Assembly (NCBI GenBank): GCA_964531285.1
Contig: CAZHDI010000010.1
Location: 1 to 59,702, forward strand
Reading direction: 5' to 3'
Length of the DNA: 59,702 nt
DNA from: an uncultured Alphaproteobacteria bacterium
GTDB taxonomy: Bacteria; Pseudomonadota; Alphaproteobacteria; JAJFIK01
Shown here one piece after another: positions 1-59,702 of the stretch; position 1 is the first letter of the stretch, and every line of letters starts with the position of its first letter. The notes below the pieces were generated by a model, which was not told the origin of the DNA, did not search any database, and worked only from the letters and a program-made list of their open reading frames with translations. The position numbers were made by a program, and so were the translations under genes.

Positions 1-19
1 TGGCCCGACGGAGCGTTTC

Positions 20-535
20 ATGATTATCGACGACCTGAGTGCCCCTCATCCAATGGCCCGTTGTGGGGCCGCGTGGCGATTATCGACCGACCAGGTCATG
101 GGCGGTGTATCGTCAGGCACGCTCACCCGAGAAACCGTGGCCGGTCGGACCGCGCTGCGGATGCGGGGCACGGTGCGCCTGGAAAATAATGGCGGCTTCG
201 TGCAGGCCGGGATCGATCTGCAGGCGGATGGCCGTTCGATCGATGTGAGCGGGTTCACGGGCTTGACGCTGGATGTGTACGGCAACGGTGAAACCTATGG
301 GATTCATGTGCGGACCGATGACACCGTGCGCCCCTGGCAGTCGTACCGGCAGAGCTTCATGGCTCTGCCGGCGTGGCGGACGATCCGCCTCCCCTTCACA
401 GGCTTCACGCCTCACCGGGTGGATGCCGCCTTAGACCTCACCCGGATACGCCGGATCGGGTTGGCCGCAATCGGGTCAGCCTTCGAGGCCGATGTGGCCC
501 TGGGGCGGCTGGTGCTCGACACGGCGCCGTCCTAG
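20..535 (+). CDS. CIA30-family (complex I intermediate-associated protein 30-like) domain protein
   Basis: 171-aa ORF with DQVMGGVSSG and ENNGGFVQ motifs typical of bacterial CIA30-family proteins. Overlapping antisense ORFs are Arg/Pro-rich artefacts. Confidence 0.65.
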   Translation: MIIDDLSAPHPMARCGAAWRLSTDQVMGGVSSGTLTRETVAGRTALRMRGTVRLENNGGFVQAGIDLQADGRSIDVSGFTGLTLDVYGNGETYGIHVRTDDTVRPWQSYRQSFMALPAWRTIRLPFTGFTPHRVDAALDLTRIRRIGLAAIGSAFEADVALGRLVLDTAPS

Positions 536-562
536 CGCCTCTGGAAAGCCCCGCAACCTGTC

Positions 563-1174
563 TTACTTGGTGGACATGGCCTTCTGGAACGCAGGGCGTG
601 CCGCGACACGGCCAACATAGGCCTTGAGATCGGCCATCTCGTCCGGCACGCAACCCAGCATATTGCTCATGAAGCTTGCATGGCCGAGCATGATGTCGGC
701 GCCGGAGAAATTGCCGATAAGATAGTCCTTGCCCGCCAGGGTCTCGTTGACCGGCTCGAGCGCCTTGGTCAAGAGCCGCTTAGCCTGTCCGAGGACGGTC
801 TCATCGCGCCGTTCCGGCGGCAGGAGAATCGTCTGTACAACGATGGTATTGACGGGCGGCATCACCATGCCTTCGCAATAGTGGAACCATTGCAAGTAAG
901 CCGGGAACTCGGGTGCCGATACGGCGGGCTTGAGGCCGCCGTTCTTGTGGCGCTCAAGGATGTAGTCAACGATTGCCCCGGATTCGTAGAGGATGACGTC
1001 TCCGTCCTCCAAGACCGGCACGCGGCCCAGCGGATGGCGTGCACGGTGCGCATCCGATTTCAGATCCTTGGGATGAAACGCCATCGTGTTGAGTTCATAG
1101 GGCAGTCCGAGTTCCTCGAGCAGCCAGACGATCCGGCCCGCACGGGAATTCGGTGCAAAGTGAAGCTTGAGCAT
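563..1174 (-). CDS. glutathione S-transferase family protein
   Basis: 203 aa. N-terminal thioredoxin-like GST fold (RVPVLEDGDVILYESGAIVDYI) and a helical C-terminal domain. Confidence 0.9.
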   Translation of the reverse strand: MLKLHFAPNSRAGRIVWLLEELGLPYELNTMAFHPKDLKSDAHRARHPLGRVPVLEDGDVILYESGAIVDYILERHKNGGLKPAVSAPEFPAYLQWFHYCEGMVMPPVNTIVVQTILLPPERRDETVLGQAKRLLTKALEPVNETLAGKDYLIGNFSGADIMLGHASFMSNMLGCVPDEMADLKAYVGRVAARPAFQKAMSTK

Positions 1175-1215
1175 GGGATGGGTCCTCTCTCACGGTTGCA
1201 ATACGGCCGGCCGGC

Positions 1216-1617
1216 TTAGTCTCTTTCGTCCGGCGTAATTTGGCCGTCGTCGTTCTGATCGGCATTGTCGAACGCGCGCGGCGGGATGGCATCCCATTCC
1301 TCCGGCGAAAGACTGTCATCGCCATCGGCATCGACCCGATTGAACACACGCCGGGCAATGAAGGCGCTACTGATCGCACCCGACATGGCGTCGACAAATT
1401 CATCGTCTGACAAGCCGCCGCTGTTATCCGCGTCGAACCGGGGGAAAAACGTCGCCCGCGCGGCGATGAATTCCTCACGCGTGACGATGCCGTCTTCGTT
1501 CGCGTCCGACAATGCCAGCATACCTGCAAAATCGGGCATCGCGGTTTCCGGCGTATCGGAGGCGTGAGCGAGGACCGGCAGGAGCAGGGCCGTGGCCAGG
1601 GTCAGGATCGATCTCAT
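1216..1617 (-). CDS. secreted EF-hand calcium-binding protein
   Basis: Signal peptide (LLLPVLAHA) followed by four D-x-[DN]-x-[DG] loops: DANEDGIVTREEF, DADNSGGLSDDEF, DADGDDSLSPEEW, DQNDDGQITPDE. Confidence 0.8.
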   Translation of the reverse strand: MRSILTLATALLLPVLAHASDTPETAMPDFAGMLALSDANEDGIVTREEFIAARATFFPRFDADNSGGLSDDEFVDAMSGAISSAFIARRVFNRVDADGDDSLSPEEWDAIPPRAFDNADQNDDGQITPDERD

Positions 1618-1671
1618 AAGGGGGTCTCCGTGGTTGGGTGCAGACAGGTGCCCGGCGCCGCCGCCGTGGGA

Positions 1672-2739
1672 TCAGCGCGTGGCACGAATGAAATCCAGAA
1701 TCACTTGGGCGACCTGATCGGGGGCGTTTTCCTGTACGAAATGGCCGCCGCCTTTGATTGTGGTGTGGGGGTGTCCCCTGGCGCCGGGAACCCGCTCGAT
1801 AAAGGCTTGATCGCCGCCTTTGGTCACGGGGTCATCATCGGCGAAGGCGCAAAGAAACGGCTTCTCGAACGTTTCATAGAAAGCCCAGGCGCGCCGTTGC
1901 GCATCGAGTGCCGGATCGGTGGGCAAGGTCGGCACGCGGCTCGGCATGGCGCGCGGCCCCATTTTGTAAGCCGGCGACGGGAAGGGGGCGTCATAGGCCT
2001 TGGCCAGCGGGGTCGCCATGAGCGTGCCAAGCCCGATCTTGTAAGCCAGAAACGTCAATGCCTGTTGGGGGCGGCTCATGGGATCCAGCGACATGGACAT
2101 CATGAGTCCGACGGGCAGATCCTCCGTTTCCCAACAGAATTTCTGCCAATAGGCGAATTTGAGGGCCGGTTCCTCGCTGGACATTTTGGAAAGAGCGTTC
2201 GCCATTTGAGGAAGGGTCGGTGTCCTGGCTTCGGCGCGGAAGGCCTCAACCGCTCGGACTGTGTCTTCACCGATGTCGGGATTATACGGAAGACCCGTGT
2301 TCGATATGACCACCCGATCAAAACGGTCGGGATGGTCAGCGATCATCCGTAGGCCGATCAGTCCACCCCAGTCCTGACCGAAAAATGTGATGTTCCGAAA
2401 GTCATTCGCTGTCAACCAGGCGCCCATCCAGTCCACCTGTCGCTGATAGGTGAAATCCTCTCGGGCCGCTGGCTTGTCGGACTTGCCATAGCCGGGCAGA
2501 TCCGGCGCGATCACGCGGCATCCTTCGGCCGTGAGCGGCGGGATCATCTTGCGATAGAGATAGCTCCAAACCGGCTGGCCGTGCATGCACAAAACCAGGG
2601 GGCCATCGCGCGGGCCCTCATCCAGATGATGAATGCGCAGATCGGTACCGTCATCGGTTCGAATGGTGGTGTAGTGCGGGGCGAAGGGATAATCGGCGAG
2701 GCCCGCGAAGCGTTCGTCCGGCGTGCGCACGAGTTTCAT
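1672..2739 (-). CDS. haloalkane dehalogenase-like alpha/beta hydrolase (DhlA/HLD-I type)
   Basis: HGQPVWSYLYRKMIPPL and FFGQDWGGLIGL (nucleophile elbow) closely resemble Xanthobacter DhlA. Start moved to the internal ATG at 2739, which is preceded by GGAGGGG. The track ORF extends to 2790. Confidence 0.85.
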   Translation of the reverse strand: MKLVRTPDERFAGLADYPFAPHYTTIRTDDGTDLRIHHLDEGPRDGPLVLCMHGQPVWSYLYRKMIPPLTAEGCRVIAPDLPGYGKSDKPAAREDFTYQRQVDWMGAWLTANDFRNITFFGQDWGGLIGLRMIADHPDRFDRVVISNTGLPYNPDIGEDTVRAVEAFRAEARTPTLPQMANALSKMSSEEPALKFAYWQKFCWETEDLPVGLMMSMSLDPMSRPQQALTFLAYKIGLGTLMATPLAKAYDAPFPSPAYKMGPRAMPSRVPTLPTDPALDAQRRAWAFYETFEKPFLCAFADDDPVTKGGDQAFIERVPGARGHPHTTIKGGGHFVQENAPDQVAQVILDFIRATR

Positions 2740-3069
2740 AGACCCCTCCATCTTGCGGGCCGTCTGCGCGGCACCCCAATATATTGTCATGGTGACTGAC
2801 AGTATTCAATCCACCCTCAAGCGGCATGTCAATGTCGGTGGCGTCACCCGAGTGGCCATTCGAAGTTGCGGCGGTGACATCCGTCGTGAGACCGGCGGGC
2901 GATTTTCATTTGGCGTTCATTTTTTGACACAACGAGTGTTACGATCATGCCAAGAAGAGCATTCCTTGGCGGTACCGAGCGGTTTGCGCGTGGTGCCGGG
3001 GGGATCGTTGTTCGCATGCTGGGGCAAAGCGCGGGACAACCGGGCCGATGAGAGCGGGAGGCAAGTGAG

Positions 3070-4755
3070 ATGATACGGAAGATCGCATTGGGGTTTGTGG
3101 CGGTGATCCTCATCAGCGCAGCGGTTGTGTGGTTCAACCGTGAAGCGATCGTCATGTTTGTGGTGGCCAATACCGGCAAAGAGGATGTGGCCGAGAACCG
3201 CGCGGTCGAATGGGAGCAGGGCCCCTCAACGCCCGCTACGCTCTCCGGCGAACGGCCACCCAATATCGTTTTCATCCTCGCGGACGATCTCGGCATCAAC
3301 GATATCTCGACCTTCGGTGGCGGTGTGGCCGGCGGCGCCGTCCCGACACCGAATATCGACCGTCTTGCGGCCGAGGGTGCCATCTTCAGCCAAGCCTATT
3401 CGGGCACCGGTACGTGCGCGCCGTCGCGCGCCATGCTCATGACGGGGCGTTATCCGACACGGACCGGATTTGAGTTCACGCCGACACCGCCGGGTATGGG
3501 ACCCATCATGGAGATGCTCGGCAATGCCATGCGGGAAGACTCCGGCCTGCCCGGCGTTGTCTTCAATGAAGAGGCTGCGGACAGTCAGCCAGCGTTCGAG
3601 GACATGGGACTGCCTGCGGACGAAGTGACCATTGCGGAACTTCTGAAGGAGGCGGGCTACCACACGGTTCATATCGGCAAATGGCATCTGGGACGCAACA
3701 CGCCGTTCCGCGCCGTTTCGCAGGGCTTCGACGAAAGCCTGCTGATGGCCAGCGGTCTGTTTCTGCCCGAAGATGATCCGAATGTGGTCAATGCAAAGCT
3801 GCCCTTCGATCCGATCGACCGATTCCTTTGGGCGCGTATGCAGTTTGCCGCCGATTTCGACCATGCCGGTGAGGAGCCCGTCGAGGAGTGGTTCGAGCCG
3901 GGCGGTTATCTGACCGATTATTGGACCGATGAGGCGTTGAAGGTCATCGAGGCCAATAAGAACCGGCCGTTCTTCCTTTATCTCGCCCATTGGGCCACCC
4001 ACACACCGCTTCAGGCAACGCGGGACGACTATGAGGCGGTTGGCGAACTGGAACCGCATCGCCTGCAGGTCTATGCCGCCATGATCCGCGCGCTCGACCG
4101 GAGCGTTGGACGTGTGATGGACAAGCTCGAGGCCGAAGGTCTCGCCGACAATACGATCATCGTGTTTTCATCGGACAACGGAGGGCCTGGCTATATCGGT
4201 CTGCCGGAGGTCAATGCGCCCTATCGGGGCTGGAAGATCACGCTGTTCGAGGGCGGTATTCGTGTCCCGATGTTTGTCAAATGGCCGGGCCGTATCGCCC
4301 CCGGCACGGTGATCGATACACCGGTCGCTCATATCGATGTCATGCCGACTTTGGCCGCGGCCGGCGATGCACCGCTGCCGCAAGGCGTCGAGATCGATGG
4401 CCGCAATATGCTGCCCGCGGCCTTCGGCACGGGGGACATCGATCGGCCGAATGACGCGATTTTCTGGTCCAGCGGCTTTTACAAGGTCGTTCGCGCGGGG
4501 GATTGGAAACTTCAGGTCAATGAGCGCCAGGATAAAGTCTGGCTGTACAATCTAGCGCAAGATCCATCGGAGCAGACCAACCTGGCCGATAGCCGTCCCG
4601 ATAAACGGGCCGAACTGGAGGCCCTGATCGAAGCGCATTGGGCCGATGCCCGCCCGCCGCTTTATCAGCACACGCTGGAAAGCCCTATTCGGCTCGATAA
4701 AACAAATGCCGATCCGGTCAGAGACGACGATGCTTATATCATCTGGCCGAATTGA
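3070..4755 (+). CDS. membrane-anchored sulfatase (arylsulfatase family)
   Basis: N-terminal TM helix. PNIVFILADDLG and the formylglycine motif C-A-P-S-R (TGTCAPSRAMLMTGRYP). Confidence 0.9.
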   Translation: MIRKIALGFVAVILISAAVVWFNREAIVMFVVANTGKEDVAENRAVEWEQGPSTPATLSGERPPNIVFILADDLGINDISTFGGGVAGGAVPTPNIDRLAAEGAIFSQAYSGTGTCAPSRAMLMTGRYPTRTGFEFTPTPPGMGPIMEMLGNAMREDSGLPGVVFNEEAADSQPAFEDMGLPADEVTIAELLKEAGYHTVHIGKWHLGRNTPFRAVSQGFDESLLMASGLFLPEDDPNVVNAKLPFDPIDRFLWARMQFAADFDHAGEEPVEEWFEPGGYLTDYWTDEALKVIEANKNRPFFLYLAHWATHTPLQATRDDYEAVGELEPHRLQVYAAMIRALDRSVGRVMDKLEAEGLADNTIIVFSSDNGGPGYIGLPEVNAPYRGWKITLFEGGIRVPMFVKWPGRIAPGTVIDTPVAHIDVMPTLAAAGDAPLPQGVEIDGRNMLPAAFGTGDIDRPNDAIFWSSGFYKVVRAGDWKLQVNERQDKVWLYNLAQDPSEQTNLADSRPDKRAELEALIEAHWADARPPLYQHTLESPIRLDKTNADPVRDDDAYIIWPN

Positions 4756-4850
4756 CCTGAGCCGCATAGATTGGACCGGTGCGGGCCGCCGCCTTGGCCC
4801 GTGCCATAATGAATGAAGATCCAATTGCCGCTGACAGAGGAGCGCACGCC

Positions 4851-6020
4851 ATGACTCCGAATGCCGAGTTCGATGTGGTCATTTATGGGGCCACCGGCTT
4901 CACGGGTAAGCTTGTCGTGGAGTATATGGCGGCGCACTATCCGCCGGGTTCCGGTGTCACCTGGGCGATGGCGGGGCGGTCCGAGGACAAACTGAAGACC
5001 GTCCGCAGCGAATGGGGCGCGTCGTCGGATACGCCGCTGATCGTGGCCGATGCGTCGGATCCCGGCTCAATCGACGCTATGGTTCGGCGCGCGAAATGCG
5101 TTTTGACGACGGTCGGTCCGTATACGCATTACGGTGAGCCGGTGGTCGCGGCCTGTGCCCGGGCGGGAACCGACTATGTCGATCTGTCGGGCGAGGTCCT
5201 CTGGATGAAGGACATGATCGACCAGTATTCGGATGCGGCACAGACGTCCGGCGCGCGGATCGTCCATTCCTGCGGTTTCGATTCCATTCCCTTCGATCTG
5301 GGCGTTCAGTTTCTCCAGGAAGAAGCCATCAAGCGGTTCGGCGGACCGTGTCCACGGGTGCGCGGCCGGATGCGGGCCATGCAGGGGACGTTTTCAGGCG
5401 GCACCGCGGCATCGGGCGCGGCGACCTTTGCGGCCGTCCAGAAAGATCCCTCCTTGTTCAATATTCTGGTTGACCCGTTCTCCCTGGCCGGCGGATTTCA
5501 AGGACCGGAGCAACCCGCGGGCAACAAGCCCATGGAAGAAGACGGCGTCTGGCTGGCGCCATTCATCATGGCACCGATCAATACTAAGAATATTCATCGC
5601 TCCAATATGCTGTCAGGCCATCCCTATGGAGAAGATTTCGTCTATGACGAGATGATGGTGGCCGGCACCGGCGATCAGGGCAAAGCGGTGGCCGAGGCTA
5701 TCGCGGGGATGCAGATGGGTGGCGATGATGGGCCCAAGCCCGGCGAAGGCCCTTCAAAACAGGAGCGCGACGCGGGCCACTACGACTATCTGGCGATTGG
5801 AACCGCTGCCGATGGCCGCGAGATTCGCATCGCCGTCACCGGGGATAAGGATCCCGGCTATGGCTCGACCTCCAAGATCATCTCCGAGGCTGCGATCTGC
5901 CTTGTGAAGGATTGCGCGGGTCTGCCGGGCGGCATTTATACGCCGGCGCCGGCTATGGGCGCCAAGCTGCGGGAGCGCCTCGTCGCCAAGGCTGGATTGA
6001 CCTTCACCGTTGAGGCGTGA
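4851..6020 (+). CDS. saccharopine dehydrogenase-like NAD(P)-binding protein
   Basis: FDVVIYGATGFTGKLV Rossmann motif at the N-terminus. ATG at 4851 is preceded by GAGGAG. The track ORF starts at 4779. Confidence 0.8.
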   Translation: MTPNAEFDVVIYGATGFTGKLVVEYMAAHYPPGSGVTWAMAGRSEDKLKTVRSEWGASSDTPLIVADASDPGSIDAMVRRAKCVLTTVGPYTHYGEPVVAACARAGTDYVDLSGEVLWMKDMIDQYSDAAQTSGARIVHSCGFDSIPFDLGVQFLQEEAIKRFGGPCPRVRGRMRAMQGTFSGGTAASGAATFAAVQKDPSLFNILVDPFSLAGGFQGPEQPAGNKPMEEDGVWLAPFIMAPINTKNIHRSNMLSGHPYGEDFVYDEMMVAGTGDQGKAVAEAIAGMQMGGDDGPKPGEGPSKQERDAGHYDYLAIGTAADGREIRIAVTGDKDPGYGSTSKIISEAAICLVKDCAGLPGGIYTPAPAMGAKLRERLVAKAGLTFTVEA

Positions 6021-6030
6021 TTGAGGCGTT

Positions 6031-7356
6031 TCAGTCGGCCTGGAACGCCCGGCGCATGCTGTTCGACAGCGGCGACATCAGATATTGCAGCGGGCTCATG
6101 CGCTCGTCATTGATAAAGACCTCGACCGGCATGCCGGCAACAAGCCGGATCGGATGATCAAGTCGGGTCCGGACGATGTCGATCGCTACGTCGCTCAATG
6201 TCAGGCGGGCCCGGTAGTAAGGTTCGCCGGATACTGGATCCACGCTGAGGTCTGTCGCGATGCTCTCAAGCAAGGCGGATAGCTCAGGTAGATTGCGCTG
6301 GGGCAATGCCGACAGAACGATCTTCGACGTCATGCCTGCCGTCACCGCATCAATGTCCTTCGGCCGCACCCGAGCCTCAATGACAAGCTCTTCCTGGTGC
6401 GGAACGACCTGGAGCAGAATCTGGCCGGGCGCGGCAACGCCGCCAACGGTGTTCACTGCTAGGTCGATGACCTGACCAGCCACCGGTGCACGGACGATGG
6501 CTGCAGCGAGGTCGCGGTCGACACGGGCCAGTTGACGGGATGTGTCGGCGATTTGCCGCGACAGCGCGGCGATGCGCTCCAGCCGGTCGATATCATCCTC
6601 TATGTCGATTTCCACGGTTTGGCGCTCAAGTTGCTCGATCTCATTCGCGGTACGGTGAATATCAGCGGCGAATTCCTCCAACTCGCCCAGAATGGCCGCT
6701 TCCTGCATGGCGAGTTCGTCGATTTCTCCGGACGCGGCGATGCCCCGGTCGGCGAGGGATCGGCGCCGATTAATCACAGTACGGAGAATGCGAAGCTGTT
6801 CGCCCTTGGCATCGCGGGCTTTCGTATAGGCCTTATGTTGAGCCGACAGAGTGCGATGGCTCCGGTCGATCTGGTCAAGAATGGCTGTACGCCGCTCCGA
6901 GCGCCGTCCTATCTGAGCCGCACGGCGGTCCAGAATGTCTTCAAGACGCGCCGCCCTCGCCTGGTCCATCAATCGGTTCGAGAATGCCGGAGGGGCCGTT
7001 CCGGCGGGATCCATCAGAAGTCCTTCCTTCTCCGCCTGGAGAACGATCAAGGAGGTGATCAAGGCATTATATTCCGCTCTTAGGACCGTGGTGTCGAAAG
7101 ATACTAAGGCGTCTCCTGCCGAGACTTCAGAGCCTTCCGTCACATGGATGGTGTCGATCCGGCCGCCTGTCTCATGCTGGATCGTCCGTGTCTCGCCGCG
7201 CGGCATCAATGTGCCCGAGGCAACGACGGGTCGTGGCAAAGAGACCATACTTGCAAATATGCCGGCAAGGACAAGGAAGATCGTTGCCGATATCAAGCCG
7301 ACACGGATAATTGAGGCAGCGAATGTTTGAAATGTCTCTGGAAATGGAGAGGTCAT
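6031..7356 (-). CDS. HlyD-family type I secretion periplasmic adaptor (MFP)
   Basis: N-terminal TM anchor, a long coiled-coil middle and a C-terminal beta-barrel region. The start overlaps the ABC stop (ATGA at 7353-7356). Confidence 0.9.
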   Translation of the reverse strand: MTSPFPETFQTFAASIIRVGLISATIFLVLAGIFASMVSLPRPVVASGTLMPRGETRTIQHETGGRIDTIHVTEGSEVSAGDALVSFDTTVLRAEYNALITSLIVLQAEKEGLLMDPAGTAPPAFSNRLMDQARAARLEDILDRRAAQIGRRSERRTAILDQIDRSHRTLSAQHKAYTKARDAKGEQLRILRTVINRRRSLADRGIAASGEIDELAMQEAAILGELEEFAADIHRTANEIEQLERQTVEIDIEDDIDRLERIAALSRQIADTSRQLARVDRDLAAAIVRAPVAGQVIDLAVNTVGGVAAPGQILLQVVPHQEELVIEARVRPKDIDAVTAGMTSKIVLSALPQRNLPELSALLESIATDLSVDPVSGEPYYRARLTLSDVAIDIVRTRLDHPIRLVAGMPVEVFINDERMSPLQYLMSPLSNSMRRAFQAD

Positions 7357-9506
7357 CCGTTTGCTGCCAGTTTTTGTAAGGTGGTGACGGTCATACGTTC
7401 GAGCAGCAGTTTGGCCTCAAGGGACAGGCGTCCGTCCTTCAGCGTTTGATGAATTTCGTCAACAGCCGATGCGGCCACGGCCAAGCCGAGCTCGGCTGAG
7501 GTCATGCGGCTGGTGTCTTGCGGCATGGAATCGACCAACGCTTGCACGCTGCAGGGCTCAGGGAAGAGATGGTGATCGTACTCGGTGGTTACGACCCAGC
7601 GGATATGTGTTTGCGCAACCTTCAGATGGATCGCGATGGGAGCATCCGTGGGCGACTCCGGTTGGACGTCCGCAATCAGCAGTTTGAAGACCTCTACAAG
7701 GAACAATTCGGAGCGTGCACAGAATTCTTCATCATCGAGATGATTGAGTTGAACTTCCACCCATCGGATGAGCCGTGGCACTTCTCCCAATGTTGGTTGA
7801 AGGTCGATTTGGCTCCGCTTCAAGCTCAAGCGGGCGAGGACTTGCCCCCGGTCCCCAAAGTCCCTCAGCCGCCCGTTGTCGAGCATCATGAGTTTGTCGG
7901 CAACGGCGAGCAACCCGGCCCGCTGAGCGATCAGGACAACGGCGGTACCCTCGCGTTTCAGCGTACCGATCGCCCGGATCAACGCCTGTTCCCCATCTCC
8001 ATCGAGATCTGACGCCGGTTCGTCGAGAACGACGAGACGTGGGCGGCCGAAAAGAGCGCGGGCGAGGGCAAGGCGTCGCAATTGTCCGCTCGAAAGCGGT
8101 GCACCGCTCGCATCGACCGGGGTTGCGAAGCCCTGTGCTGTGTCTCGGATCAATGGCTCCGTCTCGGATCGGATCACAGCATCGAGAATGTCGGCCGGAT
8201 CGGGTGCCGCTGCGAAGCTGGCGATATTCTTGCCGATATCACCTGGAAAAAACACCGGCTGTTGAGGGGCATAGCCGACCATAGCGGCGACTTGGCGCCG
8301 CGAAAGCTGCGTATACGGGACACCGTCGATGGCCATCGATCCCATAGGCGGTGGGCGTATCCCAGCAATTATCTCAGCAAGAATAGATTTCCCGGCACCG
8401 CTGGGCCCTCCAATCGCGAGGCACTCCCCGGGCGCCAAATCGAAGCTGATTCGATCCAACAGGGGTGGCATACCGGGACTGCTCGGTACGGAGATCATCC
8501 GGCCCTGAATATATCCCTTGATCACACCTTTTGCGATCTGGTCCGGACGATCGTCAATAAGCGTGGTGCTGAAGAAGGCCGCGATGCGGCGCCAAGCGTC
8601 GAGCGATGACGACAGGCCGGCCCATGATGCGGCAATCTGTTCACTGGGCGCGAGGGCCTTACCCAGAATGATCGACGCGGCAATCATCGCGCCGCTGCTC
8701 AATTCTCCTCGCAAGACTAGATAGGCGCCGAGCGCCAACACTATGATCTGCACAGATTGCCGCAGAAACCGGGCGAACTGAGATGTTAACGTCTGGCGCG
8801 CAACCGCCTGATAACTCGTACGTAAGCTGGTGTCGGTATCGCGGGCAAAGGTGGACGCCAGATTGCGTTCCAAACCCATTGCTGTGGCGACTGGGCCGGC
8901 TTTCGTCAGGGCATCGACGATTCCCAGAGCTTCCTTTTTTGCAACGATCGCATCGCTTGTCAGCTGTTTCGCTGAATACCATCCCACAACGGACAGCCCG
9001 ACCAGGCTCGCTGAGGCGACCAAGGCGATCACGAGAAAGAGAGGGTGGATTGCCCAGAGTACAATCATGAAAATGATCGACCAGGGTGCATCAATAACGA
9101 TAACGGCGCTTTGCCGGATAAAGGCCGAAACAGTACCAATGTCCTGGAGCGCGATCTTCGTTTGTATCGGATCGCTGGCCATGCGGTCATAGGCATCCCT
9201 GGAGAGGTTCTGCTCGAGCCACATGGCCATCCGGGTCATGAGCATCTGGCGAGTTCCCTCCATCCAGCTCATAATCAGAAAGGCAAGACAGGCAAAGACC
9301 AGAAGTACACCAAGTGTGTCGATATCCTGACTCGGAATGATCCGATCCATGATCTGCATCAGGAAGAGCGGGTTGGTGAGAGCAAGAATATTGACGATTC
9401 CGCCCAAAATCATTGCAACTGCGAATGCCAGCCGTGTGCCTGTCAGGTGATCCCCATACCAACGGCCATGGGGCGGAGTTCGCTGGGGCATGCAACTACC
9501 GATCAA
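7353..9506 (-). CDS. type I secretion system permease/ATPase with atypical C-terminal extension
   Basis: Six-TM ABC exporter domain. Walker A GPSGAGKS, signature LSSGQ, Walker B LVVLDEP. About 157 extra residues follow the NBD. The H-loop reads LIAQR. Confidence 0.9.
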   Translation of the reverse strand: MIGSCMPQRTPPHGRWYGDHLTGTRLAFAVAMILGGIVNILALTNPLFLMQIMDRIIPSQDIDTLGVLLVFACLAFLIMSWMEGTRQMLMTRMAMWLEQNLSRDAYDRMASDPIQTKIALQDIGTVSAFIRQSAVIVIDAPWSIIFMIVLWAIHPLFLVIALVASASLVGLSVVGWYSAKQLTSDAIVAKKEALGIVDALTKAGPVATAMGLERNLASTFARDTDTSLRTSYQAVARQTLTSQFARFLRQSVQIIVLALGAYLVLRGELSSGAMIAASIILGKALAPSEQIAASWAGLSSSLDAWRRIAAFFSTTLIDDRPDQIAKGVIKGYIQGRMISVPSSPGMPPLLDRISFDLAPGECLAIGGPSGAGKSILAEIIAGIRPPPMGSMAIDGVPYTQLSRRQVAAMVGYAPQQPVFFPGDIGKNIASFAAAPDPADILDAVIRSETEPLIRDTAQGFATPVDASGAPLSSGQLRRLALARALFGRPRLVVLDEPASDLDGDGEQALIRAIGTLKREGTAVVLIAQRAGLLAVADKLMMLDNGRLRDFGDRGQVLARLSLKRSQIDLQPTLGEVPRLIRWVEVQLNHLDDEEFCARSELFLVEVFKLLIADVQPESPTDAPIAIHLKVAQTHIRWVVTTEYDHHLFPEPCSVQALVDSMPQDTSRMTSAELGLAVAASAVDEIHQTLKDGRLSLEAKLLLERMTVTTLQKLAANG

Positions 9507-9583
9507 AGGAGACTAGGGCGTGGAGCAGGCGTGGGCACTCCTGGACCATACGATCCAGGAGCCATAAATATGGCGGCCGTTGA

Positions 9584-11476
9584 TTAGCTGCCGAGATTAA
9601 AACTCTCGTCACTCAGGTCGTCCTTCGCGACGTTTGCCAGAACAATTCTGTCGCCGCTCTGGCCACCAAGGGTCGACAGGTCGATCATGGTCGCCCATCC
9701 CTGATCCTGCATGCTGGCTTGAACGTCCTCCCAGCTGACGTTGTACACAGACAGATCGATGACGTCGCGGCCGACCTCGAAGTCGTGGATCATGTCCTCG
9801 CCCGAACCCGGCTTGAAGACATAAAGGTCGGTTTCGCCGTCGGCAGACCAGTTGCCGCCCCACATGTGATCGTTTCCGGCGCCGCTCTCAATACGATCCG
9901 CGCCGGCGCCGCCGACCAGCTTGTCCGTACCGGCTCCGCCTTTGATTGTATCCGCGCCGCTGCCCGCAATGATTACATCGTTCCCGGCATCGCCGCTCAA
10001 TGTATCCTTGCCAAGACCGCCTTCGATATGATCGTTACCGCTGCCTCCACTGATCGTGTCGTCGCCATCCGCGCCGAATGCCTTGTCATCACCGGAACCG
10101 CCGGTCATGGTGTCGCGGCCGGCGCCACCGAAGAGTTCATCCGTACCGGCATCACCGGCGAGTGTGTCGTCACCGTCGCCGCCGCGCAGGCTGTCCGCAC
10201 CGTCACCGCCGGAGGCGGTATCATTGCCGGCTCCAGCATTGATAATATCATCGCCTGTCCCGCCGAAGCCCGTATCATTTCCGTGTTCGAGGTTGATGAC
10301 GTCGTTGCCATCGTCTCCATACGCGGTATCGTCATCGCGCCCAGCGTTTAGCCTATCTTCTCCGCCGCCGCCTCGTAGCACGTCGTTTCCGGCGTCACCC
10401 AGAAGGACATCCTTCCCCGATCCGCCTTCGATCGTGTCGGCCGCCTTGTCCTGGAGGGCCGGCCCCGCATTCGGATCGACACCCTTGAAGACCCACTCGC
10501 CGTTTTCAAAGGCCCATTCCTTGCCGACCCCGCCGCCGGCCAGCAGGTCGTTACCCTGCATTCCATAGATTGTATCCTCACCCCCCTGGCCTTGAATTTT
10601 ATCGGCGGTTTCCGCCACATCCATCTTGGAGTGAGGGTTCCGGACCTCAAGCGCTTCGGTTTCGGACACGAGATTTTGCTGGAAGTGTGCATTGAGCACT
10701 GTTGCAGTCGACTCGCCGACGTCGACTGTGAAGACGGCGTCATCGTAATCCTTGTCACCCCCGCGGTAGAGGTCTTCAAAGCCGAGCTGAATTGTACCCT
10801 CGTCGGTCTGTGCATAGCCGACAGTATGCGGAATACCGTCCGAGTTCAGTTTGGCTCGGTCACCATAGGCCGCCGTATGATAGGTTGGGTTGTTGAGACG
10901 CGTCTGCGTGCCGTCGTCGCCGACGAAATAGAGGCGCGGGCCGGCATCATCAACGGTGGCCGGTTCGCCTGCATGATTGCGGAACTCGAACTGCCCGTCT
11001 TCAAACTTAGAAAAGTCGTTGGCACTGAATCCGTTGCCGATGATGAAAAAGCCGAGTTGATCCCCGGCTTCGGCTTCGATCGTTGTGCTGCTGACTCCGC
11101 CGATCAAATCACCGCCGCTTCCTTTCAGAGAGGCGTTCTCCCACAAGATTCCAACGTCGTAGATCTCGCCGGTTTCGGCGTCGACCTTGTAGTAGCCCAG
11201 CGTATTGCGATAGCCGGCTTCTTCATAGTCGAAGGTCACCGTGACATCGCGGGCTTCCTGCATCACAATGAGATCTGCAACCGAGATCGTCGCATCCTCG
11301 CTGTCGCCGACAAGCACATCCGCGCCGCGCCCGCCGTCTATGATGTCATTGCCAATGCCGCCTTGGAGTGTATCTTCGCCATCTTGGCCACTCAGATAAT
11401 CGTTTCCGCGGCCAGCAGTATGCTGATCGTCATCATCCGTTCCCACGAAAACCGTGTTCTGATTGCTCGATGCCAT
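9584..11476 (-). CDS. RTX (hemolysin-type calcium-binding repeat) protein with central DUF4114-like domain; probable T1SS substrate
   Basis: Many GGxGxDxUx nonapeptides (GGSGNDHIEGGLGKDTLSGDAGNDVI and others). The central GFFIIGNGFS ... GFEDLYRGGDKDYDDAVF block is DUF4114-like. Acidic C-terminus with no N-terminal signal peptide. Confidence 0.9.
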   Translation of the reverse strand: MASSNQNTVFVGTDDDDQHTAGRGNDYLSGQDGEDTLQGGIGNDIIDGGRGADVLVGDSEDATISVADLIVMQEARDVTVTFDYEEAGYRNTLGYYKVDAETGEIYDVGILWENASLKGSGGDLIGGVSSTTIEAEAGDQLGFFIIGNGFSANDFSKFEDGQFEFRNHAGEPATVDDAGPRLYFVGDDGTQTRLNNPTYHTAAYGDRAKLNSDGIPHTVGYAQTDEGTIQLGFEDLYRGGDKDYDDAVFTVDVGESTATVLNAHFQQNLVSETEALEVRNPHSKMDVAETADKIQGQGGEDTIYGMQGNDLLAGGGVGKEWAFENGEWVFKGVDPNAGPALQDKAADTIEGGSGKDVLLGDAGNDVLRGGGGEDRLNAGRDDDTAYGDDGNDVINLEHGNDTGFGGTGDDIINAGAGNDTASGGDGADSLRGGDGDDTLAGDAGTDELFGGAGRDTMTGGSGDDKAFGADGDDTISGGSGNDHIEGGLGKDTLSGDAGNDVIIAGSGADTIKGGAGTDKLVGGAGADRIESGAGNDHMWGGNWSADGETDLYVFKPGSGEDMIHDFEVGRDVIDLSVYNVSWEDVQASMQDQGWATMIDLSTLGGQSGDRIVLANVAKDDLSDESFNLGS

Positions 11477-11632
11477 TGCATCCTCCTACGATCAGACTTG
11501 AGACCTGATCATGTCATCATATGACTGATTAACATCGCCTCTCGCGTGCCGGTACAAATTTCGAGACTTCTGCCAAATTAACCGATGGGAAAGCGTAATC
11601 CGGCAAGGTGGGCCGTGCCGATAGGAGGGCAG

Positions 11633-13114
11633 ATGAAAGTTCTGTTTGCTGCATCCGAGCTTTACCCGGTGGCGAAGACGGGCGGACTTGGCGATGTCGC
11701 CCATGCGTTACCGTGCGGGCTTCATCGTCTCGGTAAGGATATCCGGCTTGTTCTTCCGGGTTATCCCCAGGTGCTGGACAGCCTGCGAAACTGGCAGGCC
11801 GAAGAGACGGTTTATTTGAGCGCGGGGTTGACTTATCAACCGCTCCTGGGGCGGATCGATGACATTCCTTTTCCTGTTTGGGTCGTTCGCGCTGATCGTA
11901 TCTACCGGACGACTTCTGATCTTTACCCCGCCGATCCGTTGAACCGCTTTCACCGGTTCCTGACCCTGTCCCATGCCTCGGCTCATCTGGCGGCAGGTGG
12001 ATCGCGCACCGGTTGGCGCCCCGACGTTCTTCATGCCAACGACTGGCATACCGGGATGGCCTTCAATATGCTCGACGCCCTAAGCTGTGACGATGTCGCG
12101 CGTGTCTTCTCGCTTCACAATATCGCGTTTGCCGGGGATTTTCCGCTATCTTACGCGGCGCTCTTTTTATCCGAGACGGGTCCGCTGCGCGGCACGCTTT
12201 ATCGCAAATGGGACAAAGTGTCGTTCCTCGAGGAAGCTTTCATCGCTGCTGACAAGATCGTTACGGTCAGTCCGCGGTATGCGGAGGAAATAACCGGCCC
12301 GGAGTTCGGTTTTGGTTTCGAAACACTGTTGCGTCGGCGGCGCCGCGATCTGTCCGGCATATTGAACGGTGTGGATTATGGTGTCTGGCACCCTGAACAG
12401 GACCCGGCGCTCCCGTTTCCGGGTGCCTCGTTTGGCGGGGACGACAAGCGTGCCGCGAAGCGGCTCATTCAGCAGCGCTTTGGGTTGCCGCTGCGGCCCG
12501 ATTCCGTTCTATGCAGTTTCACCAATCGCCTTACGCATCAGAAGATGATCGATGTGGTGATGGCCGCGGCCGAGCGTCTGGCCGGTACGAGATTTCAATT
12601 TGTCTTCCACGGTATGGGTGAGCCTCAGTATCAGGATCACCTCAAGGCGCTGTCCGGCCGGTATCCGGAGGCAATCGCCTATGTGCCAGGGTTCAATGAA
12701 ACACTTGAGCATATGATGCTTGCGGGGGCTGATCTTTGTTTGTCACCGTCCCGATTCGAGCCATGCGGGCTGAATGCTCTTTATGCGATGCGTTATGGCG
12801 CGGTGCCGGTCGTTTGTCCGGTCGGGGGATTTCGCGATACGATCCGGAATGAGTTTTCCGTCAAGCAGAAGGCCACCGGCAATGGGTTCTATATGGACGG
12901 TGAAACCGGGGCGGATCTTGCGGACGTTCTGATCCGGATCGAACGCCTGATGGACGACGGGCCGTACTGGTCTCAGCTTGTTGATACCGTCAAACGGCAG
13001 CACTTTTCGTGGCGCCATGCGGCGCAGCGTTATGTTGCTCTGTACACCGCGGCGATCGAGGCGAGACGGCTGCGTGCGCCGGAGGCCGCCAACCGCCTTG
13101 CCCAGGCCGTGTGA
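11633..13114 (+). CDS. glgA: glycogen/starch synthase (GT5)
   Basis: MKVLFAASELYPVAKTGGLGDV (KTGGL motif) and RFEPCGL. ATG at 11633 is preceded by GGAGGG. The track ORF starts at 11585. Confidence 0.85.
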   Translation: MKVLFAASELYPVAKTGGLGDVAHALPCGLHRLGKDIRLVLPGYPQVLDSLRNWQAEETVYLSAGLTYQPLLGRIDDIPFPVWVVRADRIYRTTSDLYPADPLNRFHRFLTLSHASAHLAAGGSRTGWRPDVLHANDWHTGMAFNMLDALSCDDVARVFSLHNIAFAGDFPLSYAALFLSETGPLRGTLYRKWDKVSFLEEAFIAADKIVTVSPRYAEEITGPEFGFGFETLLRRRRRDLSGILNGVDYGVWHPEQDPALPFPGASFGGDDKRAAKRLIQQRFGLPLRPDSVLCSFTNRLTHQKMIDVVMAAAERLAGTRFQFVFHGMGEPQYQDHLKALSGRYPEAIAYVPGFNETLEHMMLAGADLCLSPSRFEPCGLNALYAMRYGAVPVVCPVGGFRDTIRNEFSVKQKATGNGFYMDGETGADLADVLIRIERLMDDGPYWSQLVDTVKRQHFSWRHAAQRYVALYTAAIEARRLRAPEAANRLAQAV

Positions 13115-13141
13115 TCCCGCCGGCGGGGAGCCCGTCCGGCC

Positions 13142-13180
13142 GTACGTCAGGTTAACACCTGTTTAGGTGTTCTGACGTAC
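13142..13180 (+). terminator. imperfect hairpin between glgA and glgP (possible attenuator/terminator)
   Basis: GTACGTCAG(gtt)AACACCT-gttt-AGGTGTTCTGACGTAC, 16 paired bases with a 3-nt bulge. Only a weak T-run follows. Confidence 0.35.
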
Positions 13181-13220
13181 TTCTGATCCTCGAGCCGTTC
13201 TCTCAAACTCGGGGTCGTTC

Positions 13221-15704
13221 ATGTCGGGACCTGCACTTTCGCACCAGCCCATGCCGTCAATGATGCCCGGCGATCTCGCCGGACAAATCGCATATACACT
13301 GAAATATGTTCTGTGTATCAATGACGCTGAGATCAGCTTAGGCGACCTCTATGTCGCCTTGGCGCTGAGTGTCCGGAATACCCTTGTTGACGGCCTTGCC
13401 CAGAGCCGGTTGCGCGACCGCAGTCAGGGATGCAAGAAAGTCCATTATCTGTCGATGGAGTTCTTGGTCGGCAAGTGTACGGAGAATAATCTACTCAATC
13501 TGGGTCTCTACGGTGAAGCGGAAACGGCCATCGGTTCTTATGGCTATGCCCTTCCCGATGTCTTGCACATGGAGCATGATCCGGCGCTAGGGAATGGCGG
13601 TCTCGGGCGCCTGGCGGCCTGCTTCCTCGACTCGATGGCGACGCTGGATATCGCCGGGTTTGGTTATGGAATCAACTATGACTATGGCCTGTTCCGGCAG
13701 TCCATATCGAACGGGTATCAGAAGGAGTCGCCGGATGCTTGGCGATCCGATGGGGCGCCCTGGCTTATTGAGCAGCACCACAAGACCAAGATCGTGCCGA
13801 TTTTTGGGAATGTTCTGTCTACGACAGACGGGAATGGTGCCTATAATCCGAGTTGGATGAACTGGCAGACGATTTTGGGTGTGCCATATGATATGCCAAT
13901 CGTCAGCGGAAACGGCACACGGACGAATTTTCTTCGGCTATACTCGGCAAAGGCTTCGGACGAATTCGACATCAAAGTCTTCAATGACGGCGATTATTTC
14001 AAGGCCATAGAGAATAAGATTGACTCGGAGCGGATCTCCAAAATTCTCTATCCTGAGGATAGTCGGGAGGAGGGCAAGGAGCTGCGCCTTCTTCAGGAAT
14101 ACTTCTTTGTTGCATGCGCCATTCGCGACATTGTGGACGACCATCGCCAGCAGGATGGCACGCTGGAGACATTCGCACGTTATAACGCCATTCAGCTCAA
14201 CGACACCCATCCCGCCTTGGCCATTGCAGAGCTCATGCGGCTTATGGTTGACGAACATCGTCTGCCCTGGGAACTCGCCTGGGAGCAAACCCAAGCGGCT
14301 TGTTCCTACACAAACCATACGCTGCTTCCTGAAGCCCTTGAACGGTGGTCCGAACCGCTTCTTGCGCGGGTTCTGCCGCGCCATAATCAGATCATTCGGG
14401 AGATCGACCGGCGCTTTGTTGACGCCATGCTGGCCCGAGGCATCGACCGGGCGGCTATCGATAAAATGTGCATCATCAAAGATAGTAACGATGGCAGCAC
14501 GTCCGAGATCCATATGGCGAATCTGTCGATTATCGGCAGCCATGCGACCAATGGCGTTGCAGCGCTCCATACGGATCTCATCAAGTCGGACCTCGTGCCT
14601 GAGTTCTATCGCGTCTGGCCGGAGCGATTTCAGAACAAGACCAATGGCGTGACGCCGCGCCGCTGGTTGAAGCAAGCCAACCCGCGCCTGGCGGCGCTTA
14701 TCACCGACGCGATTGGGCCCGGATGGATGGACGACCTTTCGGCGCTCCGCGGGCTCGAAGTATTTGCTACGGACAGTCCGTTTCAGGAGAAGTTTCGTGT
14801 CGTGAAGGATAGCGCGAAGCGGGACTTGGCGGCGCTGATCTATACGACAACCCGGATTCGCGTCGATCCCGACACCATCTTCGATATTCAGGTGAAGCGC
14901 ATCCATGAGTATAAGCGGCAGCTGCTCAATGTGCTCCAGATCATCGATACCTATCTTGAGATCAGCGACGGGGGAGCCGTACCGCGAACGCCGGCAACCT
15001 ATGTCTTCTCGGGTAAGGCGGCGCCGGGCTACTTTATGGCCAAGCGCATTATCAAGCTGATCAACGCTGTCGCGACCGTGGTCAATCAAGATCCGACAGT
15101 TTCGCAGCATTTGAAGGTGGCCTATGTGCCCGACTATCGGGTTTCGGTTGCTGAGCGGATCTTTCCGGCGGCAAATCTCAGTGAGCAGATCTCCACCGCC
15201 GGTTTCGAAGCGTCGGGGACCGGCAACATGAAGTTCATGATGAACGGTGCTCTTACGATCGGTACGATGGATGGCGCAAATGTGGAGATTTGCGAAGAGG
15301 CGGGTTCGGAGAATATCTACATCTTCGGTAAATCTGTAGATGAGATCGCCGCCCTCAAAACCGGCGGCTACAATCCGTGGGACTTCTATCATAACAATCC
15401 GCGGATCCAGCGTGTTCTCGATGCCCTCAATAGCGATTTGTTTGCACCGGGAGAGCCGGGTCTGTTCGAGCCGATCTACTATAGCCTGTTGAGCGGCGGC
15501 GATTACTTCTGTTTGCTGGCCGATTTTCAGGATTACGTGGATTGCAAGACCCGCGTCTTGGAGGATTTCCAGGATCAGCAGGACTGGACACGAAAGGCGA
15601 TCCTGAACATCGCCCGATCGGGGAAGTTTTCCTCCGATCGGACGATTGCGGAATATGCGCGGGACATCTGGGGGATTGATCCTTCCAATGCCGGGGCGGC
15701 TTAG
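13221..15704 (+). CDS. glgP: glycogen/maltodextrin phosphorylase (GT35)
   Basis: 827 aa. EASGTGNMKFMMNGALTIGTMDGANVE pyridoxal-phosphate lysine motif, with phosphorylase-like sequence over the full length. Confidence 0.95.
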   Translation: MSGPALSHQPMPSMMPGDLAGQIAYTLKYVLCINDAEISLGDLYVALALSVRNTLVDGLAQSRLRDRSQGCKKVHYLSMEFLVGKCTENNLLNLGLYGEAETAIGSYGYALPDVLHMEHDPALGNGGLGRLAACFLDSMATLDIAGFGYGINYDYGLFRQSISNGYQKESPDAWRSDGAPWLIEQHHKTKIVPIFGNVLSTTDGNGAYNPSWMNWQTILGVPYDMPIVSGNGTRTNFLRLYSAKASDEFDIKVFNDGDYFKAIENKIDSERISKILYPEDSREEGKELRLLQEYFFVACAIRDIVDDHRQQDGTLETFARYNAIQLNDTHPALAIAELMRLMVDEHRLPWELAWEQTQAACSYTNHTLLPEALERWSEPLLARVLPRHNQIIREIDRRFVDAMLARGIDRAAIDKMCIIKDSNDGSTSEIHMANLSIIGSHATNGVAALHTDLIKSDLVPEFYRVWPERFQNKTNGVTPRRWLKQANPRLAALITDAIGPGWMDDLSALRGLEVFATDSPFQEKFRVVKDSAKRDLAALIYTTTRIRVDPDTIFDIQVKRIHEYKRQLLNVLQIIDTYLEISDGGAVPRTPATYVFSGKAAPGYFMAKRIIKLINAVATVVNQDPTVSQHLKVAYVPDYRVSVAERIFPAANLSEQISTAGFEASGTGNMKFMMNGALTIGTMDGANVEICEEAGSENIYIFGKSVDEIAALKTGGYNPWDFYHNNPRIQRVLDALNSDLFAPGEPGLFEPIYYSLLSGGDYFCLLADFQDYVDCKTRVLEDFQDQQDWTRKAILNIARSGKFSSDRTIAEYARDIWGIDPSNAGAA

Positions 15705-15721
15705 CCCGCATACGGGGTGTC

Positions 15722-16684
15722 ATGCGGTTCAAGGCTTTCGATAGGCGGTGCGGAGGGCGAGGCCTTTCGCATGCCGCCATTGGTGTGATCGCCATTGCGT
15801 GTACCGCGTGTGCGTCGCCCCGTCATGACGGCGAGTCGTCTCTGGTCGCCCAGGGGATCCTGTCATCATTCGATGTTCCGCTTAAAGATTTGAGAGAGCG
15901 GCCCGAAGGAGGTGTTATGCGGCGCCTTCTGCACGGCTTTAGTGGCAGTTTGTCTGCCGGCATGCCGCTGGATCTGTCACAGGCAGAAACCACAGAAGGT
16001 GAGGGGCAGCGGGCGCGTGTCGGTAACACGCCGACCCTCAAGGCGACGGTGAAGTACAACCCTGTGAGTGCGTGGTTCGCGACGGGTACGGCCTATATCT
16101 ATCTTGATCGTGATCTTCAGGAGGAGTGGAATCCCGACTTCTCTTATGTCTTCGGGTATGACGATTGGCGCCCTTATACGTTCAGCTTGGTTTATTCGAA
16201 CTATGGCGGCAATCGCTTCAGCCCTGATCGGGCTCAAGGGGCGGAGGTGACCGAGTTCGATGAGGGTACGGTTTCACTGGGATGGAAGTTTCCCATTCCG
16301 GACCGGCTGGCAAAGCCCTTCGTTGTGGCATCAGATGGCGGTATCGGTTGCATCATCGGTTATAACGTCAGTCCACGGTATTTTGACTTGAGATCGTCGG
16401 AGAACCGGTCGTGGAAACAGGCTGCCTCGCTCGGCTGCAAATACATCATCACGGGGAATTGGTATCTCAACTGGACGGCGTTCTATTATCCCAAAGAGTA
16501 TCAACAACAGCCCTGGGACCCGGATTATACCTACGGATTTGGCTACTTCGACTGGCGGCCGGGAACGATTAGTCTTCAGTATAACAATTATTCGGGTAAC
16601 CGTTTTCCAGGGCGGCAGCGCGGTGACGAGACTGGGCGGTTCATCGATGGTGAATTGTCAGTTTCTTGGAGCTGGAGTTTCTGA
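15722..16684 (+). CDS. hypothetical outer-membrane beta-barrel protein with internal duplication
   Basis: Signal or possible lipobox (AIACTAC). Alternating aromatic/Gly-rich strands. Two homologous ~55-aa blocks (W[ND]PD[FY][ST]Y.FGY.DWRP...S[LV].Y[SN]NY[GS]GNRF). C-terminal Phe. The stop lies 2 nt before the next gene. Confidence 0.6.
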   Translation: MRFKAFDRRCGGRGLSHAAIGVIAIACTACASPRHDGESSLVAQGILSSFDVPLKDLRERPEGGVMRRLLHGFSGSLSAGMPLDLSQAETTEGEGQRARVGNTPTLKATVKYNPVSAWFATGTAYIYLDRDLQEEWNPDFSYVFGYDDWRPYTFSLVYSNYGGNRFSPDRAQGAEVTEFDEGTVSLGWKFPIPDRLAKPFVVASDGGIGCIIGYNVSPRYFDLRSSENRSWKQAASLGCKYIITGNWYLNWTAFYYPKEYQQQPWDPDYTYGFGYFDWRPGTISLQYNNYSGNRFPGRQRGDETGRFIDGELSVSWSWSF

Positions 16685-16686
16685 TC

Positions 16687-17934
16687 ATGACGACCGCATT
16701 CTCCTCCATGCTCATCGGACGGCGGAAAAACCTCCTGATCGTTGATGATAGCCAAAGCTTCCGCTTTGTTTTGAAAAAACTGCTGTCCCGCCTCGGTTTC
16801 ACGGTGTTTGAGGCCGGCGACGGCCAGGCCGCGCTTGATATTCTTGCATCCGAGGACATCCCTGTCGTGATCTGCGATTGGGAAATGCCGGGCATGGATG
16901 GTATCGAATTCTGCAGAACGGTGCGGCGTGCCTATCCGGATGACTATAAATATATCCTGATGCTGACGTCCCATGATGAAAGTACGGCCATTGAAGTCCT
17001 TTTCGATGCCGGAGCAGACGATTATATCACCAAGCCACCGGCGATGACGGCTCTGCGTGCCCGTCTTCTGGGCGCCCTGAGGATCGTTTCGCGCTATGAC
17101 GATCTGCGATGGTTCAATAGGGAGCTTCAGGAAAAGAAGGACGCCATCGATAAGTCCTTCGCCAGTATCCGGGACGATCTGCTGGTCGCTGAAACGATCC
17201 AACGTCAATATCTGCCGAATGACTTCGACCCTATTGGTGCGGTTCGCTTCGCCGGGGAATTTTTGCCCGCGTTCCATACGTCAGGCGATATCTTCAATTA
17301 CGTCCCGATCAACGAGACGCAGATTTGTCTGTTTTCGGCCGATGTATCCGGGCATGGCGTGGCGTCGGCCCTCCTTGCCATCACAATCGGTCAAACACTG
17401 TGCTTCGATGGAGATGCGTCGGATGCCACCTTTGTGGTGGATCGGGCCGGCAAGCGCAGAGCGCGTGATCCGGCAGAGGTCGTTGATTGGCTCAATCAAC
17501 GTTTCGCCAATGGCCAGACGGATCATTATTTTACGATAACCTATTGTGTTTTGGACTTGGAAACCTCTGCCCTGCGATATTGTCAGGCAGGGCATTGCCC
17601 GATCATTCGGGTGAATGCGGCCGGTGAGGCATCATTGATCGGGGCCGGGGGGCTGCCGGTTGGAATGCTACCAACCGCCCGATATGAGACCTGTACGATC
17701 GATCTTGAACCTGGTGACCGGATCTATCTCTACTCGGATGGTATCTCGGAAGCCGAGAACGAAACAGATGATATGTACGGACCTGAGTCTATGATGGCAT
17801 CCTTGTCCCAATCGCGGACGGCGTCGCTTGAAGGATCGATCGAACGGCTCTTGCAAGCGGTACAGAGCTGGCAGGCCGCACAGTCTTTCCTTGATGACGT
17901 GTCGATCATCAGTTTCGAATACCAGGCCGCATGA
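16687..17934 (+). CDS. response-regulator receiver fused to PP2C/SpoIIE phosphatase (RsbU-like)
   Basis: REC: LLIVDDSQSF ... VVICDWEMPGMDG ... DDYITKP. PP2C: SGDIFNY ... FSADVSGHGVASAL ... LYSDGISEA. Confidence 0.9.
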   Translation: MTTAFSSMLIGRRKNLLIVDDSQSFRFVLKKLLSRLGFTVFEAGDGQAALDILASEDIPVVICDWEMPGMDGIEFCRTVRRAYPDDYKYILMLTSHDESTAIEVLFDAGADDYITKPPAMTALRARLLGALRIVSRYDDLRWFNRELQEKKDAIDKSFASIRDDLLVAETIQRQYLPNDFDPIGAVRFAGEFLPAFHTSGDIFNYVPINETQICLFSADVSGHGVASALLAITIGQTLCFDGDASDATFVVDRAGKRRARDPAEVVDWLNQRFANGQTDHYFTITYCVLDLETSALRYCQAGHCPIIRVNAAGEASLIGAGGLPVGMLPTARYETCTIDLEPGDRIYLYSDGISEAENETDDMYGPESMMASLSQSRTASLEGSIERLLQAVQSWQAAQSFLDDVSIISFEYQAA

Positions 17935-17960
17935 GCCTGGAAAATGAGGAGATTTGACGA

Positions 17961-18293
17961 ATGCTTATGACCAAGCGGCAGGAAGGCCAGCGTTTGATCC
18001 TGGCTTTGCATGAAAAACGTCTTGATGCGGCCGTTGCGGTCGATTTCAAGGAGCAGGTTGTTCAAGACGTCGACAGCATTGGGACTGATGTCGTCATCGA
18101 TCTTACGGATGTCGAATTCATCGACAGCTCAGGGCTGGGTGCTCTCGTTGCCGTGCTGAAACATGTGAGCGGGAAGGGCCGACTCGTTCTGACGGGGTTG
18201 CGCACGAAGACCGAGCAGATCTTCAAACTGACCCGCATGGACACGGTCTTCGAAATTTATCCGTCCATTGACGAAGCGCTTGAGGCGGCTTGA
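17961..18293 (+). CDS. STAS-domain anti-sigma-factor antagonist (RsbV/SpoIIAA-like)
   Basis: 110 aa. FIDSSGLGALV contains the canonical phosphorylatable Ser. Confidence 0.9.
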   Translation: MLMTKRQEGQRLILALHEKRLDAAVAVDFKEQVVQDVDSIGTDVVIDLTDVEFIDSSGLGALVAVLKHVSGKGRLVLTGLRTKTEQIFKLTRMDTVFEIYPSIDEALEAA

Positions 18294-18314
18294 TCCTTCA
18301 GCAGAGAGAGTGTC

Positions 18315-19505
18315 ATGAAAGCCATGATCCTGTGCGCCGGTCAAGGAACGCGGTTGCGCCCCCTGACTTATGCGGTGCCCAAGCCGATGGTACCCCTCGT
18401 CGACCGGCCCGTGCTGCAGTACATCGTAGAGCACTTGCGCGATCAAGGTGTCGACGATCTCGCGATAAATCTGAGTTATCTGCCGGAGGCGATTCAAAAC
18501 TACTTCCGGGATGGGTCGGCTTATGGCGTGGACGTGACATACTCCTATGAGGGACGGCTCGTCGATGGCGAGTTTAAGGGCGCGGCCATCGGGTCGGCCG
18601 GAGGGCTGCGAAAGGTTCAGGACGAGCTTGATTTCTTTGATGACACGTTTCTGGTGCTCTGCGGCGATGCGGTTATCGATCTCGATATTCGCGCGGCTGT
18701 CCGGCAACACAAAGAGCGCCGGGCCTTAGCGACGATCGTGCTCGCGGATGTGCCGCAGCATGCCGTCTCGAAATACGGGATTGTCGATATGGCCAGTGAC
18801 GGCCGTATATCGGCGTTTCAGGAGAAGCCGGAGATTGCCGAGGCCGTCAGTACGCTGGCAAATACCGGTATTTACATCTTCGAGCCGGAAATCTTCGACC
18901 ATATCCCGACCGGACAAACCATGGACTTGGGCGGGGATCTGTTTCCAAAGCTTACCGAGGGCGGACATGCGATCTATGGCGGGGTCGCCCCCCTTACTTG
19001 GCTCGATATCGGAACCCTTCAAGACTACGCCGCCGCTTCTTTTCGTCTGTTGACTGACCGGTCGGCCGGTATTGATATTCCGGGGCGTGTCGTCGATGAT
19101 CGTTTGCGCACGGGGCCACATGTCACCATGGATCGGAAGGCGGTTACGCTTGAGGGACCGATCTATTTAGGCGGTGGGACGGTTATCGAGGCCGGGGCCC
19201 GCATTATCGGACCGGCGGTCATCGGGCAGAATTGCCGCATCAGCGCGAATGCCGTCGTGCACCAGTCGGTCTTGGGCGATCATGTTCATGCCCGGTCCGG
19301 TGCGATGATCTCGAATGCGGTCATTTCCGGTGGATACTTCATCAATGAAGCCGGTGAATTCATTCATCTGCGCAAATCGGGACCTGTCGGCGACGTGCGT
19401 GAGCCGGCCGGTTCCGGCGCCGATGATATGGCTAGTGACGTTGTCGGCTCTGCGGACGGCGACAGCGCCGTCATCCGTCGGCCGCGACAAGCAAGCGGCC
19501 ATTAG
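18315..19505 (+). CDS. NDP-sugar pyrophosphorylase (sugar-1-phosphate nucleotidyltransferase with C-terminal left-handed beta-helix)
   Basis: MILCAGQGTRLRPLTYAVPKPMVP nucleotidyltransferase signature. C-terminal hexapeptide-like repeats (IGPAVIGQNCRISANAVV). Confidence 0.85.
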   Translation: MKAMILCAGQGTRLRPLTYAVPKPMVPLVDRPVLQYIVEHLRDQGVDDLAINLSYLPEAIQNYFRDGSAYGVDVTYSYEGRLVDGEFKGAAIGSAGGLRKVQDELDFFDDTFLVLCGDAVIDLDIRAAVRQHKERRALATIVLADVPQHAVSKYGIVDMASDGRISAFQEKPEIAEAVSTLANTGIYIFEPEIFDHIPTGQTMDLGGDLFPKLTEGGHAIYGGVAPLTWLDIGTLQDYAAASFRLLTDRSAGIDIPGRVVDDRLRTGPHVTMDRKAVTLEGPIYLGGGTVIEAGARIIGPAVIGQNCRISANAVVHQSVLGDHVHARSGAMISNAVISGGYFINEAGEFIHLRKSGPVGDVREPAGSGADDMASDVVGSADGDSAVIRRPRQASGH

Positions 19506-19506
19506 G

Positions 19507-19974
19507 ATGATGCCGGCCGGGCCGATCGCACAATACCGGATCGCCAGCACATTTCATGCTGTTCGCACCTTGCTCACTGATCTGGGTGACCGTCTTTCCG
19601 GGCAGGTCGATGAAGCAACACTTGCGCGGCTTGAACTATGCTTGGCCGAAGCGCTGAACAACATAGTCGAGCACGGATATCAGGAAAATCCGAATGGCGA
19701 GATCCTGGTGGATACGGACTGGGACGGCGAGGCGGTGCGGACCCGTATCACGGATTTTGGCCGATCCAGTCAAGACGCAAACGGAGCATATCCGGAACCG
19801 GTCCAGGGGCAGCCGGACGATTTGAAAGAGGGTGGGTATGGACTGTCCCTCATTCATACGATTGCCTCGCGCATTGACTATAACTCCGAGGGCGGCCGGA
19901 ATACAACGACGATCTGGCAATCCATAGGGGCAGTGTACCCCGATACGCAGACGGAACGCTTCCCGCAAGCTTAG
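19507..19974 (+). CDS. GHKL anti-sigma-type serine kinase (RsbW/SpoIIAB-like)
   Basis: N-box EALNNIVEHG and G-box GGYGLSLI. ATG at 19507 lies 1 nt after the upstream TAG. The track ORF (19315) overlaps the previous gene out of frame. Confidence 0.85.
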   Translation: MMPAGPIAQYRIASTFHAVRTLLTDLGDRLSGQVDEATLARLELCLAEALNNIVEHGYQENPNGEILVDTDWDGEAVRTRITDFGRSSQDANGAYPEPVQGQPDDLKEGGYGLSLIHTIASRIDYNSEGGRNTTTIWQSIGAVYPDTQTERFPQA

Positions 19975-20064
19975 CGTTTCAAGCTGTGGGTGTTTGTATC
20001 AAGCCGGCGGTCCGGCATGCCGTTTCGTATATCCCCCAACCGGTTTATGCGTCCGGCTGAACCC

Positions 20065-20408
20065 GATGAACTCTTTCCGCTAATACGCGGCCGGATTGCA
20101 AAGACCCATTTGCGGGACGGCGGCGGCGTCGATGCGGTCAGTACGTGACGGTGACGTCATCGGGACGTCGTGCTGACGGACTGGTCCATGCCGGCTATGG
20201 GCGGTTTTAGGGCAACTGTCCGGATACGCCAATATAAAGCCGAGCACGACTACAGGCCGGCGAAAATCCTTGATCTGAGTGCCAATGCCATAACCGAGTA
20301 ACGGGAAGAAGGTCTTGCGGTTGGAATGGACCGGTATCTGAGCAAGCCTATTGTGAAGGGGGATCTGCTCGCCGCGTCTACGCCGCCCAACATCCATCGT
20401 TCGCTTAA
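20065..20408 (+). pseudogene. decayed response-regulator receiver domain (three in-frame stops)
   Basis: One frame reads ...GVDAVST*R*RHRDVVLTDWSMPAMGGFRATVRIRQY...ILDLSANAITE*REEGLAVGMDRYLSKPIVKGDLL. The REC hallmarks (acceptor D, S/T, K) are kept. The frame is broken by TGA at 20146, TGA at 20152 and TAA at 20299, and the N-terminal DD strand is missing. Confidence 0.6.
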
Positions 20409-20471
20409 CCCTCTATTCTCCGCTGGCGTCTTATCCTTTGAGGGCAGGACATTATCGACCGGCGGGCGAGG

Positions 20472-22313
20472 GTGCGCGTGACGCAGTTTTACTTTGAGGC
20501 CTATGAGGACCGGGTGCCGGACCCACCGGTGCCCTACTCGATGATACGCGAGATGCTTTGGCAGTTTCTCGCGACCCTGAGTCTTGCAGTCGGAGGATGG
20601 TACATCCTGTGGCGGTGGACCGAGTCGCTCAATATGGACGCACTTTGGTTTGCCATTCCGCTCGCGACTGCCGAGACTTGCGCATTTATCGGTCTCATCC
20701 TGTTCTATATCAATCTGTGGTCGACAAGAGATCCGGAGCGTCAGCCTGCGCCCTATCTGAAAAGCGAATGCGGTATCGCCAACAGTGCGCCGGATGAGCC
20801 GATCTCGGTCGATATCTTTTTTACGAGCTATGATGAGGATCCCGAACTTGTTCGGTTGAGCCTTCGGGACGCGAAGCGCGTCTATTATCCGCATCCCATC
20901 GATATTCGCATTCATGTCCTGGACGATGGTCGCCGTGAGGCCATGCGGACGGTTGCCGAGGAAGAGCAGGTCGGCTACATCACCCGATCGAACAATGTTG
21001 GGTTCAAGGCTGGAAATCTGCGTAATGGCCTTGAGAAAACATCGGGTGATTTCATCGTGATCTGCGACGCGGACACCCGCCCGTTTCCCACGCTTCTTGA
21101 TCACACCCTGGGGTATTTCAGAGATCCAAATGTCGCTTGGGTTCAAACCCCGCAATGGTTTTTCGACCTTCCTGCAGGCCGTACCCTTGACCGAATCTGG
21201 GAGGATTATGCCGGTCCGCTCGGCCGGGTCGCGGGAAAAGGTATTCAGTCGATCTTTGGGCAGATCACTTTGGGCAAGGATCCTTTCGATAACGATCCCA
21301 AGATGTTTTATGATGTGATCCAGCGCCGCAGGAATGCGCATAACGCCTCATTCTGTTGCGGGGCAGGGTCGATCCATCGCCGGGAAGCCGTGATGGATGC
21401 CGCTTTGAAGGCCTATGCTAACCAAATCGGCCGGTCGGTCGACACGGTGGCCCAAACGGTGGACGATCCGGACCTGCGCCGGGCTCTGCGCAGCGAAATG
21501 GTTCGGGCTCATGTTCGCGACACGGAGTTTACCCCCTACAAGTTTCACGTTTCCGAGGATATCTACACGTCAATTGTGCTCCACGGTGACAAGGATCGGC
21601 GCTGGAAGTCCGTTTTTCATCCAGATGTCGAAACCAAGATGCTCTCGCCGCAGGACCTGCAAGCCTGGACCGTACAGCGCTTCAAATATGCCGGCGGCTC
21701 CCTCGACATCGCTCTTCATGACAACCCGATCCTGACATCCGATATGACGGTCGGCCAGAAACTCATGTATGCCGCGACGTTCTGGTCTTATCTGTCGGGG
21801 CTTTGGAACATCGTGTTTTTATCCGCACCGATCATTTATTTGTTTACCGGTATCGCTCCGGTGGAGGCCTATTCCCACGACTTTTTTGTCCGCATTATTG
21901 CCTTTCTGATTCTGAATGAACTGGCCATGATGGTCGGCACTTGGGGCGTGGAAAACTATCGCGGCAAAGCATATTATCTGGCGTTCTTCCCCCTCAACCT
22001 TCGCGCGCTCTGGACCGTTCTGCGCAGCCAAAAGATCAAGTTCCCGACGACGCCTAAGGAGCGTCAGGACGGGACCTTCCTTTTTCTTGTCCGCCCCCAG
22101 CTGGCTGTCATGATCCTGACGGCCATTGCGATCGTCTACGGCTTCTTCTCATGGCTACAATCGGGGTCCTATAGCGATCTGAGCGCCTATATCGCGAATG
22201 TATTCTGGGGACTGAACAACATTCTTTCATTGGGCGTGATCGTGACAGCCGCACTTTGGAAGCCGCCGACTGAGAAGCCCGAGTTCGCGCCTCTGGCGCT
22301 GAAAGAGGTTTGA
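20472..22313 (+). CDS. processive family-2 glycosyltransferase, cellulose-synthase (BcsA)-like, no PilZ domain
   Basis: TM helices flank a GT-A domain: FFTSYDEDP, VLDDG, ICDADT, QTPQWF, FCCGAGSIHRR, SEDIYTS (the TED equivalent), QRFKYAGG (the QxxRW equivalent), FPTTPKE. GTG start. Ends right after the last TM helix. Confidence 0.9.
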   Translation: MRVTQFYFEAYEDRVPDPPVPYSMIREMLWQFLATLSLAVGGWYILWRWTESLNMDALWFAIPLATAETCAFIGLILFYINLWSTRDPERQPAPYLKSECGIANSAPDEPISVDIFFTSYDEDPELVRLSLRDAKRVYYPHPIDIRIHVLDDGRREAMRTVAEEEQVGYITRSNNVGFKAGNLRNGLEKTSGDFIVICDADTRPFPTLLDHTLGYFRDPNVAWVQTPQWFFDLPAGRTLDRIWEDYAGPLGRVAGKGIQSIFGQITLGKDPFDNDPKMFYDVIQRRRNAHNASFCCGAGSIHRREAVMDAALKAYANQIGRSVDTVAQTVDDPDLRRALRSEMVRAHVRDTEFTPYKFHVSEDIYTSIVLHGDKDRRWKSVFHPDVETKMLSPQDLQAWTVQRFKYAGGSLDIALHDNPILTSDMTVGQKLMYAATFWSYLSGLWNIVFLSAPIIYLFTGIAPVEAYSHDFFVRIIAFLILNELAMMVGTWGVENYRGKAYYLAFFPLNLRALWTVLRSQKIKFPTTPKERQDGTFLFLVRPQLAVMILTAIAIVYGFFSWLQSGSYSDLSAYIANVFWGLNNILSLGVIVTAALWKPPTEKPEFAPLALKEV

Positions 22314-22315
22314 CA

Positions 22316-23644
22316 ATGACATTCACCAAAGGCGTTATGCGTGCCCGCAGTCACATCGTCTTTCTGGTCGGTCTGTGTGCGGCCTTCACACTGATTGTCC
22401 ATCTCGATGCTCTTGGTGCCCGGCAGCGTCCGATCTCGATTGATGTCTTCGAGATTGCTACATCGGAGCAGTCGGCTCCGGCGAAGCCGGTCGGTGCACT
22501 GACCGCTCAGGAAGAAGCGGCTGCGCAAACAGCATGGGTTTACTTCGAGAATAACCTCCAACCGGAGACAGGATTGGTAAACTCCGTTGACGGATATCCG
22601 TCGACGACCATGTGGGACCAGGCCTCCTACATGCTCGCGCTGATTTCGGCGTATCGGCTTGATGTCATCGACTCGAGCATGTTCGACCGGCGAATGACGA
22701 GCCTTTTGACGGCCCTTGCGGCGCTTCCCTTGTTCGACGGCGCGCTCCCGAACAAGGCGTACTCAACCACGTCACTCGCCATGACCGATTATGAAGGTCA
22801 AGTCAGTGAACGGGGCATTGGCTGGTCGGCGCTGGATATCGGACGGATCATGGTGCCGCTCAATATTGTGGTCTGGAATTATCCGCGCTATGCCGGCCTC
22901 GTCAAAGACGTCGTCCAGCACTGGCAGATCGACGCTATGCTGGATGATGGATTTATGATTGGAACACGGACCGATGCGAGTGACAGAACGGAGCGCGTTC
23001 AGGAGGGTCGGATCGGATACGAGGAGTATGCCGCCGCGTCTCTGGGGCTTCTGGGCTATGACGCGAAGCGAGCCGGCAGCTACACGGACTTTCTCCAATT
23101 CGAGCCGATTTACGGTGTCGATGTACCGGTCGATGTGCGCGACGTCAGGAGCTATGGGGCTCATAACTATGTGGTGAGTGAGCCCTACATTCTGGCCGCA
23201 CTGGAATATGGGTGGACATCGGATATGCAGGAATTTGCCTATCGCGTTTATGCGGCGCAGGAACAGCGCTTCCGCCGGACAGGACAACTCACTGCGGTCA
23301 GTGAGGACAATGTCGATCGGCCGCCGTATTTTGTCTACAACACGGTTTTTGCGAATGGGCGGCGCTGGAACACGATCTCCGAGGACGGAGAAGATGTGAG
23401 CGACTTACGCTCTGTTAGCACTAAGGCAGCATTCGGTTGGTACGTTCTTTATCCTAATGACTATACCACCCGGCTCGTCGAAAAGGTCATTGCGCTGTCC
23501 GATCCGGAGAAGGGCTTCTATTCCGGGTGGTATGAAGTGCTCGATGAACCGAACACGGCCATCACGGCCAACACCAATGGAATCATTCTGCAAAGCTTGC
23601 ACTTCAAGAAGTTCGGCAAGCTCGTTCAGCTTTATACGGACTAA
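22316..23644 (+). CDS. periplasmic (alpha/alpha)6-glycosidase-like / DUF3131-like protein, paralogue 1
   Basis: Signal anchor. AWVYFENN...TGLVNSVDGYPSTTMWDQASY ... LPNKAY ... QEGRIGYEEYAA ... AHNYVVSEPY ... PPYFVYNTVF. ATG lies 2 nt after the GT2 stop, with RBS GAAAGAGG. Confidence 0.75.
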   Translation: MTFTKGVMRARSHIVFLVGLCAAFTLIVHLDALGARQRPISIDVFEIATSEQSAPAKPVGALTAQEEAAAQTAWVYFENNLQPETGLVNSVDGYPSTTMWDQASYMLALISAYRLDVIDSSMFDRRMTSLLTALAALPLFDGALPNKAYSTTSLAMTDYEGQVSERGIGWSALDIGRIMVPLNIVVWNYPRYAGLVKDVVQHWQIDAMLDDGFMIGTRTDASDRTERVQEGRIGYEEYAAASLGLLGYDAKRAGSYTDFLQFEPIYGVDVPVDVRDVRSYGAHNYVVSEPYILAALEYGWTSDMQEFAYRVYAAQEQRFRRTGQLTAVSEDNVDRPPYFVYNTVFANGRRWNTISEDGEDVSDLRSVSTKAAFGWYVLYPNDYTTRLVEKVIALSDPEKGFYSGWYEVLDEPNTAITANTNGIILQSLHFKKFGKLVQLYTD

Positions 23645-23656
23645 AGGATAGCGCGG

Positions 23657-25153
23657 ATGCGGGGCAGTCTGAAACAGGCGGCGAACGCTTTGTCTTGTAC
23701 ACGCCGCATTGGTGCGCTTGGTGCGCTCGCTCTGCTCATTGCCTGTACCGGACCCGATGCGTGGTTACTTGACGAAAGTGATGACCTCATACCGCACGCG
23801 GCTGACCTGAGACGGGATGGCTTCGGTCCGCGACGGTCTTATCCAACGCGGCGGGGGCCGTTGACCGAGCGCGAGATGGACATGGCTCGGATCGCCTGGA
23901 CCTATTTCGAGAATAACATGCAGGAGGCAACGGGCCTCGTAAACGCCGTGAATGATTATCCGTCTACAACTCTTTGGGATACAGCATCCTATCTTGGCGG
24001 CATGGTGGCGGCCTACGAATTGGGCATCATCGATCGAAACGAGTTTTCACGGCGTCTTGTGAAGATACTCGGTACACTGAACAGTATGGACTTCTTCCGA
24101 GGGGAGCTTCCCAATAAGGTCTACAATACCCAAACGGCCGAGAAGGTGAATTACGCCAATCAACCGGGCGAGATCGGGTTCTCGGCGCTCGATCTTGGCC
24201 GGCTGCTGATTTGGCTCGAGATCATCAAGAACCGCTATCCGGAACGGGCCAATGCGATCGATACCTTTGTCCTGCGCTGGAATTTCTGTAACGTCGTCGA
24301 TAATCGCGGCATGATGTACGGCGCCATCGTCGGCCCTGATAATGAGACACAGTATGTCCAGGAAGGCCGGCTCGGTTATGAAGAGTATGCGGCGAAGGGA
24401 TTTCAGCTTTGGGACATCGATACCGATCTTGCCTCCCGTCCGGAACCCTACAGCATTCTGACGACGTATGGCGTCAAAGTCCCCTATGATTCGCGGGATC
24501 CACGCACGTTGGATGCGCATAACTATGTGGTGTCGGAAAGTTATGTGCTGGACGGTATTGAGCTGAACTGGGATCACGCAGACGACACGACGTCCAGCGA
24601 CCGGCATCACAGCGATCGTATCGCCGAGAAGTTCGGCAATCTCATCTATGAAGCCCAGGTTGCCAGATACCGGGCGACAGGCATCTTAACGGCGCGTACC
24701 GAGCATCAACTCGCCGAGCCGCCCTACTTCGTTTATGATACGATCTATACGGACGGCTATGCGTGGAACACTATCACCGAAGACGGAAAGCATGTCCCGC
24801 AATTCGCTGCGATAGCGCTAAAGGGGGCCCTTGGGATGTGGGCGGTTTGGGAGACGGAGTACACGGACCTCCTGTTCGATACGATTGCCGATCTTTATCA
24901 TCCTGAGAAGGGATTCTACGAGGGCATCTTTGAAAATGGCAGTGGGGTGATCGAGACATATACGTCCAATAATAACGGTATCATGCTCGAGGCGCTTCTT
25001 TATAAGGCGCAGGGGAAGCTTTTACGTCCGTCAACGGAGAAGACAATCTGGGATCAGACGATGCGGGACAACTTCCTGTGGGACCGGCACAATGGTAAAG
25101 CCAAGTGCTATCCGCGCAAGAGGTTGGAGGGCACGAATGAGCCGGAGAATTAA
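23657..25153 (+). CDS. DUF3131-like lipoprotein, paralogue 2
   Basis: Lipobox LLIAC. AWTYFENN...TGLVNAVNDYPSTTLWDTASY ... QEGRLGYEEYAA ... AHNYVVSESY ... PPYFVYDTIY. Confidence 0.75.
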   Translation: MRGSLKQAANALSCTRRIGALGALALLIACTGPDAWLLDESDDLIPHAADLRRDGFGPRRSYPTRRGPLTEREMDMARIAWTYFENNMQEATGLVNAVNDYPSTTLWDTASYLGGMVAAYELGIIDRNEFSRRLVKILGTLNSMDFFRGELPNKVYNTQTAEKVNYANQPGEIGFSALDLGRLLIWLEIIKNRYPERANAIDTFVLRWNFCNVVDNRGMMYGAIVGPDNETQYVQEGRLGYEEYAAKGFQLWDIDTDLASRPEPYSILTTYGVKVPYDSRDPRTLDAHNYVVSESYVLDGIELNWDHADDTTSSDRHHSDRIAEKFGNLIYEAQVARYRATGILTARTEHQLAEPPYFVYDTIYTDGYAWNTITEDGKHVPQFAAIALKGALGMWAVWETEYTDLLFDTIADLYHPEKGFYEGIFENGSGVIETYTSNNNGIMLEALLYKAQGKLLRPSTEKTIWDQTMRDNFLWDRHNGKAKCYPRKRLEGTNEPEN

Positions 25154-26546
25154 AGTACTCTGGCTGGTTGTTGTCCTGTCAATGGGTGTGTCGTTGACCG
25201 GATGCGGTGTTGCCTATCGCGGACTGGAGACAGCAGCCACGAGCCTTGCGCAGTCGTCGCTCTGGTATGTTGGCCGCCGAGGACCGCTGTCGGAGAAGGA
25301 ACTGTCCTGGGCTCGAACGGCCTGGACATATTTCGAGAACAATTACCATCCGCAAACCGGGCTCGTCAATGGCGCCGACCGCTACCCGGTCGTCAGTATG
25401 TGGCATGTCGGCGATTATCTCGCCGCGCTCCATAGCGCCCGCCAACTTGGTATCATTGAAGAGCGGATATACGATCAGCGTTTGAGTGCTGTCCTGGCCC
25501 GTCTCTCCGGACTGCCGCTGGCCTTCGGCGAATTGCCGAACACGCTCTACAATGCGCAAAGCGGAGTGATGGTGAACTATGCCAATCAACCGGAGGAAAT
25601 CGGTTGGGCGATTATCGATATTGGCAGGGTCCTCATATGGCTGAGTATCGTGAAAGCGGATGTTCCTCATTTCGCGGAGTATATCGACAGGATTGTCTTG
25701 CGATGGTCGTTCTGCAAGGCCCTTGACGATGAGGGGCGTCTTCAAAGCGCCGTAAAGATCAATGACCGCCTACAGACGATCCCTGAGACAACCATCGGAT
25801 ATACCGATTACGCACAAACGGGCTTCAGGCTCTGGGGACTTTCGACGGTGCCCCGCTTGATGTCAGACCCGGATAACCGCGTCGATATTTTTGGTATCTC
25901 CTTTCCGCTCGACAGTGATTGGGCCCGCCAGTCCGGTACCTACGGGGCGCTGGTATCGGCGCCGTTTCTTTATGCGGGCCTTGAGACACATTGGGATTTT
26001 CCGGTGGCGTTGGGAGCGGCCGATGCTCAGAGTGCCTTCTTTCGTGATCTTGCCAACCGGGTCTATGATGTTCAGGAAAGCAGGTTCGAGCTTGAAGGTA
26101 TCTCAACAGCACGAACCGACCATCAACTCAGCCGTCCGCCATTCTATGTGCAGGATTCCATTTTCGGGGCCGGTTATCCGTGGTCGACATTATCCGATAA
26201 CGGGGAGAACAGACCAGACCTCGCCCTTGTGTCGACACGGGCCGTATTCGGCATGTGGGCACTGTGGAATACATCCTATACCGATCATCTCATGCGGCTG
26301 ATTGAGCCGCTTTTCGATCCGCAACGCGGTTGGTTCGAGGGTCGATACGAGAACAGCGCGGGGTATGAACCCATGATCACCTTATCGACCAATACAATGG
26401 TGCTCCAGGCGCTTGCCTTTAAACAGAACGGTCGCCTGTTTCAGCCGGTTCGCAAGAAGAGCCTCATCGGTCATGTCCTATCCGATGCATTCCGGGTTAC
26501 CGGACAGTGTCTTGCGAATCGTCGGGAGGATGACGACGATGCGTAA
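25137..26546 (+). CDS. DUF3131-like lipoprotein, paralogue 3 (most divergent)
   Basis: Lipobox SLTGC. AWTYFENN...TGLVNGADRYPVVSMWHVGDY. Conserved acidic blocks are altered (PETTIGYTDYAQ, LVSAPF). The start overlaps the paralogue 2 stop by 17 nt. Confidence 0.75.
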   Translation: MSRRIKVLWLVVVLSMGVSLTGCGVAYRGLETAATSLAQSSLWYVGRRGPLSEKELSWARTAWTYFENNYHPQTGLVNGADRYPVVSMWHVGDYLAALHSARQLGIIEERIYDQRLSAVLARLSGLPLAFGELPNTLYNAQSGVMVNYANQPEEIGWAIIDIGRVLIWLSIVKADVPHFAEYIDRIVLRWSFCKALDDEGRLQSAVKINDRLQTIPETTIGYTDYAQTGFRLWGLSTVPRLMSDPDNRVDIFGISFPLDSDWARQSGTYGALVSAPFLYAGLETHWDFPVALGAADAQSAFFRDLANRVYDVQESRFELEGISTARTDHQLSRPPFYVQDSIFGAGYPWSTLSDNGENRPDLALVSTRAVFGMWALWNTSYTDHLMRLIEPLFDPQRGWFEGRYENSAGYEPMITLSTNTMVLQALAFKQNGRLFQPVRKKSLIGHVLSDAFRVTGQCLANRREDDDDA

Positions 26547-28578
26547 TGGCGTACTGATTGTCCTGACCTGGCTTTTCGTTTCGATGCCATGGTCCGGTTC
26601 GCTGTCTTGGGCGCGGACGGACGCTTATCTCGATGTCTTGCGTCAGGGGGTGGTGCTGTCACAAGTCGGCCGGTGGGAGCAGGCCGCTGATCATTGGGCA
26701 AAGGGCCGGACCGCGCTCGATGCGACGGAAGGAATGTCGGATCAGGATCTGGCGCTGCTTGGCATTCTCCAGGCAATGGCTCTTGAGAAGACAGGCAATG
26801 CTCAGGCCTACGAGGTCTGGACGGATGCCCTGGCGGCCTTTCTGAAAGCGGGAACGCGATGGGAGGATTTTCGCGCCACGCTGGCAGGTCACTTGCGCGG
26901 AATGCAAATTTCGCGCGGATCCACCTTCTCGACTGAGGGCGTCATTACCGCCGATCAGAAGCCCGGTGACTTAATCCTTTCAAGCTTGGATTCCCTTCTT
27001 CAGTTCACGACTTATGACGGGCCAGCCCCGGGGCTTCAGCCGGTTCAACATCGCGTGGAAGAGCCTCTGACGGTTGCCCGATCGTATTTTCCGAGACCAC
27101 CCGCTATCTTGGCTGAGGACAATTCCACGGGCCCCAGGGGGCGGACCATCAGCGCTCCACAGGCTGGCGAGGGCGAGCGGTCGTCATCGAGAGTGATGCG
27201 CGGCGTACCCGAGATAGGGCCGGATGAGCTGAGTTCTGATCCAACGCAAAATCAATCGAAAACGGACGAATTTTCAGCAGGGTCGGGGGCACTCAATGGC
27301 GAGAGCGCCTTCAGTATGCGTTTCCCACCGGCGAGAAGCGGGGCCGAGGGTCCATCCGGGATGCTTTCGGGACCGACGCTAAGCCGTCGCCTCGATCGTC
27401 GTTCAGCCGGTGCTTTGAGCGAGGCTGATCGGGACGCCGCACGCCGGGCCTGGCGGTATATCGTAATGAACCGTCAGTCGAACACGGGGCTCGTGAACTC
27501 GGTTCAGACGTATCCCTATACGACCATGTGGGATCTGGGCAGCAGCATTGCGGCGATCGTCAGTGCTTTCCGGATTGGGATCATTGATGAGTGGGTGGTC
27601 GAAGACTATCTCGATAGAATGCTCCGCACATTAAGCGACATACCGCTTTATGACGGTGTCCTTCCGAACAGGGAATACGATACGCGTTCGGCGATGATGA
27701 CCGACCTGCGCAATCGGCAATCGTCCGTCGGCAGCGGGTATTCGTCCATCGATGTGGCGAGGCTATTGGTCTGGCTGGCTGTCATCAAGGAGCATTTTGA
27801 CACTTTTGCCGAACGGGTTGAGTCCATCGTGAGCCGATGGGATCTGACGCGCGTACATGACGGCGACGAATTTTACCGGGAGCTTCTCACGGCGGAAGGC
27901 ATCGACCGCAAGCAGGAAGGCCGGATGGGATATGAGCAGTATACGGCTCTTGCGTTTGCCCATTGGGGGATCGTTGTCCCTGGTGCGCATGACACTATGG
28001 AGTCGCGAACCGTGCGCCTCCACGATATTCCGATTCTCAAGGATACCCGGACGCCGAACCACCTCAATCTGGAACCGTTCCTGCTGGCCTTGATGGAGTT
28101 CGAAACACGGATGCCCGTGGTCGAAACACAGGCGGCGCGTCTGCTTGCGGCGCATGTAAAGCGGTACGAAGATACCGGCATTCTGTCCCTGTATACGGAG
28201 GATTCCATCGATCAAGCGCCGTGGTTTCTGTACAACACGGTCCTCGCAGATGCAGGGCCCTGGCGCTGCTTGACCTCCGCCGGGAAAGAGGCCGACCGGT
28301 GTCAAAGGCTGTCGACAAAGGCGGCGTTTGCGGCAGAGGCAGTCTTCGATTTGGACTACACGCGCATCGCCCGGCAACAGGTCATCGAGGGTGTGGATAT
28401 GCGCCGGGGCTATTATGCGGGCATCTATGAAGACGGAACGATGAACCGTGTTTTGACGGTCAATACCAATGCCATCATTCTCGAAGCGCTCGCTTTCAAA
28501 GCAGGTGGATCGAGGGCGTTCCTCGCCAATGCGTATGCGGATCCTGGCACAGCGACGGGCAGCCGTGCAGCGCGCTGA
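26539..28578 (+). CDS. DUF3131-like protein, paralogue 4, with N-terminal helical (TPR-like) region and low-complexity linker
   Basis: Signal peptide (SGSLSWA), ~130 aa helical region, ~150 aa Pro/Ser/Gly-rich linker. Then AWRYIVMN...TGLVNSVQTYPYTTMWDLGSS ... QEGRMGYEQYTA ... APWFLYNTVL. ATG overlaps the previous stop (ATGCGTAA). Confidence 0.75.
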   Translation: MRNGVLIVLTWLFVSMPWSGSLSWARTDAYLDVLRQGVVLSQVGRWEQAADHWAKGRTALDATEGMSDQDLALLGILQAMALEKTGNAQAYEVWTDALAAFLKAGTRWEDFRATLAGHLRGMQISRGSTFSTEGVITADQKPGDLILSSLDSLLQFTTYDGPAPGLQPVQHRVEEPLTVARSYFPRPPAILAEDNSTGPRGRTISAPQAGEGERSSSRVMRGVPEIGPDELSSDPTQNQSKTDEFSAGSGALNGESAFSMRFPPARSGAEGPSGMLSGPTLSRRLDRRSAGALSEADRDAARRAWRYIVMNRQSNTGLVNSVQTYPYTTMWDLGSSIAAIVSAFRIGIIDEWVVEDYLDRMLRTLSDIPLYDGVLPNREYDTRSAMMTDLRNRQSSVGSGYSSIDVARLLVWLAVIKEHFDTFAERVESIVSRWDLTRVHDGDEFYRELLTAEGIDRKQEGRMGYEQYTALAFAHWGIVVPGAHDTMESRTVRLHDIPILKDTRTPNHLNLEPFLLALMEFETRMPVVETQAARLLAAHVKRYEDTGILSLYTEDSIDQAPWFLYNTVLADAGPWRCLTSAGKEADRCQRLSTKAAFAAEAVFDLDYTRIARQQVIEGVDMRRGYYAGIYEDGTMNRVLTVNTNAIILEALAFKAGGSRAFLANAYADPGTATGSRAAR

Positions 28579-29143
28579 TTCAGCGGCCGAGTACTGCCTT
28601 GTGTTCGGCGGTCAGTCGCTTGATATGAGAGGTCGGAGACCATCATCGGATATCGAAGAACTGATTGGCAAAAGAGTATGTACGGCATACGGATAATAAT
28701 GCGCCGCTGCCATCGCGGCTTGCTGTCAGATCGAGGCTTTCGTCGGCCGACATGACCCTGATACTGCGCAGGGCGGATCCGGCACGAGTATATGGTCCGC
28801 CTATGGTCGATCAGATCCCCCGGGTCAAGCCTCCCAGGTCGAGACCCGCGGGCCATGGCTTCGAGCGATGATCCAGCGGCTGTCATCAGCACCGGGCGAA
28901 CCGGCATTGTGCCAAGAACCGTTCGGGCGCCGCAACGAGCGATATGACGGGCAAGGGACGAAACACAATCCCCGATGGCGCGATTGGTTAGCAATTAATT
29001 CCATCATGAGGGCTTCAAGGCGTTCAATCGCGACTGCGCGCGGTTGGCCCGCTGGCGGATTTCTGCAATTCTCCCGGTTAGAGGCGATGGGGGCATGTTG
29101 AGGCATGGTCGCCGCGCCAGACAAACAGCGAAGGGGAGTGGCT

Positions 29144-31219
29144 ATGCTCACGACATTCTCACGCCGGGTGCATGGGGTGTGCGCCGCCGCGCTTGGTGCC
29201 GCGATGCTCTGTGCCGTGCCGGCGATGGCGGATCCAATGACCATTGAGGACCTGGCCAAAATCCGGAGCGTGACCGGCGCGGTTGTATCGCCGGACGGGC
29301 AGCGCGTGGCGTACACGCTGGCCACACCGCGCGATGTGCTGAAGGGCGAGGAGGATGGACCGGCCCATCGGCATCTTTATATCGCGGGCGATGAGCCGGG
29401 CGATGGCCGGGCTTTCGTGACGGCGAAGAGTGGTGTCGGCGGGGTCCAATGGACACCGGATGGCACGATGATCACGTTCCGCGCCAAACGCGATGGCGAC
29501 ACGCATGGCGCGGTATACGGCATTCCGGTCGATGGCGGCGAGGCGACCCGGCTCTTCGCGCACAGTGCCGGGATCGGAGATTATCTGTGGGCGGATGACG
29601 GCGACCGGCTGTTTTTCGTCGCCACGGATAAGGCCGATCCGGTGGAAAAGCAACTGAAAGAGAAGGGCTTCAAAGCCCGTATCTATGAAGAAGATATTCC
29701 CTTCGGTCAGGTCTGGTCGGTCGATCTCACGGCCGATGAGCCGGCGGCGGAGCCGCTGCCACTGGAGGGACATGCGTCGTCGATCGAACTCTCGCCCGAC
29801 GGTGAAATGCTTGCGGTCGTGCTCGCGCCGACGCCGCTGGTCGATGACTCTCTGATGAGCCAGCGTATTCATCTGGTCTCGGTCGATGACCCCACCCAGA
29901 CCACGGTGATCGACACGCCCGGGAAGATTGGGCCCTACCGGTTTTCTCCGGATGGTGAGCATCTCGCCTTTCTGGCGGCCATCGACCGGGCCGACCCGAC
30001 TGCGGGCACGCTGATGATCGCCGATATCGGCACCGGCGCCTATGAGGCCCTTGACGCCGAGGCGCAAGCCCATGTGATGGATCTCGAATGGCTCGATAAC
30101 ACGACGGTTCTGGGCCTTCAGCATCGGGGCGTTCAAAGCGCGTTGATGGCCTATGGTCTTGATGGGTCGGTCACGGAGCGTGTCGTCCATGAGGATATGG
30201 TGGCGTTTTCCTTGGATTTGGCCACGCCCGACGGTATTCTGGCCATGACGGCCAGCGCACCGGATCATCCGTTTGCCCTCTATCTTGCGCAAAGCGATTT
30301 AGAGGCCCGGAAGTGGACGGCATATAATACGTGGCTGGAAGAGCGTGATCTGGCCGCTCAGACGGTCGTACGGTATGAAGCGCGCGATGGCGTTGAGATC
30401 GAAGGTCTTCTGATCACACCGAATGGGCGCAAGCCCCGGCGCGGTTGGCCGTTGATCATGGTGGTCCATGGCGGCCCGGAAGCCCATTATTCCAATAGCT
30501 GGCTGACCGGGTACAGCTCAGGCGGTCAAATCGCGGCGGGCGAAGGCTTTGCGCTCTTCTACCCGAACTATCGCGGGTCCACCGGGCGGGGCACGGCCTT
30601 TGCCAAGCTTGACCATCTCGATCCGCCTGCGGCGGAATTCAACGATGTCGTCGATGCCATCGGCGTGCTGGCCGAAGACGGACTGATCGACGAAACCAAG
30701 GTCGGTATCACCGGCGGGTCCTATGGCGGCTATGCCTCGGCATGGGGCGCAACAGCGTTGTCGGAGCATTTCGCGGCCAGCGTCGCGTTCGTTGCTCTGA
30801 CGGATCTGGTGTCGTTCGGCGGTACCACCGATATTCCCGTCGAAATGGTCGATGTTCATTTCATGGAATATCCGTGGGAAGATTGGCAACGAACCCTGGA
30901 GTCGAGCCCGATCTACCACGCGGGCAACTCCAAGACGCCCACGTTGATTCTGCACGGCGAAGCCGATCCCCGGGTGCATCCGGCCCAATCGCTGGAACTC
31001 TATCGGTATCTCAAGCTGCGGTCCGCAGCGCCGGTTCGGCTGGTGACCTATCCGGGCGAAGGACACGGCAACCGGATGGCTGCCGCGCGGATCGATTATG
31101 CCAAGCGGTTGATGCGGTGGATGACCCATTATCTGAAGGGACCGGGCGGGGAACCGCCGGCGGCGGATTTGGGTCTGGCCGAAACGCTGGGGCTCGAAAC
31201 CGGCGAAGGTGAAGACTGA
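29144..31219 (+). CDS. S9-family serine peptidase (prolyl oligopeptidase / dipeptidyl aminopeptidase type)
   Basis: Signal peptide, N-terminal beta-propeller region, C-terminal hydrolase with GGSYGGYAS nucleophile elbow and an HG...D...H pattern. Confidence 0.9.
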   Translation: MLTTFSRRVHGVCAAALGAAMLCAVPAMADPMTIEDLAKIRSVTGAVVSPDGQRVAYTLATPRDVLKGEEDGPAHRHLYIAGDEPGDGRAFVTAKSGVGGVQWTPDGTMITFRAKRDGDTHGAVYGIPVDGGEATRLFAHSAGIGDYLWADDGDRLFFVATDKADPVEKQLKEKGFKARIYEEDIPFGQVWSVDLTADEPAAEPLPLEGHASSIELSPDGEMLAVVLAPTPLVDDSLMSQRIHLVSVDDPTQTTVIDTPGKIGPYRFSPDGEHLAFLAAIDRADPTAGTLMIADIGTGAYEALDAEAQAHVMDLEWLDNTTVLGLQHRGVQSALMAYGLDGSVTERVVHEDMVAFSLDLATPDGILAMTASAPDHPFALYLAQSDLEARKWTAYNTWLEERDLAAQTVVRYEARDGVEIEGLLITPNGRKPRRGWPLIMVVHGGPEAHYSNSWLTGYSSGGQIAAGEGFALFYPNYRGSTGRGTAFAKLDHLDPPAAEFNDVVDAIGVLAEDGLIDETKVGITGGSYGGYASAWGATALSEHFAASVAFVALTDLVSFGGTTDIPVEMVDVHFMEYPWEDWQRTLESSPIYHAGNSKTPTLILHGEADPRVHPAQSLELYRYLKLRSAAPVRLVTYPGEGHGNRMAAARIDYAKRLMRWMTHYLKGPGGEPPAADLGLAETLGLETGEGED

Positions 31220-31241
31220 CCAGCCTCAGGATATCCTGCGG

Positions 31242-31268
31242 GGGCGCGGCCATGGTGCCGCGCCCTTT
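31242..31268 (+). terminator. Rho-independent terminator after the S9 peptidase gene
   Basis: GGGCGCGGC-catggt-GCCGCGCCC followed by TTT. Confidence 0.6.
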
Positions 31269-31326
31269 GCTATCCGGGCCGGCACATGCACCGCATGCGG
31301 TATAACATCGTTCAAAGAGGTGCGGC

Positions 31327-33027
31327 GTGACGGCCATCGAAACCCTAATCACGCTGGGCACCTGTGCCGTGTTCATGGCGCTGGTCGCGTGGTATTCCTA
31401 TCTCAAAACCCGGGGTGAGGTTCAAACCAAGGAAGGCTACTTCCTGGCCGGTCACGGGCTGAGCGCCACCTTCATCGCAGGGTCGCTGTTGCTGACCAAT
31501 CTGTCGGCGGAGCATATGGTCGGCCTGAACGGGTCGGCTTACAGCGCCAATATGAGCAGCATGGCCTGGGAGGTCACCGCGGCGGTGGCCACCATCCTGA
31601 TGGCGATGTTCTTTTTGCCGCGCTATCTCGCCGGCGCCTTCACAACGCTACCCGAATTTCTCGACACGCGCTTTGATGCCGATGTGCGGCGCATGACGGT
31701 CGTCCTGTTCATGGCCGGATACGGACTGATCACAATCCCATCGGTTCTGTATGCCGGATCAGTCGCGATTCTACAGATCTTTGACGTTGAAGCGTTGACG
31801 GGCTTGGCTTATTTCCCGGCGCTGGCATTGACCATTGCGGCCATTGCCGCGGTCGGCGCGCTCTATGCGATCTTTGGCGGCCTGCGGGCCGTGGCAATCT
31901 CGGATACGCTCAACGGCGTTGGCCTCCTGATCATCGGCGTGATCACGCCGGTTATGGGCCTCCTCGCCCTTGGCGGCGGCGATATCGGCGCTGGGCTGAC
32001 GATCCTGACAACGGCGTATCCGGAGAAGCTCGATGCCATTGGCAAGGCGTCCGATCCCATTCCGTTTGGGACCATTTTCACCGGTATGCTATTCGCCAAT
32101 CTCTTTTATTGGTGTACCAATCAGTATGTGATCCAGCGGACGTTGGGTGCGGCTTCCCTCAAAGAGGGCCAGAAAGGCGTTCTCGTGGCGGGCTATTTCA
32201 AGGTGCTCGTGCCGTTCATGCTGATGGTCCCGGGGGTGATCGCCTTTCATCTTTATGGGCCGGGCCTGTCATCCGTCGATCAGGCCTATCCCCGGCTGAT
32301 CCGCGACACGATGCCGGTTTATTTGACCGGGTTCTTCCTGGCTGTCTTTCTGGGCGCGGTGTTCAGTTCCTTCAATTCACTGCTCAACAGTGCGGCAACA
32401 CTGTTCACGCTCGACATCTATGCACCGATGAAGAAGACGACTTTGAGCGATGCCGACCTTATTCGCGTCGCCAAGCGGGTCAGCATCGTGATCGCCATAT
32501 TCTCGATCATGGCCGCGCCGATGCTCCATTTCGCCGAAGAAGGGCTGTGGCAGGTCGTCCGCGTCTTCACGGGGTTTTACAATATTCCGATCATCGCGAT
32601 TGTGCTGACCGGCCTTCTGACCCGTCATGTGCCGGCCATCGGCGCCAAGATCGCGATCATGTTTCATGTGGTCGCTTATGGTCTGCTGCGTTTTGTCTTT
32701 GAGGATACGATAACGCTCCATTTCCTCCATCAGTATGCGATCCTATTTGCGATCGAAGTCGGGATCATGCTTGTGGCCGGCCATTTGCGTCCGCGGACGG
32801 ATGTCCGGGAGACCAAACCGGCACGGGTGGTCGATCTGACGCCGTGGCGCTTTGCCATGCCGTGCTCGGTGACCCTCATGTCCTGCGTCTTCGCGCTGTA
32901 TCTGCTGTTGTCGGACTTCGGCGTCGCTTCGGGCCAGGGCTTATCGGTGGAATTCGGTGCAGCGATCGCCGGTCTGGCCGTGGTCAATGGGATGATCTGG
33001 CTGCGGACGGCCCGGCGCGTCATTTGA
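31327..33027 (+). CDS. sodium:solute symporter (SSF/SGLT family)
   Basis: 566 aa polytopic protein. YFLAGHGLSATFIAGSLLLTNLSAEHMVGLNGSAY is an SSF signature region. GTG start. Confidence 0.85.
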   Translation: MTAIETLITLGTCAVFMALVAWYSYLKTRGEVQTKEGYFLAGHGLSATFIAGSLLLTNLSAEHMVGLNGSAYSANMSSMAWEVTAAVATILMAMFFLPRYLAGAFTTLPEFLDTRFDADVRRMTVVLFMAGYGLITIPSVLYAGSVAILQIFDVEALTGLAYFPALALTIAAIAAVGALYAIFGGLRAVAISDTLNGVGLLIIGVITPVMGLLALGGGDIGAGLTILTTAYPEKLDAIGKASDPIPFGTIFTGMLFANLFYWCTNQYVIQRTLGAASLKEGQKGVLVAGYFKVLVPFMLMVPGVIAFHLYGPGLSSVDQAYPRLIRDTMPVYLTGFFLAVFLGAVFSSFNSLLNSAATLFTLDIYAPMKKTTLSDADLIRVAKRVSIVIAIFSIMAAPMLHFAEEGLWQVVRVFTGFYNIPIIAIVLTGLLTRHVPAIGAKIAIMFHVVAYGLLRFVFEDTITLHFLHQYAILFAIEVGIMLVAGHLRPRTDVRETKPARVVDLTPWRFAMPCSVTLMSCVFALYLLLSDFGVASGQGLSVEFGAAIAGLAVVNGMIWLRTARRVI

Positions 33028-33985
33028 TCAGCGAGGCCAGGACCCGCCGCTTGCCCTCGAACGGTCTGCGTCCGTGCATGACGAGGAAATTATCGATCAA
33101 CGCGACATCGCCCGTCTGCCACTCAAGGTCCCAGCTGAGGCGGTCGGACAGATCGATGGCGGTGGCCATATCCTCGGCCTGTAGCGGTGTGCCATCGCCG
33201 AAGGTAATGGCTTTGGAAGGATCGTTGCGTCCGTCCGCCCAGCCCCGATAGGCTGCAATCAACTGATTGAAGAAGACGCGGCGGCCATCGGGAAGGGTCC
33301 GCACGGCCGACAGAACCGGGGACGTGACACGCAGCGTATCACCCGATTGCCATGTCCAATCATAGCCGAGAGCCGAAAGGCGGGCCTCGGCGGCCGCTTT
33401 GGTTTCGGCGCCGAGTGTGCTTTTCCAACTGCGCCCCTGGCCGGATTGGGCGTCATTCTCCGCAGGCATCGTATTGCTGTAGCGCACGCCGAGGCGCTCG
33501 AAACGCGCCATGAGGTCCGGCGCCTGGGTCCACAAGTCGTCCAGAAGGATGTCCGAGCGGCACAGGGGCGTTGCACCGCCCTGGCCCGGGGCCTGTTCGC
33601 AGTAGAAAAACAGCTTGCTTGGATAGACCGGTGTCTGCGCCATTTCATGGTGCAGATAAATGCTCGTGGTGGGCGGGGCTTCATTGGCAGTGAAAACGCG
33701 CGGGGTGACATTGACCCTGACAGCGTTCGATAACGACTCCGCATAAGGAAAATTCTCGGCGCCATAGGCGAGAACCGCCTGATCGAAGGCTGTAGATTCC
33801 GGGACATCGAACCCGCGAAACAGGACCGCGCCCGTTGCGGCCAGCGCCGTGTCGATCCGCGCGCGCTCAGTCTCGATGAATTCCGGCAATACCCCGCCTC
33901 GTCCGGCCGAAAAAATCTCCGGGAAGGCATGTCCCTTCCAGGTCTGCTGCTGCGGTGCGCTTGGCGATGCGGCGGTCTCGGCCAT
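33020..33985 (-). CDS. Fe(II)/2-oxoglutarate dioxygenase, TauD/TfdA superfamily (H-x-E type)
   Basis: 321 aa. LHHEMAQ (the facial triad appears as H-x-E) and C-terminal NFLVMHGR. Confidence 0.8.
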   Translation of the reverse strand: MAETAASPSAPQQQTWKGHAFPEIFSAGRGGVLPEFIETERARIDTALAATGAVLFRGFDVPESTAFDQAVLAYGAENFPYAESLSNAVRVNVTPRVFTANEAPPTTSIYLHHEMAQTPVYPSKLFFYCEQAPGQGGATPLCRSDILLDDLWTQAPDLMARFERLGVRYSNTMPAENDAQSGQGRSWKSTLGAETKAAAEARLSALGYDWTWQSGDTLRVTSPVLSAVRTLPDGRRVFFNQLIAAYRGWADGRNDPSKAITFGDGTPLQAEDMATAIDLSDRLSWDLEWQTGDVALIDNFLVMHGRRPFEGKRRVLASLIK

Positions 33986-33995
33986 GGAGGACCCC

Positions 33996-34952
33996 TCAGT
34001 CGTAAATGGTACAAAAGGTGTTGAAGGCAGCTTCGCAGAACACGCCGGGATCGTTGAAACGTCGGTTTTTGTTCAGTCCCGAGATGGCTGCCATGTCCTG
34101 GTCCGATAGCGTGAAGTCCTGTATGTCGAGATTCTCACGCATCCTGGCGGGTTTGCTGGTCTTGGGAATCACGCCGAGCCCGCGTTGGATATTCCAACGC
34201 AAGACGATCTGCGCGGGGGTCTTGCCATGCGCCTGCGCGGCCGCGCGCACGGGTGCGGCGTTCAGCGCCGTTTCGCTCTCCTTGGCCATGTCGAGTTCAA
34301 CATAAGACAGGGCGCCCAGGGGCGAGAAGGCCGTGACGTTGAGGCCGAAAGTCTGGGCAAGGCGGACGAGTTTGTCCTGGGTGAGAAAGGGGTGCGCTTC
34401 AATCTGAAGAGTCGACGGGGCGGTACGCGCATAATTCATCAGATCGGTCAGGAGCGCCGCGTTGTAGTTGCACACGCCGATCTGCCGGACAAGCCCCTCG
34501 TCGACCAGTGCCTCCATGGCGGCCCAGGTTTCGTGAAGGGGCACTTTGGCGAACTGCATATTCGGTTTCTGTACGGATGGATCGGCGATCCATTCGGGCG
34601 GATAGCGCTCCTCGAAGGGAACATAGGCGAGGGCGATGGGAAAGTGGATCAAATAGAGATCGAGATAGTCGAGCCCCAGATCGCTCAGTGTGCGCATGAG
34701 AGCGGGCCGGACATGATCGGGGTGATGATAGGTGTTCCACAGCTTCGATGTGATCCACAAGTCGTCCCGCGTGCTCAAGCCGTCCGCCATGACGGCGGCA
34801 AGCCCTTCGCCGACCTCTCGTTCGTTGCCGTAATCTGCCGCACTGTCGAAATGCCGGTAGCCGGCGGCGGCGGCTTCTGTCACGAGGCGCGCGCAATCCG
34901 GTTTGGGCACCTTCCAAAGGCCAAAGCCGACGGGGGGGATGGTCGCGGGCAC
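33996..34952 (-). CDS. aldo/keto reductase (xylose/aldose-reductase-like)
   Basis: GFGLWKV ... AGYRHFDSAADYGNE ... IPKTSKPARMRENL. GTG start at 34952 is preceded by AGGAGG. The track ORF N-terminal extension (to 35408) is non-protein-like. Confidence 0.85.
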   Translation of the reverse strand: MPATIPPVGFGLWKVPKPDCARLVTEAAAAGYRHFDSAADYGNEREVGEGLAAVMADGLSTRDDLWITSKLWNTYHHPDHVRPALMRTLSDLGLDYLDLYLIHFPIALAYVPFEERYPPEWIADPSVQKPNMQFAKVPLHETWAAMEALVDEGLVRQIGVCNYNAALLTDLMNYARTAPSTLQIEAHPFLTQDKLVRLAQTFGLNVTAFSPLGALSYVELDMAKESETALNAAPVRAAAQAHGKTPAQIVLRWNIQRGLGVIPKTSKPARMRENLDIQDFTLSDQDMAAISGLNKNRRFNDPGVFCEAAFNTFCTIYD

Positions 34953-34974
34953 AAGGCGCCTCCTGCTGGCTGGA

Positions 34975-36045
34975 TTAGGGACGGAGAAAGTCGAGGGCAA
35001 CGGGTTGTCCGGTTTCGATGGAATGCTGTGCGGCAAGGCCCATCTGCACCGAGCGCAGACCATCAAGCGCGGAGACATCCGGGTCAAGACCCTGGTCAAG
35101 CGCCCGGTCAAAACGGCGGAGTTGATAATAGGTGGCACCGTGGTGACTACCGGCGGCGAGGGCCTCGGCGGGGACGGCGACATGCTCCAGTGTGGTGCCT
35201 TGCCGGTCGCGGGGATGCCAACCCAGCATGCCGGACGGTATCTTGACTTCCCATTTGCCGTGAGGGCCGACGGCGTAGATCTCCTCTTGTTCGGGCGATC
35301 CCTCCGCAAACATGCATAGATCGAGTACTGCTCTGGCCCCGCCCGCAAAATCGACGATGACATAGGCATTGTCCAGAATATCAGGCGCCCTACCGTCATA
35401 GCGTTCATGGAGATGATTCACATCCTGACCGCCGCTCGCGTAAACGCGGACGGGTTCATCGCGCAGAATGTGGCGCATCAGATCGAAAAAGTGACAGCAT
35501 TTTTCAACCAGCGTGCCGCCGGTGTTCGCGTTGAAGCGGTTCCAGTCACCGACTTTCGGCAGGAACGGGAAACGGTGTTCACGGATCGTCAGCATTTTGA
35601 CCGGTCCGGCCGGGCCGGTGTGGACCCGCTCGATGAACGCGGTCACCGGCGGCATGAAGCGGTATTCCAGCCCGACCCAGAACAGACCGGAATAGGTGTC
35701 TGCCTCCCGGCAGAGCGCCACAGCGTCCGGTTCCGTCGTGCACATCGGTTTTTCCAGCAGGATCGCCTTGCCGGTGCGCATCAGCATGCGCGCGATTGTG
35801 TAATGGGTATGGTTGGGCGCGGCAACAATGAAGGCGTCGATGTCCTGACGATCGAGCAGCGCCGCGATATGCTGCACCGCATCGACGGGACCGATCAGGC
35901 GCTCGGCGAGGGTCCGGGCCGTGTCGAGCGATCCGCGGTCGGGATCGGCCAATGCAACGACCTGAACATCTGGCAGGAGCGCGGCATTACACAAATGTTC
36001 GCATCCCATCATGCCGGTCCCGATAATGGCATATCTGCGCGGCAT
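34975..36045 (-). CDS. Gfo/Idh/MocA-family NAD(P)-dependent oxidoreductase
   Basis: MPRRYAIIGTGMMGCEHL Rossmann N-terminus. ATG at 36045 is preceded by AAGGAG. Confidence 0.85.
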   Translation of the reverse strand: MPRRYAIIGTGMMGCEHLCNAALLPDVQVVALADPDRGSLDTARTLAERLIGPVDAVQHIAALLDRQDIDAFIVAAPNHTHYTIARMLMRTGKAILLEKPMCTTEPDAVALCREADTYSGLFWVGLEYRFMPPVTAFIERVHTGPAGPVKMLTIREHRFPFLPKVGDWNRFNANTGGTLVEKCCHFFDLMRHILRDEPVRVYASGGQDVNHLHERYDGRAPDILDNAYVIVDFAGGARAVLDLCMFAEGSPEQEEIYAVGPHGKWEVKIPSGMLGWHPRDRQGTTLEHVAVPAEALAAGSHHGATYYQLRRFDRALDQGLDPDVSALDGLRSVQMGLAAQHSIETGQPVALDFLRP

Positions 36046-36209
36046 ATCCTGCTCCTTGATGCGCGTGTGCACAGGTGCAGGCCTTATAGCAGATGGGCGA
36101 TCCCGAGGGCGGCACGATCTTGCGAGCGACGCGATCCGACGTAAGCGGTGTCCGGGCGGGCACGGACGCTGAGGGGGTAGAACAGTTTGATGGATATGGC
36201 GCCGGTGGC

Positions 36210-37700
36210 TTAATGCATTATGTTTGCGTCCGGCCACATGTTGGCAATCAGGACGGCAAGGTCCTGCACCACGTCGCCGTAGCTTGGATCTTCGGCCAGA
36301 TTATGGTGCTCGCCAGGGTCGGCGGCGAGATCGTACAACTCGCGGTCGACGGTCCCGGCGCCATGCCATTCCGTGTACCGATAAGGGCCTGACCGGACAC
36401 TGCGGCCATGAATCGATCCGTTGACGATTTCGCTGAAAGCAGCGGTCTCACCAGGCGCATCCGGGTCAGCAATCTGGCCGGCGAAGCTCGTGCCCTCCAA
36501 ATGCGCCGGTGCTGGCAAACCGGCCAGGTCAAGCAAAGTGGGATAAAGATCGACCAGTTCCACGAACGCGTCTGAGACCGCGCCATGCGGGCCATCGGGC
36601 AGCGCCACGATCAAGGGAACGCGGGTGGCTTCCTCGAACAGCATATGTTTGGACCACAGCCCGCCATGCTCGCCGAGCAGGAAGCCGTGATCGCTGAAGA
36701 ACACGACAATCGTGTTATCCGCCAATCCGGACGTCTCCAGAGCATTCAGAACCAGTCCCACCTGGGTATCGACGAGGCTCACGGTCGCATGATAGGCGGC
36801 GCGGGCCTGGCGGACCTGCTCCGGCGTGTGAGCGAGATAATCCGGTACCAGCCGATAGGCGGCGCGCGGCATGTCGGCGCGATCGTTTTCGACCGTCACG
36901 GGCAGGCCGACAGTGTCGAGCGGATGCTGATCGAAATAGGTCCGCGGTGCAACCCAGGGCAGGTGCGGCTTGTGAAACCCGGCGGCGATGAAGAACGGCT
37001 CGCCGGTGCCGCTCTCGCCATGGGCCGTCAGAAGATCGGCGACCCGGCGCGCGGTGCCGCCATCGGGCGTTTGTGCATCGGTCTGATCGGTGGCGCGCCA
37101 CACAAGGGGCAGTCCGGCCCGGCGGCCGAGCCGCCGAAGCATCTGATCCCGGGTCAATCCGTCCTCTGCGCCATCGACCCAGGTGTTGTCGCGCACCTGT
37201 GAACGATCCGTTCCCGGCATGTCATAAGGATTGACCGGTGTATTCTCGGAGATGTCCCAAGAGACCGAGTCGTTGAAACGGTCATGGGACACTTTGCCGA
37301 TGCGGGCCGTGCGGTAGCCGTGATCAGCGAAATGCTCCGGCAGCATACGGATGGCGCCAACAGCCTCGCGCGGCGGTGTGCCGCCCGTGTAGACCCGTGT
37401 GGTACCCGGCCGCGTGCCACTCAGAAAGGACGCGCGGGAGGGATTGCATAACGGGTACTGAACATAGGCCCGTTCGAAGCGGACGCCGCGCGCGGCCAGC
37501 GCATCCATATGGGGAGTGACGGCGGTGGGATGGCCATAACTGCCGAGCGCCGTGTTGAGATCGTCGACGATGATCATCAGGACATTGGGACGCGTCTCGG
37601 CCGCCGACGCGGACGGCTGCATGCCAAGCATCAGCGACATCGACAGGACCGCCAGACAGGCGCGGCGCGGGATCGCGGCGGTTGGACCGTGACAGGGCAT
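36210..37700 (-). CDS. secreted sulfatase (iduronate/choline-sulfatase-like)
   Basis: Signal peptide (possibly Tat, with RR). PNVLMIIVDDLN and C-N-P-S-R (PLCNPSRASFLSGTRPG). ATG at 37700 is preceded by AGGGAG. Confidence 0.9.
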   Translation of the reverse strand: MPCHGPTAAIPRRACLAVLSMSLMLGMQPSASAAETRPNVLMIIVDDLNTALGSYGHPTAVTPHMDALAARGVRFERAYVQYPLCNPSRASFLSGTRPGTTRVYTGGTPPREAVGAIRMLPEHFADHGYRTARIGKVSHDRFNDSVSWDISENTPVNPYDMPGTDRSQVRDNTWVDGAEDGLTRDQMLRRLGRRAGLPLVWRATDQTDAQTPDGGTARRVADLLTAHGESGTGEPFFIAAGFHKPHLPWVAPRTYFDQHPLDTVGLPVTVENDRADMPRAAYRLVPDYLAHTPEQVRQARAAYHATVSLVDTQVGLVLNALETSGLADNTIVVFFSDHGFLLGEHGGLWSKHMLFEEATRVPLIVALPDGPHGAVSDAFVELVDLYPTLLDLAGLPAPAHLEGTSFAGQIADPDAPGETAAFSEIVNGSIHGRSVRSGPYRYTEWHGAGTVDRELYDLAADPGEHHNLAEDPSYGDVVQDLAVLIANMWPDANIMH

Positions 37701-37876
37701 GGCGTTCTCCCTGAGCTGCGGCTCGATGGCCGGCACTCGTTTGCTTGTTTATGCCTGTCAGCTTAGCGGCGATGGAGCGCGCCGGTCCACACGTCCGTCG
37801 GACGGGTCGTCTTTGGCCCGCCGTGGTGCGCATGATACGGTCCCGCCGCGCGAGCGCACAGGCGGGGCTCTGATCC

Positions 37877-38743
37877 ATGACACGACAGTTTCATTTCATC
37901 TCAGGTTTGCCGCGATCCGGCTCGACATTGCTTGCAGCCCTGCTGCGCCAGAACCCGCGCTTTTACGCCGGCATGTCGGGGCCGGTCGCGAGCCTGTTCG
38001 AGGGTGTGGTCGGGCAGGTGTCGGCCGGGTCGGAACTGTCCAGCATGGTCAATGACGAGCAGCGCGCGCGCATCCTGAAGGGGCTGTTCGACAGTTATTA
38101 TGCCGACCGCCGGGAACCGGTAATTTTCGACACCAACCGCGCCTGGACTGCCAAGATGCCGGCGCTCATGTCGCTGTTTCCCCAGGCCAAGCTGATCTGC
38201 TGCGTGCGGGATATCGCCTGGATCATGGATTCAATGGAGCGCCAGTTCCGGGGCAATGCGTTCGAGAATACCCGGCTCTTCAACAATCCCGGGGAGCGGG
38301 CAACCGTTTACACCAGGGTTGAGGCGCTTGCGCATGCGAACCGGCTGGTCGGTTTTCCGTATCATGCCTTGCGGGAGGCCTGCTGGGGCGAGTTCGCCGA
38401 GCAACTGGTGATCGTCGATTACGATCTCTTGGTGGCGCGGCCTCGGGACGTACTGAGTCTCATCTACCAATTCCTCGGCGAAGAGCCGTTCGAGCATGAC
38501 TTTGACGCGGTCGATTATGATGCACCGGAATTCGACACCCAACTCGGCGTGTCGGGTCTGCATAAGGTCCATCCCAAGGTTGGGCCGCGGCCGCGCCAAA
38601 CCATTCTCCCGCCCGATCTCTTCGAGCGTTACGCGAATATGGCATTCTGGCGGGACCTGAAAAACTGTAAGGCCTACCGCATCGTCAGCCAGCCCTCCCC
38701 GGCGGCGGGGGAACCGCTCGCGCCGTCCCCATCCGTCCTGTAG
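37877..38743 (+). CDS. sulfotransferase family protein
   Basis: N-terminal PAPS-binding loop SGLPRSGSTLL. 288 aa. Divergent from the sulfatase operon. Confidence 0.8.
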   Translation: MTRQFHFISGLPRSGSTLLAALLRQNPRFYAGMSGPVASLFEGVVGQVSAGSELSSMVNDEQRARILKGLFDSYYADRREPVIFDTNRAWTAKMPALMSLFPQAKLICCVRDIAWIMDSMERQFRGNAFENTRLFNNPGERATVYTRVEALAHANRLVGFPYHALREACWGEFAEQLVIVDYDLLVARPRDVLSLIYQFLGEEPFEHDFDAVDYDAPEFDTQLGVSGLHKVHPKVGPRPRQTILPPDLFERYANMAFWRDLKNCKAYRIVSQPSPAAGEPLAPSPSVL

Positions 38744-39051
38744 GTGACCGGCTGTCAGCGCGTCCCCCGTGCGTGAAGGCCCTCTAAACAATTGCCAGTC
38801 GTTTAACAGTTTGGTGATTTCCAAGCTGGGGTCTCCCGGTTTGCGTGCACACGCGCCGGGACGGGTCGGCACGCCGTTCGTCCGCACAGCAAAGCCCAGA
38901 TGACCGCGTCCGGGCCGGGGGTCATCCACGCGGCCTCTCGGCTGTGCTCAGGACGATGGCCATGTGCGTCGCGGCCCTCCGAAATTCGCTCCTAAGCCTG
39001 CCATGGGCCGGTCGTGTCCCAAGCATCGGGGCGGAACATCCAACGAGGGGG

Positions 39052-39969
39052 ATGGAGAGTATGACTGCACTATCGAAACATTTGCTGGGCACCGTGGCGG
39101 GGGCGATCGCCCTCGGTGCGGCGGCGTCCTTGTCGGCGGCGGATGCCCGGCCGATGGATTATGACGCCTCCGGCAGTGGGTTCTTCGTCAATACCGACGG
39201 CGACGTGGTGACCAATCATCATGTGATCGACGGCTGTACGCGGGTGCGTCTGGCGGTCGGCACTCAGATCACGGGCGGGCGCGTGCTGGCGTCCTCTCCG
39301 GTCAACGATCTGGCCGTGGTGCGCGCCGACAATCCGTCCGCTCTGGTAAGCGCGAGCCGGACCCCAGAGACCCCGGCTCCAACTGCGGCACGGGTCCAGT
39401 CCGCGCCGCGTCCGTCCGGCGGTATGGTCGCGATTACGGGCGACAACGATTATCAGTATGGCAACAGTTATCGGGACGAGCGCCCGGGCGGGTCCTACGG
39501 GTCCGGCAGTACCGGAGCGGCTGCCGCTTCCGGCGGTTTGAAGCCTTATGCGGTCTTTCGGGCCGGTCGGCTCACCCAGGGTGAACCGGCGATTGCGCTT
39601 GGTTATCCGTATGCGCCGGCTTTATCGGACCAAGTGAAGATCACCTCCGGGCTGGTCTCAAGCACCGCTGGCTTGCTTAACGACACGACGCGGTTTCAGG
39701 TGTCGACCCCCATCAATCCGGGAAACAGCGGCGGTCCGATCTACGGCAAGGACGGTCTGGTGATCGGGGCATCGGTCTCGGGGCTGAACAACGAAGTCTT
39801 CTCGGCCACCCAGAACAATAATTTCGGGATCAAGACGACCACGATCCTCCAATTCCTGGGCGATCACGGCATCCGGTATCACACCGCAAATGGCGGCACG
39901 GACGTTTCGACCGAAGATCTGTTGAAAACGGCCGGACCGACCACGGTGCATATTTTGTGCAACCAGTGA
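39052..39969 (+). CDS. secreted trypsin-like (S1/S1C) serine protease with low-complexity insert
   Basis: Signal peptide. His in VVTNHHVIDG, Asp in NDLAVVRAD, Ser in NPGNSGGPIY. An alternative ATG exists at 39061. Confidence 0.8.
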   Translation: MESMTALSKHLLGTVAGAIALGAAASLSAADARPMDYDASGSGFFVNTDGDVVTNHHVIDGCTRVRLAVGTQITGGRVLASSPVNDLAVVRADNPSALVSASRTPETPAPTAARVQSAPRPSGGMVAITGDNDYQYGNSYRDERPGGSYGSGSTGAAAASGGLKPYAVFRAGRLTQGEPAIALGYPYAPALSDQVKITSGLVSSTAGLLNDTTRFQVSTPINPGNSGGPIYGKDGLVIGASVSGLNNEVFSATQNNNFGIKTTTILQFLGDHGIRYHTANGGTDVSTEDLLKTAGPTTVHILCNQ

Positions 39970-39998
39970 CCGGCCGGAGTGTGTGGGGAGATCGGGCC

Positions 39999-41396
39999 AT
40001 GATCATCCGGATCGTGATGAGTATCCTGCTCATGCTTGGCGGCGTGGCCGGCGCGGGAACCGCCTGGGCCGCCGACGGGCACGACCGGGCGGAGACGCTC
40101 GTGGTGTGGGGCCATTGGGGATATCTCAAGCGCGATGCCCAGGCCAGCCTGGCGGCCATCCTTGATGCTGGACGCGGCACGGCGCTTGGACGGGAACGCG
40201 ATGCGCTTGCTTCGTTTTCCGATGATTTGGTGAGCCGGCCAGCGGTCGGTCAGGTGCTGAACCAGTGGTCGAGCCATCCTCTGGTGCGCGGCGAGTCCGA
40301 TGTGGCCGCCGCTTATCAGCGGGCTCACGGGCGCCCCGCGCAACCGAAGCATCTGGAGAATCCGGAACGGTATTTCGACCGGGCCTATGCGCTCATTCTG
40401 ATTGGCGGGTTCGAGGATCACTCGCCACTCAAGACCTCGGTTGATATCCGCGGGCAGGTGGTCGATCTGCACCATGATTATTTCACCGCGACCGTGACCG
40501 CCGTTCTCTTCGACCTGAAATCCGATGAGATCGTCCTGTCGGCCACGGCAACGACCGTGCGGCCCGTCAAGGAGCAGGACCGGCCCGTCACCGGTCCGGT
40601 GCGGATTGCCGGATTCTTCCGGGAGGCCTATCAGGGCGCGGCCGACAAAGCGCTCACGCGTCTGACCCGGATTATGGGCCAGACCGCGCCGGATACCGTG
40701 GCGGACCGGTTCGACACCTATATGGTGACCAGCGTGGATATGGCGCCAGCGACGGGGCGCGAAGGCCTTATCAATCCGCGTGCGGTGTTCCAGTTCGATG
40801 GTTACAATGCGCAGGACGATGACTTTTGCCCGCGCCAGGCCCTGTGCCGGAACCGGGATCCAGCTTGCAAATCCTTCGTCAGCATGATGGCCAACGGTGT
40901 CACCAGCGCCTTGTCCCAGGCCGGTCATTTGACCATGCCGCCCTGGGGCGTTTCGGACTGGCGGGCGCGGAGCAATCACAAGATTTCCGTCTCGCTGGCC
41001 TTGCCGCAATTCGATTCGCCGATGGCCAAGCGGGCGCTTGAGTTCACCATCGATCCGCGAAAGGCCCGCTACAAGGTGCGCGCCCGCCTTGACGGCATCA
41101 CCCTGCGCCAGCCCGACAGCGGGTCGCGCTATGTCACCCACAACCGCTATTTTGCGCTTGTCAGCCATACGGCCACCAAGACGCGGATGTCGGCGGACGG
41201 CGCGGCCTGTATTCCGCGCGGTGACCCGGTGGAGGCCGCCGGCGCGGATTTCGTTGGTGTTTATGCGGACAATCCGCCGAGCCATCTGCCGCCGGTCACC
41301 GGCAAAATGGAACGGATGTTCTATTTTGCCGCCATCAACTGTTCCCTGCGCAAGCACGGCGATCCCAATGAGGTGTGCGATGCCCGGCAAAACTGA
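39999..41396 (+). CDS. secreted hypothetical protein
   Basis: Signal peptide (GAGTAWA), protein-like composition, RBS GGGGAG. The long antisense ORF is Arg-rich. Confidence 0.6.
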   Translation: MIIRIVMSILLMLGGVAGAGTAWAADGHDRAETLVVWGHWGYLKRDAQASLAAILDAGRGTALGRERDALASFSDDLVSRPAVGQVLNQWSSHPLVRGESDVAAAYQRAHGRPAQPKHLENPERYFDRAYALILIGGFEDHSPLKTSVDIRGQVVDLHHDYFTATVTAVLFDLKSDEIVLSATATTVRPVKEQDRPVTGPVRIAGFFREAYQGAADKALTRLTRIMGQTAPDTVADRFDTYMVTSVDMAPATGREGLINPRAVFQFDGYNAQDDDFCPRQALCRNRDPACKSFVSMMANGVTSALSQAGHLTMPPWGVSDWRARSNHKISVSLALPQFDSPMAKRALEFTIDPRKARYKVRARLDGITLRQPDSGSRYVTHNRYFALVSHTATKTRMSADGAACIPRGDPVEAAGADFVGVYADNPPSHLPPVTGKMERMFYFAAINCSLRKHGDPNEVCDARQN

Positions 41397-42327
41397 CCGT
41401 TTTATATCCCGTCTTGTCATCGGCGCGGGGCTTTTGATCGGTGCCCTGGTACCGGCGAGCGCTTTGGCGCACAAACATGAGATCATGGTGACGCTGCCGC
41501 CTTCGGGTGATGCTGCGGCTTGTGAGCGCGCCGCGGAGAAAGCGGCGGGGCGCGATGCGGTGGCACAGTCCGTCGCCTGGATCGACGATGCGTACACGAA
41601 CACTGCCAAGATGCAGGCCATGGCCGGGCGGTTCGTCGAGCGGACCATTGTCGAGACGGTCGATGCCTCGGCGGGCGCCTGCTCGGCAACCGTCCTGGTG
41701 CAGATCGACGGCGCGGAATTGGAAGATGCGATGGTCGATGCGGTCGATGTTGGCGGCCGCGACATCGGCATTCTGGTGCACTTTTCGCGGGACGGGGAAC
41801 CGGTGAGCCTGGGCGCCAGCGATGTCTATCTCCCGACCGTGGCGTTCCAGGATGCGCTGGCCCAGACGGGGTTCGAGACCATTCCTTTGGGCGAGATGCA
41901 CAAGGGCTTTCAGTCCATGCAGGATGCCAAGCGCTGTGCTGTCACCGGCGGTGACTTCAAGTTCTGCTACGAGGATCAGGGCCTTGTGGACAGCGTGCTC
42001 GATCTGTTGGACGGGCTGCGGCAGGCCTATCGGGATGCCGGCAACCCGAACATGACCTTCGATACCGCGCCGAAATTCATTCGGCTTTGGAAGGGCAATC
42101 TCGTGGCCGTCGGTACGCTGAGCACCGTCTTGTCGCCGGACGGTTATGCAATGACCGGCACCGCGGCGATCGAGTTTTACTCGGTCAAGGATTCCGGCGC
42201 GGCCGCCGCTCCCTTCGAAAAGCAGTTCAAGATCAATGTTCACGGCGCGCGCGCGGATGCCGAGCGGGCGGTGATCAACAAGCTTGGCGATGCGCTGGCC
42301 CGGCATGCCGCCCAAAATCTGCCCTGA
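41380..42327 (+). CDS. secreted hypothetical protein (two alpha/beta modules)
   Basis: Signal peptide (VPASALA). The start overlaps the previous gene by 17 nt. The track ORF (41038) N-terminus is out of phase with the upstream gene. Confidence 0.6.
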   Translation: MPGKTDRFISRLVIGAGLLIGALVPASALAHKHEIMVTLPPSGDAAACERAAEKAAGRDAVAQSVAWIDDAYTNTAKMQAMAGRFVERTIVETVDASAGACSATVLVQIDGAELEDAMVDAVDVGGRDIGILVHFSRDGEPVSLGASDVYLPTVAFQDALAQTGFETIPLGEMHKGFQSMQDAKRCAVTGGDFKFCYEDQGLVDSVLDLLDGLRQAYRDAGNPNMTFDTAPKFIRLWKGNLVAVGTLSTVLSPDGYAMTGTAAIEFYSVKDSGAAAAPFEKQFKINVHGARADAERAVINKLGDALARHAAQNLP

Positions 42328-42396
42328 TCCGGCAATGGGGCGAAAAGAAGGTCACGGATCTTCGATTTCTTTCACATCCAATCAACGGGGGATGAG

Positions 42397-43338
42397 ATGA
42401 CACAGTTCCGCACCACGACACTCGCCGGGCTCGCGACCGCTGCCGTCCTGGCGTTCGGCACGCTGACCGCCGCACCGGCGCCGGCCCAGGCCAACATGTT
42501 CGGCAAGCTGTTCGCCGGCATGGCCGATGGCATGGAAGAACACGGACCGTGCCTGGCGTTCGGCGACAAACAGATGGATTTTGGGAATTCCCATCAGCGT
42601 GATGACGCCATGGGTCTGCTCAAGGGCTTCGGCGAGCAGTTGGCCGAGGGGGTTGTGAATGACGTCATTCGCGGCTTGGCCGGCAAGTCGCCCTATTGCC
42701 GGACGCAGGACCCGGTCGAAAAGATGATGCTGATGGGCGTCGCGATGGACAATGCGACGTTCCATATCGGCCAGGGTCTGGTCGATGCCGAGTCGGCGCT
42801 GGGGCTGAAAAGCGATCTCCACCGCCAGGTCGCCTCGTTCGACCGGGCGCGTAATGGTGCGACGCTGGCCGAGCAGTTGGGGACGTCGCGGCAGCAGATC
42901 ACCAGTTCCCTGTCCGATGGTGCGGCCAAGGTGTCGCTGGAAATCAAGCGTCTCCAGGCAAGCGGGGGGCTGACCCCGGAAATCCTGACGCGCCTGGATG
43001 CGGCCGACGCCAAGATGCAACGCGGGATTTACTACTACATGATGGCCGGCGCCGGGGCCTATGTGTTCCAGGATCAGCTCAAGAACAATCAGCGGGAGCT
43101 GACCAATGCGCTGCGCAGCTCCGGCCAGTCGGATCTGACACAGGATTTCCTGGTCAGCGTGCCCCGCCGGGCCCTGGCCATCTTCGGCAATCTCGATGGC
43201 GTGGGCGATGTGTCCGGCTCCATCCGGGAAGGCCGGTCGAAAAAAGAATTGAAGAAGCTCAAAAAGGCGACCAAGGCCCAGCACAAGGTGAGCCGCAAGG
43301 AGGCTCAGGAGATCGCTGAACTGTTCGGTCAGGTCTGA
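42397..43338 (+). CDS. secreted hypothetical helical protein with Lys-rich C-terminus
   Basis: Signal peptide (APAPAQA). Helical composition. KKELKKLKKATKAQHK tail. Confidence 0.6.
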   Translation: MTQFRTTTLAGLATAAVLAFGTLTAAPAPAQANMFGKLFAGMADGMEEHGPCLAFGDKQMDFGNSHQRDDAMGLLKGFGEQLAEGVVNDVIRGLAGKSPYCRTQDPVEKMMLMGVAMDNATFHIGQGLVDAESALGLKSDLHRQVASFDRARNGATLAEQLGTSRQQITSSLSDGAAKVSLEIKRLQASGGLTPEILTRLDAADAKMQRGIYYYMMAGAGAYVFQDQLKNNQRELTNALRSSGQSDLTQDFLVSVPRRALAIFGNLDGVGDVSGSIREGRSKKELKKLKKATKAQHKVSRKEAQEIAELFGQV

Positions 43339-43398
43339 TGGACGGCGGGCGGGGCGCGCTCAGCGGTCCGCTCAATCCGTCCCGCTAACCGGCATCGC

Positions 43399-43443
43399 GC
43401 CGAAAAAATATCGAAAAAACAAGGCTTTGCAGATTTTTTCGGC
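43399..43443. promoter_or_regulatory. A/T-rich 11-bp perfect inverted repeat in an intergenic region
   Basis: GCCGAAAAAAT (43399-43409) and ATTTTTTCGGC (43433-43443) separated by 23 nt, about 100 nt upstream of the 43549 gene. Confidence 0.3.
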
Positions 43444-43548
43444 CGCGACGGGAAAAAAGATCCCTGATCTGTCCATAAGCCAGCATGCGAGTTCCAAAGC
43501 TGGTTTTCCGATCCCCGAGGGGGGACGCACTGAAGAAAGGGCGTAGCT

Positions 43549-44514
43549 ATGAAATCTCTTCTGACTGCGGCGGGTATCGCCGTTTCGGCCCTGGCCTGGG
43601 CCTTCACTGCCGCTCCGGCGGCTGCCTATAACGGCGAAGGCCTGTCGCTCGTCGTTCTCGCTGAAGATGCCGACCGTAATTCGGTGCGGGCCGACAGCGA
43701 TATCTTCCGCCGAGTCACCTCGGAGCTGCAACAGCAGTTCGCCGACTACGACTTCAATGTGATCGACGAGGAATTGTGGCTGGCGCGGATGCGCTGGACC
43801 CGCGACACCCGTCTGTCCAAGGGCGATCTGGCCGGACGCATCATGAATGCCTGTAATCAGGGCGACGACATCACCTGCCCGCGGGCGATGGCGGCCATCA
43901 AGATCCGGGCGTATGCGGAGGATCTGGGGTATGGCAGCCGGGCCCAGGTCCGGGTGATGGGCGATGTGCTCGATGCCGAGACCGGACAGTTCCTGGGCAG
44001 CTGGGAGCATCCGCTGATGGAATTCCCGGCGCCGCGCGGGTGCGACGGTGTGTGTATCGAGGAAATCATCGGCAAGAACGCCCGCGATATCGCGACTGTG
44101 CTGGGCGACACGCTCCGAGTGAAGCTTGCGGTCCTGGAGCGCGGCGAAGCGCGGCCGACGCATTCGGGCTACACCTCGGACGATGCTGGCCTCATCAACC
44201 GCTATCTCTTGACCTTCAAGAACTTCAGCCTGCGGGAATATCTGGCGATCGTCGATATGATGTCGTCGGACTTCCCCAAGGGGGTCGGGTTCGGCAAGCA
44301 GACCGGTGCGGTGCCGCTCATCAAGGTGAACTACAACACCCGGGCGAGCAATGAAGAGATCAACCGCTGGCTGAACATTCTCCTCCTGGAGATGGATTAC
44401 CCCGAGACCCACTTTAAGGTTCTCACCCAGCGCAATGGCCGTGAGATCCTGGTGGAAAAGGTCGTGGCCAACGCGCAAGGCCGGCGCAGCAACCCTAGCG
44501 ATCTGTATCACTGA
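43549..44514 (+). CDS. secreted hypothetical protein
   Basis: Signal peptide (TAAPAAA). Protein-like composition. Confidence 0.6.
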   Translation: MKSLLTAAGIAVSALAWAFTAAPAAAYNGEGLSLVVLAEDADRNSVRADSDIFRRVTSELQQQFADYDFNVIDEELWLARMRWTRDTRLSKGDLAGRIMNACNQGDDITCPRAMAAIKIRAYAEDLGYGSRAQVRVMGDVLDAETGQFLGSWEHPLMEFPAPRGCDGVCIEEIIGKNARDIATVLGDTLRVKLAVLERGEARPTHSGYTSDDAGLINRYLLTFKNFSLREYLAIVDMMSSDFPKGVGFGKQTGAVPLIKVNYNTRASNEEINRWLNILLLEMDYPETHFKVLTQRNGREILVEKVVANAQGRRSNPSDLYH

Positions 44515-44623
44515 GGTCTGCAGGGGAGGGGCCCGCCCGGCACCTCCCCCCACCGTCTTTATCGCTTCTGTCAGGTCTGCGTCAGGGCCGCCCGGTGCGG
44601 CTCAACAGGGAAGGAGTGCCCCC

Positions 44624-44953
44624 ATGGCTCCCATCATCAGACTGCTCCTCGTTGGTTTTGCCGCCGTTTCCATCTCGGCTTGCGCCACCGCTCACGGCGA
44701 CGTCCCCAGCGACATCAGCCAATACGATCAGCCGCTGGGCGATGGTTACGGGGAGACCCGCTTTGTGGTCTCGCGTGATTTCAAACTGCGGACCTCGCCG
44801 AATGTGAATGCCCGCGTGATGGACCGGATCCCGGAATCGACCCGGCTGACCGCACGGGTCACACAGGTGGACGATGTCTGGTACCACATCGACATCACCG
44901 GCGGTCCCGATGGCTATATGTTCGGCTTGCCGCTTCAACACGATCCGTATTGA
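44624..44953 (+). CDS. small lipoprotein with bacterial SH3-like domain
   Basis: Lipobox ISAC. C-terminal LRTSPNVNARVMDRIPESTRLTARVTQVDDVWYHI resembles SH3b. ATG at 44624 is preceded by AAGGAG. Confidence 0.65.
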   Translation: MAPIIRLLLVGFAAVSISACATAHGDVPSDISQYDQPLGDGYGETRFVVSRDFKLRTSPNVNARVMDRIPESTRLTARVTQVDDVWYHIDITGGPDGYMFGLPLQHDPY

Positions 44954-45036
44954 TGCGCAAGGCCGGATCTTAGGGCGTTGACAAACCGAGCGTTTTAGCA
45001 AGATAGCCGAAGAAGCACGAAAACCCATCAGTACCC

Positions 45037-45146
45037 GTCATGCCCGCGGACGCGGGCATCCAGCACCGCACGGCACTCACTCCAAGCGGAGACCTGAAAC
45101 CGTCGCCCCTGGATGCCGGATCTGCGCTGCGCTTGTCCGGCATGAC
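45037..45146. repeat. MITE/REP-like intergenic element made of two hairpin modules
   Basis: GTCATGCCCGCG-ga-CGCGGGCATCCAG (45037-45063) and CTGGATGCCGGA...TCCGGCATGAC (45109-45146). The ends are mutually inverted. Resembles the widespread GTCAT[TG]CCCGCG...GGGA/CATCCAG alphaproteobacterial repeat family. Confidence 0.6.
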
Positions 45147-45181
45147 GACCTCTGGAGAAAATGACGTTCTCATCAGTCTGA

Positions 45182-45207
45182 GACCCGGCCCAGCCGGGTC
45201 TTTTTTT
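45182..45207 (+). terminator. Rho-independent terminator
   Basis: GACCCGGC-cca-GCCGGGTC followed by TTTTTTT. Confidence 0.8.
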
Positions 45208-45291
45208 ATGGCGTTTGAGCCGTACCGGGAAAATTTGGGCCTGATCCGTCCATACGCCGTTACAGCGGATCCATTTGAAGGGAACAGGGCG

Positions 45292-46257
45292 ATGATGAAC
45301 GGGATTTGGGTGCGGTGCGGCGTTTTCGCCGTTGGCTTTGCCGGCCTGACACTGCTGGCGATGGCGACGGCCATGGCGTCGCACGGGCCGCGCGTCGAAG
45401 TGCAATACAAGAAAACGGATATCAAGGAGATGGTCCGGGCCGAGGCGATGCGTCAGGGCACCGTTCCGATCGCGCTCGCGCTCGGCGTGGCCCGGGTGGA
45501 ATCCAATTTCAATGCCAACGCGCTGAGCTCAGCCGGCGCCCGCGGGGTGATGCAGATCATGCCGCGGACCGCGCGCACCGAATTCGGGGTCGATCCGGAC
45601 GATCTTTGGGACCCGGCGTTGAATATCCGCCTGGGGATCAGATTTCTGTCCCGCCTCTATGCCATCTACGGCAACCGGTGGGACGCGGCCCTGTCGCATT
45701 ACAATGGCGGAACCCTGGACGGCGATCCCTTGACCGCGCCGCCCCATGGCTACACCCGGGGGTATGTCGCGTCCGTGCTCAAATGGGCCGACCGCTATGA
45801 GGCCGAAACCGGCGTCGCGCTCGCGGGCGGTGAGCGCTACAGCGATCCGGCGCCCGTGACCGCCACGTCCGATGCCGCGCTTGCCGCGCGGTTCCGGGCC
45901 CGGCTTGATGCGCAAAACGGCAGCGCGCCGCAGCCCGTGTCCGAAACACAGGCGCCGGAGCCCCACGTAATCGACGTCGGCTCCGCGGTGACCGCTGCCG
46001 GTGTTGCGCCGGTCTGGGCATACCGGTCGACTGAACCGCGGATGACCCTCAATGCGGGCCCGGCGGCGGCGCAGCCCGCCTATCGGACGGCGCAAGTGGC
46101 GCCGCAGAACGCACAGGATTGGCGCGCGGCGCAGCCGGTCTCTGCCGCCGCCGTCTATCCCAATGACCCGGGGTCGTCCTTCGATCGGGTCGTGCGCCGC
46201 GACATGGGTGAATTGCGCGCCCGTTTCCGGGGCGCTATTCGTAGGGATCGCAACTGA
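45292..46257 (+). CDS. lytic transglycosylase (SLT domain) with Ala/Pro-rich C-terminal tail
   Basis: Signal anchor. ALGVARVESNFNANALSSAGARGVMQIMPRTA with the catalytic Glu. The track ORF N-terminus (45040-45291) is a translation of the repeat element. Confidence 0.85.
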   Translation: MMNGIWVRCGVFAVGFAGLTLLAMATAMASHGPRVEVQYKKTDIKEMVRAEAMRQGTVPIALALGVARVESNFNANALSSAGARGVMQIMPRTARTEFGVDPDDLWDPALNIRLGIRFLSRLYAIYGNRWDAALSHYNGGTLDGDPLTAPPHGYTRGYVASVLKWADRYEAETGVALAGGERYSDPAPVTATSDAALAARFRARLDAQNGSAPQPVSETQAPEPHVIDVGSAVTAAGVAPVWAYRSTEPRMTLNAGPAAAQPAYRTAQVAPQNAQDWRAAQPVSAAAVYPNDPGSSFDRVVRRDMGELRARFRGAIRRDRN

Positions 46258-46305
46258 GTGGAGACGGCGCGGCGGCGCTTTGGGCTGCGCGGGGGGCAGC
46301 AGGAC

Positions 46306-48000
46306 ATGGCGGACACGAGACCCGGAGTGCGCAAGCTTGTCGTGCTGTCCTTTCCGAAGGGCGAATTGCTCGATGCCCTGAAGCATCTGGAGATCGCCAG
46401 GACCCATCCCGGCGATGCGCCGCTGGTCTTCAAGCCCAAGACCATCCTGCGGATCACCCAGTTGCTGGTCGGCGGACCGGTGGATTTCGGGGTCTTGCGT
46501 CTGTGCCACTTTCTTGTGGCGGTGGCGGCCACCGATGAGGATCTGGGCAGCTTCCCCATGATGTTCCGGGGATCGCCGCGCGATGCGCGGGCGATCTTCA
46601 CCCGCGAGGCCCTGCAGCCCGTGATGGGTGCCCGCGTCAGTGCCTCCAAAGCGGGCATTGAACTGTCTTATCCAGACGGCGATTTTACCATCGATTACAG
46701 CGCCGTGCCGGAACTGCTGGCTCTGGCCGAGGTGCTGGCCAACGGCCTCGGCTATCACACGATCGGCGGGCTGATCGACGCGGTGCATGAGAGCCCGGTG
46801 TCGATGCAGCGGGTGAAAGACATCGCTCAATCGGTGATGCCGGAGTTCCGCACCTGGATCGAGCGCAATATGGCGGTGTCGCGCCAGAGCCGTCAAAAGT
46901 TCAAGAAGATGATCGATTTTCTGGAACGGTTCCGAGGTGCCGATTTCAGTACGGACGATATCGACGATGAAGCCGTTCTTGAGCTGTGGAAAGAGCATGC
47001 CGGCTCGGACGACGATTTCAAATTGTTCGGTACCGCGCTCGACAGTCTTCTGTTTCTCATCCGGCAGGCCCATGAGGGCCAGCGGCGCCTTGAGGAAGAT
47101 CGAATGGGCGGCCTCGATTTCGCTTACGAGGATGGCCGCTACACGATTGATCCGGGCTATGATCCTGAAGCCGACGATTTCGATACGTTCGCATCGTGGT
47201 TTGTCTTTATCAACGGGTCCGATGACGACGATGCGGATTTCGTCGCGCCGTTGAAAGATGCTGGCAATATTCTGTTCGCCAAGCAATGGGCCTGGCTGGA
47301 CCCTTATTGGCCCGCGCCGGACGGTCCGCATCTGATGCGCTCTCGCCTGCGGGCCGACGCCTTCGGAGCGCTTCAGCGGCGAATCGTTCAGGCACTGCGC
47401 CGCAATGCCAGCCGTACAGAGATCTGCGGGCTGATCGGCGTGGCGCCGGAGGAAACATATGATGTGATCGCCGGCCGGGCGGAAAAGGCGCATTCGGATA
47501 TTTGGACCGCGGCCCACGCGATCCTCCATGTCCTGATCGCGAGCGAACATGAAAATGCGCTGCATCTTCTGTACACGCTGCGTCAGCGGGATGTCGATCT
47601 GCGCAGTTTTGTCCAGACACTCGTTCTCGAAGATCTGGTCGACACCGAGGCCCTGGCCCGGGACGGGCTCGACGCGCTGGCCGATGCCTTTTTCGAGGCC
47701 CTGCGGCGCGGAGATATCACGCCCGATGACGTAGCGACGGTCGTGCGTCAGTCGGAGGGCTTCTGGCGTAAGCTTAAAGATCGGGCTGGTTTCAAGCCCG
47801 CCGAGATTGAAGACCCCGTCCGTGTGGAAAGCTTTGCCGAGGTGACGGGCGATTTGACGAAGGCCGTGACCCGGATCGGATCCGTGCGCACCATGATCGA
47901 TCGCGCGTGCCCGGCGGGGGAGCGGGAAAATCTGTTCAAATCCGACTATCAGAGTTTTGCGGGGCTGTTCCTGCGTCTCTATGTGGACGGTATTGAGTAG
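46306..48000 (+). CDS. hypothetical cytoplasmic protein (~565 aa, acidic, no recognisable motifs)
   Basis: Protein-like composition versus an Arg-rich 678-aa antisense ORF. An alternative GTG start at 46258 abuts the SLT stop. No Walker A motif seen. Confidence 0.65.
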   Translation: MADTRPGVRKLVVLSFPKGELLDALKHLEIARTHPGDAPLVFKPKTILRITQLLVGGPVDFGVLRLCHFLVAVAATDEDLGSFPMMFRGSPRDARAIFTREALQPVMGARVSASKAGIELSYPDGDFTIDYSAVPELLALAEVLANGLGYHTIGGLIDAVHESPVSMQRVKDIAQSVMPEFRTWIERNMAVSRQSRQKFKKMIDFLERFRGADFSTDDIDDEAVLELWKEHAGSDDDFKLFGTALDSLLFLIRQAHEGQRRLEEDRMGGLDFAYEDGRYTIDPGYDPEADDFDTFASWFVFINGSDDDDADFVAPLKDAGNILFAKQWAWLDPYWPAPDGPHLMRSRLRADAFGALQRRIVQALRRNASRTEICGLIGVAPEETYDVIAGRAEKAHSDIWTAAHAILHVLIASEHENALHLLYTLRQRDVDLRSFVQTLVLEDLVDTEALARDGLDALADAFFEALRRGDITPDDVATVVRQSEGFWRKLKDRAGFKPAEIEDPVRVESFAEVTGDLTKAVTRIGSVRTMIDRACPAGERENLFKSDYQSFAGLFLRLYVDGIE

Positions 48001-48015
48001 ACTGGAGGCATTGAC

Positions 48016-48576
48016 ATGGCGGTTACGTGGAGCAAGTTGCCCCCCCGCACGAGAACCGAGATCGAACAGGCATTCGGTGTTATGGACACCGCGAAGACCC
48101 TACTGGACGAGGTGAGCGCGATGGATGCGCCGTCGCGTCCGGGTATTCGCGATCTCTATCACTTTATGCTCCGCCCGCAGAGCGATGTGTCGGGCCGGGT
48201 CCAGCGTGCGCTGCGCGACGATCCGCGGGTGCAGCGGGATTTCGACAGCCTTCTGGAGCGCAATGGCGCCTTTGCGTTTCCGCAAGCCGCGGCGGCCAGT
48301 TCGACCCAGATCGAGGAACGCACCGACGTGGAAGGGTTGGCGCGGCTTCGGCTCCTGCCGTCGGATTCTCTGCCCGACGAGGCCTATCTGCTGATCGACC
48401 TCGATCCGTCGAACGGGCTGGAGCCGAAATGCCTCTATGTGAGCGGGACCGATGTCGGCTACATTGCGATACCGCTTGCGCCGCCGGAAAATGATACGAT
48501 CAGCATGATCCTGTCGTCGTCCAGCGACGAGGCGCGCGCGCTGTGGGACCCCAAGGCGAAGGTCCATCTGAAATAG
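48016..48576 (+). CDS. hypothetical protein (186 aa)
   Basis: RBS GGAGG. 15 nt after the upstream stop. Protein-like composition. Confidence 0.6.
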   Translation: MAVTWSKLPPRTRTEIEQAFGVMDTAKTLLDEVSAMDAPSRPGIRDLYHFMLRPQSDVSGRVQRALRDDPRVQRDFDSLLERNGAFAFPQAAAASSTQIEERTDVEGLARLRLLPSDSLPDEAYLLIDLDPSNGLEPKCLYVSGTDVGYIAIPLAPPENDTISMILSSSSDEARALWDPKAKVHLK

Positions 48577-48588
48577 ACGGTCGAGGCC

Positions 48589-49977
48589 ATGACGGATATT
48601 GCGGTCTATATTCCGACAACGAACGGGGCGAGCCAGGTCTTGAGTCTGACCAAGATCGGGCTCGATGGGTCGGACCGTGATTATCCGTCAATGATCGGCG
48701 TCAATCACACGACCCGGTCGATTTCCGGTTTACGGATTCGCTATGACGAGTTCGTCCGCGAGCCGACGGGCGTTATCGAGCGGCATACCGATCACCGGTC
48801 GTACCGGGTCGATGTGTCGGGCGATATCAGCCATGGCGACAGCTGGCAGCTCGGCTTGTTCATTGCTCATGCCCTGGCCGAAAGCGGTGCGGTCGGTCTT
48901 CAAGGCGATCGCGGGGAAAGTCTGACTCTCAAAGGCGGTCTTCACACCCGGTCCCAGAAGGCATCGGAAACCGCGCAGCAGGGCGAGGCCGGGATCGTCG
49001 TCTGGGCGACCGGGATCGTAACCTCCGGCCTTCATGTGCGCAGCGTCGGAGAAATCCTCTGTAAACTCGATCAGTCAGCGGATTTGTTTGAGGTAGCGCG
49101 TAAAGCAGGCGCCCGTGTTGTGTTTGCTCTGCCGGCGGAAAATCGTACGCCGGAGCTAGAAGCTTATTTCAAGACCCTGTCCGGTCATTTCTCAGAGTGC
49201 GATGTGGTTTTTGTCGATGACGTTGTTTTTGGCGAGCCTGCCGGTGGTGCGCAAACCGCGGTGACGGCGATGCCGTCCGCGGCATCTCCGGGCGCGCGCC
49301 CCGCCGCTGGTACGTCAGGTTTACCGATCAAAGCTGGCGCCATGGTGGCTGCAGGCGTTGCCGGGGCCGCGGTTCTGGCTTATGCGCTTTCGGGGCCGGA
49401 TGAAACAACGATGCCGGCCGCTGACGATCAGGCGGCGGCGGCATTCACGTCATCTGACCCTGTGCCGGAGCCCGCCGGCGGTTGGTCCCCGGCTCAAGCC
49501 GGCCGTTTGATCACCCATGTGGATGTGGATTTGCGGTTTCGCGATGATGTCTCCTTAAGCCTGCCGTGGGCCGGGGCGCCGTCGGCCGTCCTGCCGAGGG
49601 ATGCCGGGCGGATCGTGACCCATCGGGCGGGTGTCGATGTTGTGCTGGAAAATCCGAGTACGGAGCGCCTGGATGTTGCCTATGCGATCATTGACCAGCA
49701 ATCGGGGCTTTTGGCGTCCGGCCATGGTCAAGTTCAGCCGGTTGGCCGCTGGTCCGTGCCTTTGGAGGGCGACATAGGCGATCTTGAGGAGCGGGCTGTT
49801 TGGCTCTTTGCGGCGCCTCACCTGGCCGTGGATTTTTCCGAGGTCTTGGGAGGCGGTCTGTCGGACGGGACGGTTCGCGATATCCGGCAGTGGGCGGAGG
49901 ATCGCAATGTGGCGAGCTTCCGACTCGGCCGCAACACGCTGGCTGGCGATGTTCCGGCGACATCGTATACACCTTGA
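48589..49977 (+). CDS. bitopic membrane protein with N-terminal Lon-protease-like (S16-like) domain
   Basis: VDVSGDISHGDSWQLGLFIAHALA and VVWATGIVTSGLHVRSVGEILCKL...ARKAGARVVFALPAEN parallel the Lon GPSAG...MTGEI..G.V..IGG..EK...A...G...V.IP..N pattern. One TM helix (AGAMVAAGVAGAAVLAYAL). Confidence 0.55.
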   Translation: MTDIAVYIPTTNGASQVLSLTKIGLDGSDRDYPSMIGVNHTTRSISGLRIRYDEFVREPTGVIERHTDHRSYRVDVSGDISHGDSWQLGLFIAHALAESGAVGLQGDRGESLTLKGGLHTRSQKASETAQQGEAGIVVWATGIVTSGLHVRSVGEILCKLDQSADLFEVARKAGARVVFALPAENRTPELEAYFKTLSGHFSECDVVFVDDVVFGEPAGGAQTAVTAMPSAASPGARPAAGTSGLPIKAGAMVAAGVAGAAVLAYALSGPDETTMPAADDQAAAAFTSSDPVPEPAGGWSPAQAGRLITHVDVDLRFRDDVSLSLPWAGAPSAVLPRDAGRIVTHRAGVDVVLENPSTERLDVAYAIIDQQSGLLASGHGQVQPVGRWSVPLEGDIGDLEERAVWLFAAPHLAVDFSEVLGGGLSDGTVRDIRQWAEDRNVASFRLGRNTLAGDVPATSYTP

Positions 49978-49992
49978 CGGGGAGGACATGAG

Positions 49993-50535
49993 ATGAGCCT
50001 GCATCGGATCACATTACGCGCTAGGGGCGGCACTCTTGCCGCGGCCGTCGCGGTGCTGGTTGTTGCCGCGCCGGCGGGTGCAACAACAAGCGAGCGCTAT
50101 GACCGGGAGGGTTACATCTCGGCGTTGACGCCCATTACCGGCGACGAGACGCCGGCGAAGGTCGATCTCTATCTGACCTTCGCGTTCGGGTCTGCCGCAC
50201 TCACCGGCGACGCCCGGAACCAGCTTGACGTGCTGGCCGAGGCGATCCTGTCGGACGGCTTGCAGAGGGCGCGCTTCGGTCTCTACGGGCATACCGATGC
50301 CGTCGGTTCGGCGGCTTATAACGAGGATCTCTCAGCCCGCCGCGCCCGCGCCGTGCGGGATTATCTTGTTGGCCAAGGGGTCACGCCAGACCGGCTCGAT
50401 AGCCGTGGTTTCGGGGAAACCCGGCCGAAAAATCTGCTGGACCCTGAAGCCGCCGAGAACCGCCGGGTCGAGGTTGTCAATCTGACACCGCCGCCGGCGC
50501 CCGCCGGGTCTATGACGCCCATTACCGGCGATTGA
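49993..50535 (+). CDS. OmpA/MotB-family peptidoglycan-binding protein
   Basis: Signal peptide. FAFGSAALT ... GHTDAVGSAAYNEDLSARRARAV ... NRRVEV. Confidence 0.9.
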   Translation: MSLHRITLRARGGTLAAAVAVLVVAAPAGATTSERYDREGYISALTPITGDETPAKVDLYLTFAFGSAALTGDARNQLDVLAEAILSDGLQRARFGLYGHTDAVGSAAYNEDLSARRARAVRDYLVGQGVTPDRLDSRGFGETRPKNLLDPEAAENRRVEVVNLTPPPAPAGSMTPITGD

Positions 50536-50716
50536 ACGAAGCCCCTCGGGCCCCCGTTCATCGGCCCGCCTCCTCCCGCTGTCCCCCGATAGTGCGCGAC
50601 CCATTCTCATTCGCGACAGGTTTCAAGTGTGATGAGCCGATAGTTGAGTGGCGCCGGAACCCGGCGTAGCATCACGCGGAGAGATATCACCGACGATCCC
50701 TTGAGGAGGGGCTGGA

Positions 50717-51169
50717 ATGACCAAGCTGAATGTCAATGGCCAGGCCATGGAGGTCGAGGCTGACGAAAACACGCCGTTGCTCTGGGTCCTCAGGGAACAG
50801 TTGGGCCTCACCGGAACGAAATATGGCTGCGGCATCGCACAATGCGGTGCCTGTACCGTTCATGTCGACGGAATGGCCGTCCGCGCCTGTGTTTATCCGC
50901 TGGCCGCGGTCGCCGAGGGCAGCCAAATCACGACTATCGAAGGATTGTCCGAAGACGGCAGCCATCCGGTACAGGAAGCGTGGGCGGAACTCGACATTCC
51001 ACAATGCGGCTATTGCCAGCCCGGTATGATCATGGCGGTGTCCGCTCTGCTTGCGGAAAATCCGAATGCGACCGATGACGATATCGACGCGCAGATTACC
51101 AATATCTGCCGCTGCGGGACCCTGGCTCGGGTCCGCAAGGGCATCCATTTGGCAAAAACCAAGATTTGA
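50717..51169 (+). CDS. (2Fe-2S)-binding small subunit of a xanthine-oxidase-family molybdo-hydroxylase (IorA-like)
   Basis: [16 protein letters not shown] and CGYCQPG cluster motifs. 150 aa. Confidence 0.9.
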
Positions 51170-51183
51170 GGCGGAGAGAACCT

Positions 51184-53400
51184 ATGGTCGATACACAGTC
51201 GATTTCCCGGCGCCGCTTCATGATCAGTGCCGGTGCGGCAGGCGCGGGCCTGACGATCACCCTTATGGGCGGATGCTCCGAAGCGCAGGACGGACCGGTT
51301 GAGACGGCCTCAGCACCGGAAGTGCCCGCGGGCCCGGCGCCGGAAGTCAATGCCTGGGTCCATATCGGAACGGACGATACGGTCACGATACGGATCGCCC
51401 GTTCGGAGATGGGGCAGGGCACGCTGACCGGTCTGGCCCAACTCGTCGCCGAAGAGCTTCAGTGCGATTGGGACAAGGTGGTCACCGAATATCCGACGCC
51501 GGGGCAAAATCTCGCTCGGGAGCGCGTGTGGGGCAGTTTCTCCACCGGCGGGAGCCGCGGCATCCGCGACAGCCATCAATATGTCCGCGAAGGCGGTGCT
51601 GCCGCGCGCATGATGCTGATCGAAGCAGCAGCGGCTGAATGGGATGTTCCGGCAACGGAGTGCTCAGCCAAGGACAGCATCATCACCCATGGGCCGTCCG
51701 GCCGCACAACGACCTATGGTGCGGTGGCCACGGCGGCGGCCTCCCTGGCTCCGCCGATTGAAATCACGCTCAAGGATCCGTCGGAATGGACCATCGCCGG
51801 TCAGCCGAAGGCGCGTCTCGACACGGCGGATAAGCTCACCGGCAAGCAGATCTATGGCGCGGATTTGACCCTACCGGGCATGCTGAATGCCAGCATCCGG
51901 CAGGCGCCAATGATCGGCGGCACCCTGGCGTCCTATGACGAAGCCGCCGTCCTGTCGATGCCGGGTGTCAAGAAAGTCGTTCCGGTCGGCGATAACGCGG
52001 TGGCCGTCGTGGCCGACACCTGGTGGCAGGCCAACACGGCACTCGATGCGCTGCCGATGGACTGGACGCCGGGCGAAGGATCGGATTATTCGAGTGCGGC
52101 CTTCGATGCTGAACTGGATGATGGTCTGACCGCTGACGAAACTTTCGTCGGCAACGCGATCGGTGATGTAAAGGCGGCCCTTGAAGGGTCGGCGCAGGTC
52201 GTTGAAGCGACCTATAATATGGCTCATCAGAACCACGCCTGCATGGAGCCGATGAATGCCACTGCGGTGTGGACGGAAGACAAGTGTGAGGTCTGGTGCC
52301 CCACGCAGAACGGTGAGGGGGCACTGGCGGCTGTCGCCGATGCGGCCGGTCTCGATATCCAGAACTGCGATGTGCACAAGATTCACCTGGGCGGCGGTTT
52401 CGGACGCCGGGGCATGAACGATTACGTCGCTCAGGCGGTGGAGATTGCCAAAGCCATGCCCGGCACGCCGGTCAAGCTTCTGTGGACCCGTGAAGAAGAC
52501 ATGGTGCACGGATTTGTGCACCCGACCACCAAGGCGCGCATGACCGGCGGTCTTGATGCGGAGGGTAATCCCACCGGGCTGCATCTTCGGATCTCGGGAC
52601 AATCCATCCTCGCCGCGTTGATGCCGCAGGCGCTGAACGATGGTATGGACTTCGCCACCTTTCAGGGCCTTCTGCCGTCCGGTGTCGATCCGCGGGTGGA
52701 AGATCAGACTCTGAAGCATACGTTCCCGACACTGCTGGTCGATCACGCCATGCGCAATCCTCCGGTTCGGCCGGGGTTCTGGCGCGGCGTCAATGCCAAT
52801 CAGAATGCCATCTATCTGGAATGTTTCGTCGATGAAATGGCCCATGCGGCGGGACGGGACCCGCTGGAGTTCCGGCTGTCGTTGATGGGCGATGCGCCGC
52901 AACTGGCCGCAGTGTTGCAGGCGGTCGCGGACAAGTCCGGTTGGGGCGCGGATGATGGCAAGGCGCGGGGTCTGTGTGCGTTCTATTCCTTCGGGGCTTA
53001 CACCGCCGCCTGTGCGGAAGTGACGGTCGATGACAATGGCCACTTGAAGATGGACCGCATCGTCGCGGCTACGGACCCGGGGATGGCCGTCAACCCGCAA
53101 CAGATCGAGGCGCAGGTCGAAGGGTCCTTCGTGTACGGATTGTCGGCGATGCTGTTCGGCGAGATCACGGTTGAGAATGGTGAGGTTCAGCAGCGCAATT
53201 TCGACACGTTCGACTCGCTGCGTCTGGCGGACATGCCGGAAGTCGAGACCATCGTCATGCCGTCGGGCGGCTTCTGGGGCGGGGTTGGTGAGCCGACCAT
53301 CGCCGTGGCGGCACCGGCCGTGCTCAATGCGATCTTTGCCGCGACCGGCAAGCGCATCCGGCAATTGCCGATCAAGGATCAGGATTTGCGACCGGCATGA
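51184..53400 (+). CDS. molybdopterin-binding large subunit (IorB / membrane-bound aldehyde dehydrogenase-like), Tat-exported
   Basis: Twin-arginine signal SRRRFMISAGAAGAGL. Sequence resembles xanthine dehydrogenase family MoCo subunits. ATG at 51184 is preceded by GGAGAG. Confidence 0.85.
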   Translation: MVDTQSISRRRFMISAGAAGAGLTITLMGGCSEAQDGPVETASAPEVPAGPAPEVNAWVHIGTDDTVTIRIARSEMGQGTLTGLAQLVAEELQCDWDKVVTEYPTPGQNLARERVWGSFSTGGSRGIRDSHQYVREGGAAARMMLIEAAAAEWDVPATECSAKDSIITHGPSGRTTTYGAVATAAASLAPPIEITLKDPSEWTIAGQPKARLDTADKLTGKQIYGADLTLPGMLNASIRQAPMIGGTLASYDEAAVLSMPGVKKVVPVGDNAVAVVADTWWQANTALDALPMDWTPGEGSDYSSAAFDAELDDGLTADETFVGNAIGDVKAALEGSAQVVEATYNMAHQNHACMEPMNATAVWTEDKCEVWCPTQNGEGALAAVADAAGLDIQNCDVHKIHLGGGFGRRGMNDYVAQAVEIAKAMPGTPVKLLWTREEDMVHGFVHPTTKARMTGGLDAEGNPTGLHLRISGQSILAALMPQALNDGMDFATFQGLLPSGVDPRVEDQTLKHTFPTLLVDHAMRNPPVRPGFWRGVNANQNAIYLECFVDEMAHAAGRDPLEFRLSLMGDAPQLAAVLQAVADKSGWGADDGKARGLCAFYSFGAYTAACAEVTVDDNGHLKMDRIVAATDPGMAVNPQQIEAQVEGSFVYGLSAMLFGEITVENGEVQQRNFDTFDSLRLADMPEVETIVMPSGGFWGGVGEPTIAVAAPAVLNAIFAATGKRIRQLPIKDQDLRPA

Positions 53401-53747
53401 CCTCACACCGTATCCGACCGGTTTCGGGATGGGCGCTGGCAGCCGTTCTGGTTGCCGGCGTTGCCGTTTCGGGATGCCGGTCGGATGCGGCGGACACAAC
53501 GGATGCCAGTGGTCCGGGGCTCGGCTCGCCGGCCCTCCTGGCGGCGTCCTGTTCGGGGTGTCACGGGACGGACGGAGCTGCCATTCCGGTTCTGGATGAT
53601 CTGACGGCGGACATGATTGCCGCCTCCTTAAAGACCTATCGGGACGACGCTGCTGGTAGCACGGTCATGCACCGCCTGACGCGTGGCTACAGCGATGCCG
53701 AGATCGATGCCATTGCCGCGTATCTCGCGGCGGAAGGCGGTGGCTGA
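53397..53747 (+). CDS. monohaem c-type cytochrome (flavocytochrome c cytochrome subunit-like, FccA/SoxE type)
   Basis: Single CSGCH haem motif and a signal or possible lipobox (VSGC). The start overlaps the Mo-subunit stop (ATGA). Confidence 0.75.
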   Translation: MTSHRIRPVSGWALAAVLVAGVAVSGCRSDAADTTDASGPGLGSPALLAASCSGCHGTDGAAIPVLDDLTADMIAASLKTYRDDAAGSTVMHRLTRGYSDAEIDAIAAYLAAEGGG

Positions 53748-53748
53748 C

Positions 53749-55020
53749 ATGACCTTCGTCACGCGGCGGGCACTGATGGCTGGACTGTCGGCGGCCGGCT
53801 TGACCGTCGCCGCGCCGGCTATCGTGCGGGGTGCGACCAGTGCGCGCGTCGCCGTGATCGGCGGCGGGTTCGGCGGGGCGATCGCAGCGCGCATGGTCAA
53901 GCGTCTGATGCCGTCGGCGAGCGTGACTCTGATCGAGCCGAACCGGACTTATACGGCCTGTCCGTTTTCCAATCTTGTCATCGGCGGTTTGCGCGATCTG
54001 GCGGATCAAGCGTTTTCCTACGCGGCTTTGGCCGACGAGGGGATCGCGCTCATTGCACAAGCCGCTCGCGATGTGGACCCGGCGGCCCATACGATCACCT
54101 TGGCCGATGGCGCCGCTCTTGGCTATGACCGCCTCATCCTGTCGCCGGGTATCGATATTCGCTGGGGAGCCTTGGCGGGATATGATCCGTCGGCGGCCGA
54201 TGTAATGCCTCATGCCTGGAAGGCCGGCCCGCAGACCCAGTTGCTGCGCCGTCAGCTTGAAGCCATGGATGACGGCGGGCTCGTGGTGATGACTGCGCCG
54301 GCGGCGCCCTTTCGCTGCCCGCCGGGGCCGTATGAGCGCGCGAGTTTGATTGCTCACTATCTGAAGACGTACAAGCCGCGCGCCAAGCTCCTTGTTCTGG
54401 ATGCCAAGGACCAATTCTCTAAACAACCCCTGTTTCTTGAGGCGTGGGCTGCTCATTATCCGGATCATTTGGAATGGCGCGGTGCGTCCGATGACGGGCG
54501 GGTCTCCCGTGTCGATGGCGGTGCGATGACCGTTGACACCGATTTCGAAACGATCCAGGGCGATGTGATCAACGTCATTCCGCCGCAGCGCGCCGCGCTC
54601 ATCGCGGACCGGGCCGGTGTTGCGGATGCCACCGGATGGTGCCCTGTCGATGCTGTTGCATTTGAGTCGACCCTTCAGCCGCATGTTCACGTGATTGGAG
54701 ACGCCTCCATCGCCGCGCCCATGCCGAAATCCGCCTTCTCGGCCAATCTGCAAGGCAAGCTGTGTGCCATCCATGTCGTCCGTTTGCTGACGGGGCGTGA
54801 GCCCGAGCCGACGGTGCTTGCCAACACTTGTTACTCCTATATCACGCCCGAGGAAGCCGTATCGATTACCGGGGTTTACAGCAATGAAGGCGGGCGGTTT
54901 GCCAATGTGCGCGGCGCGGGCGGTCTGAGTCCCCTTGGGGCCGGTGCTGACCTCCGGGCCGCAGAAGCGGGGCAGGCGGACGATTGGTTCCGCACCATCA
55001 CACGCGAGACATTCGGATGA
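53749..55020 (+). CDS. flavocytochrome c sulfide dehydrogenase flavoprotein subunit (FccB/SoxF-like)
   Basis: Tat signal TRRALMAG. FAD fold VAVIGGGFGGAIAA. ATG lies 1 nt after the upstream TGA. Confidence 0.85.
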   Translation: MTFVTRRALMAGLSAAGLTVAAPAIVRGATSARVAVIGGGFGGAIAARMVKRLMPSASVTLIEPNRTYTACPFSNLVIGGLRDLADQAFSYAALADEGIALIAQAARDVDPAAHTITLADGAALGYDRLILSPGIDIRWGALAGYDPSAADVMPHAWKAGPQTQLLRRQLEAMDDGGLVVMTAPAAPFRCPPGPYERASLIAHYLKTYKPRAKLLVLDAKDQFSKQPLFLEAWAAHYPDHLEWRGASDDGRVSRVDGGAMTVDTDFETIQGDVINVIPPQRAALIADRAGVADATGWCPVDAVAFESTLQPHVHVIGDASIAAPMPKSAFSANLQGKLCAIHVVRLLTGREPEPTVLANTCYSYITPEEAVSITGVYSNEGGRFANVRGAGGLSPLGAGADLRAAEAGQADDWFRTITRETFG

Positions 55021-55466
55021 TGGTCCGGGGGGCAGCCGGGCTACTTATGGTCGGGCTGATAGCGGCCTGCACCGATGCCGCACCGCTTGTTGATCCGGCT
55101 CAGATCGACGGCGATGCCATCCCAGCCGCGCTGAGCGGCGTCTCGGGAGATGCGGCCATCGGCAAAGCCGTCTTCGTTGAGCGTGAGCAAGGGCACTGTG
55201 TCCTATGCCATCAAATCGACGGCCTGGAGGCGCCCTTTCAAGGGAATGTCGGTCCTGCTTTGACAGGACTTGGCAGCCGGTTAAACAAGGGGCAGATCCG
55301 CCTGCGGATTGTCAATGCTTCTGTGCTTAATCCGTCGACGATTATGCCGCCCTACTATCGTATCCGCGGCCTGAACCAAGTGGCCGATGAGCATCGGGGC
55401 GCGCCAGTTCTGACGGCGGATCAGATCGAACACTTGGTTGCGTATCTGTCATCATTGAAAGGGTAG
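55017..55466 (+). CDS. soxX: sulfur-oxidation c-type cytochrome SoxX-like
   Basis: Single CVLCH haem motif and a lipoprotein-like signal (IAAC). ATGA overlap with the upstream gene. Confidence 0.75.
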   Translation: MMVRGAAGLLMVGLIAACTDAAPLVDPAQIDGDAIPAALSGVSGDAAIGKAVFVEREQGHCVLCHQIDGLEAPFQGNVGPALTGLGSRLNKGQIRLRIVNASVLNPSTIMPPYYRIRGLNQVADEHRGAPVLTADQIEHLVAYLSSLKG

Positions 55467-55470
55467 GTTC

Positions 55471-55941
55471 ATGCCGGATCGGATCCATCCGATGCTGACG
55501 CGGCGCACGGTTTGCGCTGGCCTTGCCGTCGCTGCCATTGCCGCGCCGATTGCACGGGCCCGAGCGATCGAGATGCCGGAAAAGACGCGCGCCGCGATTC
55601 TTGAGTTATTCGGTGACCGGCCCCTTGAGGAGGCACGCGTCACGATCACCATGCCGCCGATTGCCGAGAACGGATTTTCCGTACCCGTTGCGGTCGATGT
55701 GGACAGTCCCATGAGTGAAGCGGACCATGTGCGCCGAATTGCGCTGGTCGCCGAACGCAATCCCATTGCGACGCTGTTTCAGTGTCACCTTGGGCCTCGA
55801 GCCGGTCGGGCCAGTGTCGCGACAAGGGTGCGCCTTGCAGGAACACAGACGATCCGCGCGATTGCTGAAACCAACGATGGGCGGCTTTGGGTTGCCGGCA
55901 CGGAAGTTGTCGTGACGCTTGCCGCCTGTGTGGTGTTGTAG
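55471..55941 (+). CDS. SoxY-related carrier protein with non-canonical C-terminal arm (…LAACVVL)
   Basis: Tat signal TRRTVCAGLA. PPIAENGFSVPVAV SoxY core. The C-terminus lacks GGCGG and ends in AACVVL. Confidence 0.75.
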   Translation: MPDRIHPMLTRRTVCAGLAVAAIAAPIARARAIEMPEKTRAAILELFGDRPLEEARVTITMPPIAENGFSVPVAVDVDSPMSEADHVRRIALVAERNPIATLFQCHLGPRAGRASVATRVRLAGTQTIRAIAETNDGRLWVAGTEVVVTLAACVVL

Positions 55942-55950
55942 GGGACGGTC

Positions 55951-56274
55951 ATGGCCAATACCATTCGTATCCTGGTACCCGAAACCGCCGCGGCGGGCGA
56001 GGTTATCGAACTCAAGGCGTTGATCCGCCATCCGATGGAAAGCGGATTTCGGCGCGGCTCGCGTGGTGAGGTGATCCCGCGCGACATCATCACGGACTTT
56101 GTGTGCCTTTATGATGGTGAAGAAATCTTCCGCGCGGACTTCTTCCCGGCCGTTGCGGCCAATCCCTTTCTGACCTTCTATACTGTCGCCATGAACAGCG
56201 GCACGCTGGAGTTTCGCTGGACCGATCAAAATGGTGAGACCTGGTCGCAGACGGCGGAGTTGATCGTTACATGA
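55951..56274 (+). CDS. soxZ: SoxZ-like carrier complex subunit
   Basis: 107 aa. GEVIELKALIRHPMESGFRR is typical of SoxZ. Confidence 0.8.
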   Translation: MANTIRILVPETAAAGEVIELKALIRHPMESGFRRGSRGEVIPRDIITDFVCLYDGEEIFRADFFPAVAANPFLTFYTVAMNSGTLEFRWTDQNGETWSQTAELIVT

Positions 56275-57062
56275 TCCGGAAGGCGGTCATGGGGATGCTG
56301 TTTGGCTTCCTGGCGGCGTGCAGCCCGCAATCGGATCCGGTTGAGCCCGCTTCTCTCGATGCGGATGAAAAGCGATCCGGCTACAGCTTTTTGACGCCCG
56401 ACACCCAGGCTTTGCAAGACGACGATTTTGCCAATCCTGGTTATCTCTGGGTGGATCGCGGTGAGGCTTTGTTCCATGAAGCATCGGCAGGCGGGCCGTC
56501 TTGCGGGTCCTGCCATGAAGGGGAGACTGGCCATCTGAAGGGTGTCGCGGCGCGCTATCCGGCCATGGATAGGCAGAGCGATACATTGGTCAATCTTGAA
56601 GGCCGGATCAATTTGTGCCGGACACGGCATCAGAATGCGCCGGCGCTGGACTATGAGAGCGATGGGCTTCTCGCACTCACCGCCTATGTGGCATCCTTAT
56701 CACGCGGGATGCCGCTTTCGGTTTCCGTCAGTGAGCAGACCAGATCGTTCTACACTCAAGGCGAGGTGTATTTCTTCACGCGGCGCGGCCAGCTCAATCT
56801 CGCATGCAGTCAGTGTCACAACGAAAATTGGGGTAAGCGACTGCGCGGCGACACAATCAGCCAAGGGCATGGAACGGGCTTTCCGGCCTACCGGCTGGAA
56901 TGGCAAACCCTAGGGTCCCTGCACCGCCGGCTTTACGATTGCGATGCCGGGGTTCGGGCGGAACCAAAGGACCTGGGGTCGCCCGTTTATACGGCCCTGG
57001 AATATTACCTTGCCGTCCGGGCATCGGGCCTCACGGTCGAGGCGCCCGGTGTGCGGCGGTAG
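56271..57062 (+). CDS. soxA: dihaem sulfur-oxidation cytochrome SoxA-like
   Basis: Two haem motifs (CGSCH, CSQCH) and an RRLYDCDAGVRAEP block carrying the conserved Cys. ATGA overlap with soxZ. Confidence 0.8.
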   Translation: MIRKAVMGMLFGFLAACSPQSDPVEPASLDADEKRSGYSFLTPDTQALQDDDFANPGYLWVDRGEALFHEASAGGPSCGSCHEGETGHLKGVAARYPAMDRQSDTLVNLEGRINLCRTRHQNAPALDYESDGLLALTAYVASLSRGMPLSVSVSEQTRSFYTQGEVYFFTRRGQLNLACSQCHNENWGKRLRGDTISQGHGTGFPAYRLEWQTLGSLHRRLYDCDAGVRAEPKDLGSPVYTALEYYLAVRASGLTVEAPGVRR

Positions 57063-57081
57063 CTTCTCTGCCTTCAGCGCA

Positions 57082-58554
57082 TTATTCCCAGGGATTGATC
57101 GGCGGCAGAATGGTCGGCAATGGCTGCTCGAGGCTATCCGTCTGGCGCGCGGGTCTGAAAGCCGCCAGCGGTTCCTCGGTTCGTTGCTGCTCCAGCCAAA
57201 AGACCCCGTCAAAGGGTTCGCTGTTCCCCCGTGTACCGATGAAATCCAAATCGCCGTCCCGATCGAGATCGCGGGCAATGAATTTGTCGAACATGCCGCG
57301 CGTGCGGCGGCTGATGTCATGGCGCACCCAGGGTTGGCCCGGTTCGCCGGTATTCTGGAACCAGCCCAGGCGGCCAAGCGCATCATTCCGGCCGATATCC
57401 GCGCCGTCGCGATCACGGGGACCGCGGCTGTAACTCCCGGCAAAGACATCGCCGTCGCCATCGCCATCGATGTCGGCGGCAATCAGTCCAACGACCATAT
57501 CGGGAAAAAACGTGCCGATTGGGTGTGCCGTCCATGTCTCGCCGAGATTCGCCGGTTGCTCCAACCAGGCAATACCGCCCGTGGTGGCCGCAACAATATC
57601 CAGCCGGCCGTCACCATTGAGATCGTCGTAAGCCAGATTGAAGCCGCCCGCCTTGACACGGTCAATCGTTATCGGGTGCTCCGTAAAGGCAAGTGCATTC
57701 GGCGTACTGACATTCTCAAAAAGGACGATCCGATTATCGACCCGAAGACCTCCAATGACATCGAGATCGCCATCGCCATCAAGGTCCACCGGTTCGGCAT
57801 TCTGCGGGATTCGATACCGGCCGAGTACGTGCTCCGACCAGCTTGCCTGCGCCAGGGGATCACCAGTGATCTTGAAAACGGAAATGGCAGTCGGCTTTGC
57901 CGTCGCCCGGTCCGGGTTTTGCTTTCCCTTGTTCGCCGCCGACACCTCAGGGCGGCCGTCCCCGTCAAAATCGGCGAAAAATACGCGGATCCAGGATCCG
58001 CGATCCTGCGTGATCGCTGGGATGATGTGGTCCCAAGGACGTGTGCGACTATCCGCTCCCGGATTCTGAAAGTAGGCCAGATGCGCCAACTCCGACGCGA
58101 TGATGATATCCGGCCAGCCATCGCCATTCAGATCCGCAATCGACGCGTCCTCTGGTGCGGCGGCGAGCGGGCCGTCCGCAAGCGTCACATTCACCCACTT
58201 GGTAGGGTCATCAGTCGCGAAGGCAATCCGGACATGGCCGTTCGGGACCCCATCATAGACGGTGTCCGACTCATGGACCGAGACGATATCCTCTCGGCCG
58301 TCGCCGTCGAGATCGGCCATAACAAGGCCATCACTGCCGCTAATGGCCTCCCCGCTCAAGGCCACATCGTCGATTACGTGCTCCTGCCAGGAGATGAAAT
58401 GGCCATCGTCTGCTATTGCGGACGTCGGCGTATCGGCGACCGTGGGAGCGTGATCCTCGGTGGCCATGAGCGGGAATATCCAAGCACTGCCAACAAAAAT
58501 GGCCAGGAACCCAGCGATCAGAGGCATTCTGTTGCGCCAAAACCGTCCGGTCAT
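57082..58554 (-). CDS. FG-GAP/VCBS-repeat beta-propeller protein (secreted or membrane-anchored)
   Basis: N-terminal TM/signal. Seven D-x-[DN]-x-D-G-x-x-D blocks (DLDGDGREDIV, DLNGDGWPDII, DFDGDGRPEV, DLDGDGDLDVI, DLNGDGRLDIV, DIDGDGDGDVF, DLDRDGDLDFI). Confidence 0.85.
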   Translation of the reverse strand: MTGRFWRNRMPLIAGFLAIFVGSAWIFPLMATEDHAPTVADTPTSAIADDGHFISWQEHVIDDVALSGEAISGSDGLVMADLDGDGREDIVSVHESDTVYDGVPNGHVRIAFATDDPTKWVNVTLADGPLAAAPEDASIADLNGDGWPDIIIASELAHLAYFQNPGADSRTRPWDHIIPAITQDRGSWIRVFFADFDGDGRPEVSAANKGKQNPDRATAKPTAISVFKITGDPLAQASWSEHVLGRYRIPQNAEPVDLDGDGDLDVIGGLRVDNRIVLFENVSTPNALAFTEHPITIDRVKAGGFNLAYDDLNGDGRLDIVAATTGGIAWLEQPANLGETWTAHPIGTFFPDMVVGLIAADIDGDGDGDVFAGSYSRGPRDRDGADIGRNDALGRLGWFQNTGEPGQPWVRHDISRRTRGMFDKFIARDLDRDGDLDFIGTRGNSEPFDGVFWLEQQRTEEPLAAFRPARQTDSLEQPLPTILPPINPWE

Positions 58555-58760
58555 TGATGGTCCTCCCTCGGTTTATACGCTGTTCCGCTTTAGTCTCAAG
58601 CATAGTCGAGTGCGGCCATGAGCAGAAGGGGGCCGTGACAGGGCATGGGGTGCGTTCTTACCATCCGCTGCATGGGATCATGCTATACTCATGCTACAAG
58701 CTCAGTCGATGAGATCAGAAGGTCTATGGCCGCGAGGCTGGTGGAAGCGCGAGGGTACCG

Positions 58761-59702
58761 GTGACAGCAAAACGCATCCTTCTCTTGGGCGCGACGGGCA
58801 CCATAGGGCGTGCCGCGGCGGCGGCCTTGGCCGGGCGTGGCCATGACCTGACGTGCATTATCCGTCCGTCTCAGGACCGACAGCATGGGGATGATCTCGC
58901 CGGTTTCGAGGGCATCAAGAACGGTGCAACTATACGGCTTGCGGATGTGACCGATCCGATGGATCTGCGCCGAAATGGTATCTGCGGTGACCCATTCGAC
59001 GTTTTGGTGTCCTGTCTTGCATCCCGCACGGGTGCGCCGAAGGATGCCTGGGCCATCGATTATCAAGCCCACATGGATGCTTTGGAGGCCGCCCGTGAAG
59101 CGGGCGTATCCCAAATGGTTTTGTTGTCGGCCTTGTGCGTTCAAAAGCCCCGGCTCGCGTTCCAGCAAGCTAAACTGGCGTTTGAACGGCAGTTGATGGA
59201 CTCCGGCATCACCTATTCGATTGTCCGGCCGACCGCCTTCTTCAAGTCATTGTCCGGCCAGATCGAACGGGTCCGGCGCGGCAAGCCTTTCCTGATTTTC
59301 GGAGATGGAAACCGGACGGCCTGCAAACCGATCAGCGACGCCGATCTGGCGACCTATATGTCGGATTGTCTGAATAAGGAGGATCGGTGGAACCGCATCT
59401 TGCCCATTGGCGGGCCTGGACCGGCGATCACGCCGCGCGATCAGGGGGAGGCCCTGTTCCGGCTGTTGGGACGGGACGCTCGCTTCCAAAGCGTCCCGGT
59501 GGCCTTGTTTCGCGGGCTTGCCGGCGTGCTTGGCTTGGCGGGCCGGGCCATCCCGCCGCTCGCCGAGAAAGCAGAACTCGCGCGCATTGCTCACTATTAT
59601 GCGACTGAGTCCATGTTGGTGCTGGATCCTGTCACAGGCCGGTACGACGCTGATGCCACGCCGTCTTTTGGAACGCAGACCTTGATCGATCATTATGATC
59701 GG
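58761..59702 (+). CDS. NAD(P)-binding SDR/NmrA-like protein (divinyl-reductase BciA-like family), 3' end outside the window
   Basis: Not in the ORF track because there is no stop in the window. My translation from GTG 58761 gives VTAKRILLLGATGTIGRAAAAAL... IVRPTAFFKSL ... with no stop to 59702. The two antisense track ORFs here are artefacts. Confidence 0.7.
   Translation, partial: MTAKRILLLGATGTIGRAAAAALAGRGHDLTCIIRPSQDRQHGDDLAGFEGIKNGATIRLADVTDPMDLRRNGICGDPFDVLVSCLASRTGAPKDAWAIDYQAHMDALEAAREAGVSQMVLLSALCVQKPRLAFQQAKLAFERQLMDSGITYSIVRPTAFFKSLSGQIERVRRGKPFLIFGDGNRTACKPISDADLATYMSDCLNKEDRWNRILPIGGPGPAITPRDQGEALFRLLGRDARFQSVPVALFRGLAGVLGLAGRAIPPLAEKAELARIAHYYATESMLVLDPVTGRYDADATPSFGTQTLIDHYDR

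What the first reader, a model, noticed from the sequence alone, without database searches (positions are those of the whole stretch)
55471..55941. SoxY-like carrier lacking the GGCGG swinging arm; C-terminus is ...VVVTLAACVVL
The SoxY core is recognisable (Tat signal, PPIAENGFSVPVAV). The invariant C-terminal G-G-C-G-G peptide that carries the sulfur adducts is replaced by A-A-C followed by three hydrophobic residues. I recall an NCBI family name, SoxY-related AACIE arm protein, for such variants. To my knowledge their chemistry has not been worked out. A bulkier, non-glycine arm implies different partner enzymes, consistent with the absence of SoxB and SoxCD here.
Basis: partly seen in the sequence, partly recalled or inferred. 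Interest (0 to 1): 0.55.

Follow-up and report, generated by a model that had tools for sequence, protein, structure and literature searches.

The report
Variant sulfur-carrier protein with molybdenum-enzyme partner
This is a real, widely conserved variant of the sulfur-carrier protein SoxY whose flexible glycine arm is replaced by an Ala-Ala-Cys arm; it always sits beside a xanthine-oxidase-type molybdenum enzyme instead of the usual Sox enzymes, and nobody yet knows what the set of genes does.

Summary
ORF 55471-55941 (+) encodes a 156-aa, Tat-signalled SoxY-fold protein ending VVVTLAACVVL. The tail is not an error: 70 of the 120 closest homologues end AACVVL.

It belongs to the database family "SoxY-related AACIE arm protein" (TIGR04487). 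That model is its best hit at 152.9 bits, but the score is below the curated cut-off of 172. The window protein lies in a subclade with short, non-acidic, mostly hydrophobic tails, and this subclade straddles the cut-off.

The gene is the sixth of eight tightly coupled genes:
- 2Fe-2S subunit
- xanthine-oxidase-family Mo subunit
- flavocytochrome c sulfide dehydrogenase (cytochrome and flavoprotein)
- SoxX
- SoxY'
- SoxZ
- SoxA

This order recurs in essentially all of the 80 best genome loci. At least 597 stretches in species-representative genomes encode relatives. The Mo enzyme plus SoxY'Z is the constant core.

A SoxB query finds nothing in the window or within ±10 kb in any locus. The same gene set was reported in Starkeya novella in 2013 as a poorly expressed "second sox cluster" of unknown function.

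Best reading: the carrier of a self-contained periplasmic module in which the Mo hydroxylase, not SoxB/SoxCD, processes the tethered substrate. The chemistry is unproven. It is a known kind with an unsolved function.

The parts
50717..51169 (+). Small [2Fe-2S] subunit of a xanthine-oxidase-family molybdoenzyme (IorA-like); first gene of the operon. It has no signal peptide, so it is presumably exported with the large subunit.
   Evidence: Pfam Fer2_2 at 2.2e-26 and Fer2. Only sub-threshold NCBIfam hits to XDH/aldehyde-DH iron-sulfur subunits. Conserved at this position in the related loci. Its stop overlaps the next gene's start by 4 nt.
51166..53400 (+). Large molybdopterin subunit (IorB-like, 744 aa from the TTG start). 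It carries a twin-arginine signal (SRRRFMISAG) and a possible lipobox (LMGGC).
   Evidence: Pfam MoCoBD_1 and MoCoBD_2. No NCBIfam equivalog reaches its cut-off. The closest solved structure is 8GY3_C, large subunit of aldehyde dehydrogenase (E 1.4e-80), and the GVGEP motif holding the family's catalytic Glu is present (the identification of that Glu rests on established xanthine-oxidase knowledge). It lies next to SoxY'Z in every related locus long enough to show it, except L050.
53397..53747 (+). Monohaem cytochrome c (CSGCH), the cytochrome subunit of flavocytochrome c sulfide dehydrogenase (FccA/SoxE-like). It has a probable lipoprotein signal (AVSGC).
   Evidence: Best PDB match is 5N1T_B, the cytochrome subunit of the FCSD entry (E 2.4e-11), followed by 1FCD_C. 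In the related loci it was never detected without the flavoprotein.
53749..55020 (+). Flavoprotein subunit of flavocytochrome c sulfide dehydrogenase (FccB/SoxF-like), with a Tat signal (MTFVTRRALMAG).
   Evidence: Pfam FCSD_central at 1.4e-48 and FCSD-flav_bind at 3.9e-21. 5N1T_A matches at E 4.3e-130. The cysteine motifs YTACPFSN, FRCPPGPYERA and TCYSY all align.
55017..55466 (+). SoxX monohaem cytochrome (CVLCH). The likely start is the ATG at 55017, which overlaps the FccB stop. Probable lipoprotein signal (LIAAC).
   Evidence: TIGR04485 SoxX scores 81.2 bits against a cut-off of 61. 1H31_B matches at E 5.2e-20.
55471..55941 (+). SoxY' carrier, the finding itself: 156 aa with a Tat signal and a SoxY beta-sandwich.
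55918..55938 (+). C-terminal arm LAACVVL (residues 150-156). The carrier Cys153 is encoded at 55927-55929.
   Evidence: Cys153 aligns with the carrier Cys of solved SoxY. The model gives this stretch no structure and low pLDDT. The VT[LI]AAC[VIL] motif is conserved across the family.
55951..56274 (+). SoxZ partner subunit (107 aa, no signal peptide).
   Evidence: TIGR04490 SoxZ_true scores 92.1 bits against a cut-off of 76. Pfam SoxZ at 6.7e-29.
56271..57062 (+). Dihaem SoxA (CGSCH and CSQCH) with a probable lipoprotein signal (FLAAC).
   Evidence: TIGR04484 scores 224 bits against a cut-off of 110. 1H31_A matches at E 1.6e-52. Both cysteines that ligate the haems in Rhodovulum SoxA align (INLCRT and LYDCDAG) (the assignment of these cysteines as ligands is from memory of that structure).

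Best explanation
The ORF encodes a functional, non-canonical SoxY carrier subunit (SoxY') of the Ala-Ala-Cys-arm lineage. With SoxZ it forms the carrier of a self-contained, periplasmic eight-gene module that is distinct from the thiosulfate-oxidising Sox system.

Proposed working, with each step marked as shown or inferred:
1. All parts are exported, by Tat, Sec or lipoprotein signals. This is read from the sequences.
2. Flavocytochrome c sulfide dehydrogenase oxidises sulfide to sulfane-level sulfur. This is inferred from close homology and conserved catalytic cysteines.
3. SoxXA oxidatively couples a sulfur substrate to the thiolate of Cys153 on the free C-terminal arm. This is inferred from homology and from conservation of both haem-ligating cysteines.
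4. The loaded arm, stiffer and more hydrophobic than GGCGG, is delivered into the substrate funnel of the xanthine-oxidase-family molybdoenzyme. That enzyme oxidises the tethered group with water and passes electrons through its 2Fe-2S subunit to c-type cytochromes. In this scheme the product, most simply sulfite, leaves without SoxB, and the Mo hydroxylase stands in for SoxCD/SoxB. This step is inferred from synteny only.

The nature of the tethered substrate is not established.
For: The protein is real and conserved:
- SoxY fold, homologous Cys and free arm.
- The tail is shared by the nearest homologues.
- 1942 clusters at 50% identity match at E<=1e-3, with xAC arms dominating the best 150.

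It lies nearer the AAC lineage than canonical SoxY:
- TIGR04487 scores 152.9 bits against 101.3 for TIGR04488, and the same ordering holds in ten relatives.
- The 25 nearest sequences, measured on the core with the arm removed, all lack GGC arms.

The genes form an operon. Eight genes have gaps or overlaps of -4, -4, 1, -4, 4, 9 and -4 nt.

Synteny:
- The same order occurs in Hyphomonas, a 4.1-Mb JGI contig and Rhodobiaceae, and in essentially all of the 80 best loci of species-representative genomes. These span Alpha-, Beta- and Gammaproteobacteria, Rokubacteria, Methylomirabilis and a Sulfotelmatobacter MAG.
- Some loci lack FccAB, and some also lack SoxXA. Where enough flank is present, the Mo enzyme and SoxY'Z stay together in all but one locus, L050.

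Other neighbours:
- No other neighbour is universal.
- No SoxB was found in 1.5 Mb of window plus loci.

Component quality:
- FccB matches 5N1T_A at 4e-130.
- The cytochrome matches 5N1T_B.
- SoxA, SoxX and SoxZ pass their curated cut-offs.
- The Mo subunit keeps the GEP catalytic motif.

Literature:
- S. novella has the same gene set without SoxB/CD. It is barely expressed on thiosulfate, whereas the canonical cluster is induced (PMC3797975).
- SAR324 bins carry FCSD plus SoxYZ without other sox genes (PMC4782131).
Against: - No experiment bears on the Mo-enzyme step. Xanthine-oxidase-family enzymes are known to hydroxylate carbon centres, not sulfur.
- The closest solved relative of the Mo subunit is an aldehyde dehydrogenase, which points as much to a carbon substrate.
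- Without SoxB, a route for releasing a sulfonate from the carrier is hypothetical.
- The S. novella authors suggested the cluster may have no functional significance under the conditions tested.
- I could not test whether genomes carrying the module also carry SoxB elsewhere.
- Phylogenetic support is weak. Bootstrap values on a 145-column alignment are low.
- I did not verify that S. novella SoxY2 has an AAC arm.
Confidence: 0.5

Rival explanations
1. It is an alternative thiosulfate/sulfide carrier, an isoform. SoxXA2 and SoxY'Z load sulfur, and SoxB and SoxCD encoded elsewhere in the genome finish the job. The neighbouring Mo enzyme is functionally unrelated or only loosely linked.
For: SoxA, SoxX and SoxZ pass the curated 'true' Sox cut-offs. 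S. novella carries both a canonical cluster and this one. The isoenzyme idea is discussed in the literature.
Against: The Mo enzyme is the constant neighbour across phyla, even in loci that have lost SoxXA and FccAB. No SoxB lies within ±10 kb in 80 species. The arm is exactly the part that must thread into SoxB. Replacing its glycines with Ala and an aliphatic residue should hinder this; that inference rests on the 4UWQ SoxB-SoxYZ complex and is recalled, not tested here. The S. novella cluster is not induced by thiosulfate. In B. diazoefficiens only soxY1 is needed for thiosulfate oxidation, although the arm type of its soxY2 was not verified.
Confidence: 0.17
2. The carrier tethers a carbon-containing substrate: an aldehyde as a thiohemiacetal, or an organic thiol as a mixed disulfide. 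The Mo enzyme then oxidises the carbon centre, as its aldehyde-dehydrogenase relatives do, and the sulfur enzymes handle the released or co-substrate sulfur.
For: The closest solved relative of the Mo subunit is the large subunit of an aldehyde dehydrogenase (8GY3_C). Another SoxYZ-like carrier family (TIGR04557) is associated with periplasmic quinoprotein alcohol dehydrogenases, which make aldehydes (family name; ped-cluster literature listed). Three Burkholderiales loci that have only the Mo enzyme and SoxY'Z are followed by a TctC binding protein and a TauD-family dioxygenase.
Against: Three of the four partner functions (FccAB, SoxXA, SoxYZ) are specific to inorganic sulfur and closely resemble characterised enzymes. 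No aldehyde-generating enzyme is conserved nearby.
Confidence: 0.15
3. The carrier is a periplasmic sulfur donor that installs or repairs the terminal Mo=S sulfido ligand of the exported xanthine-oxidase-family enzyme. FccAB and SoxXA generate the persulfide on Cys153.
For: Xanthine-oxidase-family enzymes need a sulfido ligand that can be lost (established knowledge; review listed). The Mo enzyme and the carrier form the constant pair. Eukaryotic Moco sulfurases use a protein persulfide (my own knowledge).
Against: Six genes is extravagant for a repair task. XdhC/MocA maturation genes sit beside the module in about 14 loci and would already supply sulfurated cofactor in the cytoplasm. Other periplasmic enzymes of this family manage without such a system.
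Confidence: 0.05
4. It is an artefact: a frameshift, a sequencing error, or a decaying pseudogene of canonical soxY.
For: None found.
Against: An identical AACVVL end occurs in 70 of the 120 nearest homologues from independent assemblies. VTLAAC is conserved in 80 species. The operon is intact and its genes are translationally coupled. The fold prediction is confident.
Confidence: 0.01

Closest known systems
SoxY-related AACIE arm protein (NCBIfam TIGR04487, SoxY_para_1)
   Same: It is the best-scoring model (152.9 bits). The Ala-Ala-Cys arm is shared, with an aliphatic residue after the Cys. The eight-gene neighbourhood is the same as in members that score 202-216 bits, and in the Neorhizobium galegae plasmid locus that PGAP labels with this name.
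   Different: The score is below the curated cut-off of 172. The tail is a short, non-acidic VVL instead of I/L-E/D plus extra residues. It belongs to a subclade (window protein plus seven tested relatives) that scores 153-186 bits, so it is named inconsistently in public records: some members are called 'thiosulfate oxidation carrier protein SoxY'.
Canonical SoxY of the thiosulfate-oxidising Sox system (TIGR04488; structures 2OX5, 2NNC, 4UWQ)
   Same: Same fold, Tat export, SoxZ partner, adjacent SoxXA, and a carrier Cys at the homologous position on a free C-terminal arm.
   Different: There is no GGCGG. The score of 101.3 is below the cut-off of 125. SoxB and SoxCD are not in the neighbourhood. 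The gene is instead linked to a xanthine-oxidase-family Mo enzyme. For contrast, the canonical copy on the M. trichosporium OB3b plasmid ends GGCGG and is followed by soxZ-soxB.
'Second sox gene cluster' of Starkeya novella (soxX2Y2Z2A2F2, Snov_1982-1977, plus the xanthine-oxidase-family enzyme Snov_1975/1976; Kappler et al. 2013, PMC3797975)
   Same: [quoted passage not shown]
   Different: The arm sequence of Snov SoxY2 could not be checked here. That cluster sits in a genome with a full canonical Sox system, whereas the rest of this window's genome is unknown.
Quinoprotein dehydrogenase-associated SoxYZ-like carrier (TIGR04557)
   Same: It is another SoxY/Z-derived carrier recruited to a non-Sox periplasmic oxidoreductase. 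The window protein gives a partial hit of 80.5 bits.
   Different: That family is a fused Y-Z protein next to PQQ dehydrogenases. Here Y and Z are separate genes, the score is far below the cut-off of 140, and no PQQ enzyme is nearby.
SoxCD sulfane dehydrogenase
   Same: By analogy only: it is a molybdoenzyme with a redox partner that acts on sulfur tethered to SoxY.
   Different: SoxC belongs to the sulfite-oxidase family. [quoted passage not shown]

Membership tests
Canonical SoxY (TIGR04488, SoxY_true_GGCGG) | SoxY fold / Pfam PF13501 | tested here: met
   118.9 bits. Foldseek top hits are SoxY structures.
Canonical SoxY (TIGR04488, SoxY_true_GGCGG) | C-terminal GGCGG swinging arm | tested here: not met
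   The protein ends LAACVVL. The Cys aligns with the carrier Cys, but the flanking glycines are Ala-Ala and Val-Val.
Canonical SoxY (TIGR04488, SoxY_true_GGCGG) | HMM score at or above the curated cut-off (125 bits) | tested here: not met
   101.3 bits.
Canonical SoxY (TIGR04488, SoxY_true_GGCGG) | Encoded with SoxB (and usually SoxCD) | tested here: not met
   A SoxB query by tblastn finds nothing in the window or in 85 related loci. No SoxB or SoxC Pfam family was found in the window. The rest of the genome was not available.
SoxY-related AACIE arm protein (TIGR04487) | Best-scoring NCBIfam model | tested here: met
   152.9 bits, against 101.3 for the next model.
SoxY-related AACIE arm protein (TIGR04487) | Score at or above the curated cut-off (172 bits) | tested here: not met
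   152.9 bits. Seven tested relatives of the same subclade score 161-186, and soil-type members score 202-216.
SoxY-related AACIE arm protein (TIGR04487) | Ala-Ala-Cys followed by an aliphatic residue in place of GGCGG | tested here: met
   The arm reads VTLAACV.
SoxY-related AACIE arm protein (TIGR04487) | Acidic residue two positions after the Cys (the 'E' of AACIE) | tested here: not met
   The tail is VVL. Non-acidic tails (VVL, VIL, VIG, IIG) characterise this subclade.
SoxY-related AACIE arm protein (TIGR04487) | Same gene neighbourhood as members above the cut-off | tested here: met
   The order 2Fe-2S, Mo subunit, cyt c, FCSD, SoxX, SoxY', SoxZ, SoxA occurs in the loci of Reyranella soli (L041). 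Methylobacterium platani (L055) has the same order up to SoxZ, but SoxA was not detected there. Both SoxY' proteins score 202-216 bits. The PGAP-named Neorhizobium galegae locus also has this order, but there the Mo subunit and cytochrome c are not in the listed gene table.
Quinoprotein dehydrogenase-associated SoxYZ-like carrier (TIGR04557) | Fused SoxY-SoxZ protein scoring at least 140 bits, next to a PQQ dehydrogenase | tested here: not met
   80.5 bits over the Y half only. Y and Z are separate genes. No PQQ enzyme was found among the neighbours.
Starkeya-type 'second sox cluster' (Mo enzyme + SoxF + SoxXA + SoxYZ, no SoxB/CD) | Gene content as published | tested here: met
   All components are present and adjacent in the window, matching the description in PMC3797975.
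Starkeya-type 'second sox cluster' (Mo enzyme + SoxF + SoxXA + SoxYZ, no SoxB/CD) | SoxY2 of S. novella carries the same AAC arm | not testable with these tools
   The Snov sequence could not be retrieved. A second homologue search returned only unnamed soil-metagenome proteins.

The most novel reading that the evidence does not exclude
A xanthine-oxidase-family molybdenum hydroxylase takes a protein-tethered substrate: sulfur carried on the AAC arm of SoxY'Z. It oxidises sulfane sulfur with water, giving a third, SoxB- and SoxCD-independent route of periplasmic sulfur oxidation present in hundreds of bacterial species. This would be the first sulfur-centred, carrier-dependent reaction known for this enzyme family.
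Probability: 0.25. Interest if true: 0.8.

Novelty: new member of a known kind. Interest (0 to 1): 0.42.

Why it matters
The module is common. At least 597 matched stretches in species-representative genomes encode relatives, across marine and soil Proteobacteria and beyond. It is often annotated as ordinary "thiosulfate oxidation carrier protein SoxY", so it may be counted as thiosulfate-oxidation potential in metagenome surveys. One large SoxY survey, by contrast, discarded every sequence without a GGC motif, so this lineage has fallen between the two treatments.

Its constant pairing with a xanthine-oxidase-type molybdoenzyme is a concrete, testable lead to the function of the "duplicate sox clusters", which has been open since at least 2013. 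If the Mo enzyme really works on the carrier arm, that would extend the known chemistry of the enzyme family.

Tried and rejected
- **Frameshift or error hiding GGCGG:** rejected by tail conservation.
- **CVVL as a CaaX-like prenylation box:** rejected. The protein is Tat-exported, and soil relatives in the same operon end CLEDLT or CVEG.
- **Other conserved partner genes within ±10 kb:** I clustered 3174 flank ORFs from 82 loci. The largest cluster occurs in only 19 loci (ABC transporter). Molybdenum-cofactor biosynthesis and XdhC-MocA genes are adjacent in only about 14 Hyphomonadaceae-type loci. Not all of the top 30 clusters were annotated.
- **Literature:** 'AACIE' gives no relevant paper. 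SoxY with GGCGG, SoxYZ with xanthine-oxidase-family terms, and soxX2/soxA2/soxZ2/soxF2 add nothing beyond the S. novella paper. Masuda 2010 on B. japonicum soxY2 is not held.
- **Linking the family to named model organisms:** a second homologue search returned only unnamed metagenome proteins.
- **Neighbour-joining tree on the core without the arm:** it places the window protein among xAC-arm sequences, but bootstrap support is weak. The first bootstrap run was flawed by a distance overflow and was repeated.
Full report
**1. The observation**

The ORF at 55471-55941 (+) is present exactly as described: 156 codons from ATG to TAG. It encodes a twin-arginine signal (MLTRRTV...ARARA), the PPIAENGFSVPVAV core and the C-terminus VVVTLAACVVL.

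It is a SoxY-domain protein. Pfam PF13501 scores 118.9 bits. Against solved structures it aligns end to end with SoxY of Thermus (4UWQ_B) and Paracoccus (2OX5_Y), and Cys153 falls on the carrier cysteine: VTLAAC against VTVGGC / VTIGGC.

An AlphaFold2 model built on 30 homologues has mean pLDDT 87.4. Its best Foldseek matches are the SoxY structures. The last seven residues have no secondary structure and low confidence, as expected for a free arm.

The tail is not an artefact. Among the 120 nearest database homologues, 70 end AACVVL and almost all the others end AAC followed by two or three residues. The identical protein also occurs on an independent assembly of run SRR6462991.

**2. Family placement**

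NCBIfam ranks TIGR04487, 'SoxY-related AACIE arm protein', first at 152.9 bits. The canonical model TIGR04488 scores 101.3. Neither reaches its curated cut-off (172 and 125).

Scoring ten relatives explains this:
- Soil-type proteins ending AACVEG, AACLEDLT or AACIEG score 202-216 bits.
- The window's subclade, with non-acidic tails (VVL, VIG) or ILE, scores 153-186 bits and straddles the cut-off.

This explains why public records call some members 'AACIE arm protein' and others 'thiosulfate oxidation carrier protein SoxY'.

Across 80 species genomes the conserved motif is V-T-[LI]-A-A-C plus one aliphatic residue. What follows varies.

A search of 1.84 billion representatives found 1942 clusters at E<=1e-3. 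In the best 150, xAC arms predominate, and canonical GGCGG proteins appear only from about rank 42.

A neighbour-joining tree on the core with the arm removed puts the window protein in a 12-member group. Eleven of the twelve have short non-acidic tails, and the group is nested among xAC-arm sequences. All 25 nearest sequences lack GGC arms. Bootstrap support on this short alignment is weak, so I treat the tree as consistent with the HMM result rather than as independent proof.

**3. Context: an eight-gene operon**

The gene is the sixth of eight co-directional genes. The gaps or overlaps between them are -4, -4, 1, -4, 4, 9 and -4 nt once SoxX is started at the ATG that overlaps the preceding stop.

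| Gene | Coordinates | Key evidence |
|---|---|---|
| 2Fe-2S subunit | 50717-51169 | Pfam Fer2_2, Fer2 |
| Xanthine-oxidase-family Mo subunit, Tat signal | 51166-53400 | Closest solved relative is the large subunit of the aldehyde dehydrogenase 8GY3_C, E 1.4e-80; the GVGEP motif that holds the family's catalytic Glu is kept |
| Monohaem cytochrome c | 53397-53747 | Best PDB match is the cytochrome subunit of flavocytochrome c sulfide dehydrogenase, 5N1T_B |
| FCSD flavoprotein | 53749-55020 | 5N1T_A at E 4e-130; all cysteine motifs align |
| SoxX | 55017-55466 | Passes curated cut-off |
| SoxY' | 55471-55941 | See sections 1 and 2 |
| SoxZ | 55951-56274 | Passes curated cut-off |
| Dihaem SoxA | 56271-57062 | Passes curated cut-off; both haem-ligating cysteines aligned to 1H31_A |

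Every component has an export signal or a partner that has one. Several (SoxX, SoxA, the cytochrome and possibly the Mo subunit) have lipobox-like signals. These were read from the sequence and not run through a predictor.

**4. The operon is conserved**

Look-ups of three homologues gave the same eight genes in the same order: a Hyphomonas chromosome, a 4.1-Mb JGI contig and Rhodobiaceae contigs. Molybdenum-cofactor biosynthesis and XdhC-MocA maturation genes were often alongside.

The 80 best loci come from Hyphomonadaceae, Parvibaculaceae, Halieaceae, Reyranella, Methylobacterium, Methylocella, Burkholderiales, Rokubacteria, Methylomirabilis and others.

tblastn with the window's eight proteins shows the same order in essentially all loci that are long enough. 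Exceptions:
- A handful lack the sulfide dehydrogenase pair.
- Five show only the Mo enzyme plus SoxY'Z.
- One locus with full flanks, L050, lacks a detectable Mo enzyme.

Otherwise the Mo enzyme and the carrier are the constant pair.

Clustering 3174 flank ORFs found no other universal neighbour.

A real SoxB, taken from the Methylosinus trichosporium OB3b plasmid where a GGCGG-ended soxY is followed by soxZ-soxB, gives no tblastn hit in the window or in any of the 85 loci, 1.5 Mb in all. The rest of the window also shows no SoxB- or SoxC-type Pfam family.

**5. What is already known**

- The family name exists in NCBIfam. PGAP applies it, for example on a Neorhizobium galegae plasmid that carries the same module.
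[quoted passage not shown] It lacks SoxB and SoxCD and shares an operon with a xanthine-oxidase-family Mo enzyme. Its SoxAX2 and SoxYZ2 were undetectable, and its transcripts were very low on glucose, methanol or thiosulfate. They left its role open (PMC3797975).
- A SAR324 study noted FCSD next to SoxYZ without other sox genes, and separately noted an 'isoquinoline 1-oxidoreductase', without connecting the two (PMC4782131).
- In B. diazoefficiens only soxY1 is needed for thiosulfate oxidation (PMC5748708). I could not check the arm of soxY2.
- A large SoxY survey discarded all sequences without a GGC motif (PMC11237559).
- No paper in the library mentions the AACIE arm.

**6. Mechanism**

These points are shown by sequence and comparison:
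- an exported SoxY'Z carrier with a free AAC-arm cysteine;
- a complete SoxXA with intact active-site ligands;
- a bona fide flavocytochrome c sulfide dehydrogenase;
- a xanthine-oxidase-family enzyme with its catalytic glutamate motif;
- all encoded as one unit, with the Mo enzyme and the carrier staying together in all but one informative locus.

Inferred: the carrier's loaded arm is the Mo enzyme's substrate. The Mo enzyme, rather than SoxB/SoxCD, oxidises and releases the tethered group. The Ala-Ala and aliphatic substitutions adapt the arm to that enzyme's funnel and unfit it for SoxB. Sulfur is the simplest cargo, because three of the four partner functions are sulfur enzymes.

The weakest point is that this enzyme family is known for carbon-centre hydroxylation, and its nearest solved relative is an aldehyde dehydrogenase. 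A carbon-containing cargo therefore remains a serious rival. Two further rivals are the isoform idea (SoxB elsewhere finishes the job) and a sulfido-ligand repair role. Both are less likely, for the reasons given under the rival explanations.

**7. Verdict**

The protein is a new member, on the low-scoring edge, of a catalogued but functionally unsolved family. The module was first noted in 2013. What this analysis adds:
- the breadth and near-constancy of the pairing between Mo enzyme and carrier;
- the local absence of SoxB in 80 species;
- the definition of the conserved arm motif;
- recognition of a subclade with short non-acidic tails that current models name inconsistently.

Interest is moderate. 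It is not a new kind of system, but it is a widespread one whose chemistry is open and now directly testable.

Noticed in passing
window 20472-28578 (+): A family-2 glycosyltransferase gene is followed by four tandem paralogues of DUF3131 (22310-23644, 23657-25153, 25092-26546, 26413-28578), with Pfam E-values from 1e-102 to 1e-146. Such a four-fold tandem expansion of an uncharacterised family is unusual.
   Followed up: no
window 45040-50535 (+): Directly upstream of the operon lie five co-directional genes: an SLT lytic-transglycosylase-domain protein, three proteins of 580, 186 and 462 aa with no Pfam or NCBIfam hit, and an OmpA-family protein. This may be an envelope-spanning apparatus. 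It is not conserved next to the module in other genomes.
   Followed up: partly
window 57082-58554 (-): A 490-aa FG-GAP/VCBS-repeat protein converges on the end of soxA. It has no NCBIfam match and is not among the flank genes that recur in related loci.
   Followed up: partly
L053 7777-9779, L056 10820-12862, L076 10804-12899: Three Burkholderiales-type loci have only the Mo enzyme and SoxY'Z, with no SoxXA and no sulfide dehydrogenase. In all three the pair is followed by a TctC-family binding protein and a TauD/TfdA-family dioxygenase. This may hint at an organosulfonate or aldehyde connection.
   Followed up: partly
L087 (Methylosinus trichosporium OB3b plasmid pOB3b1) 6236-9430: A canonical soxY ending GGCGG appears to be truncated at its 5' end by an IS6 transposase and is unannotated. 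It is followed by soxZ, soxB and two DsrE-family genes.
   Followed up: partly
L086 (Neorhizobium galegae plasmid pNgVX) 2665-5207: In this plasmid-borne copy of the module, the Mo-subunit region has no listed gene. Its longest open frame is 657 aa, against about 730-745 aa elsewhere, so the gene may be disrupted. The carrier there ends VTLPACAEN yet is named 'AACIE arm protein'.
   Followed up: partly
public annotations of homologues (P0008, P0016, P0024, P0030 against P0015, P0040): Proteins of the same subclade, in several cases with the same AACVVL tail, are named either 'thiosulfate oxidation carrier protein SoxY' or 'SoxY-related AACIE arm protein'. Where tested, this tracks whether they clear the 172-bit cut-off. 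Surveys that count SoxY by name will mix the two lineages.
   Followed up: yes
window, ORFs of at least 150 aa outside the sox region: Two sulfatases, a TauD-family dioxygenase and a sulfotransferase are present, along with glycogen genes (starch synthase 11585-13114, phosphorylase 13221-15704) and an RTX-repeat protein (9584-11476, minus strand). The sulfatase, TauD and sulfotransferase ORFs were not mapped to coordinates.
   Followed up: no
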